A DNA stretch of 64,000 nt from a virus (lineage: Duplodnaviria > Heunggongvirae > Uroviricota > Caudoviricetes): IMG/VR virus record IMGVR_UViG_3300042997_001281, positions 181,394 to 245,393 of that record; one strand, 5' to 3'. Every line of letters starts with the position of its first letter. Position 1 is the stretch's first letter. Below, one piece after another: positions 1 through 64,000 of the stretch. The translations under genes and the position numbers were made by a program. The notes beneath the pieces were generated by a model. That model saw only the letters and a program-made list of their open reading frames with translations, made no database searches and was not told where the DNA came from.

Positions 1-42
1 CAACACACCATTATGGAAATTACTCAGATATTACAGTTTTAA
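1..42 (+). CDS. 3' end of an upstream gene truncated by the window edge (…QHTIMEITQILQF*)
   Basis: Frame 1 is open from position 1 to TAA at 40-42. It is a different frame from the giant ORF that follows. Confidence 0.2.
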   Translation, partial: QHTIMEITQILQF

Positions 43-161
43 TTAACTCAAGATATTCAGGTAATCCATTTAGATACATTCGTATTCAAGATGGTTCAAC
101 ATACGATGGTGCATTACTTCAAGTTTATATAGACCAAAGTAGTTCTACGGTACAAGCATGG

Positions 162-3100
162 ATGTTGGAAAATATCCAATCAAGCGGTTGGGTTATTAAA
201 GATTGGGTTGATGAGGCTGTTGACCCTGGAGATGTAAGTAATTTCCCCGCATTGACCGAAACTCCAGCACAAGTTGACCTTGACCAAACACCACAAGGTG
301 GTATGATTGTGACGGGACCAATCTACGGTGGTGGAGACATAACACAATATGAGTATTTGAATACAAACAACTATTCAACTACAACAGATACAAGATATTA
401 TACAGAAACTGAAATCGCCAACTTCTTTGGAGGTTCGGTTGCGATAACAGGATATAACAAATCAAATTGGGATACCGCATATGGATGGGGTAACCACGCA
501 AGTCAGGGTTATGCAACCACAGGTTATGTACAAACACAAATTACGAACCTGATTGATGGGGCACCTTCAGCACTTGATACTTTAAATGAATTGGCGGCGG
601 CGTTAGGTGACGATGCGAACTTCGCAACAACGATTGCGAGTTCAATCGGAGCAAAACTTCCATTATCGGGAGGTACAATGACCGGTAACATTGCATTCGG
701 TGCAACATCAAACTTAGGTTTAACATGGGGAGTGAATACCGATGCTGCATTCATCAAGTTTATTTCAACAAGTAACGCCGCTGGTGGTTCATACTTAGAA
801 ATCGGTACACAGGATGATAGTGATGAAGAAATTAAATTCACACAATCAGGTAATGTTAGATTCTATTTGGCGACAGATGGTTTCCTTAGAAATGGTGCCG
901 GTTACAAATATGTTTTTGAAAATGGTACTTGGGGTATCAATATATCAGGAAATGCCGCAACGGTAACTAATGGTGTTTACGATAACGGTACATATAGTAA
1001 CCCTTCATGGATTACCGCACTTGCCGGTTCAAAAATCACAGGTAATATTACCGGAAACGCATACAATATTACTCAATATACAATCAACCAAGATTTAGGT
1101 ACAAGTAATAGTCCAACATTCTCAAGTGTTACCGCAACGGCATATAACACAACGTATTCACCATTAAGAGATAAGTTTAGATTATGGGGTACATCTAGTG
1201 AGTATGCAATTGGTATGATGAATGGAATGACATATGGTGGTCTTAATGACTACGCAATGACTTTCCAATTCAATAGTGAAGACGATAGAGGTTTTTGGTG
1301 GGGTGATACTGCTCATAGTGATGCACAAGGTGCAATGGCACTTACAACCAATGGTTACTTAACAGTTGCTAGAGGTGTTAGAGTTGGTTATGGTGAATCA
1401 GATACAGCAACACCAAACGTTCCATTACAAGTTTATGGTTCAGGTAGTTTAGTATTTGATGTTCAAGGTTCACAAGGACAATTGTTCTCAATAACCGATA
1501 GTTTATCGGGTTCATTATTCTCAGTTAACGATATTTCAGGTTTACCAATATTAGAGGTATTCTCTGATGACAAATTAGTTGCGGGTTCATTCGGAACAAA
1601 CGCATTTGTTGTTAGTGGAACAACAACAACAGTAAGTGGTTCATTTGCGGTTAGTGGTTCCGCAACAGTAAATGGTGGAACGGTATGGCACTCAGGAAAC
1701 GATGGGGCATCTTCAGGATTAGATGCTGATACCTTAGATGGTCTTCACGCATCTTCATTCTTAACTTCATATTCTGAAACGGATACATTGGCATCTGTAA
1801 CAGCAAGGGGAGCGTCAACCTCAACACAATCGGTGTTCACCGGAGGTTTAAATGCCAGAAAGAATCAAACCGATAATAACTACTCGACCGCAGCACTTAC
1901 AACTGAATCATATGGTAACACCACCACTGGTGTTGCGTTTCATATAAGTGGTAATGTTGGTAAGTTCTTAGAAATGAGAACTGATGGTGTTTTATATTGG
2001 GATAATTCAAAAGTGTGGACTGCGGGTACTGATGGGGCATCTTCAGGATTAGATGCCGATACCTTAGATGGTCTTCACGCATCTTCATTCTTAACTGCTC
2101 ACCCTTCAGTAAGTGCTGCAGGTTCATCGAACAACAGTGGACGCACATACATACAAGATATTTTATTGGATGGTTTTGGTCATATAACCGGTATCACTAC
2201 CGCGAGTGAGACTGTAACCGATACGAATGATTTTATTAGTGATGTTACTTTTGACGGCACTAATTTAACATTTACCGGTTCAGGAGGGGCGTTTAGTAGT
2301 CCGGTTGATATATCATCAGTTAACACCGATACGAACTATTACGTAACGGGAGCAACATTTAATACTTCAACTGGTGTTATCACCATGACAAGAAATGATG
2401 GTGGTACAGTCACGGTTGATATTGATGGAAAATATGCGGAATCATCACACACCCATTCGGTAATAGATGATATGACAGACGAACATCGTTTGTTCAATAA
2501 CATGGGTCAGAATCATAGTACCTACACCGATTTTAATAGTGTTGGAGACTTTGGAGCGAGATATGTGAATGGGTCAACAAACGGTCCGGGTACGGGTTCA
2601 TCACAATTCTACGGATTTACTTTGGGACTTGGTAATGATTATTCATTTGCTAACTACGCAATGCAGTTGGCAATCCCAAGATATAATACTTCTGATAGGT
2701 ATGTAACATTTAGAACAAGAGAAGCAACTACGTGGGGTTCTTGGTATAAGATTTATGCGGGTTATGCCGATACTGCTGGTGCGTTGAGTAGTATGAATAT
2801 TTCTCAGTTTACAAATAATAGTGGATACATAACTGGTTATTCTGAAACCGATACATTAGATAGTGTACTTTCTCGTGGGGCATCAACAACAAGAACTGCC
2901 GAGTTTTATCAAACATCAAATACATTTATTAATACAGTTGCCGCCGCTAATAGGGGATTAACTGTCTACCAAGATACCGCAGGTGCTGATGCATATATGA
3001 CATTCCACATTGGTGGAGATTATGCGGGTTACTTCGGATTAGGTGGTGCAGAAAATGACTTAGTATGGGGTGGATGGTCAGTAGGTAACGTTAGATATAG

Positions 3101-6100
3101 AATTTGGCATTCTGGTAATGATGGAAGTGGAAGTGGGTTGGATGCGGATACTCTTGATGGTCAACACGCATCTGCGTTCTTAACAGGTCACCCTTCAGTA
3201 AGTGCTGCTGGTTCTTCAGACAACTCAGGTAGAACTTACATACAAGACATTTTATTAGATAGTTTTGGTCACATCACCGGAATCACCACCGCAAGTGAAA
3301 CAGTTGTTGATACCGACACAAATTATTATGTAACCGGAGCAACATTTAATACATCAACTGGTGTTATCACCATGACAAGAAATGATGGCGGTACTGTAAC
3401 AGTTGATATCGATGGTAAGTACCAAGAGGCGGGAACGTATCTTGGGGCAATTAGTTACAACAATAATAGTAACAGTAACTATCAATTATTATGGGGTTCA
3501 GGAAATGCGGTTTATGGAACCGCTGAAGTTTATGTAAATCCATCAACTGATTACGTTTATGCCGCTTCATTTAACGCAAGTGATTGGTTTAGAAGTAGTG
3601 GAAATACTGGTTGGTACAACTCAACACATGGTGGTGGTATCTACCAAACCGAATCAACAATGGTTCGAACTTATGATAATAGAGGTCTTTGGATTGATGG
3701 TGGAAATAGTAACACAGTTCAAGATGCCACTTTATATGTAACCGCAACAAACAACAATGACTGGTTGGCACAGTTCAACGCATATAACAGTTCTAAATCA
3801 GAATATGGTATTTATGTAAACATTGCCGCAGGGGCCACTTATGGTTACGCATTAAGAACGGACAGTTCATCATTCACATATAGAGTAGATGGTTCAGGTA
3901 GAGTTTACGCACCAATTTACTACGATATTAATGACACCGCATATTATTTAAATCCGGCAAGTACTTCAAACTTATCAACTGTTAAATTAAACAGTACAGC
4001 AAGTGGAACAGAAGTATTCACGGTTGATGGTGTTAATGGTAGATTGTTTACAATCACAGATGATTTAAGTAACTCATTATTCTCAGTTAATACAATTGCG
4101 GGTGTTCCCGTAATTGAGGCGTTCGCTGATAATAAAGTTATAATGGGTCGTTATAATCAAAACGATTTCCATCTTAATACTAGTGGAAACATTGCGATGG
4201 GTGCATCACCCGTTTCAGGAGTTAAACTCTTTGTTAACGGAAATGTCTCAATAGGTGGAGCCAACTCCGGATATACTTTTTATAACAACGGAACATCATA
4301 CTTCAATGGTTCTGTTTATGTTGATGACAACTTAACAATTGCCGGTGGTTATGCATTAAAAGGTAACTACGGTAGTTGGACAGGAGAAGAAAACAAAATT
4401 CAATGGCACTCAAACAATTTATATTTCCAAAACACAGGTGGAGGTGATTTTGTATTTAGAAACGGTGGTGCGACCAATATAGTAACAATAACCAATGCGG
4501 GGGCATTAACGGCAACTTCACTTGTTAAGAGTGGAGGAAGTTCTTCTCAGTTCTTAATGGCCGACGGTAGTGTATCCACAAATCCTGGATGGATTACATC
4601 GTATGTTGATACCAATAACTACACCACGGGAGTAACGTGGAATGGGTCAACTGCGGTTCTAACATTCACCAGAAATAATGGTGACACATATAACGTCACC
4701 ATGTTGGAGTCCATTTCGGACGTTACAGTTACGGGTGGTACGTACAGTGCAGGTACATTAACACTTACCAAATCAAACGGAGGAACTGTAACAGTTACTG
4801 GTTTCTCGGTTGTTACTGACACCAACACCTATGTAACAGGTGCAACATTCAACACTGGTAATGGTGTTATCACCATGACAAGAACCGACGGTGGAACTGT
4901 GACAGTTGATATCGATGGTAGATATTTGGAATCATATTCTGAAACCGATACATTAGCGTCTGTAACAACAAGAGGAGCATCAACAACAAATGACATAACC
5001 ATTGGTGGTTTAACCGTTGGTGGTTCATTATCAAGAGGTACATATACAACGGAATCAAATTATGTAACGGGTGCGGATAACATCGTATTAAAAGGTAACA
5101 GTACTGGTGTTAGTGGTATCTTCTTCGAATCTGAAAGAGATGGCTCAAATATTAATCACCCATCTGATTTTGGTTTCATTCAATATCATGCATTTGGTAT
5201 TGGAGGTTCGTCAGGTGAATCGAATAGATTGGTTATCGGTGTATCAAATGATGCGGATGATATAATCGTATTGAATCCTGTTAACACAAACGGATTGGTT
5301 GTTAGGATTGGTGCAGGTCTGACAGAGTACACAGTATATCACTCAGGAAACATCCCAACGTGGAACCAAAACACATCAGGAAATGCGGCAACCGCAACAT
5401 ATGCAACCACAGCAGGTTCCGCACCAAACGCGAGTAATCTAAACGCATCTTATGGTGTAACAGCGGGTGCTGGTAATGGATTAAAATTCTGGGGAGGTTC
5501 TGATTTATATAAAATCCACATGGGTAACAGTGCCGAATATCATTATGGTCCGGTTACCGATTATTCTATAAAGACCAACATTGATAGTAATGGGGCAACT
5601 AGAGGATTTACTTGGGGAACTGATGGTGGTACACCAATTGCTGCATTAAATGTGGGTAATGGTAATATGCAAATTGCCGGAACATTTACAGCGTCAAACT
5701 TTAGTGGTTCTTCTTCAGGAACAAACACTGGAGACCAAACTAATATTAGTGGAAATGCGGCAACTGCAACATATGCAACCACCGCAGGTGCACTAACCTC
5801 AATGAACATTTCTCAGTTCACAAACAACAGTGGTTATATTACATCATATGTCGATACAAACTATTATGTAACAGGTGCAACCTTCAATACATCAACTGGT
5901 GTTATCACATTAACAAGAAATGACGGTGGTACGGTGACTGTTCCTAATTTGGATGGAAGATACCAACTACTTGGTACTTATTTAACTGCTCACCCATCGG
6001 TGGCTGCGGCATCTTCATCCGACAACTCAGGAAGAACTTACATTCAAGATATATTATTAGATAGTTTTGGACACGTTATAGGTTTATCGACAGCAACTGA

Positions 6101-8441
6101 AACAGTAACTGACAATTATATAACGGGAGCCACATTCAATACATCAACTGGTGTTATCACCATGACAAGAAATGACGGTGGTACTGTAACTGTTGATATT
6201 GATGGTAGATATTTGGAATCGTATTCTGAAACAGATACGTTAGCGTCTGTAACTGCAAGAGGTGCAAGTACTTCAACCAACCTCACATTTTCGGGAGATA
6301 ATGGTTTCTCGGGAATAAACACATTCTCAAACTCATATAATGAATTTGGTGATGGACATGGTAGCGTCTCAAATGATGGTGGTTGGAATGCAAGAGTAAA
6401 CATTGCAGGTACGGCACATGCAAGACTTGATGTTGTTTCAGTAAGTGACGGAATCATAACATCCATGTATTCCCACACCGGAAACGGAGCGGGTAAAATG
6501 GGTACAATGTCAAACCATCCATTAAACTTAATTGTAAATGGTAATGTTAGAACAACTTTAGATGCATCAGGTAATTTAGGTGTGACTGGAACAATAACCG
6601 GTACCGATATTTATGCGAGTAATTGGTTTAGAAATACCCAATCAAACGACGGTTTTTATAATGAGGTAACAACACAGCACTTGTCCTCAAATTCAAATGG
6701 ATATTGGGATATGTCAAGTACCACAACTTATTCTGGTATTAGGTTCTACACGGGTGGTCACGTAAGTGCATTAAGAGGTTATATATACGCAAACACCTCA
6801 AATGAAATTGGTTTCTTAAACACAGGTGGAAACTGGTCGTTACGTTGTGATAACTCACAAAACGTTCACGTTACAACTGCAGTATATGCACCAATTTACT
6901 ACGATAGTAACGACACAAATTATTACTTAAATCCAGCAAGTACCTCAAACTTAAAAACTGTTAAGGTTAATAGTACGGTTGCCGGAACTGAGGCATTGAC
7001 CGTTGATGGTGTTAATGGTAGATTGTTTACAATCACCGATGACATGACCGATTCAATCTTCTCGGTTAACACAATTTCAGGTTTACCTGTGATTGAGGCA
7101 TTTGCCGATTACACAGTTGTAATGGGTAGATATGGTCTAAATGATTTCAAGATAGATAATGCAGGTGCCGTAACTATTAGAGGTAACACAGTATGGCACG
7201 CAGGAAATGACGGAGCGAGTTCGGGACTTGATGCCGACTTATTAGATGGTCAACATGGTTCATACTACGCGGCGGCATCTTCGTTAAGTTCTTATCTACC
7301 TTTAGGTGGAGGTACAATGACCGGTACTATAACAATAACAAATACCGATATAAGAAGTAATTCTACTTCTAACTGGACGGGTGACCCAGGTACACAAGGA
7401 AAAATACAATATCACTCAGCAAGATGGTATATAGTATCTGACAGTGCTTCGGATAGAATTGTTCAGTTTAGAAGAAACGGAACCGATGTATCTTACATTG
7501 ATAATAGTGGTAATTTTATAGGTAACGCGTCCACCGCAACCAATGTTGATTATGGTGGATTAACTGGAACAGTTCCGACGTGGAACCAAAACACATCAGG
7601 AAATGCGGCAACCGCAACATATGCAACCACCGCAGGTGCACTAACCTCAATGAACATTTCTCAGTTCACAAACAACAGTGGATACATCACATCATATGTC
7701 GATACAAACTATTATGTGACCGGAGCAACATTCAATACGTCAACCGGTGTTATCACCATGACAAGAAATGACGGTGGAACTGTAACAGTTGATATCGATG
7801 GAAAATACGCTGAGTCATCACACACTCATGACGACAGATACTTTACAGAAACAGAGTCAGATGCTCGTTTCCAACCATTAGAGAATCAAAGAGTATCAAC
7901 TAGTAACTCACCAACATTTGTTGACATTTATGCCAACAATTGGTTTAGAAATAATCAGGTAAATGAAGGTCTTTATAATGAGGCTACGAATAACCATTGG
8001 TATTCAGAAAACAACGCAAGTTGGACAGTTGGTTCTACAAACGCATCTTACGGTGAAATAAGAATGAGATTGGGTCACCAAGGAACCTACAAAGGTAGTT
8101 TCTATTGGGACGCTGCGGGTATTGGAATATTAAATGAAATCGGTGGATGGGGTGTTAGAGTGAACTATGGTGGTTCATATGGTGGTACAATATATGGTTC
8201 TTGGAATACAACAGGACACTTCTTACCAACCACAAATAACGCATACGATTTGGGTTCAGCATCATTAGGTTGGAGAAACATTTACACGAATGACTTACAC
8301 CTAAGTAACATGAATAAACCCGAAGGTAACGATATTGACGGAACAAGTGGTACGTGGACAATCCAAGAGGGTGATGAAAACCTATACATAATCAATAACT
8401 TAAATGGTAAGAAATACCGCATAACTTTGGAAGAAATTTAA
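162..8441 (+). CDS. Giant modular tail fibre / receptor-binding structural protein (2759 aa)
   Basis: ORF of 8.3 kb that is rich in G/S/T/N. It contains repeated sequence modules: SGLDADTLDG(L/Q)HASxFLT four times, HPSVSAAGSSxNSGRTYIQDILLDxFGHITGITTASETV three times, YVTGATFNTSTGVITMTRNDGGTVTVDIDGKY at least five times, SGNAATATYATTAG three times and YAPIYYDxNDTxYYLNPASTSNL twice. Its position and composition are typical of phage fibres. The first in-frame ATG follows an upstream in-frame TAA at 45-47. Confidence 0.8.
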   Translation: MLENIQSSGWVIKDWVDEAVDPGDVSNFPALTETPAQVDLDQTPQGGMIVTGPIYGGGDITQYEYLNTNNYSTTTDTRYYTETEIANFFGGSVAITGYNKSNWDTAYGWGNHASQGYATTGYVQTQITNLIDGAPSALDTLNELAAALGDDANFATTIASSIGAKLPLSGGTMTGNIAFGATSNLGLTWGVNTDAAFIKFISTSNAAGGSYLEIGTQDDSDEEIKFTQSGNVRFYLATDGFLRNGAGYKYVFENGTWGINISGNAATVTNGVYDNGTYSNPSWITALAGSKITGNITGNAYNITQYTINQDLGTSNSPTFSSVTATAYNTTYSPLRDKFRLWGTSSEYAIGMMNGMTYGGLNDYAMTFQFNSEDDRGFWWGDTAHSDAQGAMALTTNGYLTVARGVRVGYGESDTATPNVPLQVYGSGSLVFDVQGSQGQLFSITDSLSGSLFSVNDISGLPILEVFSDDKLVAGSFGTNAFVVSGTTTTVSGSFAVSGSATVNGGTVWHSGNDGASSGLDADTLDGLHASSFLTSYSETDTLASVTARGASTSTQSVFTGGLNARKNQTDNNYSTAALTTESYGNTTTGVAFHISGNVGKFLEMRTDGVLYWDNSKVWTAGTDGASSGLDADTLDGLHASSFLTAHPSVSAAGSSNNSGRTYIQDILLDGFGHITGITTASETVTDTNDFISDVTFDGTNLTFTGSGGAFSSPVDISSVNTDTNYYVTGATFNTSTGVITMTRNDGGTVTVDIDGKYAESSHTHSVIDDMTDEHRLFNNMGQNHSTYTDFNSVGDFGARYVNGSTNGPGTGSSQFYGFTLGLGNDYSFANYAMQLAIPRYNTSDRYVTFRTREATTWGSWYKIYAGYADTAGALSSMNISQFTNNSGYITGYSETDTLDSVLSRGASTTRTAEFYQTSNTFINTVAAANRGLTVYQDTAGADAYMTFHIGGDYAGYFGLGGAENDLVWGGWSVGNVRYRIWHSGNDGSGSGLDADTLDGQHASAFLTGHPSVSAAGSSDNSGRTYIQDILLDSFGHITGITTASETVVDTDTNYYVTGATFNTSTGVITMTRNDGGTVTVDIDGKYQEAGTYLGAISYNNNSNSNYQLLWGSGNAVYGTAEVYVNPSTDYVYAASFNASDWFRSSGNTGWYNSTHGGGIYQTESTMVRTYDNRGLWIDGGNSNTVQDATLYVTATNNNDWLAQFNAYNSSKSEYGIYVNIAAGATYGYALRTDSSSFTYRVDGSGRVYAPIYYDINDTAYYLNPASTSNLSTVKLNSTASGTEVFTVDGVNGRLFTITDDLSNSLFSVNTIAGVPVIEAFADNKVIMGRYNQNDFHLNTSGNIAMGASPVSGVKLFVNGNVSIGGANSGYTFYNNGTSYFNGSVYVDDNLTIAGGYALKGNYGSWTGEENKIQWHSNNLYFQNTGGGDFVFRNGGATNIVTITNAGALTATSLVKSGGSSSQFLMADGSVSTNPGWITSYVDTNNYTTGVTWNGSTAVLTFTRNNGDTYNVTMLESISDVTVTGGTYSAGTLTLTKSNGGTVTVTGFSVVTDTNTYVTGATFNTGNGVITMTRTDGGTVTVDIDGRYLESYSETDTLASVTTRGASTTNDITIGGLTVGGSLSRGTYTTESNYVTGADNIVLKGNSTGVSGIFFESERDGSNINHPSDFGFIQYHAFGIGGSSGESNRLVIGVSNDADDIIVLNPVNTNGLVVRIGAGLTEYTVYHSGNIPTWNQNTSGNAATATYATTAGSAPNASNLNASYGVTAGAGNGLKFWGGSDLYKIHMGNSAEYHYGPVTDYSIKTNIDSNGATRGFTWGTDGGTPIAALNVGNGNMQIAGTFTASNFSGSSSGTNTGDQTNISGNAATATYATTAGALTSMNISQFTNNSGYITSYVDTNYYVTGATFNTSTGVITLTRNDGGTVTVPNLDGRYQLLGTYLTAHPSVAAASSSDNSGRTYIQDILLDSFGHVIGLSTATETVTDNYITGATFNTSTGVITMTRNDGGTVTVDIDGRYLESYSETDTLASVTARGASTSTNLTFSGDNGFSGINTFSNSYNEFGDGHGSVSNDGGWNARVNIAGTAHARLDVVSVSDGIITSMYSHTGNGAGKMGTMSNHPLNLIVNGNVRTTLDASGNLGVTGTITGTDIYASNWFRNTQSNDGFYNEVTTQHLSSNSNGYWDMSSTTTYSGIRFYTGGHVSALRGYIYANTSNEIGFLNTGGNWSLRCDNSQNVHVTTAVYAPIYYDSNDTNYYLNPASTSNLKTVKVNSTVAGTEALTVDGVNGRLFTITDDMTDSIFSVNTISGLPVIEAFADYTVVMGRYGLNDFKIDNAGAVTIRGNTVWHAGNDGASSGLDADLLDGQHGSYYAAASSLSSYLPLGGGTMTGTITITNTDIRSNSTSNWTGDPGTQGKIQYHSARWYIVSDSASDRIVQFRRNGTDVSYIDNSGNFIGNASTATNVDYGGLTGTVPTWNQNTSGNAATATYATTAGALTSMNISQFTNNSGYITSYVDTNYYVTGATFNTSTGVITMTRNDGGTVTVDIDGKYAESSHTHDDRYFTETESDARFQPLENQRVSTSNSPTFVDIYANNWFRNNQVNEGLYNEATNNHWYSENNASWTVGSTNASYGEIRMRLGHQGTYKGSFYWDAAGIGILNEIGGWGVRVNYGGSYGGTIYGSWNTTGHFLPTTNNAYDLGSASLGWRNIYTNDLHLSNMNKPEGNDIDGTSGTWTIQEGDENLYIINNLNGKKYRITLEEI

Positions 8442-8442
8442 T

Positions 8443-9213
8443 ATGGCGTTATATCTAAAAAATAATGAAATCACTAGTACCGATATTACATCAACAGGAG
8501 TTTTTAAACAAAAATATAATAGAGATGGATTGATACTACATTTGGATGCAACCGATAAAGATTCATATCCTGGTAGTGGAACAACGTGGTTTGATTTAAG
8601 TCCTCTCGGAAATAATTTTGAAATAAATGCATCGGCGTTTAATTCAGCAACCGCAATTAAATATATGGACTTTAATGGTTCATATGGTTGTGCAAAAAAA
8701 CAGAGTTCGGATTTAATTGTGTCAGGTAATGTGACAATCTGTCTTTGGACTAGAGTTAAAAACAGTACTGCGGAATGGAGAACATTACTTAGGGGTTTAA
8801 GTTCAGGACAAGACCACCATGTCATTATACAATCGGGTGCATGGGACATTGGAATGTACGATAACACAAATGGAACAGGTTTTAACAATTCAGGATTTAG
8901 TCAACAGAGTTTACCGGGTTACCCATCATCGTGGGTTTTCATGGTTTGGAGATTTTTTGATACGGAGGCACCTTATTATGAATTTGGATATAACGATAGT
9001 GCGAGTTTTAAACGTGGTAGTATTAGTAGTATAAATTCAAGATTTAAACACGGATTTTGTTCCATAGGTGCATACAACAATGGTTCACAAAATGATGTTA
9101 ACAATGCAAGTCAATATTGGGGCGACATTTCAATGATTAGTCTCTACAATAGAATTTTAAATCCATATGAAATTTTAGAGAACTATAACGCTACAGTTAA
9201 TAACTATTTTTAA
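8443..9213 (+). CDS. LamG / concanavalin-A-like lectin domain protein, probably a fibre-associated adhesin
   Basis: C-terminal motif ISMISLYNRILNPYEILENY matches the LamG signature (…LYNRALSxxEI). It starts 1 nt after the fibre stop codon. Confidence 0.65.
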   Translation: MALYLKNNEITSTDITSTGVFKQKYNRDGLILHLDATDKDSYPGSGTTWFDLSPLGNNFEINASAFNSATAIKYMDFNGSYGCAKKQSSDLIVSGNVTICLWTRVKNSTAEWRTLLRGLSSGQDHHVIIQSGAWDIGMYDNTNGTGFNNSGFSQQSLPGYPSSWVFMVWRFFDTEAPYYEFGYNDSASFKRGSISSINSRFKHGFCSIGAYNNGSQNDVNNASQYWGDISMISLYNRILNPYEILENYNATVNNYF

Positions 9214-9229
9214 CTATAATTAATATAAT

Positions 9230-10018
9230 ATGTCAATAGCAATTGGAGGTAACGTATTAGGTGCGGATGATTTTAGCCCAACGGGTACAACGATACATCC
9301 ACCCGAATTAGTAACTAGAGGAATTACCTTATGGTTAGACGCGGCCAATGATTATTCTTTTAAAAATACGTCCAATTATTATGATTGTGGTTATGGGTGT
9401 CAATATTATTCATCAAATCCCGGATGTGTCAATTGTAACACAATATGGAGAGATATGAGTGGTTACGGTTACGATGCAACTATTGAATCGGGAGCACAAA
9501 TCATATATGACCAAGGTAATGGTAGTGCTAACTTTCAATCGGCATTGAGTTCTAAATGTCGAAGTCAAATTAGACCATCTGGTGCTCGAAGTTATTTTAT
9601 TTGGATTAAATATAAAAATTTAGACGGTACGGGTGGTTATTCACTTACCGGAACACAAGACGCTGCAGGTTACACGTATCTTGGTATTCAAAATGGAGGT
9701 CAGGGATATTTTTATGCTGGTGCGGGTAATAACAGTGGTTTATATAATTATACTTTTGAAACTGGAATTTGGTATTATAACGGATTTGTACTTGACTCAG
9801 GTGGTGATGTTAGATTATATGTAAATGGTGTTTTAGTTGACTCTAAAGCTGCAGTTGGAGTTGGGGGAACCCCAACCAATGAATTTTTTGTTGGTTGTGT
9901 AAATAGTAATCACTTTATGGATGCATATATTCCAATGGTTCATATATATAATCGAGCACTAACAGAATCTGAAATAACACAAAACTTTAATAACGGAAGA
10001 GTTCGTTTTAAAATATAA
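9230..10018 (+). CDS. LamG / concanavalin-A-like lectin domain protein
   Basis: VRLYVNGVLVDSKAA … MVHIYNRALTESEITQNFNNG is the LamG signature. It looks like a paralogue of the preceding gene in fold. Confidence 0.65.
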   Translation: MSIAIGGNVLGADDFSPTGTTIHPPELVTRGITLWLDAANDYSFKNTSNYYDCGYGCQYYSSNPGCVNCNTIWRDMSGYGYDATIESGAQIIYDQGNGSANFQSALSSKCRSQIRPSGARSYFIWIKYKNLDGTGGYSLTGTQDAAGYTYLGIQNGGQGYFYAGAGNNSGLYNYTFETGIWYYNGFVLDSGGDVRLYVNGVLVDSKAAVGVGGTPTNEFFVGCVNSNHFMDAYIPMVHIYNRALTESEITQNFNNGRVRFKI

Positions 10019-10025
10019 ATAAGAC

Positions 10026-11693
10026 ATGCCAGTATATTATAAAACATCGAGTAAAATAACGGGAAACGATTGGACAACGGGTTCAAGTAGTTTTGCCACA
10101 CCCCTTGGTAATTTTTCTGCCAATGAAAATGGCGATGAGAATGCAAGAGTAGTTGGTACCGACCCGTGGGGTAATTCCGCCGTTGTTTGGGAAACAAGAC
10201 CATCAGGTAATGGAAACCCCGACGGTGGATGGAACACCGATTGGTTTTATATCGACAACACAAAATTATATAGACATTCTGTTTGGGTTAAAAGAACATC
10301 CGTTAGTGCTGGTGGAACATTTTATTTAGGTACAAATGGTATTGGTCAATGTGTTATAAGACTATCCGACGGAAACGAGGAGTGTAACCCATATTGGCAT
10401 TGTGGTGGTTCGGGAGGTTTAACACAAGACCAATGGTACTTAGTTGTTGGTCATTGTTTTCCATTTGACTATCCACAAGGATTGGGTGGACACCCCGATA
10501 CTGGATTTTGGACAACAACAGGAGGAAAAGTTGGAAGTATTAATGGTTGTAATATTGGTAGTGATTGTAAATCAGGACCAAGTACATATGGATTAAATCA
10601 TAGAACTTATCTTTACTATTGCGGTGACAATACAACACGATTACAATTTTTTGACCCACGAGTTGATTTATGTGATGGTTCAGAACCAACAATACAAAAC
10701 TTATTAGATAATAACAGACAAAACAAATTAGAATCCTTAACAATAAACACTTCAGGTTCTTCATTTAAACATCATAGAGTAATTGCCACTGGTGGTGTTA
10801 TCACCGAAGTGGGTGAATGGAGAGTTCACAGATTTAATAGTAGTGGTACATTCGCAATCACATCAACTGCCGACGCTTCATTATTGGAAGTGGAATATCT
10901 TATCGTTGCCGGTGGTGGCGGTGGAGGTATGGACATGGGCGGCGGAGGAGGTGGCGGAGGTGTCTTATCGGGACGAACCGTTTTAAATCAAACCACTTAT
11001 ACCATAACAGTTGGGGCTGGTGGTGCGGGAGCACCTGCAGCAAATACACCGGGACAACCACAATTTCATCAATTTCAAATAGGTGCATCCCAAGGTGATA
11101 GTTCATCTGCATTAGGGTTAACATCCACAGGTGGTGGATTTGGAGCAAGTTCATATTATGGTTATACCCCTAACTACGGTACACCAGGTAATGGTGGTTC
11201 GGGAGGGGCACCAAGTGGATATAGTGATGGAAATATAAGAAGTGGAGGTACAGGAATATCGGGTCAAGGATTTAATGGTGGTCAAGGTGGTGGACAATAC
11301 TATTCAGGTGGAGGTGGAGGTGCTGGTGCAGTTGGTACCAACTCACCTTCAAGACCAAACGGTGGTTCAGGTAAATTTTCAGGTATATTAGGCCGACCAT
11401 ATTATTGGGGCGGTGGCGGAGGAGGTTCCGCTTACTCAAATGATGCGGGTGGATATGGAGGTCGTGGTGGCGGGGGTGGAGGTGCTCTTGGACAAGGTGA
11501 AGGGGGAAAAGATTCAATCATGTGGGGAGTACCCGGAGCATACGGTGCGTGTTGTTCATGGGCAAACGTTCCGGGAGGAAATGGAGGTACCAACACCGGT
11601 GGTGGCGGTGGCGGGGGTTCTCATTACAATGGAAATAACCAAGGAGGAAATGGTGGAAGTGGTATCGTAATAATTAGATATAAATACAAATAA
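10026..11693 (+). CDS. Glycine-rich structural protein with a lectin-like N-terminal domain and a long Gly-rich C-terminal region
   Basis: The N-terminal ~250 aa are a W/G/N-rich beta-type domain. From residue ~295 there are poly-G runs (GGGGGGMDMGGGGGGGG, GGGGGGSAY and others). This resembles the glycine-rich domain proteins found in phage tail modules. Confidence 0.55.
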   Translation: MPVYYKTSSKITGNDWTTGSSSFATPLGNFSANENGDENARVVGTDPWGNSAVVWETRPSGNGNPDGGWNTDWFYIDNTKLYRHSVWVKRTSVSAGGTFYLGTNGIGQCVIRLSDGNEECNPYWHCGGSGGLTQDQWYLVVGHCFPFDYPQGLGGHPDTGFWTTTGGKVGSINGCNIGSDCKSGPSTYGLNHRTYLYYCGDNTTRLQFFDPRVDLCDGSEPTIQNLLDNNRQNKLESLTINTSGSSFKHHRVIATGGVITEVGEWRVHRFNSSGTFAITSTADASLLEVEYLIVAGGGGGGMDMGGGGGGGGVLSGRTVLNQTTYTITVGAGGAGAPAANTPGQPQFHQFQIGASQGDSSSALGLTSTGGGFGASSYYGYTPNYGTPGNGGSGGAPSGYSDGNIRSGGTGISGQGFNGGQGGGQYYSGGGGGAGAVGTNSPSRPNGGSGKFSGILGRPYYWGGGGGGSAYSNDAGGYGGRGGGGGGALGQGEGGKDSIMWGVPGAYGACCSWANVPGGNGGTNTGGGGGGGSHYNGNNQGGNGGSGIVIIRYKYK

Positions 11694-11697
11694 AAAT

Positions 11698-12072
11698 ATG
11701 GCACATTTTGCAGAAATAGATTTAAATAACGTTGTAACCAAAGTTTTAGTTGTTCCTAATGAGGAAGAACACAGAGGTGAGGAATACCTATCGATTGACT
11801 TAGGTTTAGGTGGAAGATGGATTCAAACATCTTATAATGGAACCATTAGAGGAATGTTCGCTGGTGTTGGTTTCACATACAATGAGGTTTTAGATGTATT
11901 CTTACCTCCAAAACCTTACAATTCTTGGGTTATTAATACTGAATTAAAATGTTGGGATTCACCAATTGAGAGACCATCGATTACAAACACTCAGGCCGCA
12001 ATTTGGGATGAAACTAATCAACAATGGATTGTGGTTCAAAGACCATTAACTGTATTTGATATAAATTCATAA
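11698..12072 (+). CDS. Hypothetical protein
   Basis: Clean ORF that is tightly spaced after the previous gene. Confidence 0.5.
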   Translation: MAHFAEIDLNNVVTKVLVVPNEEEHRGEEYLSIDLGLGGRWIQTSYNGTIRGMFAGVGFTYNEVLDVFLPPKPYNSWVINTELKCWDSPIERPSITNTQAAIWDETNQQWIVVQRPLTVFDINS

Positions 12073-12076
12073 TATT

Positions 12077-12220
12077 ATGCCAGAAATCGATAACATAGAA
12101 ATTTATTTAGAAAACACCTGTTGGTACGTAAAATACATACAGGACGGTGAAACTATCATAAGTAATCCATATATGGAAGAACAACATGCAATTAATTTTA
12201 GTTTAAAATTAAATTCATAA
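12077..12220 (+). CDS. Small hypothetical protein (47 aa), tandem paralogue 1
   Basis: ATG at 12077. It shares a WYV…G…P(F/Y)…E…A.N(F/Y) pattern and an AATTCATAATAT leader with the next small ORF. Confidence 0.35.
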   Translation: MPEIDNIEIYLENTCWYVKYIQDGETIISNPYMEEQHAINFSLKLNS

Positions 12221-12221
12221 T

Positions 12222-12371
12222 ATGAACACTATAACTGATGTAAGAGTTTACCAAAATGGTAACGTATGGTATGTTGAATTTAAACGTAATGGTGTGTTGG
12301 AGACAACCGAACCATTTGGTGAGGAAGAGACCGCAACAAACTACGCAAATTTCTTATCTAACACTTTGTAA
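12222..12371 (+). CDS. Small hypothetical protein (49 aa), tandem paralogue 2
   Basis: ATG at 12222. It is a paralogue of the 12077 ORF and has the same leader sequence. Confidence 0.35.
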   Translation: MNTITDVRVYQNGNVWYVEFKRNGVLETTEPFGEEETATNYANFLSNTL

Positions 12372-12400
12372 TTTAAAATTTTTTCCTTAAATTATATCCT

Positions 12401-13120
12401 ATGAACAATATAGGATTTGGAATTTTTTGTTTCGGTGAAGATTATTATTATAAAATCACATCCGATAAGGTAAAACAAATTCTTAATGGGGGTTATCATT
12501 GTTACGTTCTAACTGATAACCCCGAATACTTTAAAGACTTTTTAACTTCTTTATACCTTCATGTAATTCCATATGAAAGGTCCCAAAAATCGTATCATGA
12601 TAAAATGATACTTCCAAAATACATTCTTAAAAATCACGACATCTCAATACTGATTGATGCCGATACCGAGATTTCCGATTACACATTCTTAGATGATTTA
12701 AAATCATATTCATTTAAAGAGGGTATATCATATATTGATACCTTGGTTAATCACCCAATCAAAAAAGAATATGTGGATGAAATGGATTTGACTCAACACG
12801 AGTGGATTCACTATAAAAATTATATAGATGTATTGTATCCGAGTTATAATGAACTTGAGATGTTGTGGGAATACTTTATTGCCATTAATAAAAATGGTTT
12901 CAATCAAGAACATTTTTATAACATCTATGAAAAATTACAAGTCGCAAAAGAATATTGTGGTCTAATCAATGGAGGTAAGATTATTGCATCTGGTGAAGGT
13001 ATCTCAATTACCATTGCCTCAAAATTATCGTCAATCAATATTGAAAAGGATAAGAATCTAACAACCTTATTAAAAGATAAGATGACGGGGGTAACAAAAG
13101 TTCAATTATTGGGGAAATAG
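12401..13120 (+). CDS. Hypothetical protein
   Basis: ORF of 239 aa with no motif I recognise. Confidence 0.5.
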   Translation: MNNIGFGIFCFGEDYYYKITSDKVKQILNGGYHCYVLTDNPEYFKDFLTSLYLHVIPYERSQKSYHDKMILPKYILKNHDISILIDADTEISDYTFLDDLKSYSFKEGISYIDTLVNHPIKKEYVDEMDLTQHEWIHYKNYIDVLYPSYNELEMLWEYFIAINKNGFNQEHFYNIYEKLQVAKEYCGLINGGKIIASGEGISITIASKLSSINIEKDKNLTTLLKDKMTGVTKVQLLGK

Positions 13121-13175
13121 ACTTGACAATTTAAAAAATTAAATGTATAATTAATAAAAATCAAATTAAACAATT

Positions 13176-13649
13176 ATGGCAAAAAGAACGCTTAAACTTG
13201 GAGAAATCCTACAATTGGAGAGTGAGATTAACGGTTTGGTTAATCCACAAACAGGAAAAGAAATTTTCATCGGTTTTAGAAAACATAAATTAGCACTTAA
13301 AACCAAATATTGGTTGACAGAACTTGGTGAGAGATTGTCTGCAGAACGCAAGTCAGTTGAAACACTTCGTGATGATATCATCCAAAAACATGGTGAAGAC
13401 GATGGTAAAGGTGGAATTCAAATCGGTATGTTCATTGAACAGAAAGATGAGAACGATGCAGTTATTTCTCGTGAGTTAAATCCAAAATACATCGATTTCC
13501 AAAAAGAATACGGTGAGTTGTTAAACGAGGAGAAAGAAGTTGAGTACACTCCGTTGACAGTAGAGGATTTGGAGAACGCCGGTGATACTACCGACAACTA
13601 TTCAATCTTATTCCAATTGGTATCAAAACCAACTGAAACAAACGAATAA
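13176..13649 (+). CDS. Hypothetical protein
   Basis: ORF of 157 aa that ends at a terminator hairpin. Confidence 0.5.
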   Translation: MAKRTLKLGEILQLESEINGLVNPQTGKEIFIGFRKHKLALKTKYWLTELGERLSAERKSVETLRDDIIQKHGEDDGKGGIQIGMFIEQKDENDAVISRELNPKYIDFQKEYGELLNEEKEVEYTPLTVEDLENAGDTTDNYSILFQLVSKPTETNE

Positions 13650-13677
13650 AAAAAGGGGGTTTATACCCCCTTTCTTA
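13650..13677. terminator. Bidirectional rho-independent terminator between convergent genes
   Basis: AAAAAGGGGG-tttata-CCCCCTTTCTTATTT: a GGGGG/CCCCC stem flanked by an A-run and a T-run. It lies between the plus-strand gene end at 13649 and the minus-strand operon end at 13661. Confidence 0.6.
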
Positions 13678-14764
13678 TTTCTATCTTTAATGAACCTACT
13701 TGGTATTCACCCGGTTCATAATATGGAATTGATAACCTCAATTTCTGTAACGTGTAGATGTCATCATCAGTCATTGGTTGAACTTCATAAACCATCACAT
13801 CTACGATATCTGTAAGGACAAATTTCGACCTTAAATCATAACGAGTATTCTTCTGTTCATTCTCGATGTAATCCTCGGGAATTGTCCCTAAATCGATTTT
13901 ATCGAAGAACGGTTCTATCTCAAATAACCTTGCTCGACTGCGAGTGGTTAAACCCATGGTGAAAGTCTTATAAACAAATAGATTATCCTCCCAATATCTT
14001 AATTCATTGAATGATGGAATTGATATGCCCCATTTACGAACAAAGTTTCTATTTGAGTTAACCTCATACTTAAATCTATCTTTCTTGTAATCATCACTGA
14101 AACGAGAAGTCTGTGAAACAAAGTGATATGTGATTGCGCATGATGTGGTTTTTAATTTATATCCCTTCAGTTTGGTTCTGATTAAGAAGTCATCATCCTC
14201 AGCAAACGCTGGTACAAAACTAAATCCATCAAAGTAACCCACATCCTCGAATAGTTTCTTATAACCACTCATAAAGAACACACCACCATCATATATCTGA
14301 CAGTTGTTCTTATTCTCTTCAACATATGAATCAAATTCTTCCCATTTAAAATCGTGGAACGAACTACCTAAGTCCATTATCACTTTACCGGGTCTTTGGT
14401 GACCAGCAAAAATGGGTGGTTCTAAGGTCGTATAACACATCAAAGTGTCTGGTGTGAGTAATCTATTCAAATTCTCGAGAAAGTGTCTCCCAATGACCAT
14501 ATCGTTGTGAATAAGGACAAGTTTCTCCGTATCTACAATCTTAATTGCAGCATTATACGTTTCTGAGAAGGTTAACCTATCATCATCGTGAACAAATGAA
14601 AGATTATCGTCATCTAAAGACTCTAACCATTCTTTGGTACCATCTGTTGAACCCCCACTACTGATTACTAATGGTGCATCGGGATAGATTTCACGAAGTC
14701 TTTTATAACAATCCTTGGTGAGGTCTAATTTATTGAATACCGCAAGTACAAAACTAATTTCCAT
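13661..14764 (-). CDS. Glycosyltransferase family 2 (GT-A fold)
   Basis: N-terminus MEISFVLAVFNKLDLTKDCYKRL…SSGGSTDGT is a GT2 signature. It is the last gene of the minus-strand operon. Confidence 0.65.
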   Translation of the reverse strand: MEISFVLAVFNKLDLTKDCYKRLREIYPDAPLVISSGGSTDGTKEWLESLDDDNLSFVHDDDRLTFSETYNAAIKIVDTEKLVLIHNDMVIGRHFLENLNRLLTPDTLMCYTTLEPPIFAGHQRPGKVIMDLGSSFHDFKWEEFDSYVEENKNNCQIYDGGVFFMSGYKKLFEDVGYFDGFSFVPAFAEDDDFLIRTKLKGYKLKTTSCAITYHFVSQTSRFSDDYKKDRFKYEVNSNRNFVRKWGISIPSFNELRYWEDNLFVYKTFTMGLTTRSRARLFEIEPFFDKIDLGTIPEDYIENEQKNTRYDLRSKFVLTDIVDVMVYEVQPMTDDDIYTLQKLRLSIPYYEPGEYQVGSLKIEIRKGV

Positions 14765-15851
14765 CGATTTCCTTTTTAATAAAGTTTAGTGCTGATTCGA
14801 CAACCTGATGCATGTCATAGTATTTGTATTCACCAAGTCTTCCACCAAACAATACACAATCCTTAACTTTCTCCGCCTCTTCTTTATATTTTGAAAACAT
14901 TTCATTGTTCTCTTTATCGTTCACAGGATAATATGGGTCAGTTTTATCTGCCACATACTCTTGTGGGTATTCATATGTAATCCACGAGCCATTCGTTTCT
15001 AAACCCTCAAAGTGTTTATGTTCAATGATACGAGTGAATGGTACATCCACATCAGTATAGTTCATTACAGGGACACCCTGAAGGTTTGGTGAACTATAAT
15101 ACTGGTGTTCGAAACTAACTGTTTTGTATTCTAACTTACCGTACTTGTAACCGAAGAACTTATCGATTGGTCCTGTGAATATTACTTTGTTATGTTTAGG
15201 TAAACTACCTTTAAAATAATCCACACCCAATCTAACCTCAACTCCCTCTAATAACTTTTCAAAAATCTGAGTGTAACCACCAATTGGGATACCTTGATAT
15301 TTGTCAAAGAAATAATTGTTGTCATAGGTAAAACGAACTGGTAACCTCTTAATGATTTCCTTTGGTAATTCCTTGGGGTCTTTCATCCATTGTTTATGAG
15401 TATAACCCTTAATGAGTTTTTCATAAACATCCTTACCTACAAGTTTGATTGCCTGTTCTTCTAAGTTGCTCGGTTCTTCAATATCATTTGATTGTTCTGC
15501 AATCATATCTTTCGCCTGTTGAGGTGTCTTAACTCCCCACAGTTTATTGAATGTCCACATACTAAAAGGAAGTGAATATAATTCTTCTTTGTAGTTGGCA
15601 ATCACATGGTGTCTATAGTTGTTAAACTCAGCGAATTGGTTAATCCAATCCCACACTTCTTTGTTTGATGTGTGGAAGATGTGTGCACCGTATACTTGAA
15701 CATTGATACCATCTTTATTCTCGGTGTAACAATTGCCACCGATGTGTTCTCTTGAATCAATAACTAAAACTTTTTTACCTGACTTAGTTAATTCGTGGGC
15801 ACATATGGAACCGAAGAAACCGGCACCAACTATTAGATAATCGTACTCCAT
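14754..15851 (-). CDS. glf: UDP-galactopyranose mutase
   Basis: Matches E. coli Glf closely over the whole length: MEYDYLIVGAGFFGS (FAD GxGxxG), HIGGNCYTE, YGAHIFHT, IEHKHF, GGRLGEYKYYDMHQV. Confidence 0.93.
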   Translation of the reverse strand: MEYDYLIVGAGFFGSICAHELTKSGKKVLVIDSREHIGGNCYTENKDGINVQVYGAHIFHTSNKEVWDWINQFAEFNNYRHHVIANYKEELYSLPFSMWTFNKLWGVKTPQQAKDMIAEQSNDIEEPSNLEEQAIKLVGKDVYEKLIKGYTHKQWMKDPKELPKEIIKRLPVRFTYDNNYFFDKYQGIPIGGYTQIFEKLLEGVEVRLGVDYFKGSLPKHNKVIFTGPIDKFFGYKYGKLEYKTVSFEHQYYSSPNLQGVPVMNYTDVDVPFTRIIEHKHFEGLETNGSWITYEYPQEYVADKTDPYYPVNDKENNEMFSKYKEEAEKVKDCVLFGGRLGEYKYYDMHQVVESALNFIKKEIDGN

Positions 15852-15852
15852 A

Positions 15853-16509
15853 TTAAATCTCTATTAAACCAATACCTAAAAAATTACCGTCAACACTATC
15901 ATATTGACTCATAAATTCATAGTGTTTATATTGTTCCTTAATTTCATTCCAAAACTTAACAACGCCAGGACATGCGTCACTACATATATCATGAAAAGAT
16001 ACGTATTTGGGGTTATATTGTTTACAGATTTCAAAATCTCTTTTTAACCCTTCATAACTGTGGTCACCATCAATTAAAATTAAATCAATATCTTGATTTA
16101 TTGATTCTCTTTTTAATTTTTGACTATGAGTTTGTAAGTAGTTAAAATTACCATATTTTTGGTATTCGTCAAGCATCCTTGATTGTGGCATAAAGTCACA
16201 CGCGAATCCATTAACTTCACCATTTATTTTGGTTAATATTTCCTTTGTTATAATAAACGTACCACCCCACCTACAACCAATTTCAAGATACGATTTAATT
16301 CTATATTTTGATATTTGTTTAAGATACGGAGCAAATTGATTTGGGTACTGCCAAAAACGAATACCTTCATTAAAGTGTTCAGACAATTCTGAAGGTAACT
16401 CTCTCGAATTCTCACCATTCATACCAAATGTGGGGAGAATTGTTTCTAAAACATTTAAATCGATTTCTTTGATATCAATTTCAGATATCCTTTTAAAAAT
16501 TTCTACCAT
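15853..16509 (-). CDS. Class I SAM-dependent methyltransferase, CmcI/TylF-like sugar O-methyltransferase type
   Basis: LEIGCRWGGT (motif I) and LILIDGDHSYEGL match the CmcI-family LxxIDGDHSYE motif. Confidence 0.6.
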   Translation of the reverse strand: MVEIFKRISEIDIKEIDLNVLETILPTFGMNGENSRELPSELSEHFNEGIRFWQYPNQFAPYLKQISKYRIKSYLEIGCRWGGTFIITKEILTKINGEVNGFACDFMPQSRMLDEYQKYGNFNYLQTHSQKLKRESINQDIDLILIDGDHSYEGLKRDFEICKQYNPKYVSFHDICSDACPGVVKFWNEIKEQYKHYEFMSQYDSVDGNFLGIGLIEI

Positions 16510-17261
16510 TTGTGTTTGAATAATACTTTTTTATTGTTAAAAAATACATCACCGTTTTTATCTTGGATTGTACCCTCAGGACTTGGGAAATGTAAATGAT
16601 TATGGATATGGTACGGCATTTCGATTATATTGTAATCTTCTCTTGTGCCAATCAAAAATGAAATCAACCATTGTTGTTTTGCGTAATGCGCAAACATTGG
16701 TTCAACTGACGGATACAATTCAACATAGTCACTTAGTAGTTTAGCCCAAGTTCTTTTATTCATTGCGAGAACACCGGTGTTATAGACTTTAATCTTATCC
16801 CACGGTTTGTCACTCACACCGTCAACCTTAACACCCGTTTGACCTAATCTACCCGATTCAATCATTAATGTGTCAGTTGGTGATGCATTATAACCAACAT
16901 AAACGTCACCATCTTTGAAGTTTCTGAATTGTTCTAACTCTTCGTCAGTCATGTTACGTTGAAGGATGATGTCACCGTCAGTATAGAAGATAACGTCATC
17001 ATCTTGGGTTATTGAATTGAAGTGATTGGAGTTTAAGAAATCCCCGTGTTGAACACACTTATTATTATTCAATGCCTGTACGTCTGAAATCGATAATGTT
17101 GCGATATCGATAGTTTTAAATGGTAATGATAAACCTTCCCCATCACCAACAAAAACCAAAACATTCTTATCGAAGTTTGAGTTTTTCTCAATTGATTTAA
17201 AGTATGGTCTCATCTTGGTCATATAATTTATATCGGACCCAGTTGCTAAAATTAACTTCAT
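16503..17261 (-). CDS. Putative GT-A fold glycosyltransferase (DxD)
   Basis: FYTDGDIIL is a DxD-like motif. The gene sits in the glycosyltransferase operon and is translationally coupled to its neighbours. Confidence 0.4.
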   Translation of the reverse strand: MKLILATGSDINYMTKMRPYFKSIEKNSNFDKNVLVFVGDGEGLSLPFKTIDIATLSISDVQALNNNKCVQHGDFLNSNHFNSITQDDDVIFYTDGDIILQRNMTDEELEQFRNFKDGDVYVGYNASPTDTLMIESGRLGQTGVKVDGVSDKPWDKIKVYNTGVLAMNKRTWAKLLSDYVELYPSVEPMFAHYAKQQWLISFLIGTREDYNIIEMPYHIHNHLHFPSPEGTIQDKNGDVFFNNKKVLFKHKW

Positions 17262-17887
17262 TACTTTTGAATTTTACTGTAAAAATTATTTTGTCTTTCC
17301 TGTCTCTCGATTGTTTTAGGATGAAGGATACAAAATCCCTCATCTTCAGGCATAATCGAATATTTCTTTGCCCCTATAATTTTTTCATGAACTTTACCAT
17401 ACCAGTTTAAACCTTTACGGTATAATCTACCCTGCCAATCAGGGAAGTTAATTCTACCCTGTTCATCTTGTTTCCATCCCCACTTGTTAATGTGTTCTTC
17501 GGTTATACCATCCACCGTGTTTATTCGAGGAAGTACAAACAAATCAACTTCAGGATTTGATTCAAGTATTGCCGGTAACATTTTAATTAGTTCCTCGGTA
17601 ATCATTTCATCCGCATCCAATTGTAAAATGTAATCACCACCACAGTAATCGTTTAATTTGTTTTTCCAAATAGAAAAATCATTTACGAAAACCATACCTC
17701 TCCATGTTTGAACATGTGGGAATCTATTAAATGGTAATAAGAAATCAATTACCTCATCCGACCCATTTTTTTGGTCATATAAAACTATGATTTCATCTTC
17801 AGGTCTTTTATGTTCTAAAAGAAACGGTACAAGTCTTTTGATTTCTTGTAACTCATCACAAACGGTAATTGCATAACTTATTTTCAT
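17261..17887 (-). CDS. Glycosyltransferase family 2
   Basis: MKISYAITVCDE… and LQLDADEMI (DxD) are a GT2 signature. Confidence 0.65.
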   Translation of the reverse strand: MKISYAITVCDELQEIKRLVPFLLEHKRPEDEIIVLYDQKNGSDEVIDFLLPFNRFPHVQTWRGMVFVNDFSIWKNKLNDYCGGDYILQLDADEMITEELIKMLPAILESNPEVDLFVLPRINTVDGITEEHINKWGWKQDEQGRINFPDWQGRLYRKGLNWYGKVHEKIIGAKKYSIMPEDEGFCILHPKTIERQERQNNFYSKIQK

Positions 17888-18165
17888 TGTTGTCTTTCTC
17901 TTGCGAATATTTTAAATTTTTGATTATTGGGTCCCGTAAATTCTATCGATGCGTGATTGGTGTTGTTGAGTGTTATCGTTAAATTGGATTCTTCTTGTTG
18001 TGTTGCGAAAACCGTCGGTTCACCTTCATCAAATTGAAACATCCATTCGGTTTGATTAAATGTAACTGTCGGTTGTAATGTAAATAATTGAAGGTTATGG
18101 TTCGTAAATAAAAATGAATTGTCTTCATTTTCTCTACCTAATTTAAAATTGTCAAGTAATCCCAT
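17884..18165 (-). CDS. Hypothetical protein in the glycosylation operon
   Basis: ORF whose start and stop overlap those of its neighbours. Confidence 0.4.
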   Translation of the reverse strand: MGLLDNFKLGRENEDNSFLFTNHNLQLFTLQPTVTFNQTEWMFQFDEGEPTVFATQQEESNLTITLNNTNHASIEFTGPNNQKFKIFARERQQ

Positions 18166-19412
18166 TATAGTTTTGTTAACTGAGGTATTTTTAATTTAAC
18201 TTCTTTAGGTTTAACCACATATGGTGTTATGATTGATTCAAACTTCTCGGTCATTTTTGACATCGAATATTTTTCTCTATTCTCTTCCATCAAAACTTGA
18301 GAGTTACCGTAGAACGTGTCATATTCATTTTTAACCATTCTCATAATCTCAACAACTTCACCATAGTTTGGTGTAAACCATTTTGACCCCTTGATGATAA
18401 ATGAATCAACAACACTCTCATGAACATCAGTCAATGAACCACCTAACATTACTGCCTTATCCATTGGTAAGAAGTCTTTATGTCCCGACCAATTAGATGC
18501 AAGAATAGGTTTACCTGTCATTGAGAACTCAAGTAGAGGTCTACCGAATCCTTCGCCTTTTGTTAAGGTTACCATTGCCTTCACTTTTGGGTGATTGTAT
18601 AACTCATTCATTTCCTTGTCTGTTAACTCACCGAATAAAAGATAGATTGGCGGTGGGTTTTCAATTCCCTTAACCAAATCAGAAATTTTCTTCTTAAAGT
18701 TTTCTCTTTCTTTTATCGAAAAAGATGCTGAAGATGTTTTAAGAATTAATGCGGGTTGTTCTTCCGAATCCTTAAATGCCTCAGAGAAACACTTAATTAA
18801 CATACCAACATCTTTTCTATCCTGACCTAAATTACCTTTTAACCAGTGACCAACAAAAAGATAAGAAAAATCTTCGTTAATTCCAACATCTAACCCTGAA
18901 AATTTATCATTATAAATTTCAGTGTCAACACCCTCAAAAAGAACCTCAACAGGTTTCTCAATTTTATGTTGTTTAATTAGTTTACCGGTTAGGTTATCAG
19001 TTTCATTGTAAACGGTTTGAAGTAGTACTTCCTTGGAGAAGGTTGAAGTTGTGATGATTAAATCCATTCTGTTACAACCATCAATCCATTCCTTTGATGC
19101 CATTGTTGTTTCAATACCGGCAGTTATACCGATACTGAACCTACCAATCTTTTGGAATTCATTTGGTACTGTAACCTGAACATAAACATCGGGAGTTGCG
19201 GGTATCACTTTAACGATATGCGCAAGTATCCACTTATTATATTCGGTATCCTCTTGTAATGCCGTTTTTGGTGTTGAACCCCAATGACACGAATCCACCC
19301 TTATTTCAAATAAGTCCATGTCACGAAGAGACCTCAATAAATCTCTCGAGTGTGCTCCATACCCACTTAATGTTTCAACGGGTCCTCTAAATAATAAAAA
19401 AGGTTTACTCAT
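18165..19412 (-). CDS. Glycosyltransferase family 1/4 (GT-B fold)
   Basis: GEGFGRPLLEFSMTGKPILASNWSGHKDF is the EX7E motif region of GT4-type enzymes. Confidence 0.7.
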   Translation of the reverse strand: MSKPFLLFRGPVETLSGYGAHSRDLLRSLRDMDLFEIRVDSCHWGSTPKTALQEDTEYNKWILAHIVKVIPATPDVYVQVTVPNEFQKIGRFSIGITAGIETTMASKEWIDGCNRMDLIITTSTFSKEVLLQTVYNETDNLTGKLIKQHKIEKPVEVLFEGVDTEIYNDKFSGLDVGINEDFSYLFVGHWLKGNLGQDRKDVGMLIKCFSEAFKDSEEQPALILKTSSASFSIKERENFKKKISDLVKGIENPPPIYLLFGELTDKEMNELYNHPKVKAMVTLTKGEGFGRPLLEFSMTGKPILASNWSGHKDFLPMDKAVMLGGSLTDVHESVVDSFIIKGSKWFTPNYGEVVEIMRMVKNEYDTFYGNSQVLMEENREKYSMSKMTEKFESIITPYVVKPKEVKLKIPQLTKL

Positions 19413-20767
19413 ACTATACGATATAATTCAAATTTCTTTTTAGGTTTATAGTTTTTGAAAGTTGTTTCAATTCCATCAATTAATGAATCACACATCACTT
19501 TACTTGATAGGTTTTCGATTGCCCATTCTCTACCTTTTAATCCTCGTTCTTTTCTTCCTTCTTTACCCCAACCATAAACTTCAGAAATTGCACCGGCAAC
19601 ATCATTATTGTTTACTCTGTCTTCATAAATGAAAGGAGTTGGGACCGAACCATTTAGATTGTTAACGGATGGCCAAACGGGTACAACCCATTCACCATGT
19701 AAAGTTGAACCGTGTTTCTTTCTATTGTGGAGTGAACCGAATGTTATGTAATTGTCTGCGGTGTAATCAAAACCACATTGGTCTTGTAATCCACCTGTGA
19801 CATTAACAATGATTGGTGTGCCAGCCATTATACTTTCGGCGGTACCCAAACCAAAACCTTCGTTGTTCGCAATGTTAATTGTACAGTCAACAATATTATA
19901 CAACTCATTCAATTTATTCTGTTCCAATTTTAAGTTAACAAACTTAATATTATAGTCGGGACAAACACTTTTAGCCACCGCCGGTAGGTCGGTACCATTC
20001 TCATCGATTGGTGTGGTGTGCATTAACAATAAACATTTATCGGATTGTTCTTTAGGTAAAGAATCACAGAATAATTTATATGATAATATCACATCACCCG
20101 GTTGTTTTCTTTTGATGTTACGATTGTTATAGAATAGAATAAAATCATATTCTTTATCTTCGTAAATGTATTTCTTTAAATCATCAGCAACACTATCTGT
20201 TGGTTTGAACACATCTGAATTAATACCGTGAGGAACATAACTGATTTGCCAATCCTCCAAAGGTTTGAAGGTTGGTTCGTTATCCATTTTACCCACTCTA
20301 TGGACTAAACCATATGTTTGTTTGGAGATACAACCAATCCAATCACAACTTTCATAATTGTTTCTATTATAGGTTGGGTCAGGTAGGTTATCCCACACGT
20401 GGTAATATAGAATTGGAATTTGTTGTCTAATCTCATGTTCCGCCTCGTACAACCATTGCCAGTAATGTGGGTCGGTGAAGTGTAATATTGCGTCAGGTTT
20501 CTCAGACTCAATAAGAGACCTCAATGTAAAAATATTACCATATCCATTACTTGGAATGATTTTAAGGTTTGCATCAAGTACTCTTGTCTTCTCCCTAATG
20601 TCCGCATTTATATCTACAATTTTACCTGCCTCAGGATGGTTGATTGCACTACCCAACTGTACCCAATCGTACTTGTGAATAGTACCCATTACCAATTCTT
20701 TTGACATAGTAGCAACACCCGATGTCATTCTTAAATCATCAGATAATAATAGAATCTTTTTCTTCAT
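19409..20767 (-). CDS. Glycosyltransferase family 1/4 (GT-B fold)
   Basis: NNEGFGLGTAESIMAGTPIIVNVTGGLQDQ is a GT4 C-terminal signature. Confidence 0.7.
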   Translation of the reverse strand: MKKKILLLSDDLRMTSGVATMSKELVMGTIHKYDWVQLGSAINHPEAGKIVDINADIREKTRVLDANLKIIPSNGYGNIFTLRSLIESEKPDAILHFTDPHYWQWLYEAEHEIRQQIPILYYHVWDNLPDPTYNRNNYESCDWIGCISKQTYGLVHRVGKMDNEPTFKPLEDWQISYVPHGINSDVFKPTDSVADDLKKYIYEDKEYDFILFYNNRNIKRKQPGDVILSYKLFCDSLPKEQSDKCLLLMHTTPIDENGTDLPAVAKSVCPDYNIKFVNLKLEQNKLNELYNIVDCTINIANNEGFGLGTAESIMAGTPIIVNVTGGLQDQCGFDYTADNYITFGSLHNRKKHGSTLHGEWVVPVWPSVNNLNGSVPTPFIYEDRVNNNDVAGAISEVYGWGKEGRKERGLKGREWAIENLSSKVMCDSLIDGIETTFKNYKPKKKFELYRIV

Positions 20768-20769
20768 AG

Positions 20770-20967
20770 TTAGAATTTAGACCCCGTTGTTGCCAAACCG
20801 TTATGGTTGTTTATCTGGTCTCTAAAATCCTCTCTTGTATTGTATAAATCAAGAGCCCTATTAACTAACTTCTGTAGGTTAATTGAACCATCTATCGTGT
20901 TGATTTTGAATTTTTTGTACACATCATCTAAAATGTGAACACTCGTAAGTTTTGTCTGTGCTTTCAT
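20770..20967 (-). CDS. Small hypothetical protein, first gene of the minus-strand operon
   Basis: ORF of 65 aa lying 2 nt upstream of the GT4 gene. Confidence 0.4.
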   Translation of the reverse strand: MKAQTKLTSVHILDDVYKKFKINTIDGSINLQKLVNRALDLYNTREDFRDQINNHNGLATTGSKF

Positions 20968-21004
20968 ATAAGTATATAAATTTATATATATTATATGGTC
21001 AAAA

Positions 21005-21035
21005 AATAACGGACAGTTTTTACTCTATCCGTTAT
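21005..21035. promoter_or_regulatory. Inverted repeat ATAACGGA-N15-TCCGTTAT in the divergent intergenic region
   Basis: Perfect 8-bp inverted arms. AACCGATAA recurs at 21043 and 21293. The site lies between the minus-strand operon and the methyltransferase gene. Confidence 0.3.
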
Positions 21036-21053
21036 CTTAAAACCGATAATATA

Positions 21054-21227
21054 TTATTGTTCCCCCTGAGAATCAAGAGTTTCGTTAATCTCCTCAATCT
21101 TCTGTACCAACTGTTGAACCTGTTGGTCCATAGTAGTTGTTGGTTGAAATGTTTCGTTTAATGTTATTGTCGCTGGTGAAGGGTTCACTGTTGTTTGAAC
21201 GTTCTTCTTTTTACATCCGCATCCCAT
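21054..21227 (-). CDS. Small Q-rich hypothetical protein (57 aa)
   Basis: Reverse-strand ORF MGCGCKKKN…QQVQQLVQKIEEINETL that is not in the supplied track because it is under 60 aa. Confidence 0.25.
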   Translation of the reverse strand: MGCGCKKKNVQTTVNPSPATITLNETFQPTTTMDQQVQQLVQKIEEINETLDSQGEQ

Positions 21228-21316
21228 AATGTTTTTCTTTTTTATTAAATATTTGGTTTATTGGTTTTAATTCCTTATACTTTATCAGAAGATAACCGAT
21301 AAAAACGTAATTGTAA

Positions 21317-22174
21317 ATGGAATCGAATAAAATTTATAACGGAGATTGTGTTGAACTATTCAAAGAATTGGGTGATAACACAATAGATTTAGTGGTCACA
21401 TCACCACCATATAATGTTGGTATCGCATATGATACACATATAGACGATGTACCTATGGGTGATTACTTTGAGTGGTGTAGAACTTGGTTATCTGAAGTTT
21501 ACAGAACATTAAAGGACGATGGTCGTGTTGCGATTAACATACCTTATGAAGTAAACGTAAGGGAACGTGGCGGTCGTGTATTCATCGTATCTGAATACTG
21601 GCAGATAATGAAAGAGATTGGATTCGGTTTCTTTGGTGTTGTCGATTTAGAGGAAGATTCTCCACACCGTTCTAAAACAACTGCGTGGGGTTCGTGGATG
21701 TCACCGTCAGCACCGTACATATATAATCCAAAAGAATGTGTTATTCTTGCATATAAGAAAGACTACAAGAAGAAAGATAAAGGTATCTCAACGTGGTCAT
21801 ATACTGAAGCACAAGTTGACGTTGAGGTGGAAGAAGGTGAAGACCCCAAAACAAGAACTAAACGAATCTATTCTGATAAAGATAAGAATGAGTTTATGGA
21901 GTTGGTGTTCGGTCAGTGGAAATACTTCAACGATACGAAGTCATTAACTAAGGCAACCTTCTCAATGGATATTCCGGTTAAGGCAATTAAAATCCTTTCA
22001 TTTAAAAATGATTTGGTATTGGATTGTTTCTCAGGTTCGGGAACCACGGCACTTGCGGCAAAGAAATTGGGTAGAAACTATATCGGATTTGAACTATCTG
22101 AAAAGTACACCGAGATTTCTCGTCAGAGAATCAATCAGTTTGATTATAATTTGTTCCCCGAATACGAAGGTTAA
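21317..22174 (+). CDS. DNA methyltransferase, beta-class N4-cytosine or N6-adenine
   Basis: DLVVTSPPY (motif IV) precedes DLVLDCFSGSGTTALAA (motif I FxGxG). The IV-then-I order defines the beta class. SPPY favours N4-C, but N6-A is not excluded. Confidence 0.85.
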   Translation: MESNKIYNGDCVELFKELGDNTIDLVVTSPPYNVGIAYDTHIDDVPMGDYFEWCRTWLSEVYRTLKDDGRVAINIPYEVNVRERGGRVFIVSEYWQIMKEIGFGFFGVVDLEEDSPHRSKTTAWGSWMSPSAPYIYNPKECVILAYKKDYKKKDKGISTWSYTEAQVDVEVEEGEDPKTRTKRIYSDKDKNEFMELVFGQWKYFNDTKSLTKATFSMDIPVKAIKILSFKNDLVLDCFSGSGTTALAAKKLGRNYIGFELSEKYTEISRQRINQFDYNLFPEYEG

Positions 22175-22533
22175 CGAACGGGGTTCACAGGTGCACCTAA
22201 GTACATGGCAACCCTATCACCCACTTTAAAGTTATTAGCGGTTCCCGTTGGAAATTCAATGACATGGTCCCCGATACCGGTGTATCTCGGTGGATTAAGT
22301 TTATTTCCGGCGGGTTCGCAGTTTTTATGGATATGTGAAATTCTATTCTTATTCACGAATACAATGTCCAATGGTATGTAACAGTTCTTCATCCAAAACG
22401 AATGGTGACCCATTCCCATCTTGAAGACTATACAACCCTCAAGGGTGTCTCTACCCATCATTCCCTTCATTATTTCCTCGGGAGTCGACAGATATTCCGC
22501 CACGTACTGTTTATCGTTAATTATTACTGACAT
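22171..22533 (-). CDS. DUF192 (COG1430) family protein
   Basis: GMMGRD…GCIVFKMGMGHHSFWMKNCYIPLDIVFVNKN…GDHVIEFPTG…GDRV matches the DUF192 consensus (GLMxR…GMLF…FWMKNTxIPLDIIF…YVLE…GD). Confidence 0.65.
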   Translation of the reverse strand: MSVIINDKQYVAEYLSTPEEIMKGMMGRDTLEGCIVFKMGMGHHSFWMKNCYIPLDIVFVNKNRISHIHKNCEPAGNKLNPPRYTGIGDHVIEFPTGTANNFKVGDRVAMYLGAPVNPVR

Positions 22534-22546
22534 ATTACAATAATTA

Positions 22547-22580
22547 CTTGGAAATTTGAAAATAATTTCTTATATTTTTG
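22547..22580 (+). promoter_or_regulatory. Phage promoter, variant of the conserved palindromic -33 element plus TAnnTTTG -7 box
   Basis: CTTGGAAATTTGAAAA … TATATTTTTG sits immediately upstream of the ATG at 22583. Confidence 0.45.
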
Positions 22581-22582
22581 AT

Positions 22583-22789
22583 ATGAGTACACTTTTTAAC
22601 GGGGACTTTGAATATGAAGAGGAATCGGACTTTAAAGAATTCCTTGAAACTATTGAACCTGAAAACGCATTAAAACTTATCGATATCGCACTTACCCATG
22701 CGAACAAAGAAGGTGCGTTCACAATCGAAGAATCATATTGCATTTACAAATGCATAGATAAATTAAAAAAACAACAGAATGAAAATTAA
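22583..22789 (+). CDS. Hypothetical acidic protein
   Basis: ATG at 22583. The listed ORF begins at an upstream TTG. Confidence 0.45.
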   Translation: MSTLFNGDFEYEEESDFKEFLETIEPENALKLIDIALTHANKEGAFTIEESYCIYKCIDKLKKQQNEN

Positions 22790-23909
22790 ATTTGAGTACG
22801 TTTGGTTGGATGGATATTCACCCGAACCAAATCTTAGAAGTAAAATTAAAGTCGTTGACTATAACGGCGAGTTAACCATTGATGACATCTCTAACTGGGG
22901 ATTCGATGGAAGTTCAACAATGCAGGCGGAGGGTAACTTCTCCGATTGTTACTTAAAACCTGTTAGGTTTTATAAAAACAATAACAGTAAAGATGATTAC
23001 CCAACAGTTTATGTGTTGTGTGAAGTACTTGACGGAAACAATGAGATTCACCCATCAAATTACCGAGCAAAAGTTGGGGAAGAAGATACCGATTTTTGGG
23101 TTGGATTTGAACAAGAATATTTTATTCGTTCAGGACATAACCAACCTGTATTGGGTTTTGAAAATGGTGGGATGATTGACCCACAAGGAAAATACTATTG
23201 CGGTGTTGGTGGTCATGTTGTTGGTAGACTTATTAGTGATGAACATTTAGATATGTGTTTAAACTATGGTATCAATCTTGAAGGAACAAACGCAGAAGTT
23301 GCATTGGGTCAATGGGAATATCAAATCTTTGCTAAAGGTAAACTTAAAGGTGCTGATGACTTATGGATGTCTCGTTACTTCTTAAATAAAATTTCTGAAA
23401 GATATTCGGTGGCAATTGAGTTACACCCTAAACCAATTACGACAGGTGAATGGAATGGTTCAGGTTTACATGCCAATTTCTCAAACCAAAAAATGAGAGA
23501 GACAGGTGGGGAAGAATACTTCAACGCAATCTTTAAAACATTTGAAAGTAGGACAAAAATTCATATTGAAAATTATGGTTCCGATAATCATTTAAGATTA
23601 ACGGGTAAATTTGAAACACAATCAATTGATAAATTCAGTTGGGGTGTATCTGATAGAGGTGCATCAATTAGGGTTCCAAAAACCGTCGGAGAAACGTGGA
23701 GGGGTTATCTTGAAGATAGACGACCCGGTTCAAACGCTGACCCTTACAGAATCTTAACTGTTATTTGTAAATCACTATCATTAGCAGATGAGTTAAAAAA
23801 TACATTACATGTAATGTACGCTGAAATTAAAACCGATGACTTGTCAACAAAATACGGAACACTTTCAAACGATGAATTATTTGAAGAGTATAAAAAAGAC
23901 GAAGAATAA
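22779..23909 (+). CDS. Glutamine synthetase type II (eukaryote-type GS)
   Basis: Aligns colinearly with GSII: FEYVWLDG, WGFDGSSTMQAEGNFSDCYL, GFEQEY, GKYYCGVG, GTNAEVALGQWEYQI, KPITTGEWNGSGLHANFS, RLTG…ASIRVP…RGYLEDRRPGSNADPY. Confidence 0.9.
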   Translation: MKIKFEYVWLDGYSPEPNLRSKIKVVDYNGELTIDDISNWGFDGSSTMQAEGNFSDCYLKPVRFYKNNNSKDDYPTVYVLCEVLDGNNEIHPSNYRAKVGEEDTDFWVGFEQEYFIRSGHNQPVLGFENGGMIDPQGKYYCGVGGHVVGRLISDEHLDMCLNYGINLEGTNAEVALGQWEYQIFAKGKLKGADDLWMSRYFLNKISERYSVAIELHPKPITTGEWNGSGLHANFSNQKMRETGGEEYFNAIFKTFESRTKIHIENYGSDNHLRLTGKFETQSIDKFSWGVSDRGASIRVPKTVGETWRGYLEDRRPGSNADPYRILTVICKSLSLADELKNTLHVMYAEIKTDDLSTKYGTLSNDELFEEYKKDEE

Positions 23910-23913
23910 TAAA

Positions 23914-24276
23914 ATGGGTAAGGTATTTTTAATCGATATCGACGGAACAATCTGTGATGACATCAAAAACGAAGACAGTCATTTATATGTAACCGCAAAT
24001 CATTTCCCAAACGCATTGGATATAATCAATAAATGGTATGATGAAGGTCATATCATTACCTTCTTTACTGCAAGAGAAAGTAAAGACAGAGAAGTTACCG
24101 AAACGTGGTTAAAAGAAAAAGGTTTTAAATACCATGGATTGGTTATGGACAAACCAAGAATCAAAGACGGACAAGAGTATGTGTGGATTGATAACAGGAA
24201 AGTTAGGGCAATCACATATCTTGGAACATGGTCAGAATTAAAAGAAGTAGATGCCAAAATACAAACATTTGAATGA
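23914..24276 (+). CDS. HAD-superfamily hydrolase, small phosphatase or nucleotidase
   Basis: MGKVFLIDIDGTICDD carries HAD motif I (DxDGT). ATG at 23914. The listed ORF has an upstream extension that overlaps the GS gene. Confidence 0.5.
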   Translation: MGKVFLIDIDGTICDDIKNEDSHLYVTANHFPNALDIINKWYDEGHIITFFTARESKDREVTETWLKEKGFKYHGLVMDKPRIKDGQEYVWIDNRKVRAITYLGTWSELKEVDAKIQTFE

Positions 24277-25565
24277 TGAATAACATAGATAAACAATATC
24301 AATTACTCCTACAAGACATTCTTGATAATGGAGTTAAGAAAGAAACAAGAAATGGTGGTACCATTTCAGTATTTGGTAGACAAATACGTCATAAAATGAG
24401 TGAAGGGTTTCCTTTACTTACAACCAAGAAGATGGCTTGGAAAACTATTGTAACTGAATTATTATGGTTCTTACGTGGTGATACAAACATTAAATATTTA
24501 GTTGATAACAATTGTCACATTTGGAATGGTGATGCTTACCAAGCCTATATTAAAAGATATAATAAAGGTGAATATGTTGGTAAAACCAAATTATTAGAGA
24601 ATTCTAAGAAAAATAGAACATTAACTGAACCATTTACAATAGAAGAATTTATTGACAAAATCAAAACCGATGATGAGTTTGCTAAGAAATGGGGTGAGTT
24701 AGGTCCAATATATGGTAAACAATGGAGAAGTTGGGAAACCGAGGATGAATATCTCGATGGGGTATCATATTTCAAATACCCACCAATAGACCAAATCCAA
24801 AATCTAATCAACGACCTTAAAACAAATCCAGACTCAAGACGATTAATGGTTAGTGCTTGGAATGTGGGGGAGTTGGATAAAATGACTTTACCTCCTTGTC
24901 ATTATGGATTTCAAGTTTATACAAGAGAGTTGAGTTTGAATGATAGAGTATTAGAATTTACAAAAAGAGATTTAGACCCTTCTGAGTTTAGAAGAGGTGG
25001 TAATTATGGGACAGTAATTCCTGAAGAAAGGACATTAGAAGTTCTAAACAATCATAATATCCCAACAAGAGCAATCTCATTAATGTGGAATCAACGTTCA
25101 GTAGATACATTCTTAGGTTTACCATTCAACATTGCATCTTATGGATTGTTATTGGAAATAATTGCTAAAACTGTTAATATGGTACCTGATGAGTTGATTG
25201 GTAATTTAGGTGATGTACATTTGTATTCAAATCATATTGAACAGGCTAAAGAACAGATTGGAAGAAAATACACTCACGAAGAGAGAACAGAATTGTTAAA
25301 GACCGCAATGGGTGATTTTTATAAAACAGCGGTTGATGAACAAGTACCATTCGGTGGTGGTTTAAGTGAGTATTATAATTCTTACAAAATACCAAATCAC
25401 ACAAGAGAACCATTTAAATTACCCACATTAAAAATCAATTCAGGTAATGAAAATTGGCATTTATTAACCGTAGATGAGGTTATTAATACTTTAGATGTGG
25501 ATATCACTTTTAAAACGGATAATTACCAATCGCATTCAACAATTAAGGCGCCCTTGTCCAATTGA
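24273..25565 (+). CDS. thyA: Thymidylate synthase ThyA family, dUMP-specific, with three insertions
   Basis: Colinear with E. coli ThyA: R..GT.S.FG.Q.R, GFPLLTTKK, ELLWFLRGDTN, GPIYGKQWR, DQIQNLINDLKTNPDSRR, VSAWNVGELDKMTLPPCH, RSVDTFLGLPFNIASY with the Asn retained, GDVHLYSNH and C-terminal IKAPL. It carries about 50-aa, 50-aa and 40-aa insertions relative to the 264-aa enzyme. Confidence 0.88.
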   Translation: MMNNIDKQYQLLLQDILDNGVKKETRNGGTISVFGRQIRHKMSEGFPLLTTKKMAWKTIVTELLWFLRGDTNIKYLVDNNCHIWNGDAYQAYIKRYNKGEYVGKTKLLENSKKNRTLTEPFTIEEFIDKIKTDDEFAKKWGELGPIYGKQWRSWETEDEYLDGVSYFKYPPIDQIQNLINDLKTNPDSRRLMVSAWNVGELDKMTLPPCHYGFQVYTRELSLNDRVLEFTKRDLDPSEFRRGGNYGTVIPEERTLEVLNNHNIPTRAISLMWNQRSVDTFLGLPFNIASYGLLLEIIAKTVNMVPDELIGNLGDVHLYSNHIEQAKEQIGRKYTHEERTELLKTAMGDFYKTAVDEQVPFGGGLSEYYNSYKIPNHTREPFKLPTLKINSGNENWHLLTVDEVINTLDVDITFKTDNYQSHSTIKAPLSN

Positions 25566-25636
25566 TATGAAAAATAACCAACAATTAAAGCACCTTTTTC
25601 ACAACTTTTATATATTTATACTAAAAGAAATAATAT

Positions 25637-26299
25637 ATGGCAGTTGTTTATTTACACAAAAAGAAAAATACTAATGAAGTTTTTTATGTTGGGATTGGCC
25701 TTTATGAAGAAAGAGCTTATTCTTATAGAAATAGAAACATACATTGGAAAAACGTTGTTGCTAAATATGGATATGATGTTGAAATTATTGAATCGGATAT
25801 TGAATGGGAAGGTGCATGTGATACTGAAAAATATTTAATTCAAAAATATGGTAGAGATACATTGACAAATATGACAGATGGCGGTGAGGGGTTATTCAAT
25901 CCATCAGATGAAGTTAGAGAAAAGTTAAGATACCCAAAAACAGAAGAGCATAAACAAAAATTAAGAGAGTATCAAATTGGGGTAACGCAATCTGAAGAAA
26001 CAATACAAAAAAGAATATCACATGGATTTCATAAATCTGATGAGTATAGATATAAAATGAGTATTGCATTATCAGGTGATAATAATCCAATGAAAAAAGA
26101 AGAGAATAGAGAAAAATTAAGGAAACCAAAACCACCAAGAACAAAAGAACATAGTAAAAAAATAAGTGAAACCAAAAAGGGAAAACCTACATGGAACAAA
26201 GGTAAAACTTTAGAAAAATTTGTTTGTGATATTTGTAGCAAACAAATTGGTGGGTATGGTAATCTATTACAACACAAAAAGAAACATTTATCAAATTAG
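25637..26299 (+). CDS. GIY-YIG homing endonuclease with NUMOD3-like repeats
   Basis: VVYLHKKKNTNEVFYVGIG…R…HWKN is a GIY-YIG motif. It has a basic C-terminal region with repeated …E(E/T)xxKxS/R… helices. It is free-standing immediately downstream of thyA. Confidence 0.8.
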   Translation: MAVVYLHKKKNTNEVFYVGIGLYEERAYSYRNRNIHWKNVVAKYGYDVEIIESDIEWEGACDTEKYLIQKYGRDTLTNMTDGGEGLFNPSDEVREKLRYPKTEEHKQKLREYQIGVTQSEETIQKRISHGFHKSDEYRYKMSIALSGDNNPMKKEENREKLRKPKPPRTKEHSKKISETKKGKPTWNKGKTLEKFVCDICSKQIGGYGNLLQHKKKHLSN

Positions 26300-26303
26300 A
26301 ATT

Positions 26304-26507
26304 ATGATACTACAAGAATTAAAAGAATGGATTAACAAACTCCCTGAGGAGTTTATGGAATACTCAATGGTTAATGGAGAAGAAGGAATACTCGATGGAG
26401 AACATTTCTATAGGGTCGATAAACCAGTAACTGCGTTGTTAGTTGATAAGGAACATAAGGAAATTATTATATTAAATAGTACGGAAGAAACGCCCGAAGT
26501 TGAGTAA
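26304..26507 (+). CDS. Hypothetical protein
   Basis: ATG at 26304. The listed ORF has an upstream extension that overlaps the endonuclease gene. Confidence 0.4.
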   Translation: MILQELKEWINKLPEEFMEYSMVNGEEGILDGEHFYRVDKPVTALLVDKEHKEIIILNSTEETPEVE

Positions 26508-26515
26508 TTATCTAT

Positions 26516-26764
26516 ATGGAAAACAATCAATTAACATTTGAAGATTTCAAAGTTGCAGCACACGATAAAGTGGACGCAATTGTACAAGGATATAAGAATT
26601 TTGGAAATACAACCGAGTTCCAAGACCTTAAAGATAAAATAGGTGAACAACCGGCAGAAGACATTTGGGAAACCATGCAGAGAGTAAGTTACGAAGACCA
26701 ATACGAACACGTAATGAAAATGTCTTATGATGATTACCTGAAAGGATTATTTAATTTGGATTAA
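26516..26764 (+). CDS. Hypothetical protein
   Basis: ORF of 82 aa with ATGA-type coupling to the next gene. Confidence 0.45.
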   Translation: MENNQLTFEDFKVAAHDKVDAIVQGYKNFGNTTEFQDLKDKIGEQPAEDIWETMQRVSYEDQYEHVMKMSYDDYLKGLFNLD

Positions 26765-27006
26765 TGTTTATCCACATCACACCTGACGAATTTGTAGAAG
26801 AGTTTAGAGAATCTTGGAAATTGGGGTACATATCCCAACCTTCAATAGATTATGCAACAAACGCAATCCATGTTTGGTTTGAGGGTAGAGATTGTATTTT
26901 ATTTAATTTTAAGGATTATGGTTGGTTTAATGATAACCGATTCAATACATATAGTATGTCATCGGGACCCGCAGGGATAACGATACAAATAACAAAAACT
27001 AGATAA
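26764..27006 (+). CDS. Hypothetical protein
   Basis: ORF of 80 aa. Confidence 0.45.
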   Translation: MFIHITPDEFVEEFRESWKLGYISQPSIDYATNAIHVWFEGRDCILFNFKDYGWFNDNRFNTYSMSSGPAGITIQITKTR

Positions 27007-27545
27007 TGAAACTAATGGATATTATTAATGAAGAAAACAAACCAAAGTACGAATTTGGTTGTGCAATGTTGTACTTCGCATTTCCTGAAATGAAGTACAT
27101 CCACGGTATGATTGACCCTAACGATGTTTACACCGAAGAAGAAGATGGTTCATTCGGATTGGAGACAGAACCACATACCACATTACTATATGGTTTACAC
27201 GATGGTGTATCCATTGATGATGTAAAAAATGTATTGAATAAACACACATACCCATCATGTAAAGTACATAACCCGTCATTGTTTAAGAACAAACAATATG
27301 ATGTATTAAAGTTCGATGTTGAGGGTGACAGTCTTCATGATGCAAATGGTGAATTGAGAGGGTATCCACACACAAACGATTATCCTGATTACCACCCACA
27401 TTTAACCGTGGCATATCTTAAACCGGGAACGGGTAATAAGTACATTAGGAAGATGATAGGTTTAAATTACGAACTAACACCACAACATGCGGTGTATTCA
27501 CAACCAAACGGAGAAAAAACAAAGATAAAGATAAACGTAGACTAA
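27006..27545 (+). CDS. 2H phosphoesterase superfamily protein (LigT/ThpR/Acb1-like)
   Basis: Two H-x-T/S-x motifs, HTTLLYG and HLTVAYL, spaced about 85 aa apart in a 179-aa protein. This is the 2H fold signature. Confidence 0.6.
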   Translation: MKLMDIINEENKPKYEFGCAMLYFAFPEMKYIHGMIDPNDVYTEEEDGSFGLETEPHTTLLYGLHDGVSIDDVKNVLNKHTYPSCKVHNPSLFKNKQYDVLKFDVEGDSLHDANGELRGYPHTNDYPDYHPHLTVAYLKPGTGNKYIRKMIGLNYELTPQHAVYSQPNGEKTKIKINVD

Positions 27546-27550
27546 ATTAA

Positions 27551-27880
27551 ATGGAGAGTAGCATTAAGAAGGGTGGAATTAAATTAAATAAAATAATAAA
27601 GGAATATAAGAGCGCAACCACACATGAAATTTGGGAAGGTATCCGTGATAACTTCACCTTTGGATTCATTGGGGCAACTTTAGTAGTATTCATTTCAACA
27701 CGAACCGACATTGCGGTTTTGTTTGGTTATATCATATACTATTACTTTATGGGTACAATTGTTAACAGACCAAAGTATGTGACCGATTTGGGTAAAATGA
27801 TTGTATTTCCAATACCATCCGCTCTCGGTGCATTTGCCGGTTATAAACTATCTTATATCCTACTACAGATGATAAGTTAA
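27551..27880 (+). CDS. Small membrane protein
   Basis: Two or three hydrophobic segments. Confidence 0.45.
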   Translation: MESSIKKGGIKLNKIIKEYKSATTHEIWEGIRDNFTFGFIGATLVVFISTRTDIAVLFGYIIYYYFMGTIVNRPKYVTDLGKMIVFPIPSALGAFAGYKLSYILLQMIS

Positions 27881-28179
27881 TGTACAGACCATTACCAAAA
27901 AACGTAACAATTAGAAACAGTGATATAGACGGATTAGGTCTATTCGCAACAGAAAACATTCTCAAACATCATGTGTTTGGAATCACCCACATTAGAGATG
28001 ATGAGTTTGAAAATGGGTATAGTAGAACACCACTTGGTGGGTTCTTTAATCATTCGGAAACACCCAATTGTGAGGTGTATGAAGAAGGTAGATTTATAAT
28101 GATTAGGGCAATTAAAGACATAGTCCCCAATGAGGAGATTACTGCGTTTTACACGCTTTATGTTCCAAAAAGAGAGTAA
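27880..28179 (+). CDS. SET-domain protein lysine methyltransferase-like (99 aa)
   Basis: DIDGLGLFA (GxG), FFNHSETPNCEV (NHSCxPN motif) and NEEITAFY (ELTxDY-like). The minimal SET architecture resembles viral vSET. Confidence 0.75.
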   Translation: MYRPLPKNVTIRNSDIDGLGLFATENILKHHVFGITHIRDDEFENGYSRTPLGGFFNHSETPNCEVYEEGRFIMIRAIKDIVPNEEITAFYTLYVPKRE

Positions 28180-28180
28180 T

Positions 28181-28312
28181 TCAGCGACCCTGACCTCTGT
28201 ATTTCTTCACTTTACTGGTATGTTTGTTGATATTTTTTTTCGATTTACCCGAAGTTTTTTTACCAAAATTAACCTTTACAGAGTTTGAACTACTTTTTGA
28301 TGATTTTGCCAT
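28181..28312 (-). CDS. Small basic protein (43 aa, K/S-rich)
   Basis: Reverse-strand ORF MAKSSKSSSNSVKVNFGKKTSGKSKKNINKHTSKVKKYRGQGR that is not in the track. It is convergent with the SET gene. Confidence 0.3.
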   Translation of the reverse strand: MAKSSKSSSNSVKVNFGKKTSGKSKKNINKHTSKVKKYRGQGR

Positions 28313-28378
28313 GTTAATATTTTTCAAATAAATATTGTATATCCAAAAAAATACTATCTTTGTAGAAATTGTGATGAT

Positions 28379-30250
28379 ATGGAAATTTTAAGACAATCGA
28401 TAACTTATGCTATTATAACTGTGGTTAAGAACTATTGTAAGTTCCCACATCAAGGTGACCCAATTAAAAAACTCGTAATCCCCACTGAACTTGATAATGT
28501 TTTTTTTGATGTTTTTAAACTCCCAATGTCATTATCCCCAAAATATCTTACCATCCCATTATTTAAACACGAAAAAGGGGCCAAAACCAAATATTATTAT
28601 ACTAACGAGGATTTGGGTGATGAAAAGTCATTGAAGATACCATTTGAATTGGCATTTAAAAACACATTTTCAGGTGGAATAGATGGGGAGTTTTTCACCA
28701 CTAAAGATAGACACATAAAAAAACATTATGTAAATCCTTTTGCTCGTATTTTAATTGTCACAACAGAAAGGACCATTAAATTGGTTGATGGTAAAGTCAT
28801 TGCTCGCACATACAAAAGAACAAGGTCAAGGGACCTTAACTCTAAATATTTTAAGATTAGAACGAATAGTGAAGTCATATCCTTTAATTTAAATAATGGG
28901 GATATAAATGTTGGGGAATCTAATAGAAGAAATAAAGGTGTTAAAACAAATAGGTTTAGAAGAAATTCTTTTGGTGTAATTGAAAACCTAATTGGTTCAA
29001 ATGGTTTTTTTAAAATAACTAACAATGTAAGTAAAAATTCTCCCGTTTTTAATGAGTTTAAAAAAGAAATGGATGATGATGTCTTTTTGGATAGATTATT
29101 AATTGAGATTGGTCAACACAACGACACCCCAATTACGTTGATTGATAATGAGGATAAATTAAAATTACGTCTTAGATTTATAGACTTTCTTGTTAAACAT
29201 AAGAAAATTAAAACGCCCAATGATTACCATAAATTGATAACCATGTACTATCCGGGCGAAGTATACCTCAAGAAGAATGGTAGGAAATTAATACAATCGT
29301 CGTTAGATAGTTACGGAATATTATCTAAACTAACAAACAAAATGTTACATACCCATGTGGATATTGACATTAAACATTTGGCATTGTTCTGTGGATTTTT
29401 TGGTAATGAATATACAAAACACATCGGTAATTTAAAACCCCGAGCGTACGATTACTTCAAGTCAATAACCTCACAACCATACAGTGCCGAACCAATCAAA
29501 GAAAGAAAGAACTATCGAAGATTTAACCTTGAAGATAGTGAGAAGGAGAATATAATTAAAATCACCAATTCACTGGTTGATACCAAATCAGTTAGTGACC
29601 CATTACGTTCAGTGAGTGGTATCTATAGTTTATTTGTTGACCACTTGGATATGATAACTCAGATTAGAGAGTTTGACCCAAACTTTAGAATGAGGGCAAC
29701 AAACTATGATGACTTCCATACTGAACATATTGAGTTATCAAAGATGATTGCCACGATTAGAAAAGGTTGGTCAACCGAATATGTTTTTGATAACAGAATG
29801 GTTAGAAAGGTTGAGGAACCTTTTAATTTGTTAGGTGCGGATTTGGTTGAAAGAAAATTCACACCCCACATCTTAAAAAGAGATGAGGAGTATTCCGAAG
29901 AAGGTTCATTCATGCATCACTGCGTTGCTAGTTACGCGAATAAGGAATCATCAATAGTTATCTCATTAAGGACCGACGACGAAAAAGATAGGGTGACATG
30001 TGAGTTCGATAAGAAAACCGGTGAATGTATTCAAGAAAGACATTTCTGTAACCGTATACCACCTGAACACTTTACAGAACCATTAAGGTTATTGAGAGGG
30101 AAAGTTAAACGATTCTCACACCAAAGACTCCTAACCCATTTAGAAACAAAAAAAGTTAGGGTAAAGATTAATGGTAAAGAAGTCCCAATAGCCCAATTAC
30201 AGGGAGGAAATGGTTTAAACTTACCCAACCATCATTTGTTTGGATTTTAA
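28379..30250 (+). CDS. Large hypothetical protein, family B paralogue 1
   Basis: 623 aa. It shares blocks with the next gene (DSYGI(L/K)SK…(F/Y)(V/C)CG(F/L)FG(N/E)(E/N)Y) and a C-terminal xMxxC(V/M) motif (FMHHCVASYA). Confidence 0.6.
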   Translation: MEILRQSITYAIITVVKNYCKFPHQGDPIKKLVIPTELDNVFFDVFKLPMSLSPKYLTIPLFKHEKGAKTKYYYTNEDLGDEKSLKIPFELAFKNTFSGGIDGEFFTTKDRHIKKHYVNPFARILIVTTERTIKLVDGKVIARTYKRTRSRDLNSKYFKIRTNSEVISFNLNNGDINVGESNRRNKGVKTNRFRRNSFGVIENLIGSNGFFKITNNVSKNSPVFNEFKKEMDDDVFLDRLLIEIGQHNDTPITLIDNEDKLKLRLRFIDFLVKHKKIKTPNDYHKLITMYYPGEVYLKKNGRKLIQSSLDSYGILSKLTNKMLHTHVDIDIKHLALFCGFFGNEYTKHIGNLKPRAYDYFKSITSQPYSAEPIKERKNYRRFNLEDSEKENIIKITNSLVDTKSVSDPLRSVSGIYSLFVDHLDMITQIREFDPNFRMRATNYDDFHTEHIELSKMIATIRKGWSTEYVFDNRMVRKVEEPFNLLGADLVERKFTPHILKRDEEYSEEGSFMHHCVASYANKESSIVISLRTDDEKDRVTCEFDKKTGECIQERHFCNRIPPEHFTEPLRLLRGKVKRFSHQRLLTHLETKKVRVKINGKEVPIAQLQGGNGLNLPNHHLFGF

Positions 30251-30288
30251 GACTACATAATTCCAAAAAGTCCGTATATATTTTGTAT

Positions 30289-31692
30289 ATGGACTTATTG
30301 TTTAATCATAGTCAAAATAAAAAAGAAAGGGGAGTAATCGACAAACAAGGAGGTTTAACCTCTAACTGTCAATTAATGTTATATCAATACGATAACTTAA
30401 TTCAATACATTGCCGAATTTTCATTTGATTATAATAGGTACGGTACCCGTAGAAAGATGGTTGTTAGCCACGGTTTAACTATTAATCTAAAGAATGGTAA
30501 TGTTACAACAAATTACCAATTATCAAACGACGGTATCGATGATAATCGTACAACCAAAGGTAGAATCAAAAGACAAACAAATAACTTTAGTACACTTTTT
30601 GATTTTACCGAATCAGGGTTTTTTAAAGGTGAAAAAAGACAAAACTACTGGGGTGTAAAATACACAAGAGCGTGCGACTCAATTATGAAAATATTGTTGA
30701 GTAAGATTGTCCCAATACTTCAATCCGAATACTATAAAACAAAACTATATGAACATAAACCACACATCAATCCTCTGTTCGATTTACTTGTTGACTTTCA
30801 TTTAGATAGAAAAAAAATCAGAGCACACGATGATGTGTACCATTCAATACAATATGATTATCCAAAACCAAAATGGTTGAAGTTAAACGATTACAAATAT
30901 CTGCCAGCAATATTGGATTCATACGGTATCAAATCAAAATACTTAATTGGTGAAATCAACAAATCGGAAGATTACATTAATATCAGAACGATAAGTTATG
31001 TGTGTGGTTTATTTGGTGAGAATTATATTGATTACCTCAAACAAATTAAATGGATTGATTACTGCACAGTGACAGTTCCAAACAAAAGGTACCACACATT
31101 AAAGAATGAATCTGAAAAACGATTCATGGTTAAGTTGTTTAACAATTGGGAAAAAGATGGATTACAAAACGATTCGTTAGTATTTTCATTAAACGAATTA
31201 CTATCTATTCGTGAATCATTATTAAATAATAATTTAGATTTAAAGTTTAAAGCAAATGATGATAATAGTTTTGAAATATTATTGAAACAGTGGGAAGGAT
31301 ATAAGAACCATTTTAAAAAAGGTTATCGTATTAGGTATGCGTTACCTGATGATTTTATTTCACATATAGAAGAAGATATCGTAGTTGACGGGGAAACATT
31401 TAACGTCACAATATTGAAAACTGAAGACGAATTTTCATTGGAGGGGTATAAAATGAAAAACTGTATGGGTAAACAATTTACCAACGGACTACTCTATGTT
31501 TATATTGCCATGACCCACAAAAGAAAAAGAATTAATTTACAATACAGGAAGGGGTGTTTAAGTCAACAATACGGTAAGGCAAATACCTCAGTGGATGTTT
31601 TGTTTAACAAATCAATACAAATATTAAACAAAAAGATGTCGGAATATTCGGGTCTTCAATTAAGGAAGGAAAAGTTTGACTTTATTTCGTAA
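30289..31692 (+). CDS. Large hypothetical protein, family B paralogue 2
   Basis: Paralogue of the 28379 gene, with C-terminal KMKNCMGKQF…LLYVYIAMTH. ATG at 30289. The listed ORF starts at TTG 30283. Confidence 0.6.
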   Translation: MDLLFNHSQNKKERGVIDKQGGLTSNCQLMLYQYDNLIQYIAEFSFDYNRYGTRRKMVVSHGLTINLKNGNVTTNYQLSNDGIDDNRTTKGRIKRQTNNFSTLFDFTESGFFKGEKRQNYWGVKYTRACDSIMKILLSKIVPILQSEYYKTKLYEHKPHINPLFDLLVDFHLDRKKIRAHDDVYHSIQYDYPKPKWLKLNDYKYLPAILDSYGIKSKYLIGEINKSEDYINIRTISYVCGLFGENYIDYLKQIKWIDYCTVTVPNKRYHTLKNESEKRFMVKLFNNWEKDGLQNDSLVFSLNELLSIRESLLNNNLDLKFKANDDNSFEILLKQWEGYKNHFKKGYRIRYALPDDFISHIEEDIVVDGETFNVTILKTEDEFSLEGYKMKNCMGKQFTNGLLYVYIAMTHKRKRINLQYRKGCLSQQYGKANTSVDVLFNKSIQILNKKMSEYSGLQLRKEKFDFIS

Positions 31693-31791
31693 TTTTTCAA
31701 AATATCTTTAAAAATATTTTGGATATGTGGATATTCTAACTATTTTTGTCTTCTAATTTTGTAATGTCAAAAAAATTAAGTACATTTTATT

Positions 31792-31956
31792 ATGCAAGAA
31801 AAAGAATCAAAAACAAATGTCCATTTCAGGATTAGTATTGTAAAGTCAGGTATCAGAATCGGGGCATGTTATTGTCTTTTTACCTTGAATTTTACCGGTG
31901 CGGCTATCATGTTGTGTTTAGCGGAGATACTGGGTATCGCCGAAGAAATTTTTTAA
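31792..31956 (+). CDS. Small hydrophobic protein (54 aa)
   Basis: ORF not in the track, with a hydrophobic C-terminal half. It lies downstream of a promoter-like region at 31700-31760. Confidence 0.25.
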   Translation: MQEKESKTNVHFRISIVKSGIRIGACYCLFTLNFTGAAIMLCLAEILGIAEEIF

Positions 31957-31965
31957 ATTTTAACT

Positions 31966-32238
31966 ATGAAATACCTAAAAAAACCAATGACATATTTGAT
32001 GTTGTTGATGTTATTTGTTATTTGGTTGACACTACAGTACACCAAAGTAGATAATGAAAATAAAATCCTTAAAATGGATTTGGAGAAGGTTACCAATGAA
32101 AAGGATAGTATCTATTCTGAATGGTTTAATGAGTCAACAATAAGTGGTAGATATGAATTGACTTTTGACTACCTAAAAGAAATAGATAAAGAATCCTATG
32201 ACAAATGCGAACGATACCTCGAGCACGAAACCGAGTAG
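31966..32238 (+). CDS. Hypothetical protein with an N-terminal TM segment
   Basis: ORF of 90 aa. Confidence 0.45.
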   Translation: MKYLKKPMTYLMLLMLFVIWLTLQYTKVDNENKILKMDLEKVTNEKDSIYSEWFNESTISGRYELTFDYLKEIDKESYDKCERYLEHETE

Positions 32239-32590
32239 AAAGAGAACCCCTAAAAAAGTAAAAGAAGACATGTTAAACATTGACCCAGATAACCCAAATC
32301 AACAAGATTTTATTTTGGGTGGAGATACCATTCATATTAAAACATCCACCATTGTGAAACTTCATGAACGAATAGTTGTGCAATATGATAATGGACCAAT
32401 CGAACTTATAGTGGAAATCACGGCAGACTTTGATGAAATCCCTAAGAGATATCATGAGATATTTTTAAATGTATTATCGTCAAAGTATTTGGGTAGGGTT
32501 AATTTTGGTGATAATCCATTCTCAGAGTGCCGACCAATTCAAAAACGTAAATGGTACCAATTTTGGAAATCAAAATATTTTAACCAATGA
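32198..32590 (+). CDS. Hypothetical protein with a basic N-terminus
   Basis: ORF of 130 aa. It overlaps the previous gene by 41 nt, and an alternative internal start is at 32270. Confidence 0.45.
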   Translation: MTNANDTSSTKPSRKRTPKKVKEDMLNIDPDNPNQQDFILGGDTIHIKTSTIVKLHERIVVQYDNGPIELIVEITADFDEIPKRYHEIFLNVLSSKYLGRVNFGDNPFSECRPIQKRKWYQFWKSKYFNQ

Positions 32591-32763
32591 CAATAATATA
32601 CACTATCCTATCACTAATGTTTCTATCAATGGTGTTTATGTGTTACCAAATGGTAACGGCACCCATAATGGATGATAACGGAAACATTTTAGATAAAGAT
32701 GGTAATATTATAAACAAAAAGGGTAAAGTCATTGTAAAAAAAGAGGACCAAAATGAGAATTGA
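32587..32763 (+). CDS. Small membrane protein (58 aa)
   Basis: ATGA overlap with the upstream stop. Hydrophobic N-terminus and a K/D-rich tail. Not in the track. Confidence 0.3.
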   Translation: MTIIYTILSLMFLSMVFMCYQMVTAPIMDDNGNILDKDGNIINKKGKVIVKKEDQNEN

Positions 32764-32777
32764 CAATAATTAAGGAT

Positions 32778-32954
32778 ATGGGATTTATAGGATATGTTGT
32801 GTTAATTGTTATAACAATAACGATTGTTGCGTGGAGATGGGTTGAAGGTATTGATTATATGAAAACAAACCACCCCAATTATAAAGGGATGGACCTTTTT
32901 GGTGAAGATGAGGACGAATGGGATAACAATTCACACACTGAAGGAAAATTTTAA
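32778..32954 (+). CDS. Small membrane protein
   Basis: Single TM segment. ATG at 32778 within the listed ORF. Confidence 0.35.
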   Translation: MGFIGYVVLIVITITIVAWRWVEGIDYMKTNHPNYKGMDLFGEDEDEWDNNSHTEGKF

Positions 32955-32956
32955 TT

Positions 32957-33649
32957 ATGGAAATAGTACATCCACTAGTGGTTGGTGAAGTAAATGAAAT
33001 TAAACCGCACATCTATGCCGTCATAATAAAGGATGACTACGACCGTGCAATGTTATTCTGTAGATACCAAGAGTATTATGAGTCACCATACCCTGAAGTG
33101 AGGGGTAATGTGTTCAGTCTTGAATCTTACATGAGAACATACACTAAGGGTAATAAATCAACTTACTTTAGTTACCCACACGATTGGGTTGGATATAACA
33201 TTCCATCAAACATTCTTTTGGAGTCTCACAAAAAATTTAAATCACATTACCCAAATGAATATGACAATATCATGGGTAAGATTATTTCTTTCTGTGAAAA
33301 CGACACCAAAGGAAAGGGTGAAGAGCACCAACCGTGGTACATAATTGGTGCAGATAAAATCAAATCAGGTACCATGAACCACGAGATGGCCCATGGGTTA
33401 TATTACACCGATTTGAAGTATAAGGTTGAGATGGATTATTTGATAAGTCAAATCAGGAAGACCGAATATATCAGTTTGGGTAAACACCTAATCAAGGCGG
33501 GTTACGTTAACGATAAGAAAATAATAGATGATGAGATTCAGGCATTCATGTCAACTGGTAAGTACGCCAAATGGAGTGAAATAGTTTATAAAAAGTATTC
33601 ACCTGAGTTCGTAAAAGTATTTAAGAAATACAATGGAATCAATAAATAA
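32957..33649 (+). CDS. Hypothetical protein with an HExxH motif, possible zinc metallopeptidase
   Basis: GTMNHEMAHGLYY contains HEMAH. Confidence 0.45.
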   Translation: MEIVHPLVVGEVNEIKPHIYAVIIKDDYDRAMLFCRYQEYYESPYPEVRGNVFSLESYMRTYTKGNKSTYFSYPHDWVGYNIPSNILLESHKKFKSHYPNEYDNIMGKIISFCENDTKGKGEEHQPWYIIGADKIKSGTMNHEMAHGLYYTDLKYKVEMDYLISQIRKTEYISLGKHLIKAGYVNDKKIIDDEIQAFMSTGKYAKWSEIVYKKYSPEFVKVFKKYNGINK

Positions 33650-33730
33650 CTGTAAGGTATGTGGTAACCCAATACCAATTCTATTACCTGCGCAAAGTAT
33701 ATGTTTGGAGTGTCTCACTAAACCAAAAGA

Positions 33731-34300
33731 ATGAAAGTAATATTTTTAGACCATGACGGAGTAATCTGTTTATCCACAGAGTGGGGCGGTCGTTTCAAAA
33801 AACAAACCAAGGTTGGACGTAAACTGTCACAATCCGTTCTGTCTTTACCGGTCGATGCTCGATTCGACAACTTTAACAAAAAGGCGATTACCATCCTTAA
33901 CGAAATCTTAGAAGAAACAGGCGCTGAGATTGTTGTCTCATCAGATTGGAAACGATGGGCGAATGTTGAAGAGATGGGAGAGTATTATGAATCCAAAGGA
34001 ATCATTAAGAAACCAATTGCGTTTACTCCTGATTTATCTGAGTGTACTTGGTATAATGATAAGACATGGGTATGGTCAACTCAATGGGACTCGGAGATGT
34101 GTAGGGTTATCGAAATTAAACAATACCTACATGACCATCCTGAGATAACCCATTGGGTTTCTATTGACGATTTAAACATGGGTAATGATGAAGAATGGAA
34201 AACTTGGGGGTTAGATAATTTTGTTTTAACACCAAAAGGAAATGAAGGCATCAAACAATCGGGAGTAAAGGAGAAGGTTATTAAGTTTTTGACACTCTAA
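33731..34300 (+). CDS. HAD-like hydrolase
   Basis: MKVIFLDHDGVICLS carries HAD motif I. Confidence 0.5.
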   Translation: MKVIFLDHDGVICLSTEWGGRFKKQTKVGRKLSQSVLSLPVDARFDNFNKKAITILNEILEETGAEIVVSSDWKRWANVEEMGEYYESKGIIKKPIAFTPDLSECTWYNDKTWVWSTQWDSEMCRVIEIKQYLHDHPEITHWVSIDDLNMGNDEEWKTWGLDNFVLTPKGNEGIKQSGVKEKVIKFLTL

Positions 34301-34341
34301 AAGGGAGTTTTATACTATTTATTAGATATATTTATTAAGAC

Positions 34342-35655
34342 ATGAAGAAGACACTCCAAGAAGAATTAGAAAGAATCCACGAAATAACTTACGGTAAGGA
34401 GGTTATGACCGAAGGTTTCTTGGATAATATTTTGTCAAAAGTAGGTTTAAAGAAGAAAGACGACCCAAAGAAAGCGGATTTAGTTTCTAAAGACGTTGAA
34501 CAACTATACATTACATTAGAGGATGCTGTTGGTAAGGGTGGATTAAGTCAACAACAAAAAGGTTCAATGGGATTTCAAAAGGAAGTTGAATCTATGCAAA
34601 TCGGTTTAACATTACTCGGTTACACTTTACCAAAATATGGTGTCGACGGTTTGTTTGGTCCCGAGACCGCATCTGCCGTTAGTAAATTCACATCTGAGAA
34701 TGTCGAGAAACTTAATGAAAGTGCGTCCGAACTAAGAAGTACATTGGATGACTTGGGTCACGATGAGAAAGGTAATGAACTTACCAGTGGTGGACAGATT
34801 ACAGATGAAATTAGTGGTATTGTAAGTGACGTATTAAAAGATTATGCCGAGGTTAAACCTAAGGTAAAGGTTGTTGTTACCGCGGGTAATGATAATTTCC
34901 ATAAAGGTACTAAAAGTAGACATACAATGGGTCAAGCGGTTGACCTTGTATTGAAACCATATAATTCAGAAAACGCGAAGGCGTTCATGAATGTATTAAA
35001 CAAATACAAATCTAAAGACGGTAAGTTCTCATATATTGATGAGTACACTAACCCATCGAAAAACGCAACAGGACCACACTTTCACTTACAATATGGTGCG
35101 GGTAAGGCGGTTGGAGGACCATCAGGTGGTTCACCAAGTGCATCGATGACAAAGGCAACCCCTGAAATGTTAACCAAACTAATTGAATTACTTAAAGCAA
35201 AGAACATTGAGGACAATGATATTAAACAATATCTTGACCCAACAGTATTGGCAGGTGGTGTTACCGATAGTTCATTCTACGCAAAACTACTTGAAAATCT
35301 TGGCGCACCTGTAAGTGAAGAGAACCTTAAATTCCTTTATGCTTGGAGACAGGCGGAGGGAAGTGGTGGTACGTTTAATCCATTTAACACTACTTGGGAT
35401 TTACCGGGTTCTGTCTCAGTTAATAGTCATGGTGTTAAAAGTTATGAAACGATTGAGGATGGTATGATTGCCACCCTTAAAACACTTAGAAAAACAACAT
35501 ACAGTTGTATTGTTAACGGTTTAAAGAATGATATCGGTGCGGATAAAATCGCCAAATGTGAATCTTTAAAGACTTGGGGTACAGGTGATTTGGTTGCACA
35601 GGTTGTTAGTGGATACAATAGTGGGTCAAGTCCTAAAATTAAACCTTTATCATAA
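34342..35655 (+). CDS. Peptidoglycan hydrolase: PG_binding_1 domain plus peptidase M15 (VanY/L-Ala-D-Glu peptidase-like) domain
   Basis: QIGLTLLGYTLPKYGVDGLFGPETASAVSKF is a PG_binding_1 motif. SRHTMGQAVDLV matches the M15 SxHxxGxAVD motif and there is a later HFH. Confidence 0.6.
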   Translation: MKKTLQEELERIHEITYGKEVMTEGFLDNILSKVGLKKKDDPKKADLVSKDVEQLYITLEDAVGKGGLSQQQKGSMGFQKEVESMQIGLTLLGYTLPKYGVDGLFGPETASAVSKFTSENVEKLNESASELRSTLDDLGHDEKGNELTSGGQITDEISGIVSDVLKDYAEVKPKVKVVVTAGNDNFHKGTKSRHTMGQAVDLVLKPYNSENAKAFMNVLNKYKSKDGKFSYIDEYTNPSKNATGPHFHLQYGAGKAVGGPSGGSPSASMTKATPEMLTKLIELLKAKNIEDNDIKQYLDPTVLAGGVTDSSFYAKLLENLGAPVSEENLKFLYAWRQAEGSGGTFNPFNTTWDLPGSVSVNSHGVKSYETIEDGMIATLKTLRKTTYSCIVNGLKNDIGADKIAKCESLKTWGTGDLVAQVVSGYNSGSSPKIKPLS

Positions 35656-35701
35656 TATTTTTTTTTTACAAAAAAAAGTATATCTTATTAAAAAAATAAC
35701 T

Positions 35702-35929
35702 ATGGCAAAAGAATTATGCGTTACATGTGGGAAAGAAACCCTATATGAGTTCGAAACACACATCGACCACAGAATGGGTTATTTGGAAGGAATGGGACAA
35801 TTATGTCTCACTTGTTTTGAACGTCAAATCGATGAGGATGTTATATGTGTCCCAAAAAGTGTAATCAATGATACTCCAAATGATATGGAACTCGGTAAAA
35901 AAGTACGAGACATCATCAATAAAAGATAA
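35702..35929 (+). CDS. Small zinc-ribbon protein
   Basis: CVTCGKE … CLTCF are paired CxxC motifs. ATG at 35702 within the listed ORF. Confidence 0.45.
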   Translation: MAKELCVTCGKETLYEFETHIDHRMGYLEGMGQLCLTCFERQIDEDVICVPKSVINDTPNDMELGKKVRDIINKR

Positions 35930-35977
35930 CAATAACCATTTCGGTTGTATTTATATATAAGAAAAAAGTATCGTTAA

Positions 35978-37156
35978 ATGGACAATAAAACCAAAAAATA
36001 TTTAAAAAATCTCATTTTTGAATCTATCACTACAGATATGGGTGAGATGGCCGATTGGAAAAAAATGAGCGGGATAACCAAAAAATTCGAAAAGATAATG
36101 GATAAGACCAACAATCTTGTAGGATGGAATGTACAAGGAACCCCAATTTTATTCACTTGTGGTAGTGATATTAATCAATTCATTGAAGAAAATTCTGAGT
36201 TGATGGACGAACTAAAAGAAAAGTTCGGAGTAAATCTTAAATGGGAACAAGGTAATTTACCGGCATGTCAACCAAGAAGAAAGTTGGATGTAAAACCTTT
36301 ACCGGGTGGAGAAGGTGATGAAGAAGGTTCTATCGATACATCATATATTCACTCAGGTGAAAATATGTCAGAAGGAGAAAAAATCAAAAGAAAACTATTT
36401 TCTATCGTTGATACAGAATTCGGGGACCAAGAGTTCAGTGAAATTCTTAACAAAAGAAGTATCCCAACAATCGTTGCTAGAGACAGGAGACATATTAGTA
36501 TGTACGGTCGATACGATAACAATAAAATCAATTACGAAACACATAACTACAACGGTTATGAATCGTTACAAGATTTCTTAAAGGCGGCAATTGCACGTGT
36601 TAAAGGTGGAGATACTCCTGAAATGAAAACTTATTACTTGGCTAGACAATTTAACCAAAACTATAGAAATTGGGCAGCAGACAAGAAGAACCAAAAACAA
36701 TACGCTGGTAAAACAGATGTCTATAAATTAGATGCGTTTGGTCTTGAAGAAAAGAACATTGACGTTTCTATTCGTATGGATTTTCAAATCAGTGGTGAAA
36801 GAATGGGTGAGAGTTTTGCGTGGAATGTTAAAATGACAAACAAGATTGGTAAAAAGATGAAAGAAGAGAGTGGTTTAAGAGGTGGTTTCCTTGATGACAA
36901 AATCTTCCAAGTATCTAAAACTGCACAACTTGACCCAAGAAAAGAATATGGTAATTCATATACTGTAATGGATGATATCAATGTGATTAACGCATTGATG
37001 GAAGCCATTGAGGAATTAAAATCACAAATCGAGGCAATCGACCCTAAAGAAACATTAAAAGTCGCTAACGTTAAACAATACCAAATTAAGAGAGATGTTA
37101 ATGAAAGTATTAAAAACAGATTAGTTCAACGAGTGATAACTAAATTAAAGAAATAA
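35978..37156 (+). CDS. Hypothetical protein
   Basis: ORF of 392 aa. Confidence 0.55.
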   Translation: MDNKTKKYLKNLIFESITTDMGEMADWKKMSGITKKFEKIMDKTNNLVGWNVQGTPILFTCGSDINQFIEENSELMDELKEKFGVNLKWEQGNLPACQPRRKLDVKPLPGGEGDEEGSIDTSYIHSGENMSEGEKIKRKLFSIVDTEFGDQEFSEILNKRSIPTIVARDRRHISMYGRYDNNKINYETHNYNGYESLQDFLKAAIARVKGGDTPEMKTYYLARQFNQNYRNWAADKKNQKQYAGKTDVYKLDAFGLEEKNIDVSIRMDFQISGERMGESFAWNVKMTNKIGKKMKEESGLRGGFLDDKIFQVSKTAQLDPRKEYGNSYTVMDDINVINALMEAIEELKSQIEAIDPKETLKVANVKQYQIKRDVNESIKNRLVQRVITKLKK

Positions 37157-37162
37157 AATATT

Positions 37163-37507
37163 ATGGCAATACAAGTAAACGGATTCTTTCCAAACCCAAA
37201 CAACGACAGTTATATTAAAGATGCAGTTATCGCATTAAACGTTCAACAAATACCTATGGGTAGATTAGATATTCAGTGTCAACTATGTGTTGAAAAAGAA
37301 GTTACTAATCCGGCCGATGTAACCTCACTACAATTGGTGACGGTTTCACAATTTACCATTAATAACATTGACAGAGCGGAATTAAGTTTTGATGTGTCAT
37401 TAACTGACCCATATGAAATGTTATTGTCATCGGTTCAAGACTACTTAATTAGTAAATTCTCAACTGAAAATCCTGATTTAACTTTCGAAAATTACGTACA
37501 AGAATAA
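37163..37507 (+). CDS. Hypothetical protein
   Basis: ORF of 114 aa. Confidence 0.5.
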   Translation: MAIQVNGFFPNPNNDSYIKDAVIALNVQQIPMGRLDIQCQLCVEKEVTNPADVTSLQLVTVSQFTINNIDRAELSFDVSLTDPYEMLLSSVQDYLISKFSTENPDLTFENYVQE

Positions 37508-37513
37508 TTACAA

Positions 37514-37560
37514 TTCCCCCATAAAATAAGAATCCTCAAGAAATTGGGGATTTTTTTTGC
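37514..37560 (+). terminator. Possible terminator: long-loop hairpin followed by T8
   Basis: TCCCCCA…(24 nt)…TGGGGA-TTTTTTTT. Confidence 0.35.
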
Positions 37561-37566
37561 TATTAT

Positions 37567-37597
37567 TTGGAATATTCGAAATTATTTTTTATCTTTG
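37567..37597 (+). promoter_or_regulatory. Phage promoter: TTTGGAATATTCGAAA (-33 TTTG fused to the GGAATATTCC palindrome), then 19 nt, then TATCTTTG (-7)
   Basis: Exact motif located about 19 nt upstream of the ATG at 37616. Confidence 0.6.
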
Positions 37598-37615
37598 TAT
37601 CATAATATAATTATT

Positions 37616-38116
37616 ATGGGCACAAACTATTACCATATACCACTTGAGAGTGAGATGGACGAAAGAAAAAAGGTTCTTATCCAACGAGTTATGGATTTAG
37701 ATTTAACTCCGAGTAATATTGAAAGGGGATTCCGCGTAACTAAAGAAGATTCTTGGGACTCTATTTCTGTTTGGGATGATTTTCTCGATGGTACCAATAT
37801 TCATTTAGGTAAACGAAGTGGTGGATGGAAGTTCTGTTGGAATTTTCACAAGGACAAATATTATTCCAATAAGGAAGAACTTTTATCGTTCATTCGTTCA
37901 GGTAGGGTTGTAGATGAATATGGTGAAGAAGAAAATGTTGAAGAGTTTATTACCATGGCACTCGAATGGGGTGAACCCGATGGTTGGGTTGTCAACGAAG
38001 AATATCGTAAAGAACAAAGAGCAAAAGGTCATGGTGCCTTTTGGATGGATAATGAAAAATATGATGATTTAATAATCGATGGACTTCGTGTAAGTACATC
38101 AACAGAATTTAGTTGA
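37616..38116 (+). CDS. Hypothetical protein
   Basis: ATG at 37616. The listed ORF begins at TTG 37544, which runs through the promoter. Confidence 0.5.
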   Translation: MGTNYYHIPLESEMDERKKVLIQRVMDLDLTPSNIERGFRVTKEDSWDSISVWDDFLDGTNIHLGKRSGGWKFCWNFHKDKYYSNKEELLSFIRSGRVVDEYGEEENVEEFITMALEWGEPDGWVVNEEYRKEQRAKGHGAFWMDNEKYDDLIIDGLRVSTSTEFS

Positions 38117-38117
38117 T

Positions 38118-38774
38118 ATGTTAAGGATAGATAATAGTAGAAAGGTTTGGATAACATCTGACACACATTACTCACATACTAATATATGTAGAGGAATTAC
38201 TAATTGGAGAATGCCCGACGGTAGTATTCCCGTTAGTCAAACAAGAGATTTCGCAACTCTTGATAAGATGAACGCTGCGATTGTAAACAACATCAATGAA
38301 GTTGTTGGTCAAGATGATGTGTTGATTCACTTGGGTGATTGGTCATTCGGTGGGTTCGAGAACATTGCGGAATTCAGAAATAGAATCATCTGTCAAGAGA
38401 TTCATATCTTGTTAGGTAATCATGACCATCACATTGAAAGAAATCGTGAAAACTGTAAGAGTTTATTTGCCAGTGTTAGTCACTACAATAGACTTGAATA
38501 CCAAGGTCATTCATTTGAGATGTTACATTACCCAATCACATCTTGGAACAATCTAAGAAAAGGTCGTATCCATTTACATGGTCATTGTCACCTACCTCAT
38601 CACGCTAAGGTTAGTGGTGGAAGAAGAATGGATGTTGGTATGGACGGACATCCCGAGTTTAGACCATATGACTTTGTTCATGAGGTAATGAACCCAATGT
38701 TAAAAGTACCAATTGGTTCTGAGATGGGACCTCTTGACCATCACAATGATGACATGAAAAATGTTGTTGGGTAA
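38118..38774 (+). CDS. Calcineurin-like metallophosphoesterase
   Basis: ITSDTHYSH, LGDWSFGG, LLGNHDHH and GHCH are the DxH…GD…GNH(D/E)…GH motif set. Confidence 0.75.
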   Translation: MLRIDNSRKVWITSDTHYSHTNICRGITNWRMPDGSIPVSQTRDFATLDKMNAAIVNNINEVVGQDDVLIHLGDWSFGGFENIAEFRNRIICQEIHILLGNHDHHIERNRENCKSLFASVSHYNRLEYQGHSFEMLHYPITSWNNLRKGRIHLHGHCHLPHHAKVSGGRRMDVGMDGHPEFRPYDFVHEVMNPMLKVPIGSEMGPLDHHNDDMKNVVG

Positions 38775-38822
38775 TTTGGAAAATTAAAAATTAATTTGTA
38801 TATTTTAAAAAACCAAACAATC

Positions 38823-39170
38823 ATGAAAAAAGTTTTCTCTGAACTAATCAAATCCCCAATTTTACAATCGTTCTTTGTAATGACTGGGGTAATTGGATTT
38901 TTCCAATTTATTATCTTCCCCGGTTTAACCGTGGCAAACACATTGTATAATATTCTTTCGGGTATCGGTGCGGTGTTCGTACTATTATTTGTAATATATT
39001 ATGTTAAGGTAACGTTTTTGGATACCACACCAAAGGTACATCCATTGTTCGAACCTGAACCCGATAAAGAACCTGAAACGGAGTTGGATTATTATCCCGA
39101 AATTGTTTTTGTCAAACCAAAGAAAAAAAGAAAACCAAAAACGGAGGTAATAAATAAACCAAAAAAATAA
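38823..39170 (+). CDS. Membrane protein with a K-rich C-terminus
   Basis: Two TM segments. A promoter-like TTTG…TATATTTT lies upstream at 38775-38810. Confidence 0.4.
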   Translation: MKKVFSELIKSPILQSFFVMTGVIGFFQFIIFPGLTVANTLYNILSGIGAVFVLLFVIYYVKVTFLDTTPKVHPLFEPEPDKEPETELDYYPEIVFVKPKKKRKPKTEVINKPKK

Positions 39171-39176
39171 ACATAA

Positions 39177-40100
39177 ATGGATTACCAGAATTATTATTTA
39201 CAACAAGAAAAGGAACGTCAAGAACGTAAATTACAAGAACAAATAAAAAGAAAAAAAACAATGAAATCAATTATTTTAGGAGTCGTAGGATTTATTCTAC
39301 TTATCACGTTATTCTTCTCATGTGAGAGAATCGATGCAGGACACGTAGGTGTTAAAGTTAATCTTTATGGAACAGGTAAAGGAGTGGATGATGTTACGGA
39401 ATGTACCGGTATGGTGTTTTACAATCCATTAACTACAAAAATTTATGAGTTCCCGATTTACATCCAACACAAAGAATACACCAAGACAGAAGATGCGGAT
39501 AACTCATTTATCGTTAACTCAAAAGACGGTAGTGAATTCCATGTATCCCCAATTGTGAACTATTCGGTTCAACGAGAAAGAGTCCCATTCATCTTCGCGA
39601 AATATCGTAGGTCATTACCCGAGATTGAGGAGGGATTTTTAAAGACCGCAGTGTACGATGCGTTCCGTTTGGCAACCAATAAGTATACCGCAGATGAACT
39701 CATATCAAATAGAGCGGTGTTTGAAGTCGAGGTTCGTAGATTGTTGGAGAGTCAATTACAAAAAGAAGGATTTGTTATTAATCAATTCACTTCTAATTTG
39801 ATTTATCCTGAGACATTTAAAAAGTCAATCGAGGCTAAGAATAATGCCGTACAAAGTTCTTTGATGGCTGAAAATCAAGTTAAAACTGCTGAGGCTCAGG
39901 CTAAGATTAAAATCGCAACCGCCAACGGTAACGCTCAGGCAATGTTAACCGCAGCGAAGGCTGAGGCAGAGGCAAACAGTCTAAAACAAAAGACAATTAC
40001 CCCTATGTTGTTACAACTTGAGTGGATTAACAAATGGAATGGTAAGTTACCCGAAACGATGTTAGGGGACAAAACTAGTTCAATGATAGGTATTAAATAA
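39177..40100 (+). CDS. SPFH/band-7 (prohibitin/HflKC-like) membrane protein
   Basis: N-terminal TM, then IDAGHVGVKVNLYGTGKG (SPFH start) and a C-terminal Ala/Lys/Glu-rich coiled coil. Confidence 0.65.
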   Translation: MDYQNYYLQQEKERQERKLQEQIKRKKTMKSIILGVVGFILLITLFFSCERIDAGHVGVKVNLYGTGKGVDDVTECTGMVFYNPLTTKIYEFPIYIQHKEYTKTEDADNSFIVNSKDGSEFHVSPIVNYSVQRERVPFIFAKYRRSLPEIEEGFLKTAVYDAFRLATNKYTADELISNRAVFEVEVRRLLESQLQKEGFVINQFTSNLIYPETFKKSIEAKNNAVQSSLMAENQVKTAEAQAKIKIATANGNAQAMLTAAKAEAEANSLKQKTITPMLLQLEWINKWNGKLPETMLGDKTSSMIGIK

Positions 40101-40104
40101 TAAC

Positions 40105-40130
40105 AACCCCTCTTCGGAGGGGTTTTTCAT
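40105..40130 (+). terminator. Rho-independent terminator
   Basis: CCCCTC-TTCG-GAGGGG-TTTTT. Confidence 0.7.
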
Positions 40131-40163
40131 TTTAAATGATATTTATATATAAAACAACACATC

Positions 40164-40403
40164 ATGGCTAAAATAGTTAAATTGAGTATTTCAGATATCG
40201 AGAACATCGTAAAAAAGACAATAAAAGAGGCTGAATTCGATGATTTCGATACTAAGGTTCAACCTGAGGAGTTACCGGGTGCTGATAGTTATGAAGAAGA
40301 ACAAGCGGTTCTATTAAGTTTGGCGCAAGACGAAGAAGGTAATTTTTATGTTGTGAAAGACGCACATACCGATAACCCCGAAGTTGTTGCTAAAGGAAAT
40401 TAA
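40164..40403 (+). CDS. Small acidic hypothetical protein
   Basis: ORF of 79 aa. Confidence 0.45.
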   Translation: MAKIVKLSISDIENIVKKTIKEAEFDDFDTKVQPEELPGADSYEEEQAVLLSLAQDEEGNFYVVKDAHTDNPEVVAKGN

Positions 40404-40948
40404 TTCTTTTTCTTTGAATTAATACTATTATTTAGATTCTTTTTAATTTTACTTAGCCCATCTAACATCAATGATGTTGGTTGGGTCTTTTCTTTCTGTA
40501 TGGGTGGTGGAGGTGTAGACTCGAGAACAATCATTTCCATGTTTACCGTATCTATCGTTTTCATCGACATTCTTTGATGTGGTGTACCCGAACCATTCTC
40601 ACGACCATTATCGGACCCACCAAGTGGATTGGTTTGTTGTTTAACCCTACCCTCAAGTGCAATAATCTCACCCATGATTTCTTTTTCTCTTTCAACAATT
40701 GCATCTGTACATTGTCTTTGGTTGGATATAATTTGAGTATTTAATTCAGTTACTCTGTCGTTCAATTCAAGTATTTGTGTGGTTTGAGACTCTACTTTTG
40801 ATTTCAATTCCACATCACTGTAAGTTAACGATTCCACTATTTTTGGACCAATAGAAATGAATGTTATAGACAATAATAATAACAACAGGGCAATAATTCT
40901 TTGACCTTGAGTGAATTTTGATAATATTACAGATATATATTTGAACAT
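40400..40948 (-). CDS. Membrane-anchored coiled-coil protein, possible i-spanin-like or division-related
   Basis: Lone minus-strand gene with an N-terminal TM (IIALLLLLLSITFI), a coiled coil and a Pro-rich tail (PPPPIQ). Confidence 0.45.
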   Translation of the reverse strand: MFKYISVILSKFTQGQRIIALLLLLLSITFISIGPKIVESLTYSDVELKSKVESQTTQILELNDRVTELNTQIISNQRQCTDAIVEREKEIMGEIIALEGRVKQQTNPLGGSDNGRENGSGTPHQRMSMKTIDTVNMEMIVLESTPPPPIQKEKTQPTSLMLDGLSKIKKNLNNSINSKKKN

Positions 40949-40976
40949 TCTATTAATAAATATCTTAATTTAAACT

Positions 40977-41315
40977 ATGGGAAAATCAAAAAAAGGACTG
41001 AATACTAAAGTTGTCACAATATACGACCCTAATAGTTCTGACGAAGCCGAGGTATATGTAAGTTACTCGTGGTACAATGAACCCGAAATAATTGAAGATT
41101 CTTACGGAGACTCAAACTATATTAATCGTGAGGATATCGACATTAAAAATTATGAATCAAACACAGATGAAGACCTACCTGATTGGGTAAGTGAGGATTT
41201 AGTATATGAATCACTAATTGAAGAATTGGAGGACGAACATGTTGATGAGGAGGATGATTATGAAGATGACGATTTTAAAGACGACTTTGGTGATGACGAT
41301 GACGAAAACTGGTAA
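40977..41315 (+). CDS. Highly acidic protein with a D/E-rich tail
   Basis: EDEHVDEEDDYEDDDFKDDFGDDDDENW. Confidence 0.5.
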   Translation: MGKSKKGLNTKVVTIYDPNSSDEAEVYVSYSWYNEPEIIEDSYGDSNYINREDIDIKNYESNTDEDLPDWVSEDLVYESLIEELEDEHVDEEDDYEDDDFKDDFGDDDDENW

Positions 41316-41338
41316 ATAATACTTACCAGTTTTTTTAT
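41306..41338 (+). terminator. Rho-independent terminator
   Basis: AACTGGTAA-ataatac-TTACCAGTT-TTTTTT. Confidence 0.6.
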
Positions 41339-41379
41339 TTAAAAACATTTTTGTATATTTGTAAAAACATCTCTAAAAT

Positions 41380-41868
41380 ATGGGTGATTATAAAATATAC
41401 TGTGACCTTGATGGTGTCCTTATTGATTTCAATAAAGGATATAAGAATTTAACCGGTCACGATTTGGATGGTGAACATCGAAACGATACTAATTTTTGGG
41501 ACCCGATTAATTCTGCCGGTTATGACTTTTGGATTAACTTAAAATGGATGAACGATGGTCACATCTTGTGGGATTTTATTAAACCACATAACCCCTTTAT
41601 TTTATCTGCCCCATCAAGGCAGAATGATTCTCGTGTTGCCAAACATGATTGGGTTGAAAGAGAATTACCTGGCACACAACTTATTCTTAGAAGTGCTAAA
41701 CACAAGAAAGATTTCGCGGAACCAAATTCAATTCTAATTGACGATAGAAAAGATAATATCGATGGTTGGATTGGTGCCGGTGGTATTGGTATACAACACA
41801 CATCCGCAGAGAAAACAATTGAAATATTAACAACCAAATATAATTTTAAAAAAAATGTCGAACAGTAA
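41380..41868 (+). CDS. 5'(3')-deoxyribonucleotidase-like HAD nucleotidase
   Basis: KIYCDLDGVLIDFNKGY resembles the NT5C-family motif (VLVDMDGVLADF). Confidence 0.55.
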   Translation: MGDYKIYCDLDGVLIDFNKGYKNLTGHDLDGEHRNDTNFWDPINSAGYDFWINLKWMNDGHILWDFIKPHNPFILSAPSRQNDSRVAKHDWVERELPGTQLILRSAKHKKDFAEPNSILIDDRKDNIDGWIGAGGIGIQHTSAEKTIEILTTKYNFKKNVEQ

Positions 41869-42046
41869 TTCAAGTTCATCAGGGGGGATAGGTTTCTTCG
41901 GACTGATGTTTTTAATTTTCATGACCCTTAAACTTACGGGTTTTATTGATTGGTCTTGGTGGTGGGTAACCGCACCTTTGTGGGGTGGTTTTGCGCTCAT
42001 TATTCTATTCATCATATTCGTAATGATAATTAAATCCTTAGACTAA
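41855..42046 (+). CDS. Small membrane protein
   Basis: Two TM segments (FFGLMFLIFMTL; LWGGFALIILFIIFVMII). Confidence 0.35.
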   Translation: MSNSNSSSSGGIGFFGLMFLIFMTLKLTGFIDWSWWWVTAPLWGGFALIILFIIFVMIIKSLD

Positions 42047-42672
42047 TGTTATATGTATCAATTGATATCGAAACATCAGGTTTAAATCCTGATATGAACA
42101 ATGTCCTATCTATCGGTGCAATCATCGAAGACACCACTAAGAAATTACCTTACGAGGAACTACCCAAGTTCAACGCAATAGTAATTCAAAACAATATTCA
42201 AGGTTCACCAAGAGCAATCACTATGAATAGTAACATTATCTCTATGATGGGTGAATATCTTGAGGGTAAAGATGAAGTTAGAGAACTATTAAATAATAAT
42301 AGTGGATATAAATTTTATACTGAAGATGAAGTTGTAAAAGAATTCTATTATTTCTTAATCAATAATGGGTATGGGGATGGTTTTATACTGGTAATTAATG
42401 GACAAACTAAACCAATTACAATCAATGTTGCCGGAAAGAACTTTGGTACCTTTGACAAGTTATTCTTAGAAGAGTTGCCGTGGTGGAAGAAATTAATAAG
42501 AACTCGTTCGAGAATAATCGACCCATCAATTTTATTTGTTGATTGGTCAAATGATGAGGCAATTCCCTCACTAACTAAATGTAAAGAACGAGCCAACATT
42601 GAAGGTATTGTTACGCACAATGCACTTGAGGATGCGTGGGACGTAATTGAATTATTAAGAAAGAACTATTAA
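42046..42672 (+). CDS. DEDDh 3'-5' exonuclease (DnaQ/oligoribonuclease-like)
   Basis: SIDIETSGL (Exo I) and HNALEDAWD (Exo III, H-x4-D). Confidence 0.7.
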   Translation: MLYVSIDIETSGLNPDMNNVLSIGAIIEDTTKKLPYEELPKFNAIVIQNNIQGSPRAITMNSNIISMMGEYLEGKDEVRELLNNNSGYKFYTEDEVVKEFYYFLINNGYGDGFILVINGQTKPITINVAGKNFGTFDKLFLEELPWWKKLIRTRSRIIDPSILFVDWSNDEAIPSLTKCKERANIEGIVTHNALEDAWDVIELLRKNY

Positions 42673-42682
42673 AAAATATACT

Positions 42683-43702
42683 ATGTCACGAATTAGAAAC
42701 TTAAAAACAAATCCTGAACACATCATCAACATGATTGACATTGTTGAATTGTTTGTGCCTGAGAAAAAAACAAAATACGTTGAGACATTGATGCGTGTTA
42801 TGAAGAAAACTAAAAATCTTGATGAATACCAAAAAGAAGTTATCGCATCGTACAAAAAGGACTACGGAATTAGTGAGGAGGACCTTAGTGACTTCACACC
42901 ACTACAACTAATGTTTATGTACCGTTTCATTGACATTATGTTTAACCATAATGATTTGAAGTCATTCATGAAGTTTTGTGAGTACAATGAAAGAGGTTTG
43001 ATTGAACAAAGTGATTTGTCTCGTTACAGTACGTTTGATGAGATTATGGTGGCAACTGGTATTGCTGAGGTAAAGACACTTGAGAAAGATTTGGAAAAAC
43101 AAATCAAAGTAATATACTCAGATGATGAGTGGATTGTTCTTAGACCTTTAACTTATCATTCGTCTCGTAAGTATGGTTCATCTACTAAATGGTGTACAAC
43201 TCAAGAGAATAACCCTGAGTACTTTATTCGTTATGCAAAGAGAGGAATCCTTCTTTACATGATTAACAAAGTAACAGGTCTAAAAGTTGCATGTTTTAAA
43301 TCGTTAGACCTTGAACCTGAGTTCTCATTTTGGAATCAAGCGGATACAAGAATCGATTCAATTGAAAGTGAATTACCATTATTCATAATGGAATGTATCA
43401 AAGAAGAAGTTTTTAAGAATCCAGTATCGAACTTATTATTATTAAGTGAGGAAGACTTGAAAAAACAAGAGGAACTTATGAATCGACGAGAAAAATATCT
43501 CATATCTCGTGAAGAACCAATGGAAGTGGCAATGGAATCACCTATGGTTGACGAAGGTCCGACTGATATGGAAGTTACTGAAGAGTCTGCCCTTGATATG
43601 CGCGTAGAAAATCGTTATCACGGTGAACTAACTGTTGGAGATATGAGAGGGGGCACCGCAGCGTATAACACAGGATTTGATATTGGTATGGCTCGAGGTT
43701 AA
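42683..43702 (+). CDS. Hypothetical protein, family A paralogue 1
   Basis: Shares MSR…L(K/E)…, (W/L)(I/V)VL(R/I)PL(T/S)…S(R/K)(K/M)YG(S/A)(S/N)TKWCTTQE with the gene at 58036. Confidence 0.55.
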   Translation: MSRIRNLKTNPEHIINMIDIVELFVPEKKTKYVETLMRVMKKTKNLDEYQKEVIASYKKDYGISEEDLSDFTPLQLMFMYRFIDIMFNHNDLKSFMKFCEYNERGLIEQSDLSRYSTFDEIMVATGIAEVKTLEKDLEKQIKVIYSDDEWIVLRPLTYHSSRKYGSSTKWCTTQENNPEYFIRYAKRGILLYMINKVTGLKVACFKSLDLEPEFSFWNQADTRIDSIESELPLFIMECIKEEVFKNPVSNLLLLSEEDLKKQEELMNRREKYLISREEPMEVAMESPMVDEGPTDMEVTEESALDMRVENRYHGELTVGDMRGGTAAYNTGFDIGMARG

Positions 43703-43742
43703 TATAACCAAAATAGTTTTATAATAAAAATATTAGAATATT

Positions 43743-43773
43743 TTTGGAATATTCGAAAATAAACATACCTTTG
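43743..43773 (+). promoter_or_regulatory. Phage promoter with the conserved palindromic -33 element
   Basis: TTTGGAATATTCGAAA-N7-TACCTTTG, with the ATG at 43778. Confidence 0.6.
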
Positions 43774-43777
43774 TACA

Positions 43778-44326
43778 ATGAAAACATTAATAGTACATCC
43801 GAAAGACAGTTCAACATCATTCTTGGATATTGTCTATAATCCTATACCAAACAAAACAGTAATAACTGGTGGTGTAAGTCAACAAGAACTGATTGAACTA
43901 ATCAGAGAACACGATAGAGTTATGATGATGGGTCACGGTTCACCCGGTGGTTTGTTCTCGGTTGGTACATTCAAAGGGTATGGTCCATACATTATTGATA
44001 AAAACGTTGTACCCGTATTAAGTGAGAAAGACAACTCAGTATTCATTTGGTGTAACGCCGATAGATTCGTTCAACCATTTGGATTGAAAGGTTTCTATAG
44101 TGGAATGTTCATCAGCGAAGTTGGGGAGGCATACTACTGTGGTTTACCCGGTACAAAACAAGATTCCGTTGATGAATCTAACTTTGGTTTCTGTAATATC
44201 TTATCGGAAGTTATTAATGAACCGCAGGATTTGGCATACGAACACGTAATGAGTAAGTATGGTGAAATTGCAGACAACAATCCCGTTGCACTTTACAATC
44301 ACAACAGACTTTATTTAACAAAATAA
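43778..44326 (+). CDS. Hypothetical protein
   Basis: ORF of 182 aa. Confidence 0.5.
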   Translation: MKTLIVHPKDSSTSFLDIVYNPIPNKTVITGGVSQQELIELIREHDRVMMMGHGSPGGLFSVGTFKGYGPYIIDKNVVPVLSEKDNSVFIWCNADRFVQPFGLKGFYSGMFISEVGEAYYCGLPGTKQDSVDESNFGFCNILSEVINEPQDLAYEHVMSKYGEIADNNPVALYNHNRLYLTK

Positions 44327-44327
44327 C

Positions 44328-44534
44328 ATGGGAAAATACATCATCGTAAAAAAAATGGTTTCTAACAAGTTCCACGGAGACGGGGAACCTCACTACATCA
44401 ACATCATTATGAATGATTCACTAGGTGAAGTTGAAGAGTTTGAGTCAGAAGAAGAGGTAAACAAAATGGTCGAGTTATTGAATGCCAATACCGACTCAGG
44501 TCACACTTATTTCGTCAGAAAAATTGTTGATTAA
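44328..44534 (+). CDS. Small hypothetical protein
   Basis: ORF of 68 aa. Confidence 0.4.
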   Translation: MGKYIIVKKMVSNKFHGDGEPHYINIIMNDSLGEVEEFESEEEVNKMVELLNANTDSGHTYFVRKIVD

Positions 44535-44932
44535 TGCCTAACAAAAAAATAAGTCCTTACATATATCCGGGTTTGAAGATTGAATTTTTAGATTCAAGAA
44601 AACATCCGTATTTGAAGAAATCCAAAATGGTTATTACAGAAGAACAAATTTTTGAAATTGTTGGTCGGGATTATGGATTAACAAAAGAACAAATTATCTC
44701 TCGTTCAAGAAAGAGAGAGTGTGTCGAATCAAGACATTTAATTGCGTACATTATTAAAAGAAAGACGAGATTTTCTTTAGCGAAGATTGGTGAGATGGTG
44801 GGCGGTAAAGACCACACAACAATCATTCATTCCATTAGAACGTTTGAAGATTTATTTGGTACTGATTCGGTATTCAGAGAAAGATGTGAAAATGTTTTTG
44901 CTAAAGTGGGAATCGACCCCAAAAGTGTATGA
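44534..44932 (+). CDS. DnaA C-terminal (domain IV) DNA-binding domain protein
   Basis: SRSRKRECVESRHLIAYIIKRKTRFSLAKIGEMVGGKDHTTIIHSIRTFEDL aligns with E. coli DnaA [52 protein letters not shown]. Confidence 0.8.
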   Translation: MPNKKISPYIYPGLKIEFLDSRKHPYLKKSKMVITEEQIFEIVGRDYGLTKEQIISRSRKRECVESRHLIAYIIKRKTRFSLAKIGEMVGGKDHTTIIHSIRTFEDLFGTDSVFRERCENVFAKVGIDPKSV

Positions 44933-45408
44933 AATTATTAATAACATTACTGTTCATCTTACCTCTACAGTTGTTTGGGCAACCATCATCTTTATTGAGT
45001 AGACCGTTTCAAAAGGCGTTCAACTACTCATTATCCTACGGGAATAGAGGTGGTGGTTCGTTCTATTCAGTTGGGTATTCATTATCCAATAGGTACGGAA
45101 TGTCTAATATTGAAATTGGACACAGGAGAATGTCCGCCGGTTTGTATATGGTAAACAACGAACCATTTGTTTTTAACGCATACAGTGATGATGTTTACGT
45201 TGGTGGTAACTATGTTTTTAGACATAAAGACATTAAGAGACTTGTACCAACAATTGGGTTGGGTGTTGATGTTAGGGACTATACTAAAACAATGTTTAGA
45301 GTAAGTGCGGACTATAAACTAACATACCCATTTTATGCTTCAGTAAGTTATGTGAATATGAAAAACGAACATAACTTATTCTGTGGTATAAAACTTTACT
45401 TATATTAA
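44929..45408 (+). CDS. Secreted or outer-membrane protein with a signal peptide
   Basis: MKLLITLLFILPLQLFGQ signal peptide followed by a Y/G/S-rich beta-type sequence. Confidence 0.45.
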   Translation: MKLLITLLFILPLQLFGQPSSLLSRPFQKAFNYSLSYGNRGGGSFYSVGYSLSNRYGMSNIEIGHRRMSAGLYMVNNEPFVFNAYSDDVYVGGNYVFRHKDIKRLVPTIGLGVDVRDYTKTMFRVSADYKLTYPFYASVSYVNMKNEHNLFCGIKLYLY

Positions 45409-45409
45409 T

Positions 45410-45787
45410 ATGAAGATTGCATTGATTGCCCATGATGGGAAGAAGGCGGACATGGTTGCCTTTGTGATGAAGAGATTATATTTCTTCAACCGAGAAGATG
45501 TTGATATTGTTGCCACAGGTACAACAGGTAAACGAATTATGTTTGCTGGCATAACTAAAGTGGACACAGTCAACTCAGGTCCTATGGGTGGTGATGCTGA
45601 AATCGCAGCAATGGTCGCAAGAAAAGAAATGACTGCGGTTATATTCTTTAGAGACCCGTTGGATAGACATCCCCATGAACCCGATGTACAAATGTTAATG
45701 AGAGTTTGTGATGTTCACGAAGTACCATTAGCAACAAACTACGCCACTGCCAAGATGATAGTGGACCAGTTAATCGTTTCCAATTAA
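45410..45787 (+). CDS. mgsA: Methylglyoxal synthase
   Basis: IALIAHDGKK, ATGTTG, SGPMGGDAEIAAMV, IFFRDPLDRHPHEPDV and VPLATNYATA are colinear with E. coli MgsA. Confidence 0.88.
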   Translation: MKIALIAHDGKKADMVAFVMKRLYFFNREDVDIVATGTTGKRIMFAGITKVDTVNSGPMGGDAEIAAMVARKEMTAVIFFRDPLDRHPHEPDVQMLMRVCDVHEVPLATNYATAKMIVDQLIVSN

Positions 45788-45798
45788 ATAAAATAATC

Positions 45799-46212
45799 TT
45801 GAACAAATTGAACTTAATCAACACACACCCAATTAAGAAATCGGATTTAGGATTTCATGGGAACCTCTTCGGGGGCAAACTTACTAGTTGGATAGACTCA
45901 TCAGCTGCATCGTATGCGATGGAGATTTGTCACAATAGACGAATGGTAACCATCTGTATCGATAAATGTATTTTTAAAAAACCAGCAAGAGAAGGTTCGT
46001 TACTTAAAATATATGGTGATGTTGTTAAAATTGGTAACACATCTATAACACTTTACTTGGAGGCAAGGTCGTTCAACGTGTACACACACGAAGAAGATGT
46101 TATACTATCCACCAACATCACCTTTGTTCGTGTTGACGAGGATGGTAACGCAATACCAATTAGTGATAAAGTTCGTGAGAGACTTACTCGGGAACTAAAT
46201 TCTAGAATTTAA
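45799..46212 (+). CDS. Hotdog-fold acyl-CoA thioesterase (YciA/4HBT-like)
   Basis: FHGNLFGGKLTSWIDSSAASYAME…V…IDKCIFKKPAREG. Confidence 0.65.
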   Translation: MNKLNLINTHPIKKSDLGFHGNLFGGKLTSWIDSSAASYAMEICHNRRMVTICIDKCIFKKPAREGSLLKIYGDVVKIGNTSITLYLEARSFNVYTHEEDVILSTNITFVRVDEDGNAIPISDKVRERLTRELNSRI

Positions 46213-46228
46213 AAATATTTTTAATTTT

Positions 46229-46260
46229 TTTTGGATATTCCAAAAACCTTACTATATTTG
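46229..46260 (+). promoter_or_regulatory. Phage promoter, variant palindrome TTTTGGATATTCCAAAA plus TATATTTG
   Basis: Lies upstream of the small ORF at 46285. Confidence 0.5.
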
Positions 46261-46284
46261 TAGTGAAGTTTAAAACTATTCACA

Positions 46285-46449
46285 ATGAATGACCTAAAAA
46301 ATATAAAGAATTGGGTAATTGTCACCGACAATGGTAAAACGTTTTACTACGAAACGTTTGACGAGGCGTTAAGGATGACCAAGATTATCGTTGGTCATTT
46401 AATGAGTAAGGAATATTATGAATTTCATTACAGTAAATTGAACAATTGA
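46285..46449 (+). CDS. Small hypothetical protein (54 aa)
   Basis: ORF not in the track. It follows promoter and -7 elements. Confidence 0.3.
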   Translation: MNDLKNIKNWVIVTDNGKTFYYETFDEALRMTKIIVGHLMSKEYYEFHYSKLNN

Positions 46450-46489
46450 GTTTGGTCCGATGTTTGTTTAACCCTAAAAACCTAAAATT

Positions 46490-47056
46490 ATGTTTTATAA
46501 ATTTGATACAAATACATTAGTGTGGAGGAAAGATTTAAAGAAAACAAAGATTGCATTATCAGTCGTTGTGGTCTTAATGTTCGCAACGTTCCTACTTGGT
46601 AGATTCTATAGGTTCACAACATTAGATGAACATGAAATGGAACTATTGGTTGTTAGTCTCGACCAACAAAAAAATGAATTCACTGAAGATAAATTTGCCG
46701 ATGAACTTAAACGATTGAATGTTCGTTTTCCTCATATAGTAATGGCACAATCTATTCTTGAGACAGGTGCATTTAAAAGTAACATATTCAAAGAGAACCA
46801 CAACTTATTTGGAATGAAACAGGCAACTATTCGAATCAACACCGCTAAGGGTACACAGAATGGTCATGCATACTATGAGAACTGGTATGAATCTGTTTAC
46901 GATTACGCATTCTATCAATGTCGATACCTTTCATCTATTCGTAACGAACAGGAATATTTCACTTACCTCAGTGGTAGTTACGCCGAGTCGGGGGACAAAT
47001 ATGTTACCTCATTGAAAGATGTGATAGAAAAACACAAACTAAAAGAATTATTTTAA
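46490..47056 (+). CDS. Membrane-anchored mannosyl-glycoprotein endo-beta-N-acetylglucosaminidase (FlgJ-type glucosaminidase domain) lysin
   Basis: N-terminal TM (IALSVVVVLMFATFLLG). FPHIVMAQSILETGAFKS…NHNLFGMKQA…YESVYDYAFY matches the glucosaminidase domain. Confidence 0.7.
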   Translation: MFYKFDTNTLVWRKDLKKTKIALSVVVVLMFATFLLGRFYRFTTLDEHEMELLVVSLDQQKNEFTEDKFADELKRLNVRFPHIVMAQSILETGAFKSNIFKENHNLFGMKQATIRINTAKGTQNGHAYYENWYESVYDYAFYQCRYLSSIRNEQEYFTYLSGSYAESGDKYVTSLKDVIEKHKLKELF

Positions 47057-47172
47057 AAATGACTTTAAAAACCAAATAGAATTTGTTATCATTATCATAA
47101 CACTACCCTGAGTATGTGTATCGGTGACTACCGCACTTTCTGTCATATTGGTTAAATTTGTTTTTTAGAATT

Positions 47173-47203
47173 AAAACCCTCATAGTTTATGGGGGTTTTT
47201 TAT
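47173..47203 (+). terminator. Rho-independent terminator
   Basis: CCCTCATA-GTT-TATGGGGG followed by T6. Confidence 0.7.
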
Positions 47204-47213
47204 TTACAAATAA

Positions 47214-47245
47214 TTTGGAATATTCGAAGTAATCTCTTATATTTG
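47214..47245 (+). promoter_or_regulatory. Phage promoter with the conserved palindromic -33 element
   Basis: TTTGGAATATTCGAAG-N8-TATATTTG, with the ATG at 47262. Confidence 0.6.
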
Positions 47246-47261
47246 TACCATAAAAAATATT

Positions 47262-47996
47262 ATGAGTTTTACATTTTACGAAGTTGGGGGAAAAGTAAGG
47301 GACGAAATCTTGGGGTTAACATCTAAAGATGTGGATTATGTTGCAGTACCCACCCAATCTTTATTGGATTTATACACTGAGGCGGAGGATATGTTCACGG
47401 TTTTACACTATTATCTTGTCTCTGAAAAGTTTGAAATATTCTTGGAAACACCATCATGTTTCACCATTAGAGCACGGTTCCCTGAGGGACACCGTTACCA
47501 AGGTGTTGCAGACTTCGTAATGGCTCGAAAGGAAGTTGGATACATAAGTGGTACCCGAATACCTATCGTTAAACCAGGGACCTTATATGACGATTTAGAA
47601 CGTAGGGATTTTACATTGAACGCGTTGGCAAAAGACGGTGATGGGAATATCATAGATTACTTTAATGGGATTGAGGATTTAAAGAGAGGGTATCTTCGTA
47701 CACCATTACCATGTACCGATACATTTGATGACGACCCACTTCGTATTCTGAGAGCAATCAGGTTCTGTATAACCAAAGGATTTTGGATAGGACCGGCGAT
47801 GGATAGTATTATGCAAGATTATGATTATGTTGGTAAGATGGGTGTTGTATCAACTGAAAGAATTAGAGAGGAATTATTCAAATGTTTTAAACACGATACC
47901 GTTAAAACATTGAAGACATTACATGAATACCCAGCATTAAGGAACTACATCTTCAAAGATAATACTCTTTGGTTAAAACCAACAATGGAACAATAG
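47262..47996 (+). CDS. cca: tRNA nucleotidyltransferase (CCA-adding enzyme or poly(A) polymerase head domain)
   Basis: FYEVGGKVRDEILGLTSKDVDYV (GG.VRD…D.D) and RRDFTLNALA (RRDFTINA signature). Confidence 0.85.
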   Translation: MSFTFYEVGGKVRDEILGLTSKDVDYVAVPTQSLLDLYTEAEDMFTVLHYYLVSEKFEIFLETPSCFTIRARFPEGHRYQGVADFVMARKEVGYISGTRIPIVKPGTLYDDLERRDFTLNALAKDGDGNIIDYFNGIEDLKRGYLRTPLPCTDTFDDDPLRILRAIRFCITKGFWIGPAMDSIMQDYDYVGKMGVVSTERIREELFKCFKHDTVKTLKTLHEYPALRNYIFKDNTLWLKPTMEQ

Positions 47997-48763
47997 TGAG
48001 CAACTTAGACTTAAACAAACTCGAAGAAAAACTTGACAATGCGTTAAGTAACGAAACAAGTGAATCATTAAACGAATGGTTAAAAGAAAAAAGAATGACA
48101 AACAATAAACAAAGTAGTATGGACAATATAGATTTAATTAGACCTCTCTTGAACTTTGAAAAAAGTGGGGACTTCTACATGTTATATGTTTTTAAACGTA
48201 AGAAAGACCAACCCGAAGGTGAAAGAGATAATCACCAATCGGTAAGGACAATTAAGACTTACTGTATTGAAAGTATCGAACATCTTGAACGTAGGTATGA
48301 AGAGATTAAACAACTCTGTGAGATGTTTAAGGCGAGAGCGTACATCCACGTTCAGAAACAAAACCATTTTGATGTGTCATTAAACATGATGGTTGATTTG
48401 GCACAACGTATTCAGAATGGTCAACACAACCAAAAGGGGTTATTTGATTCAGTTGTTGGTCAAATTAAAACACAGGAGAAGAGATGGATTATTGATGTTG
48501 ATGACATAAAAGAAATGAGTCCTCTTATGGTTGCATTTATTGAATACGAATGTAAACCAATTACTGAAGTTGAGTTCGACAGTGCGGGTATGCCAATAGG
48601 TTATAAAGTGGGACCGAAACTCGAGGCGGTTATTCCAACTAAGAATGGTCATCACTTAATTACTAAAAAGTTTGATGTTATGAAATTCAAAGAGAACTAT
48701 CCCGAATTAGATATACAAAAAAAGAATCCAACATTACTATACTTACCTAACTCTTTAAGTTAA
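47969..48763 (+). CDS. Hypothetical protein
   Basis: ORF of 264 aa. Confidence 0.5.
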   Translation: MVKTNNGTIVSNLDLNKLEEKLDNALSNETSESLNEWLKEKRMTNNKQSSMDNIDLIRPLLNFEKSGDFYMLYVFKRKKDQPEGERDNHQSVRTIKTYCIESIEHLERRYEEIKQLCEMFKARAYIHVQKQNHFDVSLNMMVDLAQRIQNGQHNQKGLFDSVVGQIKTQEKRWIIDVDDIKEMSPLMVAFIEYECKPITEVEFDSAGMPIGYKVGPKLEAVIPTKNGHHLITKKFDVMKFKENYPELDIQKKNPTLLYLPNSLS

Positions 48764-48784
48764 ACAATTTAAAATAAAACTATT

Positions 48785-49288
48785 ATGACACTATCAGATT
48801 TTGCTACATTAATACTTGGAGGTTTCCTGTTATTATCGATATTGTTAGTATTCGGAATACTTGTGTACGCGTTATTAAACAAATTATCATTATACGATAA
48901 GATAAAATATGTACACAAGTTTAAAATATCTGAGAAATACCGAACCAAAGTCAACCCAATTTATGAGTTAACTGAGAATAATTGGGATGGTTCCGTATTT
49001 TACATAAAAAAATGGTCTTTAAAGTATTATCAAAGAGAAGGTCATCAAATTTTATCCCTTTTCTTGATTTATCCCGTTGAATTTTTAACTTACGGTTATC
49101 AAAATGATGACACTATTTACTTGTGTAAGAAAAAGGATATTGAAACAATAGAAGGTACTTTGGATGAAAATTACGAAAGATTGTGGGCAATAGAAAATGA
49201 AAAGTATTTAATCGATAATGCATTGAAAGATAAACAACAAAATGTTATTAATGGGTTGAATAAGACTTTCAGTGAAAATTACGAATAA
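48785..49288 (+). CDS. Hypothetical protein with an N-terminal TM segment
   Basis: ORF of 167 aa. Confidence 0.5.
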   Translation: MTLSDFATLILGGFLLLSILLVFGILVYALLNKLSLYDKIKYVHKFKISEKYRTKVNPIYELTENNWDGSVFYIKKWSLKYYQREGHQILSLFLIYPVEFLTYGYQNDDTIYLCKKKDIETIEGTLDENYERLWAIENEKYLIDNALKDKQQNVINGLNKTFSENYE

Positions 49289-49317
49289 ACTTAAAACATA
49301 AAGACCCATAAAAAACA

Positions 49318-50583
49318 ATGAAAAGATTATCGAAAATTGGAAACGGAATCATCGGCTCAGAGATTATTAAAATCTCACAACAAATTAAAGAAATATCAAA
49401 AACTAAACCCGTTGCCAATTTAACAATAGGTGATTTTGATTCGAAGAAATGGCCAATACCTGAGAGGTTAAAGTTTTTCATTCAAGATGCGTACAACGAA
49501 GACCTAACCAACTATCCGGCATCACAGGGAGAACTAGATTTGAGAAAGTCGGTTAGTGATTACATGAAAACAAAACACGACATTGACTATTCACCCGAAG
49601 AGATATTAATTGGTGGAGGTGTTCGACCATTAATCTATACCATATTCAAAGGTACCGTAAATGATGGTGACTCTGTTATTTATCCGGTTCCATCGTGGAA
49701 TAACAATCACTACTCATTCTTACATAATGCGGTTAAAGATGTTATCGAATGTAAACCTGAGAACTCATTCTTCCCGAGTGTAATGGATATTGACGTTAAA
49801 ATTAAAAGGACCACATCATTGGTTTGTATTTGTTCACCACAGAACCCAACAGGTCGTGTTATAGACCCTGAAGTTTTAAAAGATATTTGTGATTTAATTG
49901 TAAATGAAAATAACGTTAGGAAAGACCACATAAATTCGAGACCTCTGTACCTTTTCTTTGACCAAATCTATTCTGATTTAACTCAAGATGATTTGTTTGT
50001 TCATCCATTAACACTATGTCCTGAGATTAAAGATTATTTGATTTGTGTTGATGGTATCTCCAAGTCACTTAATGCAACCGGTGTTCGTGTTGGTTGGGCG
50101 TTTGGACCTAAAGATATTATTGGAAAACTAACCGAGATATTTTCACACATCGGAGCGTGGGCACCAAAGGCGGAACAAAATGCGGTTGGTAAATTTATGT
50201 CAGATACTTTACCTGAGTTCACCCACCACACTCAAAATGTTACCACCAAATACAAACACATTACACATTCTATTTGTGATATGTTTGATAAGATGAAAGG
50301 TAAAGGATTCAGAGTTGACTGTCAAAGACCTGAAGGTGGAATATACATTTCAGTTTATATAGAATACACTCACTCATTTGCCAATACTGAGGATTACATA
50401 TCCTACTTAATCAATACGTGTGGTTTGGGTATTGTACCATTTGAATACTTTGGTTCAAAAGAAAACAAGGGTTGGTTTAGAATTTCAATTGGTAATATTG
50501 ATGAATTTAACCTTACCAGTATCATTGGTGTTATTGAAAACGCAATCATAAAATCACACACATATTACAACTCAATGGTGTAA
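49318..50583 (+). CDS. PLP-dependent aminotransferase, class I fold
   Basis: VDGISKSLNATGVRVGWAFGP carries the SxSK…G.R.G motif with the PLP-binding lysine. There is an upstream N-rich small-domain region. Confidence 0.72.
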   Translation: MKRLSKIGNGIIGSEIIKISQQIKEISKTKPVANLTIGDFDSKKWPIPERLKFFIQDAYNEDLTNYPASQGELDLRKSVSDYMKTKHDIDYSPEEILIGGGVRPLIYTIFKGTVNDGDSVIYPVPSWNNNHYSFLHNAVKDVIECKPENSFFPSVMDIDVKIKRTTSLVCICSPQNPTGRVIDPEVLKDICDLIVNENNVRKDHINSRPLYLFFDQIYSDLTQDDLFVHPLTLCPEIKDYLICVDGISKSLNATGVRVGWAFGPKDIIGKLTEIFSHIGAWAPKAEQNAVGKFMSDTLPEFTHHTQNVTTKYKHITHSICDMFDKMKGKGFRVDCQRPEGGIYISVYIEYTHSFANTEDYISYLINTCGLGIVPFEYFGSKENKGWFRISIGNIDEFNLTSIIGVIENAIIKSHTYYNSMV

Positions 50584-50622
50584 TCATTTTGTTTTTTAAA
50601 AAACTTTAATTATATTAAAAAT

Positions 50623-51504
50623 ATGAAAAATGTTATTGATGAGTTGGGTAATGAGCAAAAATACAAAGGAGGGTACACGGGAGAAATGTTTAAGTATCTA
50701 AAAAAGAAACTTAAAAATTTTGATGAATTTTTGTTTGTGATGTATTCTACTAATGGAAGTAAAACTCCTACTCCACTACCCAAACGAATCAATCATTCCA
50801 AAAAAGTTTTAATTTGGCATAGTAGTGAAAACAAAAGAAATAATATAAATGAGATAAAAAACGATTACACTCATATTTTTTCAAATTACTATTGGAATAC
50901 CAAAAATACAACATCAATACCTTTGGGTTATTTTACTGAAAGTATAAATTCCGAAATAATACCAATGGGTGAAAGACTATACAACATATCTTTTATTGGT
51001 TGTTTAAATAGAAACCGATTGGTATTGGCAAGTGAGTTGAGTGGTATTCGTAAGTTTTGGTTATCCATGGGATTATCATTCTACAAAAATAAAACTTTGA
51101 AAATTTTGAATAAAATCCTTCAATGGAAATGGAATAGAGATTTGTTTCAATTCAACGAAGATTTTAACAAAGGAATGGACTCGGAATTATACCAATACTT
51201 TTTACAACATAGTAAAATAGCACTTTGTCCAAGAGGTTGGACAAATTCAGAAACATTTAGATTGTATGAGGCCATGAAGTATGGTTGTGTAGTTATAACA
51301 GAAGAATTACCCGATAGGGAATACTATAAAAATATTCCAGTTATAAAAGTAGAAAATTGGAGTGATGGAATTAAAATCGCACGAAACTTACTCAAAAATC
51401 CTAAAAAATTGGAACAAATGGGATTAAATAATAAAAAATTTTACGAAGAATTTTTGAGTCCGAGAGCAACTGCGGAAATAATAATAAAAAAATTAAAAGT
51501 TTAA
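50623..51504 (+). CDS. Exostosin-like (GT47-type) glycosyltransferase
   Basis: KIALCPRGWTNSETFRLYEAMKYGCVVIT resembles the GT47 C-terminal motif (F.L.PRG….R..EA…GCIPVI). Confidence 0.5.
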   Translation: MKNVIDELGNEQKYKGGYTGEMFKYLKKKLKNFDEFLFVMYSTNGSKTPTPLPKRINHSKKVLIWHSSENKRNNINEIKNDYTHIFSNYYWNTKNTTSIPLGYFTESINSEIIPMGERLYNISFIGCLNRNRLVLASELSGIRKFWLSMGLSFYKNKTLKILNKILQWKWNRDLFQFNEDFNKGMDSELYQYFLQHSKIALCPRGWTNSETFRLYEAMKYGCVVITEELPDREYYKNIPVIKVENWSDGIKIARNLLKNPKKLEQMGLNNKKFYEEFLSPRATAEIIIKKLKV

Positions 51505-51545
51505 TTTGGTAAAACCGAATAATTGGAAAAAATTAATTATATTTG
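51505..51545 (+). promoter_or_regulatory. Bacteroidetes-type promoter (TTTG … TATATTTG)
   Basis: TTTG at 51505 and TATATTTG at about 51538, with the ATG at 51550. Confidence 0.4.
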
Positions 51546-51549
51546 AAAT

Positions 51550-52029
51550 ATGGGATGCGATATACATAGTTACTTAGAAAAATACACATCGATTAACGGT
51601 GAAAATAAATGGGTCAACGTTGACTACTGGCAAATAAATCCACACTTTGGGTTGGACGACTCTAAAAATGAATACGACCAAGTTTCATTTTACATTGGAA
51701 GAAATTATGAGTTGTTCGGAATACTTGCTGGTGTGAGAAGTTCTGAAGACCCAATTAAGGAGCCGAGAGGTTTACCTGAAGATGTGAGTGACGTTACCAA
51801 AAGAGAGTATGAAAAATGGGATGAGGTACATACACCTTCTTACTATACAATGAAAGAACTCAAAGATTACATTTACAATAATTCAGATAATAAAGAACTT
51901 ATTGAAACATTATCTTTTTTTGTTAACCCAATGAATGAAAGATTTAAAAATGAGTTTTGGATTGATGATGACAATCGACATACGATTAAAGAAAATGGAT
52001 TTAGAGTAGTTTTTTGGTTTGATAATTAA
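51550..52029 (+). CDS. Hypothetical protein
   Basis: ORF of 159 aa. Confidence 0.5.
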   Translation: MGCDIHSYLEKYTSINGENKWVNVDYWQINPHFGLDDSKNEYDQVSFYIGRNYELFGILAGVRSSEDPIKEPRGLPEDVSDVTKREYEKWDEVHTPSYYTMKELKDYIYNNSDNKELIETLSFFVNPMNERFKNEFWIDDDNRHTIKENGFRVVFWFDN

Positions 52030-52306
52030 AAACAAAATAGTTATGATAGATAGAGGAAACAAATTTTACGAAACCGCAAGAGAGTTTGTAAAAAAGTACG
52101 AAGTAAATGTAAGTGAACACATTATTGATATCATTGTATCAGTGATGGTAACTCGAGATGGTGTTGGTCCGATGGGTGGGAGTTTTGTTCAGTCAATCGT
52201 TGATAACAATTTATTCGAGGCAGTCAACCGTGCAGACCAAGACTGTCTGAAAAACCTCAAGATAATCGTGGCGGCGAATCGATACTGCCATTTAAAAAGT
52301 TTATAA
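52019..52306 (+). CDS. Hypothetical protein
   Basis: ORF of 95 aa. Confidence 0.4.
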   Translation: MIIKNKIVMIDRGNKFYETAREFVKKYEVNVSEHIIDIIVSVMVTRDGVGPMGGSFVQSIVDNNLFEAVNRADQDCLKNLKIIVAANRYCHLKSL

Positions 52307-52409
52307 AAATGAAGAATTGGAAATCTACGGATTGGGCAATTGCCGGAGTACTCGTACTGTGGATGGTACTTGTTTCTGTTATTGTATATTGTAGTTTATA
52401 AACAAAAAA

Positions 52410-52574
52410 ATGAAACACGAATATCATAACCCTACTGTCGAAAGAAGAGAGTTATTTAATCTAATGCGCACAAAATTCCCAAAAGGAATTAAAGAAAAAC
52501 AATTTTATTTCTCAATGACAGTCCGTCCCGAAAAGGTGGATTATTACATAGATTTATTCAATCAATATAAATAA
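52410..52574 (+). CDS. Small hypothetical protein (54 aa)
   Basis: ORF not in the track. It has an ATGA overlap with the next gene. Confidence 0.25.
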   Translation: MKHEYHNPTVERRELFNLMRTKFPKGIKEKQFYFSMTVRPEKVDYYIDLFNQYK

Positions 52575-52576
52575 AA

Positions 52577-53449
52577 ATGATTATCAAAAGTTTATCACCG
52601 GAATGGAAAGTTTGGATTTGGACAAACGTAGTAAATGGTTTAGGTAAAGAAAATATCTTTAACGTATTATTAAATCATGGATTTGAATATGATTTAATTT
52701 CTAAAGAATTAGATATGACACCTTCAAATCCTTTGATACAAAAAAGAAAGGATACCCAAGTAGCCCTTAATGAAACACCACCATTTACCATTCAACCTCT
52801 CTATAAACCGTTGTGTGATAACTCAGGTGTTTATAGAATCGAGACTGAGTTTTTGGAAATTTATACAATACCAAACTTCTTATCGGGTGAAGAATGTGGG
52901 GAGTTAATAGAACAGATGGTTGGTAAGTTGAGACAATCAACAGTGGTTACAAATACTAATGTTGAAGACGTTAGAACCAGTTCAACCTGTGATATGTTTT
53001 TAGATAATCCAATCTATAAATCCGTAAATGATAAGATACATTCGTTTATGAAATTACCCCACGAGTTGGGTGAAATACCACAAGGTCAGAAGTATCTAGT
53101 TGGTCAACAATTTAAAGAACACGGTGATTATTTTGATGAGAATTACGAACCCAATAAAGTGGGGTTAGTTAATCTTGGTCAAAGAACGTGGACATTCATG
53201 GTTTATCTTAATGATGTGGAAGAGGGTGGTGAAACACACTTCACAAAAATCGATAAAACATTAATTCCGAATACCGGAACTGCCGTTGTTTGGTCTAATA
53301 TTTTAAGAAATGGAAAACCAAATGAATACGCAAAACATTGCGGACTACCGGTTATCTCGGGTGAAAAAAACATCATCACTAAATGGTTTAGAGAAGGTCC
53401 TAAAATTATAAATTCACCACAAGAAATAACTTTAAAAGAAATATTATAA
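52577..53449 (+). CDS. Prolyl 4-hydroxylase-like 2OG-Fe(II) oxygenase
   Basis: KEHGDYFDE (HxD), TWTFMVYLNDVEEGGETHF, AKHCGLPV (distal His) and KNIITKW (2OG-binding Lys). Confidence 0.62.
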   Translation: MIIKSLSPEWKVWIWTNVVNGLGKENIFNVLLNHGFEYDLISKELDMTPSNPLIQKRKDTQVALNETPPFTIQPLYKPLCDNSGVYRIETEFLEIYTIPNFLSGEECGELIEQMVGKLRQSTVVTNTNVEDVRTSSTCDMFLDNPIYKSVNDKIHSFMKLPHELGEIPQGQKYLVGQQFKEHGDYFDENYEPNKVGLVNLGQRTWTFMVYLNDVEEGGETHFTKIDKTLIPNTGTAVVWSNILRNGKPNEYAKHCGLPVISGEKNIITKWFREGPKIINSPQEITLKEIL

Positions 53450-53460
53450 ATCTACATACT

Positions 53461-54180
53461 ATGAACCGTAAAGAAAAATTAACCAAATCTTTAATGGGTG
53501 CAATCAGAGCACTTGAAAATGGAACAGTAATTTACAATTGGCAGGAACAAGAAAGTTGTAACTGTGGTGTTGTATCTCAAGCAATGTTAGGGATAACAGG
53601 TACCGAGTTGAAACAACGACTTAAAGATGAGGATATCTTTACACACTCAATCTTTGAGAAGGTTAAAGATAAACCTGAGGTGGCAAAAACTTGGAAGAGC
53701 CTTATAAGTGCATGGTGCCCAATAACGGGAGTACCAATGAAACAGATTTTCGACGATTTAAACGATGCTGGATTAACTACTGATGACATCGCACACTTAG
53801 AGTATTTGGAAAATTCCGCAATATTAAAACGTTCAGGGATATCTACCCATCATAAAGTAACAACTGAAGTATTTGACCATTACGATTATATCCCAGTTAA
53901 TACTTTCTTCGGTAGATTGTTTGGAAGAACCAAAATGGTTGAAGTGAAGAAAATGGTTACCACAACCACTCAAGACCACAACTACTATTCTAAAAAGGGG
54001 AATGTTATTCTTTATTTGAAGGCGTGGGTTTCCATTCTACAAGAAGAAAGAGAACCAATTCAAGAAGATTTATCTGGAGAATCAAAACAGGAACTCCAAG
54101 AGAGATTACTCATTGCGGTTGCAGATGAGAACTATGAAATGGCCGCGAAACTTAGAGATGAGTTAGTTATTTCTCATTAA
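53461..54180 (+). CDS. Hypothetical protein with a C-terminal UVR (UvrB/UvrC-type) motif
   Basis: ELQERLLIAVADENYEMAAKLRDEL. Confidence 0.45.
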   Translation: MNRKEKLTKSLMGAIRALENGTVIYNWQEQESCNCGVVSQAMLGITGTELKQRLKDEDIFTHSIFEKVKDKPEVAKTWKSLISAWCPITGVPMKQIFDDLNDAGLTTDDIAHLEYLENSAILKRSGISTHHKVTTEVFDHYDYIPVNTFFGRLFGRTKMVEVKKMVTTTTQDHNYYSKKGNVILYLKAWVSILQEEREPIQEDLSGESKQELQERLLIAVADENYEMAAKLRDELVISH

Positions 54181-54199
54181 TATCTTCATCCACAATTTT

Positions 54200-54760
54200 T
54201 TATAATAATCTAAATTTTTTTATTGCTGATACATCCCAAATGCAACCAGAATTTGCATCAATGGTATATGCCCAATAATATTCTTTTGATTCTTGATGTA
54301 AATTTCTAACACCAATCTCTTCATAATTTGGAAACTCGATACCTTTATATTTTTTTGAAACTAAATCCCAATTAATATTGTGTGGATAATTTTGGTGTGT
54401 ACTATATTTTTCTGTAAACTCTTTAAATAAATCTTCTGTATTCAGAATCATAATTTCACTCATATCTAAATATAATTTATAAATATAAACCTCACTATTC
54501 ATCACACCCTTTAATGGTACGTTTTCCTTGGTATCCCAAGTAACACCATATTTTTTAAAATTAATCCAATTATCACCGAATCCATACCATAAACCTCCCG
54601 GTTTTCCGTGAACATCTTGATTTTTAACTCCGTTTTCAATTTTATCAATTGGTGTTTTACTTAGATGAATTCTTTCTTGACTACCTAATTCCAATCTTTC
54701 ATTCACAAAATGTTTAAAGTTTTTTACTTTATCAATCATTTTACGTATATCTCCACCCAT
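54200..54760 (-). CDS. Hypothetical protein on the minus strand
   Basis: ORF of 186 aa that is co-oriented with the next gene. Confidence 0.5.
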   Translation of the reverse strand: MGGDIRKMIDKVKNFKHFVNERLELGSQERIHLSKTPIDKIENGVKNQDVHGKPGGLWYGFGDNWINFKKYGVTWDTKENVPLKGVMNSEVYIYKLYLDMSEIMILNTEDLFKEFTEKYSTHQNYPHNINWDLVSKKYKGIEFPNYEEIGVRNLHQESKEYYWAYTIDANSGCIWDVSAIKKFRLL

Positions 54761-54847
54761 AATTTTTTATTTATATATAAATATCACCGCCCCTATATTG
54801 AGAACACCACCAATATTACATAGATTTATTCGGAAAATATAAATAAA

Positions 54848-55252
54848 TTAACCTTCCCACACTCCCGATTCGGTGATTACAGGACTACCATTCCTGTCAA
54901 TCATAACCCATTCTGCCTTTACCATACCGAAAGGTTCAAAACACTTTAATACGGTACCCAAGTTAAAACATTTACAACTGTAGATGTCAAACTGTGCCAT
55001 TGGTAACTCATAATGGTCCCAAATGTGTATTGACCCGTGTGATGTGGCTAATGTTACGGTTCCCGTTAACCCCTCATTACCTGGGTCGGATACATAGACA
55101 CTGGTTGGCCCAGCAACTACCCTCATTCCAACCGAATCTACGAGGTGTATAAACCATTTATTTAGTTGTTCTTCCTTCTTAGGAGGATTAGTCATCCAAC
55201 ACTTTAATAATAGGTGTTGATGATAGGGTTCAAATACTTCTATTTTGTCCAA
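54848..55252 (-). CDS. Pyruvoyl-dependent S-adenosylmethionine decarboxylase-like proenzyme (SpeH class)
   Basis: HQHLLLKCW … TGTVTLATSHGSIHIWDHYELPMAQFDIYSC aligns with the class-1a AdoMetDC [28 protein letters not shown], including the Ser of the cleavage site. Confidence 0.62.
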   Translation of the reverse strand: MDKIEVFEPYHQHLLLKCWMTNPPKKEEQLNKWFIHLVDSVGMRVVAGPTSVYVSDPGNEGLTGTVTLATSHGSIHIWDHYELPMAQFDIYSCKCFNLGTVLKCFEPFGMVKAEWVMIDRNGSPVITESGVWEG

Positions 55253-55309
55253 TGTTATAAGTTTTTATAATCCATATATATACCGATTTTGAAAAAAATC
55301 AGGGTATTA

Positions 55310-55341
55310 TTTGGAATATTCAAAATAATCTTTTATATTTG
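55310..55341 (+). promoter_or_regulatory. Phage promoter with the conserved palindromic -33 element
   Basis: TTTGGAATATTCAAAA-N8-TATATTTG, with the ATG at 55347. It lies in a divergent region with the minus-strand gene pair. Confidence 0.6.
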
Positions 55342-55346
55342 GAACA

Positions 55347-55556
55347 ATGTTAGTAGTCTTCAACATAGTGATTGGAATTATATGGGGTCTCTATATTTTA
55401 GGGTCACTCATCAAGAAGGATTGGAACGATTTTCTTTATGGTATCTGCATGGCGTTAGTGATGTTTTTACCAATACCAGCACAGCAAAGTATAATCGTAA
55501 TGATATTGTTAATTATTGTACATAGATACATAGATAGAAAAGAAAGAGAATCTTAA
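55347..55556 (+). CDS. Small membrane protein with 2-3 TM segments, holin-like in size
   Basis: 69 aa and very hydrophobic. Confidence 0.4.
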   Translation: MLVVFNIVIGIIWGLYILGSLIKKDWNDFLYGICMALVMFLPIPAQQSIIVMILLIIVHRYIDRKERES

Positions 55557-56281
55557 TGAAAAAAAGTGAAGAATTGAAAGGTATACTATCAGGTATAGTT
55601 AACGAGATTGAGAACGATTGGAACAGTAAAGAGAGAGAATCATTTACGATGACCAAGTTCTTAGAATTACCATGGTTGAAAGACGGTCAATTCTACATTG
55701 AAGATAAGAAGAATAAAGACGAATTAAAAAACTTCTATTTCAAATACGACCACAGTGTATTCACCTCCGATAAATTGGGCGGTGGATACTTTGTTATTCA
55801 CGAACCATTCGGAAGTAAGTCATCTCCTGATTATTTGTTCGTAACACCAAATGGAATCTTTGGTATTGAAGATAAATCTAACAACGAAGAAAAGATAGAG
55901 TGGAACACCGGTTCACCGGGAGAAGATAAAATCATTACGTTCTTCCACAAATCAGAAAAGAAAGTTTATTTGTTTACCAGTTGGGAATACGGGTGGACTA
56001 AAGAGATTGGTGACGAGTACTATCAATTTAAAATCAAAATTAAAGAGATGGCGTCCGAGTTATTCAAAGAACAGTTTCACAAGTACGGTGATTCATTTAA
56101 GAAGTTAACATACTACGCCCGACCACACATAATTGACGGGAATAATATTGTTAGAGACATCTATGACCCCGAAGAGATTAATGTAAAGAGAGTATTGGAG
56201 AAGTTCTTAGATGGTGAGGAACACAAACCAATCAGTAGGTATAGAAGAGCAATGGAATACATACAAGGAAAACTATTTTAA
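55556..56281 (+). CDS. Hypothetical protein
   Basis: ORF of 241 aa. Confidence 0.5.
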   Translation: MKKSEELKGILSGIVNEIENDWNSKERESFTMTKFLELPWLKDGQFYIEDKKNKDELKNFYFKYDHSVFTSDKLGGGYFVIHEPFGSKSSPDYLFVTPNGIFGIEDKSNNEEKIEWNTGSPGEDKIITFFHKSEKKVYLFTSWEYGWTKEIGDEYYQFKIKIKEMASELFKEQFHKYGDSFKKLTYYARPHIIDGNNIVRDIYDPEEINVKRVLEKFLDGEEHKPISRYRRAMEYIQGKLF

Positions 56282-56282
56282 A

Positions 56283-56978
56283 ATGAAAAAAATTGAAGCG
56301 TTATTAATTTCAGATGTTCACCTCGGTTCAAAGGGATGTAATGCTGAAGAGGTCCTTGAGACCTTAAAAAAATATCAACCGGAATACCTTTTCTTGGTTG
56401 GTGACATAATTGATGGTTGGTTATTAAAAAAGAGATTTTACTGGAAACAATCTTACACCAACTTAATAAGAAAAATTCTATCCTATTCAAAAAATGGTAC
56501 GAAAGTAATTTACATCACTGGTAATCATGATGAGTTCTTGAGGGATTATGATGACTTATCATTTGGGAATATCGAATTTCACAATGAATACATTTACAAA
56601 GATATTTTCATCACACATGGAGACCTATATGATGGTGTTGTAAAATTAAAATGGTTGGGTGTTCTTGGTTCCGTCGGTTACGATTTGGCAATTGTAGTTG
56701 ATAGATACCTTAAAAGATTGGGGTTTAAACGTTCTTTATCTAAGTTCTTAAAGGATAAAGTAAAGGAGGCGGTTAAATTCATCACATCCTTTGAGGACCA
56801 AATAGTTTACCAAGCGAAAAAAAGAAACTGTACCAAAGTTGTCTGTGGGCATATTCATCATCCCATAATAAAAGTCATCGACGATATTGAATACGTCAAT
56901 TGCGGTGACTGGATAGAAAATAATTCATATATAATTTATAACAATGGCAAATTCACAAAACACTTCAATAAAAAATAA
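56283..56978 (+). CDS. Calcineurin-like metallophosphoesterase (LpxH/SbcD-like topology)
   Basis: LLISDVHLG, LVGDIIDGW, ITGNHDEF and THGD. ATG at 56283. Confidence 0.7.
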   Translation: MKKIEALLISDVHLGSKGCNAEEVLETLKKYQPEYLFLVGDIIDGWLLKKRFYWKQSYTNLIRKILSYSKNGTKVIYITGNHDEFLRDYDDLSFGNIEFHNEYIYKDIFITHGDLYDGVVKLKWLGVLGSVGYDLAIVVDRYLKRLGFKRSLSKFLKDKVKEAVKFITSFEDQIVYQAKKRNCTKVVCGHIHHPIIKVIDDIEYVNCGDWIENNSYIIYNNGKFTKHFNKK

Positions 56979-57681
56979 CCTTACAATCGTTATCCCAACA
57001 TATAACGAAGCAAATTACATTGAGCGTACATTACATTCAATACATAACCAAACCGGTATACGGGGAACAAGAGTGATAATTGCGGACAATCATAGTAATG
57101 ATGGAACTCGAAAGGTAATTAAAAAACAATCATTCTTTTATCAGAAGAAACTAAAGATAGAATTGATTGATGGGGGTACCGTATCAGTTGGTCGAAACAA
57201 TGGGGCAAAATTGGTTGATACCAAATATATCTTATTCATTGACGGTGATGTAATTTTAGATGACTCCCATACCATTAAAAATACATTAAATGAAATGGAA
57301 GAGAGGGAATTACAACTATTAACCTGTAAATTAGAATCATATGGTAATGATTTTAGAACTTCACTTATGTTTAAAATGTTTAATATCGTGAATTACTTTG
57401 TTAGTAAGGTCACCCCCTTTGCAGTTGGAACCTATTTCATGGTTGATAGAAAGATGTTTAATCTTTTCGGTGGGTTTGATGAAACATTAAATCACTCTGA
57501 GGATTATGTATTGAGTAAGAAGTTTTACCCCGAAAACTTTAAAATTTCAAATCACTATATTGGTCAAGATGATAGGAGGTTTAAAAAGATGGGGTATTTT
57601 GGTATGATTAAGTTACTCATTAAGAGTTACAGAAACAGGGGCAATAACGATTTCTTTAAAAAAGATGTGGGTTATTGGTAA
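56944..57681 (+). CDS. Glycosyltransferase family 2
   Basis: LTIVIPTYNEANYIERTL…ADNHSNDGT and ILFIDGDVIL (DxD). Confidence 0.68.
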   Translation: MANSQNTSIKNNLTIVIPTYNEANYIERTLHSIHNQTGIRGTRVIIADNHSNDGTRKVIKKQSFFYQKKLKIELIDGGTVSVGRNNGAKLVDTKYILFIDGDVILDDSHTIKNTLNEMEERELQLLTCKLESYGNDFRTSLMFKMFNIVNYFVSKVTPFAVGTYFMVDRKMFNLFGGFDETLNHSEDYVLSKKFYPENFKISNHYIGQDDRRFKKMGYFGMIKLLIKSYRNRGNNDFFKKDVGYW

Positions 57682-57685
57682 ACAA

Positions 57686-57719
57686 TTTGGAATATTCGGA
57701 AAAATTTCTTATCCTTTAT
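57686..57719 (+). promoter_or_regulatory. Phage promoter with the conserved palindromic -33 element
   Basis: TTTGGAATATTCGGAA followed by TTATCCTTTATA, with the ATG at 57734. Confidence 0.5.
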
Positions 57720-57733
57720 AAAAATAAACCATC

Positions 57734-58033
57734 ATGGATAGTAACATTCAAGTACACGAACACCTACATTCATACATAAAGTTTTCGGATGTATCGATTA
57801 GTTTTGCGGATAGACTTTTTTTCGTAACCGTTAAACAACAAGGATTTAGTGGTAAGGATTATGTTAAAGATTATTTGGAGACGAATGGTTTTACCCACCA
57901 AAGTAATGGTATCTACGCGAGGTTTAAGAATCGTGCCGGTGAGTACATATCGCAACAGTCATTCGACAATGAAAACAACTATCGGATAAGAGAAGATATG
58001 GTGGAAAGAGTGTTGGATAGAATACCTAAGTAG
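57734..58033 (+). CDS. Hypothetical protein
   Basis: ORF of 99 aa. Confidence 0.45.
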   Translation: MDSNIQVHEHLHSYIKFSDVSISFADRLFFVTVKQQGFSGKDYVKDYLETNGFTHQSNGIYARFKNRAGEYISQQSFDNENNYRIREDMVERVLDRIPK

Positions 58034-58035
58034 AT

Positions 58036-58968
58036 ATGTCAAGATTAGATAAGTTAAAAGAACAACATCCGGAATTAAATGTTTCACTGATTGACATTAT
58101 TGCATCAGTTGAACCATCAGAGACCTACAAGTATATGGGGTTTCTTATCAAGATACTCAAAAACGAGTACTATAAGAAGGGAGATGTTCAGGCGTTACAT
58201 AGGAGTATAGTAATTAAACTATTCGAATATGAAAATTTGGCATTACTTATTGATTTTGAAAAACATTCTCGAGCAAACCGTTTGAGTAATCCCGACATTA
58301 GTCATTATAAAAATTTTAATGACATCAAGAAGGAAGTAAACCGAGCGGATGATGTTGTTAAACTAAAGGAACTTGAGAAACAGGTTAAGAAATTATATGA
58401 AACCGATTTTTGGTTGGTTATAATTCCATTATCATTTGAGGCATCAAAGATGTATGGTGCAAATACGAAGTGGTGTACAACCCAGGAGAGACATTGGGAC
58501 GATTACAAATCAAAATACAAATTGATTTACATCATCAATAAGAAGAGTAATGTAAAATATGCGGTATCATCTTCAACAACCGAAGATAAAGTACAGGGAT
58601 GGTTGGCCAACGACAAGGAAAGTAATCCAATGTTATGGTCAATACCAAATGAAGTTATGGGTGTGTTGATTGAGGAGGTTAAAAAAAGAGAGTCAGTTAT
58701 TGAATTGGCAAAAAACCATGGAATCGCGGTAACCATACAACAAAGTAAAAAACAAAATGCACCATTACCTCCACATTTTCGTGATGATATTGATATTGAT
58801 GATGTTAGAAGAATTGCCAATGAATTAAATCAAGAACAACAATATCAAGAACGAAATGAAGGACTTCAATGGCAGGAAAGAATTAGGGTTGAGGAAATAA
58901 TGAGAAGATTAGATGATGAAACAAACCGAGCATCGGAAATTTATGATAATGACTCGTTACCTTTTTAA
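58036..58968 (+). CDS. Hypothetical protein, family A paralogue 2
   Basis: WLVIIPLSFEASKMYGANTKWCTTQERHWDDY is paralogous to the gene at 42683. Confidence 0.55.
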   Translation: MSRLDKLKEQHPELNVSLIDIIASVEPSETYKYMGFLIKILKNEYYKKGDVQALHRSIVIKLFEYENLALLIDFEKHSRANRLSNPDISHYKNFNDIKKEVNRADDVVKLKELEKQVKKLYETDFWLVIIPLSFEASKMYGANTKWCTTQERHWDDYKSKYKLIYIINKKSNVKYAVSSSTTEDKVQGWLANDKESNPMLWSIPNEVMGVLIEEVKKRESVIELAKNHGIAVTIQQSKKQNAPLPPHFRDDIDIDDVRRIANELNQEQQYQERNEGLQWQERIRVEEIMRRLDDETNRASEIYDNDSLPF

Positions 58969-59091
58969 AATATTATGGATACAATAGATAGATTATTAGA
59001 AATCATTGAGTCGTTGAAGGACTTCGACACATGGAAAGAATTTAAAAATGACCCTGAATGGGTTGCTAACAAATTAAAAGAATAAAATATT

Positions 59092-59274
59092 ATGGAAACA
59101 GAATCTATATTGGGCACAATTTCACAGTACAGTAGTTACAGTGGATTAACGTTTGATGAAATCATATCGGGTAATTTAATAAAAACGTGGGGTAAAATAA
59201 ATGAAGAAGGAGAACTCGAAACAAAAACTGAGGTTGACTTACTTTCAGATAAACTAAACGAACTAAGAAAATAA
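59092..59274 (+). CDS. Small hypothetical protein
   Basis: ORF of 60 aa. Confidence 0.35.
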   Translation: METESILGTISQYSSYSGLTFDEIISGNLIKTWGKINEEGELETKTEVDLLSDKLNELRK

Positions 59275-59275
59275 T

Positions 59276-59458
59276 ATGTTAACAGTAACATTTTTAAACA
59301 TTATTGGTTGGGTATTTTTATTATCGATGTGGGTGTTGGTTGATAACATTAAAAACCGCAAGGTTCGATTTATTGTTAGAATGGTATTTGGTGGAATCGC
59401 GTTAGTTTCATTCATTGCGGCGTTATCAATACAGATTGGTGAACAGATTGGTCAATAA
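59276..59458 (+). CDS. Small membrane protein
   Basis: Two TM segments. Confidence 0.35.
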   Translation: MLTVTFLNIIGWVFLLSMWVLVDNIKNRKVRFIVRMVFGGIALVSFIAALSIQIGEQIGQ

Positions 59459-59464
59459 AACAAC

Positions 59465-59737
59465 ATGAGAATAAAACACACATTATTATTGATGGTTGTT
59501 ATAGTAACACTATCAAGTTTTAAGGATGTTCCAAAAGAAAAAACAAAGGTTAAACCAAAATCGTGCACTGGTCTGATTACATATGTTATGACATTTCAAT
59601 GGAATGATAGTGTGGTTGTTGGATTGATGTTGGAGGATAGGAAAGAAATTGTAATTAAAACAAAAATAAAGGGTTACACTCCGGTGGTGAATGAACTTTA
59701 TAAATTTGATTGTGAATTAATGCCTAAAGTAAAATGA
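59465..59737 (+). CDS. Small secreted protein
   Basis: N-terminal signal-like segment (MRIKHTLLLMVVIVTLSSF). Confidence 0.4.
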   Translation: MRIKHTLLLMVVIVTLSSFKDVPKEKTKVKPKSCTGLITYVMTFQWNDSVVVGLMLEDRKEIVIKTKIKGYTPVVNELYKFDCELMPKVK

Positions 59738-59848
59738 AAGATAAAATTTTAGCAACACTATTAGTGTTGGGTAGTATATCTTTGATGTGTTACTTAATGA
59801 TTGAATTTGTTTCATGGTTATTCCGTGGAATCTAAAAATAAAAAAAAT

Positions 59849-60184
59849 ATGGAAAAGAAATTAGGTAAAATCGAATTGGTACAATTTGGTCTTGGTGGTT
59901 ATCAAGATTCTCAACTTGGATTATCTATCACTCTTGGTGATGGTGGTTGGGCAGTTGGAGACTTCAAGGGTAATTGGGACGCTGAATCAATTAAGTGGAG
60001 TGAACACTGTAAGTGGACAGAAGAAGATAGGGATAAAGGATACTCAGAAACTATGAGGTTCCTTTCTAAACTTCTTAAAGACGCGAAGGTACGTAGTGTT
60101 GATAAACTAAAAGGTATTCCCGTTGAAGTAATATTTGATGGTAACGTATTAAAAGAGTGGAGAGTATTAACCGAAGTATTATGA
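59849..60184 (+). CDS. Hypothetical protein
   Basis: ATG at 59849. The listed ORF starts at an upstream TTG. Confidence 0.45.
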   Translation: MEKKLGKIELVQFGLGGYQDSQLGLSITLGDGGWAVGDFKGNWDAESIKWSEHCKWTEEDRDKGYSETMRFLSKLLKDAKVRSVDKLKGIPVEVIFDGNVLKEWRVLTEVL

Positions 60185-60390
60185 AAAATAAAAACAACAC
60201 TATAACTGTTGAGTTAAGCGACGAGCAACAAAATAAATTTAATGAGTGGAAATCACATATCAAGGCAATCTATGGTGAGTGCGGACTACTCACATGGAAA
60301 GTAACCCCTACGGGTATTGGTAGTGAAATTGTTGTGTACAGTCATAACACAAAAACAGAATTAGATTTAACAGACTTAGATAATTGGTAA
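60181..60390 (+). CDS. Small hypothetical protein
   Basis: ATGA overlap with the upstream gene. Confidence 0.4.
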   Translation: MKNKNNTITVELSDEQQNKFNEWKSHIKAIYGECGLLTWKVTPTGIGSEIVVYSHNTKTELDLTDLDNW

Positions 60391-60647
60391 TGAAAAAAAT
60401 ATTAGGATTATTATTGGCGGGTGTTCTATTAACAGGATGTTACAAGGACCCACAATCATCAACAACAGAGGGTAATGGATTCCAAGTTGAGTTTCTATTC
60501 GAGAAGGATGGTATAAAGATGTACCGATTCTTTGATGGGGGTAAACATCATTACTTCACAACAACCGGTGAAACAATTAACGCTCAACATTATGGTAAAA
60601 CCAAATATGATGAGAACATTAAAATGAATTCAACGGACAATTTTTAA
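60390..60647 (+). CDS. Small lipoprotein
   Basis: MKKILGLLLAGVLLTGCYKD contains an L-T-G-C lipobox. Confidence 0.5.
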   Translation: MKKILGLLLAGVLLTGCYKDPQSSTTEGNGFQVEFLFEKDGIKMYRFFDGGKHHYFTTTGETINAQHYGKTKYDENIKMNSTDNF

Positions 60648-60650
60648 ACT

Positions 60651-60920
60651 ATGAAACTAAAAATTCAATTAAGCGAAGGGTTTCACACATGGATTCTAAA
60701 GAAATCAATTGAGATTGACACGGATAACTATCCTGAACTTCAGGGTATGGAAGAAGAACAGGTGCTGGAATACCTAAAAGAGAATTCAGATAATATGAGT
60801 TTCAACGATGGTGAAAAAACATATGATGACTGGACACTACATGACGAGTTGGTAGACCAAGAACCTTTATTCAATAAGGAAAAGAATTACGCAACCGACA
60901 TTCATCTTGATGGAAAATAA
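60651..60920 (+). CDS. Small acidic hypothetical protein
   Basis: ORF of 89 aa. Confidence 0.4.
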   Translation: MKLKIQLSEGFHTWILKKSIEIDTDNYPELQGMEEEQVLEYLKENSDNMSFNDGEKTYDDWTLHDELVDQEPLFNKEKNYATDIHLDGK

Positions 60921-61017
60921 TATGATAATCGTTGAACACATATTGACATTTTTAATTGTCTACGGAATCGTGGGGGTTATACTCCTATGGTTCAAATCAA
61001 AAAACATTGAAGAATAA

Positions 61018-61049
61018 TTTGGAATATTCTAAATAACCTATTATATTTG
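61018..61049 (+). promoter_or_regulatory. Phage promoter with the conserved palindromic -33 element
   Basis: TTTGGAATATTCTAAA-N8-TATATTTG, with the ATG at 61054. Confidence 0.6.
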
Positions 61050-61053
61050 TGCC

Positions 61054-61683
61054 ATGAAAAAAGTTTACTTAACCGAAGATGATTATAATTTTATCCATAA
61101 AATGGGTAGGTTAAGGCAACAATACCCCAATGATTATTCTTTTAGTAAAGATAGTAGAGTTGGTGATATTGGTGAAAAAATTATTATTCAACTATTAATT
61201 GATTATGGTTGGACTATTATATCATGTTTTAGAACTAACTTACCGACTGGTGAATTAAAGAAATTTGACATTGTTGCCAGTAAGTATGGGAAAATAAGAA
61301 AATTTGAAGTAAAATTAGACTTGAAGGCATACCCCGGTAAATATGAAAGGGTATTAAAAATGCAACATTTTGAGAGGCAATTATCTGCCGATAAAGATAC
61401 AGGTAATGGGTTTATAGAAATTTCATGCGAAGATGAAAATGGTATACAACAAGATTCTGGAGTTATTGCTACGACCTCAGATTATTTTATCACTATATAC
61501 GTTTTTATTGGTGAAATTTGGATTAATACTCCAATAAGGATAATAAACCTTGCCAAAGAACATATTTGGTCCGTCGTTTCCGGTGGTAACCTTAAAAAAA
61601 CTCGTGGATGGCTCTTTAAACGGGAATATTTTGAAAAATTTTTTAAAATTAAAAAATTTGAATTAAAAATAAACGACGAGTAA
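61054..61683 (+). CDS. Hypothetical protein, possible PD-(D/E)xK-type fold
   Basis: FDIVAS…EVK spacing is suggestive only. Confidence 0.45.
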   Translation: MKKVYLTEDDYNFIHKMGRLRQQYPNDYSFSKDSRVGDIGEKIIIQLLIDYGWTIISCFRTNLPTGELKKFDIVASKYGKIRKFEVKLDLKAYPGKYERVLKMQHFERQLSADKDTGNGFIEISCEDENGIQQDSGVIATTSDYFITIYVFIGEIWINTPIRIINLAKEHIWSVVSGGNLKKTRGWLFKREYFEKFFKIKKFELKINDE

Positions 61684-61743
61684 CATTTTGATGAACAAAA
61701 AAATATTTTTTTGTTTTTAGAATATATTGATTATCTTTGTGCC

Positions 61744-62133
61744 ATGAAAAAATATACACACATACCTCAGATTATGATTGATTTGATTGAAAACAGTGAT
61801 GTCAGATTAAAATCTCCAATTGATATTGATGATATCTTTGAAGTTGGGAATAAAATATTATCCAAAGGTAAAGACGAATCCGAATTTACCGAATCTGAAC
61901 ATACTTGGTTTGGTTTATTAAACTCTTTAATGCTCTATTCATTAAATTATCAAATGAAGAACGATTCTAAGTCACTTGAAAGTATGTACCAACTTTTCAA
62001 AAGTGGTGCACATCACGAATTATCGGATAATGAAAGTGACAAAAACATATTTGAAAAGATGGTTATTGATAATTTAATTGAATCTGAGGAGTATGAGAAG
62101 GTGGTAGAATTAAAGAAGAATAAGAAAAAATAG
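61744..62133 (+). CDS. Hypothetical protein
   Basis: ATG at 61744 follows TATCTTTGTGCC, the same start context as the gene at 61054. Confidence 0.45.
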   Translation: MKKYTHIPQIMIDLIENSDVRLKSPIDIDDIFEVGNKILSKGKDESEFTESEHTWFGLLNSLMLYSLNYQMKNDSKSLESMYQLFKSGAHHELSDNESDKNIFEKMVIDNLIESEEYEKVVELKKNKKK

Positions 62134-62255
62134 TCAGGTGGCGGAATTGGTTAAACGCTGTGTATGCTCGATTAGACACCAGTACGAGGCAGTGAAAATC
62201 CTGCACGTAGGGCTTAGAAAACTGGTTATAGGTTCGATTCCTGTCCTGACTACGC
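62129..62255 (+). repeat. Direct repeat copy 1, at least 125 bp and identical to 63874-64000
   Basis: Exact identity over the whole tRNA-like element, with copies offset by 1745 bp. Confidence 0.9.
62132..62252 (+). ncRNA. tRNA-like element of atypical length (about 121 nt) with an acceptor stem, a T-arm and no encoded CCA
   Basis: AGTCAGG(62132-38)/CCTGACT(62245-51) form a 7-bp acceptor. ATAGG-TTCGATT-CCTGT is a T-arm (GGTTCGAnTCC). GCG-GAATTGGTTAAA-CGC is a D-arm-like segment. About 70 nt lie between the D-arm and the T-arm, which is too long for a canonical tRNA. Confidence 0.4.
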
Positions 62256-62436
62256 GATTCGGTTAATCACCGGATAGTATGTCCAATACGATGAGAAGTG
62301 AGGTGATTCCTCATATGGAACTGCTAATAGGACAAGGTTCTATTTAGATTGACTATCTAATTTAAATAAGTTTATTCCTAACCTAGCAATAGGGACAGCC
62401 TTAACACCTGTAGTTGGATAAAATAGGGTGTTATAT

Positions 62437-62515
62437 AGTCAGGTGGGCGTAATGCGGGATGGTGCCCAAGTCCAATAAAATGGTTGTTTATCCGGTTCGA
62501 GTCCGGCCCTGACTA
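62437..62515 (+). tRNA. Probable tRNA (79 nt, anticodon unresolved by eye, no encoded CCA)
   Basis: Same acceptor stem AGTCAGG/CCTGACT as element 1. The T-arm is CCGG-TTCGAGT-CCGG and a D-region GGCG…TGCC is present. Confidence 0.4.
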
Positions 62516-62704
62516 CAATTAACAAAGTACCATAGGTACAATTAACAAAAGCCAATAGGCTTAAGCATTTAAAGGCGTGTAATGTCCAGTCTTTTAATGA
62601 ATTAACTGGACAAAGTGCATGAAACGTTACTAAAAATTTATACAAACATTTAACAAGCACCAAAAAAACATTTAACAAATTATATAACTTAAACAACAAA
62701 CAAA

Positions 62705-63097
62705 ATGGAAAAAGAATTTATGCCATACCAAGAAGCATTAGCTTTAAAAGAATTAGGATTTGATGAACCTTGTTTTGGTAGATATTGTATTGTTACCGAA
62801 TGGGAAGAGCCAACTGGTGAAATACTAATACAAATGTTTGATTCTAATTTATTAGAAAAGAATCTTATTAAAGCCCCAATTTACCAACAAGTATTTAGAT
62901 GGTTTAGAGAAGAATATAGATTAACAGGATTAATTGAAGTTGGTACTCAAGAGTTTTCTTATCTAATTATTAATGATAAATGGAATAGACTATGTGGAAC
63001 TGAACCTTTAAAATTTAATGGTACTTATAAAGAAGCAGAGCTTGAGTGTATTAAAAAACTGATTGAGATTGTAAAACTTAAACAACAAACAAAATGA
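62705..63097 (+). CDS. Hypothetical protein
   Basis: ORF of 130 aa. The leader AACAACAAACAAAATG is shared with the two downstream genes. Confidence 0.45.
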   Translation: MEKEFMPYQEALALKELGFDEPCFGRYCIVTEWEEPTGEILIQMFDSNLLEKNLIKAPIYQQVFRWFREEYRLTGLIEVGTQEFSYLIINDKWNRLCGTEPLKFNGTYKEAELECIKKLIEIVKLKQQTK

Positions 63098-63312
63098 AAA
63101 AACAAACAGCAGTAAGATTTATTGAATTAAAATTATTAGGATTAGTATCTTTTGATTCAGAAGAATTAAGGAAAATGTATAAAGATATTCTTTTACAAGC
63201 CAAAGAAATGGAGAAGCAACAAATCATCAATTGCTATAATCAATCGTGGCATTTTAGAGATAAGCCATACGAAACAGCAGAAAAATACTACAACGAAACA
63301 TTTGGAAAATAA
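63094..63312 (+). CDS. Small hypothetical protein, paralogous to the gene at 63449
   Basis: Shared C-terminus …(E/Q)(K/Q)YYNETFGK. Confidence 0.4.
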   Translation: MKKQTAVRFIELKLLGLVSFDSEELRKMYKDILLQAKEMEKQQIINCYNQSWHFRDKPYETAEKYYNETFGK

Positions 63313-63448
63313 CTTAAATAACAAAAAAACTTATGGAACACGCTTATTATTGGGTAACTACATTTATACAACTAATCATAATGATTATTTTAGGTGGTAT
63401 TTATGAAGAATTAAAAAAGAAATAGAAAACATTTAAACAACAAATAAA

Positions 63449-63688
63449 ATGGAAAAACAAAAAAGCAGTATAGAATGGTTAATATCTGAATTGAAACGAA
63501 GAATTTTAATAATAGAATCTGAACCAGATGGAATTGTTAGAACAACAATGATAGATAATTTTTTAGTGGATGTTGACGAAGCCAAAGAAATGCACAAGCA
63601 GGAGATAATGAATGCTTACAAATTTGGCATTTCAGATGAATATGTAATTGGCTCTCAACAATACTACAACGAAACATTTGGAAAATAA
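63449..63688 (+). CDS. Small hypothetical protein, paralogous to the gene at 63094
   Basis: Shared C-terminus …QQYYNETFGK and a similar leader. Confidence 0.4.
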   Translation: MEKQKSSIEWLISELKRRILIIESEPDGIVRTTMIDNFLVDVDEAKEMHKQEIMNAYKFGISDEYVIGSQQYYNETFGK

Positions 63689-63711
63689 TTTCTAATTTTA
63701 GCCTTATGGTG

Positions 63712-63850
63712 GAAAAAATAGGCGCAAAGCAAGAAAAATAGGCGCAATGATGGAATAAAAATCTATATTTGAAAATGTTCACAAAACTTGAACAATGGAA
63801 TAAAATGAACGCCATATTGGTGGTATCAACGAAATGGTATAGGCGCAATA
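63712..63850. repeat. Iteron-like repeat cluster in a non-coding region
   Basis: GAAAAAATAGGCGCAA twice (63712, 63733) plus TATAGGCGCAATA (63838), and ATGGAATAAAA twice (63750, 63795). Confidence 0.6.
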
Positions 63851-63873
63851 ACTTCCATTTTTAATAGAACGCT

Positions 63874-64000
63874 AATAGTCAGGTGGCGGAATTGGTTAAA
63901 CGCTGTGTATGCTCGATTAGACACCAGTACGAGGCAGTGAAAATCCTGCACGTAGGGCTTAGAAAACTGGTTATAGGTTCGATTCCTGTCCTGACTACGC
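63874..64000 (+). repeat. Direct repeat copy 2, the second copy of the long tRNA-like element, truncated by the window end
   Basis: Identical to 62129-62255. Confidence 0.9.

Follow-up and report, generated by a model that had tools for sequence, protein, structure and literature searches.

Three tRNA-like genes in phage DNA are members of a large family of non-decoding tRNA-Leu derivatives that appears not to have been described

The window, i.e. the whole stretch of 64,000 nt of phage DNA that was analysed (positions 181,394 to 245,393 of the IMG/VR record IMGVR_UViG_3300042997_001281), carries three tRNA-like elements towards its end, namely two copies of element 1 and one copy of element 2, together with small genes and a block of GGCGCAA repeats (Table 1). 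As the initial annotation had noted, and apart from small corrections of the coordinates, both elements share the same 7-bp acceptor stem (AGUCAGG/CCUGACU in the RNA) and have a T-arm. The acceptor stem is followed by A73 in both. The T-arm (5-bp stem, UUCRANY loop) and the D-arm with G18 and G19 correspond to those of canonical tRNAs; the T-arm of element 2 reads CCGGTTCGAGTCCGG, with a T-stem of 4 bp and a U/C mismatch, and its D side is a GG-loop hairpin. CCA is encoded in neither element, in agreement with the initial annotation: the next bases are CGC in element 1 and CAA in element 2, so that C74 is encoded in both. All three elements are flanked by T at position -1 and C at position +1, and the start of element 1 overlaps the stop codon of an open reading frame (61711-62133).

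The duplication of element 1 exactly 1745 bp downstream, which had been reported before, corresponds to a direct repeat of 127 nt with 100% identity that runs off the end of the window. Copy B occupies a site downstream of the GGCGCAA block at which relatives carry other members of the family described below. The spacer between element 1 and element 2 contains no open reading frame of at least 60 aa on the + strand, and its first ~65 nt were found again 3' of other family members (L085 and L106) in a BLAST search against the fetched loci.

Three small genes had been proposed to share a leader, and the leader TTAAACAACAAAYAAAATG was indeed detected only at 62689, 63078 and 63433, before the 130-, 72- and 79-aa open reading frames; a fourth frame of 30 aa is preceded by a related leader. 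The accompanying view of a cassette flanked by a pair of elements was not supported, the repeat being one family member at two sites that hold other members in related phages. The order of the small-gene cassettes is shuffled among related contigs, and 100% identical copies of the 130-aa protein occur on contigs in 111 index blocks. None of the cassette proteins matched a Pfam family, and the sole PHROG match is of unknown function. The GGCGCAA repeats comprise exact copies of ATAGGCGCAA starting at 63718, 63738 and 63839. If up to one mismatch is allowed the window contains five matches compared to 0.99 expected, and none of 100 shuffles reached five. The block stands before different family members in the loci L001, L152, L153, L121 and L044.

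The nucleotidyltransferase gene previously placed at 47262 was recovered as well, its product matching Pfam PF01743 with 62.8 bits and PHROG 24229 with an E value of 8e-61. It is the candidate enzyme by which the CCA end of the elements would be completed, its specificity for CCA being presumed only, given its minimal size of 244 aa and scores below the NCBIfam equivalog cut-offs.

Table 1. Positions of the tRNA-like elements, their parts and the accompanying features in the window.
Feature	Position	Strand	Remark
Element 1, copy A: 121-nt tRNA-Leu-derived tRNA-like RNA gene	62132-62252	+	family covariance model R1, 65.3 bits
Copy A, acceptor stem	62132-62138 with 62245-62251	+	AGTCAGG/CCTGACT, 7 bp
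Copy A, discriminator A	62252	+	
Copy A, D-arm	62141-62158	+	GCG-GAAUUGGUUAAA-CGC, with G18 G19
Copy A, payload	about 62159-62227	+	
Copy A, T-arm	62228-62244	+	ATAGGTTCGATTCCTGT; RNA AUAGG-UUCGAUU-CCUGU
Payload of element 1, long bulged hairpin	62178-62226	+	constrained fold
Payload of element 1, outer helix containing CCAGU/ACUGG	62178-62182 with 62222-62226 (CCAGU/ACUGG: 62179-62183 with 62221-62225)	+	compensatory changes in L158
Payload of element 1, inner hairpin with 8-nt loop UGAAAAUC	62183-62209	+	constrained fold
Payload of element 1, unpaired 12-nt GGGCUUAGAAAA	62210-62221	+	constrained fold
Element 1, copy B: same sequence as copy A	63877-63997	+	100% repeat; R1, 65.3 bits
Element 2: 79-nt tRNA-like RNA gene without anticodon arm	62437-62515	+	R1, 37.8 bits
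127-bp exact direct repeat, left copy (element 1 and 3 nt on either side)	62129-62255	.	repeat search
127-bp direct repeat, right copy, cut by the window end	63874-64000	.	repeat search
Non-coding spacer, element 1 to element 2, 184 nt	62253-62436	+	
Small-gene cassettes between the elements	62689-63688	+	leader TTAAAYAACAAA...ATG before each ORF
Small ORF, 130 aa	62705-63097	+	
Small ORF, 72 aa	63094-63312	+	
Small ORF, 30 aa	63333-63425	+	related leader
Small ORF, 79 aa	63449-63688	+	
Three exact ATAGGCGCAA repeats, conserved region upstream of family site B	63718-63848	+	possibly regulatory or promoter-associated
Minimal class II tRNA nucleotidyltransferase gene, 244 aa	47262-47996	+	PF01743, PHROG 24229

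The tRNA-like character of the elements, for which the initial annotation had named covariance models as a check, was confirmed by such models. According to the Rfam tRNA model the second copy of element 1 scores 37.3 bits (gathering score 29) with an insert of 59 nt being skipped. The family covariance model R1, which was trained without the window's own elements, detected all three, with E values of about 5e-14 for both copies of element 1 and about 3.5e-7 for element 2; its next-best match in the 64 kb reached 17 bits. ARAGORN predicted neither tRNA genes nor a tmRNA in the window. Neither of the two elements can be drawn with the anticodon arm of a decoding tRNA (5-bp stem, 7-nt loop, U33 and a purine at 37), and the Rfam alignment is obtained only if the entire arm is skipped. 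The constrained fold of element 1 shows a hairpin of 4 bp that is weak and has a loop of 8 nt. With its 121 nt element 1 is, as had been stated, too long for a canonical tRNA (about 70-95 nt); element 2 lies within this range.

In E. coli, tRNA-Leu needs A73, A15:U48, G18 G19 and the contacts of the D-loop with the T-loop (PMC9976931). By sequence, element 1 has the complete E. coli identity set including U8:A14, A14 A15 and U48. In element 2, A73 is present, position 48 is an A and the D region is different. Neither element has a canonical loop with an anticodon for Leu, be it NAG or NAA.

Element 1 and element 2 are members of a large phage family of non-decoding derivatives of a type II tRNA-Leu, which is apparently undescribed as it is covered by no publication that we found and by no Rfam family. 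The earlier suggestion of a tRNA-derived regulatory RNA or decoy pointed in the right direction. Members were detected on more than 200 contigs of uncultured phages, mostly from freshwater and associated with Bacteroidota (at least 120 IMG/VR contigs and 88 metagenome contigs). About 180 members were counted in 100 loci using the covariance model, in arrays of up to 9-11, most members having been ascertained through an exact 22-nt match at the 3' end. The scaffold is near-constant and consists of the acceptor AGUCAGG/CCUGACU, U8, a Leu-type D-arm (A14 A15, G18 G19), U48, the T-arm ACAGG-UUCGAAU-CCUGU and a discriminator that is usually A; the top half and the elbow are the best-conserved portions. 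The arm with the anticodon and the long variable arm are replaced by a hypervariable insert, hereafter the payload; in occasional members a further insert is found in the D-loop. Members are 38-249 nt long, and their payloads form 173 and 99 unrelated groups in two samples, with more than 250 versions overall. Both elements of the window show all features by which we propose to define the family, namely a match to R1, an AGUCAGG-type acceptor, a Leu-type D-arm or the variant found in element 2, an ACAGG-UUCGAAU-CCUGU-type T-arm, a payload other than an anticodon arm and the flanks U-1 and C74.

The D-arm and the discriminator of the members are those of the tRNA-Leu genes of the same phages. 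Family-wide, A14A15..GG is retained in 70-77% and U48 in 81-90% of the members compared to 100% in these tRNA-Leu genes, and the discriminator is G in 27% of the members that were not selected by the exact pattern. The subfamily of element 2 has no Leu-type D-loop, an A at position 48 and no anticodon arm. A few short members have a canonical anticodon arm, for instance a 71-nt member in L057 with the loop CUUUUAA, and L001 contains a degenerate copy without T-loop. ARAGORN called 30 of 139 family members, the predicted "anticodons" being scattered and including some of 2 or 4 nt.

No common motif was found among the payloads, nor any match to an Rfam family or antisense match to the DNA of the same or other phages, and their folding stability did not differ from that of random segments of the same loci (z of -0.48 versus -0.38, p=0.12). 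A recurrent protein partner was not seen near the members. The phage records of GenBank, searched with the scaffold consensus without payload, yielded no family member.

The members are predominantly intergenic (148 of 163) and are often located inside tRNA arrays; their strand agrees with that of canonical tRNAs in 388 cases and disagrees in four. Relative to the flanking genes the orientation is the same in 239 and opposite in 40 cases, and the members share no conserved promoter placed at a constant distance upstream. A T precedes the first base (position -1) in 81% of the members and 72% of the canonical tRNAs, a C follows at position +1 in 99% of either group, and just 4 of 152 members encode CCA. 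An overlap with the upstream stop codon was observed in 7% of the members compared to 2% in control frames.

Both the scaffold (acceptor, D- and T-arm) and the payload helices are maintained by compensatory substitutions. The alignment of element 1 comprises 32 pairs with 99.2% of the cells paired, and five of these pairs show compensatory changes, a number reached by 7 of 500 shuffles and compared to 0-2 in slid controls. The CCAGT...ACTGG helix of the initial annotation does exist and reads CCGAU/AUCGG in the diverged homologue L158, which corresponds to two double compensatory changes. In the subfamily of element 2 (alignment A1), in which GCGUAAUG, the GG-loop hairpin, UCC and GGUUG are invariant, 6 of 16 pairs show double-sided changes, the covariation counts being based on four to six sequences per subfamily. 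The acceptor pairs of both elements covary in relatives, acceptor variants among the members are wobble or compensatory, and compensatory changes were found in five of six payload clusters. L008 and L007 contain the payload of element 1 with 100% and 98.5% identity, respectively, the scaffolds there differing at several positions.

A comparison of orthologous sites between phages revealed different members in 39 cases, the same member in 20 and an empty site in none. The similarity with L152 and L153 stops about 20 nt into the scaffold. The conserved ends of the members are demonstrable recombination breakpoints, and to this extent the "recombination cassette" considered initially was on the right track. 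The closest relative, a 201-kb contig with 100% identity over 10.6 kb, runs through the homologous region and about 5 kb beyond the downstream stretch compared; it carries other family members at the second site and no repeat. Since orthologous sites hold different members, the direct repeat in the window represents one member at two family sites.

We consider it about as probable as not (roughly 50%) that the family is a Leu-type scaffold, processed like a tRNA, which presents exchangeable structured RNAs. The existence of the genes and their selection at the RNA level are the observed part of this reading, and expression, processing and function are predicted from the sequences. The RNAs would be cut from longer transcripts as tRNAs are, i.e. 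by RNase P at U-1/A1, and trimmed at the 3' end to A73 or C74 before CCA is completed by the nucleotidyltransferase of the phage or the host. The tRNA frame would supply processing, folding and nuclease resistance; the payload would be the working part, presumably a structured RNA able to bind some factor of the host or the phage. Payloads would be traded by homologous recombination within the conserved ends of about 25 bp, probably under an arms race, and recombination or gene conversion may have placed the payload of element 1 at a second family site and thereby given rise to the 127-bp direct repeat. Since neither RNase P nor RNase Z requires a fixed acceptor sequence, something further must account for the scaffold being nearly invariant, either recombination-driven homogenisation or a sequence-specific reader. 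A precedent for a tRNA body that is processed and stable in bacteria after replacement of its anticodon arm is the engineered tRNA scaffold (PMC3753655). More tentatively, the phages of freshwater Bacteroidota might operate a natural "tRNA-scaffold display" in which a Leu frame matured by the host's tRNA machinery carries a large and rapidly exchanged set of small structured RNAs; these payloads would act as effectors in conflicts of phages with hosts or with other phages, for example as aptamer-like inhibitors of or decoys for defence proteins, and in which the ends serve as recombination handles.

Instead of presenting the payload, the conserved acceptor, T-arm and elbow with the CCA end could themselves sequester a tRNA-directed factor of the host, for instance a defence nuclease, a toxin modifying the CCA end or a tRNA-processing or tRNA-binding enzyme, and the payload would be filler. 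The strong conservation of the top half and the elbow, the subfamily of element 2 consisting essentially of these parts and the several copies per genome, which would raise the dose, are consistent with such a decoy. Phage tRNAs do counter tRNA-targeting defences, as reported for the T5 tRNA-Tyr and retron Ec78 (bioRxiv 10.1101/2023.03.15.532788). However, filler is expected to be short and free to drift, whereas the payloads are long, remain 98-100% identical while the scaffold changes, contain compensatory changes and are swapped as units at orthologous sites. Taking furthermore into account that dosage alone hardly explains hundreds of payloads, we regard a decoy as doubtful. Mitochondrial tRNAs punctuate transcripts, and the elements may similarly provide RNase P and RNase Z cleavage signals and stabilised 3' ends for neighbouring mRNAs, the excised RNA having no role. 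This would suit the intergenic position, the co-orientation with flanking genes, the missing conserved promoter and the enriched stop-codon overlaps, of which the start of element 1 is an example. Such overlaps concern a minority of the members, though, and punctuation seems unlikely as it explains neither the conservation and covariation of the payloads nor the arrays of 9-11 members in mostly non-coding DNA, nor why an ordinary tRNA would not suffice. Elements acting as DNA, either decaying tRNA pseudogenes or linker homology patches for module shuffling that yield no functional RNA, appear quite unlikely. The scaffold ends are mosaic breakpoints in a highly mosaic region with small gene cassettes in shuffled order, and the degenerate copy in L001 would match decay. 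Decay would be uniform, however, whereas conservation follows the tRNA architecture; moreover, wobble and compensatory substitutions in helices make sense only for RNA, the processing signatures U-1 and C74 are retained and no site is empty.

A further possibility, in our view very unlikely, is that the host LeuRS leucylates the scaffold and that the resulting Leu-RNA serves a process outside the ribosome or ties up LeuRS or EF-Tu. The parts that are dispensable for Leu identity are exactly those replaced in the family (PMC9976931), and element 1 has A73, A14 A15, G18 G19 and U48. Yet these features are retained only partially in the family, G73 is frequent outside the exact-pattern set, the subfamily of element 2 deviates in the D-loop and at position 48, the start A1:U72 is atypical for tRNA-Leu and the identity set is that of E. 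coli, which may not apply to the LeuRS of Bacteroidota. It is extremely improbable that the elements are genuine tRNAs that decode and contain an intron or a variable arm of exceptional length, even though the second copy of element 1 passed the Rfam gathering score and few short members such as that in L057 have a canonical anticodon arm. The intron-containing or permuted tRNA of the initial annotation is not supported: removal of any segment leaves no anticodon stem-loop, and the inserts found in relatives number in the hundreds, are unrelated and vary widely in length. No match to Intron_gpI or another intron family was obtained even at E values up to 10, and the insert of 59-68 nt is too short for a group I intron, whose P1-P9 core exceeds 200 nt; the ARAGORN calls on members are scattered and often have anticodons of 2 or 4 nt. 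Just as improbable is that the repeat marks the end of the genome, an attachment site or an origin of replication containing GGCGCAA iterons. The direct repeat of at least 127 bp does reach the window end, with the exact ATAGGCGCAA copies just upstream. But the 201-kb relative continues past the region and has other members at the second site, which speaks against a terminus. In at least five contigs the GGCGCAA block is followed by different members; it is a region conserved in several phages upstream of one family site and lends no support to an origin. Neither an integrase nor a replication gene is located nearby.

Viruses are well known to mimic tRNAs, and the tRNA arrays of phages are commonly interpreted as codon-usage or anti-defence devices. 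What is different here is that a single tRNA frame is reused hundreds of times for unrelated, structurally constrained inserts, which form arrays with as many as about ten in a genome and are swapped between phages at fixed sites. If expressed, they would constitute an extensive, unexplored class of non-coding phage RNAs whose maturation signal is built in, and a natural precedent for the tRNA-scaffold trick of RNA engineering; if the display reading is true, they would be the RNA counterpart of hypervariable loci for anti-defence proteins. The family also offers a concrete, testable case of short conserved ends of RNA genes driving the mosaicism of phage genomes. Since ARAGORN calls none of the elements and the Rfam filters overlooked one of the two identical copies of element 1, standard annotation misses them, and such "intergenic" regions of phages are left blank or mis-called as odd tRNAs.

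The family has most in common with phage type II tRNA-Leu, from which it shares the D-arm (UGGCGGAAU(U)GGUAGACGC), U8, A14 A15, G18 G19, U48, the UUCGAnU T-loop, the discriminator A, the flanks U-1 and C74 without CCA, the strand and the occurrence in arrays. The acceptor of phage tRNA-Leu, however, starts with G1:C72 and is phage-specific, whereas that of the family has A1:U72 and a fixed sequence; furthermore, the family lacks the anticodon stem-loop, has unrelated inserts in the middle and is mostly rejected by ARAGORN. Its design, with acceptor, D- and T-arms kept and the anticodon arm exchanged for an arbitrary structured RNA, is that of the engineered tRNA scaffold, a laboratory construct from tRNA-Lys or tRNA-Met whose chimeras are processed and protected like tRNA (Ponchon and Dardel, PMC3753655). 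In contrast to this construct the family is natural, Leu-derived and phage-encoded, and has hundreds of payloads, its processing and stability being predicted. Allo-tRNAs reportedly keep an anticodon loop and can decode, whereas most family members have no such loop. Allo-tRNAs and other novel-cloverleaf tRNAs are Ser/Leu-type long-arm bodies from metagenomes and phages with many anticodon regions, which resembles the family, but they have an 8/4 or 9/3 acceptor/T configuration (PMC5389517) in place of the normal 7/5 configuration seen here.

Integron attC sites are similar in appearance only, having short conserved inverted ends, a hypervariable centre, adjoining small gene cassettes and recombination points. 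They act as folded single-stranded DNA with IntI and contain R'/R'' core sites. The conserved parts of the family are tRNA arms instead, the G·U-type and compensatory substitutions indicate selection on RNA pairing, and no integrase was found near the elements of the window or among recurrent neighbours. YrlA, a bacterial Y RNA-like non-coding RNA that is said to occur also in some phages, reportedly mimics the D/T elbow of tRNA with an internal module, its ends forming a Ro-binding stem and its genes adjoining rsr. The ends of the family members pair into an ordinary acceptor stem, at the borders of which conservation ceases; no rsr or other recurrent neighbour gene was seen and no Y-RNA-type match to Rfam was obtained. 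The species 1 and 2 of phage T4 (rnaC, rnaD) are stable, single-copy RNAs of about 120-140 nt and unknown function that lie within the phage tRNA gene cluster and are matured by the tRNA processing machinery. To our knowledge no family with a constant scaffold and exchangeable inserts has been associated with them, and by description the present family is set apart by its arrays, constant scaffold and exchangeable inserts.

As in tmRNA, a tRNA top half (acceptor, T-arm and reduced D region) frames a large non-tRNA insert. Unlike tmRNA, the family has no tag reading frame or series of pseudoknots, its inserts are far shorter and mutually non-homologous, and the third acceptor pair is U3:A70 instead of G3:U70; the tmRNA search of ARAGORN was negative and the Rfam model gave only a chance match of 11 bits elsewhere. 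tmRNA is sometimes encoded by phages, and the locus L073 carries one.

The tRNA-like elements of the window belong to a family of tRNA-Leu-derived, non-decoding RNA genes that combine a constant frame (acceptor, D-arm and T-arm) with structured hypervariable payloads in place of the anticodon arm and variable arm, and that show a tRNA-type context and payload exchange. The 121-nt element noticed in the initial annotation, its exact duplicate 1745 bp downstream and a second element with the same acceptor stem are all present in the sequence (Table). Element 1 has the layout AGUCAGG-UG-GCG GAAUUGGUUAAA CGC-...-AUAGG UUCGAUU CCUGU-CCUGACU-A, and the T-arm of element 2 reads CCGG-UUCGAGU-CCGG. Their likeness to tRNA was borne out by the Rfam tRNA model, which matched copy B of element 1 with 37.3 bits (gathering score 29) but only by skipping 59 nt at the place of the anticodon arm; ARAGORN predicted neither a tRNA nor a tmRNA in the whole 64 kb. 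The identical copy A was not reported by the Rfam tRNA search up to E 10, nor was the identical copy in the closest relative of the window, the 201-kb contig L001. A cmscan match was obtained only for the copy at the end of the searched sequence, identical internal copies being missed, which is an effect of the search filter and not a difference between the copies. Genes of tRNA-like RNAs with long inserts can drop out at the speed filters.

Table. Positions of the features discussed, and occupants of the site downstream of the GGCGCAA block
Feature	Contig	Position	Details
Element 1, copy A	window	62132-62252	121 nt
Element 1, copy B	window	63877-63997	121 nt
Direct repeat	window	62129-62255 and 63874-64000	127 nt; right copy cut off by window end
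Element 2	window	62437-62515	79 nt
Identical copy of element 1	L001	9428-9548	
Start of spacer after element 1	window	62253-62320	sequence conservation
Spacer matches	L085	94-157	sequence conservation
Spacer matches	L106	424-460 and 574-617	sequence conservation
Folded segment	window	62125-62570	446 nt
Tandem 23-nt unit	window	62514-62559	directly 3' of element 2
Gene of 130-aa protein	window	62705-63097	
GGCGCAA block	window	63718-63848	upstream of element 1, copy B
Predicted minimal tRNA nucleotidyltransferase	window	47262-47996	
Weak family-model match	window	42010-42098	17.4 bits, E 0.04, GC 26%
ORF with weak PD-(D/E)XK match	window	61054-61683	two genes upstream of element 1
Thg1-family gene	L001	11393-12310	PF04446 97 bits, PHROG 4717 E 3e-84
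Payload with CACCUCCCCAAGG	L011	787-892	
Isolate-genome match	L140	6762-6881	Hymenobacter montanus BT664
tmRNA	L073	4975-5349	Rfam 53.3 bits, full length
Site downstream of GGCGCAA block	window		element 1
Site downstream of GGCGCAA block	L001, L111		94-nt member
Site downstream of GGCGCAA block	L152, L153, L091		85-nt member
Site downstream of GGCGCAA block	L044, L121		89-nt member
Site downstream of GGCGCAA block	L002		102-nt member

Contigs found via the 130-aa protein encoded between the elements carry further elements with the same ends and very different middles. A scan of IMG/VR with the 22-nt 3' end GGTTCGANTCCTGTCCTGACTA detected at least 120 contigs and, among the matches listed, at least 163 distinct elements of 54-191 nt with up to six per locus. 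At least 88 contigs of a second, independent metagenome sample contributed 109 further elements, of which 82 have payloads without relation to those of the first set. The contigs come from Lake Mendota, the Experimental Lakes Area and lakes in Sweden and Finland. A family covariance model built from 50 members, the window elements not being part of the training set, recognised both copies of element 1 (65.3 bits, E ~5e-14) and element 2 (37.8 bits, E ~3.5e-7) with no other credible match in the window; the weak match listed in the Table is probably due to chance. The same model identified about 180 members in 100 fetched loci, including arrays such as that of L018, where nine members and two ordinary tRNAs occupy about 3.8 kb of mostly non-coding DNA.

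The 3' end was found in only 23 of 185,579 species genomes, nearly all of the matches being MAG contigs that resemble phage, which argues against a host tRNA with the family 3' end. Bacteroidota (Chitinophagia, Flavobacterium, Saprospirales) were the commonest attribution of the genome matches, with about half of them. No cultured phage with the scaffold was detected in INPHARED (GenBank phage records), and a literature search, also by sequence string, retrieved no description of the family. In the only isolate-genome match (L140) the 22-mer is joined to a sequence that resembles tRNA-Arg(CCU), apparently its 5' two-thirds, and that lacks a matching 5' acceptor strand; recombination of a family element with a host tRNA gene could have left such a scar. 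One contig carrying family members (L073) also encodes a tmRNA beside about 25 tRNA genes.

Conservation within the family is restricted to the tRNA frame, comprising A1-G7 (acceptor), U8, G9, G10 C11 G12, A14 A15 and G18 G19 on the 5' side and U48, ACAGG-UUCGAAU-CCUGU, CCUGACU and A73 on the 3' side. The D-arm and the discriminator are those of the tRNA-Leu genes of the same phages. By contrast to the frame, the payloads of 193 elements fell into 173 unrelated groups, k-mer sharing lying within shuffle expectation, and they revealed no common motif above that expectation. ARAGORN accepted 30 of 139 members with scattered anticodons, often of 2 or 4 nt, and on inspection a canonical anticodon arm occurs only in an occasional short member, e.g. 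the 71-nt member of L057 with the loop CUUUUAA. Several members contain a hairpin insert within the D-loop (the 108-nt member of L008, L074, L034, L088), and payloads of L137, L138, L045, L054, L031, L113, L120 and L034 contain an extra T-arm-like hairpin (NNGGUUCGAUUCCNN), which suggests nested or chimeric elements. A payload subfamily (L011, L055 and the 103-nt member of L018) keeps the string CACCUCCCCAAGG, which resembles the anti-Shine-Dalgarno end of the 16S rRNA (CACCUCC).

The elements are treated by evolution as tRNA-like RNA. The acceptor variants (GGUCAGG, AGUUAGG, AGUCAAA/UUUGACU, AGCCAAG/CUUGGCU, UGUCAGG/CCUGACA) are wobble or compensatory forms of one helix. The predicted fold of element 1 comprises the acceptor, a Leu-type D-stem of 3 bp, a weak hairpin whose loop has 8 nt, a long bulged hairpin (8-nt loop UGAAAAUC, unpaired GGGCUUAGAAAA) and the T-arm. 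Across its four variants (window, L007, L008, L158) 99.2% of the cells of the 32-pair structure are paired and five pairs show two-sided changes, a number reached in 7 of 500 shuffles, with 0-2 in slid controls. The acceptor contains two of these pairs and the D-stem one; the other two belong to the CCAGU/ACUGG helix, which had been proposed from the sequence of the window. The element 2 subfamily (six diverged members) shares a consensus of acceptor, GG-loop hairpin, short CC/GG contact and T-arm with double-sided changes in 6 of 16 pairs, the invariant blocks GCGUAAUG, UCC and GGUUG and no anticodon arm; of six other payload clusters, five also displayed compensatory changes on inspection. 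Without constraints, the elements fold no better than their shuffled versions (z -0.49 and -0.01), and payload z-scores equalled those of random locus segments, thermodynamic tests of this kind being uninformative, as for tRNAs generally.

Most members are intergenic (148 of 163). Strand agreement was 239 to 40 with the neighbouring genes and 388 to 4 with canonical tRNAs, and a canonical tRNA is located within 1 kb of 30% of members. At position -1, T is present in 81% of members compared to 72% of canonical tRNAs in the same loci, and at position +1 both groups have C in 99%, mostly followed by AA or TA; only 4 of 152 members encode CCA. Among the real tRNAs and family members of L007-L151, C74 is encoded in 99% and A76 in about 73%, C75 being avoided (CAA or CTA, not CCA); this unusual and consistent 3' flank is perhaps tied to requirements of RNase Z or the CCA enzyme. 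No promoter conserved at a fixed upstream distance was found among the members, and in the search of assemblies for CCA-tailed mature transcripts all 88 matches listed represented internal genomic CCA.

The payloads behave as exchangeable units. L008 has the 68-nt payload of element 1 at 100% identity and L007 has it at 98.5%, whereas the scaffolds differ at several positions. Orthologous sites were defined as locus pairs sharing both 200-nt element flanks at 86-100% identity; in 60 such comparisons the two loci held different members 39 times, one and the same member 20 times and something else once, and no site was empty, which speaks against insertion of a mobile element. Five unrelated payloads occur at one site across six contigs. 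The site downstream of the GGCGCAA block also holds different members in different contigs (Table), and towards L152 and L153 the window loses similarity about 20 nt inside the scaffold. Based on the site occupancy and this break, the direct repeat is best read as one member present at two family sites, having spread by recombination or by gene conversion across the conserved ends. That the repeat represents a genome terminus, as considered in the initial annotation, is unlikely since L001, which is 100% identical to the window over 52705-63306, runs on through the region, enters a Thg1-family gene and extends past it.

Several known identities were rejected. Lacking an anticodon arm, the elements fail the defining test of a decoding tRNA, and the intron-containing or permuted tRNA suggested initially had to be abandoned as no anticodon loop can be reconstituted and no intron matches were obtained. 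Membership tests for tmRNA, intron-bearing tRNA and YrlA-type Y RNA failed as well. Sense and antisense match lengths of the payloads are equal within loci, which argues against a guide, antisense or spacer-like role; furthermore, in about 1.3 Mb of DNA from related phages the payloads matched significantly only within family elements, and they matched no Rfam family. A dedicated protein partner was not supported by a recurrent neighbour, as the best one, of no assigned function, is present at 18 of 120 loci. Overlap with the stop codon of the ORF upstream, found in 7% of members only, is not a general design.

The constant frame would equally be expected if the elements acted as decoys for tRNA-directed host factors, as transcript punctuation or purely as DNA-level recombination linkers. 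However, neither the conservation and covariation of the payloads nor their unit-wise exchange is accounted for by any of these explanations, and we therefore regard a decoy as rather unlikely, punctuation as improbable and DNA linkers as very improbable. As tRNA-Leu-derived RNAs with variable payloads, the elements would presumably be matured by RNase P, 3' processing enzymes and CCA-completing enzymes, the payload being the putative working part and the frame providing processing and stability. Like the unexplained stable RNAs of phage T4, which are encoded among phage tRNA genes, they sit among the tRNA genes of their phages. The elements are a kind of viral or bacterial tRNA-like RNA, among which the modular payload exchange sets the family apart as an unusual and possibly important property. 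They would work like a natural version of the engineered tRNA scaffold of the laboratory, chimeras of which are processed and stabilised by bacteria (PMC3753655). Leucylation of element 1 is conceivable, since the tRNA parts replaced in the family are exactly those that the E. coli LeuRS does not need (PMC9976931). Charging was left out of the main model because the Leu identity set is retained to only 70-90% and 27% of those members that had not been picked by the exact pattern carry G73.

Phage families (thymidylate synthase, glycosyltransferases, PHROGs without assigned function) are matched by the window's large ORFs, and at the DNA level the matches of the window are limited to 'huge phage' records. 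The nucleotidyltransferase recognised in the initial annotation at 47262 is predicted to be a minimal tRNA nucleotidyltransferase; the window harbours no canonical tRNA, and the three tRNA-like elements are the sole candidate substrates of this enzyme in view. Two genes upstream of element 1, an ORF gives a weak PD-(D/E)XK endonuclease match that stays below the cut-off (PF11645, 21.6 bits). In L001 the Thg1-family gene directly follows two family elements, about 100 nt past the point homologous to the window end, and precedes genes for NAMPT and a nucleoside 2-deoxyribosyltransferase. Thg1 enzymes are tRNA-His guanylyltransferase-like 3'-5' polymerases acting in tRNA 5'-end editing or repair, and the location of such an enzyme beside tRNA-like RNAs with the unusual first pair A1:U72 may be no coincidence. 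As a partner of the family Thg1 was rejected, since it adjoins the elements in L001 and is not a general neighbour.

The 184-nt spacer after element 1 is conserved at its start and partly at its end downstream of other members in two unrelated contigs, and the 446-nt segment around it (Table) gives a better fold than its shuffled versions (z -2.15); the spacer could represent an additional RNA module or serve as a signal for processing. The tandem 23-nt unit consists of TACAATTAACAAA and a short hairpin (GUACC-AUA-GGUAC, then AGCC-AAUA-GGCU), and since no T-run follows, these hairpins are not classical terminators. Both the leader common to the small genes and the GGCGCAA repeat cluster between the two copies, as initially described, are present: the small ORFs between the elements are preceded by a common leader, and ATAGGCGCAA occurs in three exact repeats upstream of copy B, a significant enrichment. 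The 130-aa protein (also in L002-L006, L111 and L154-L157) recurs with 100% identity in 111 index blocks, on contigs with varied phage backgrounds. The small genes in its vicinity all have the leader TTAAACAACAAAYAAAATG, differ in order between contigs and look like a set of mobile mini-cassettes.
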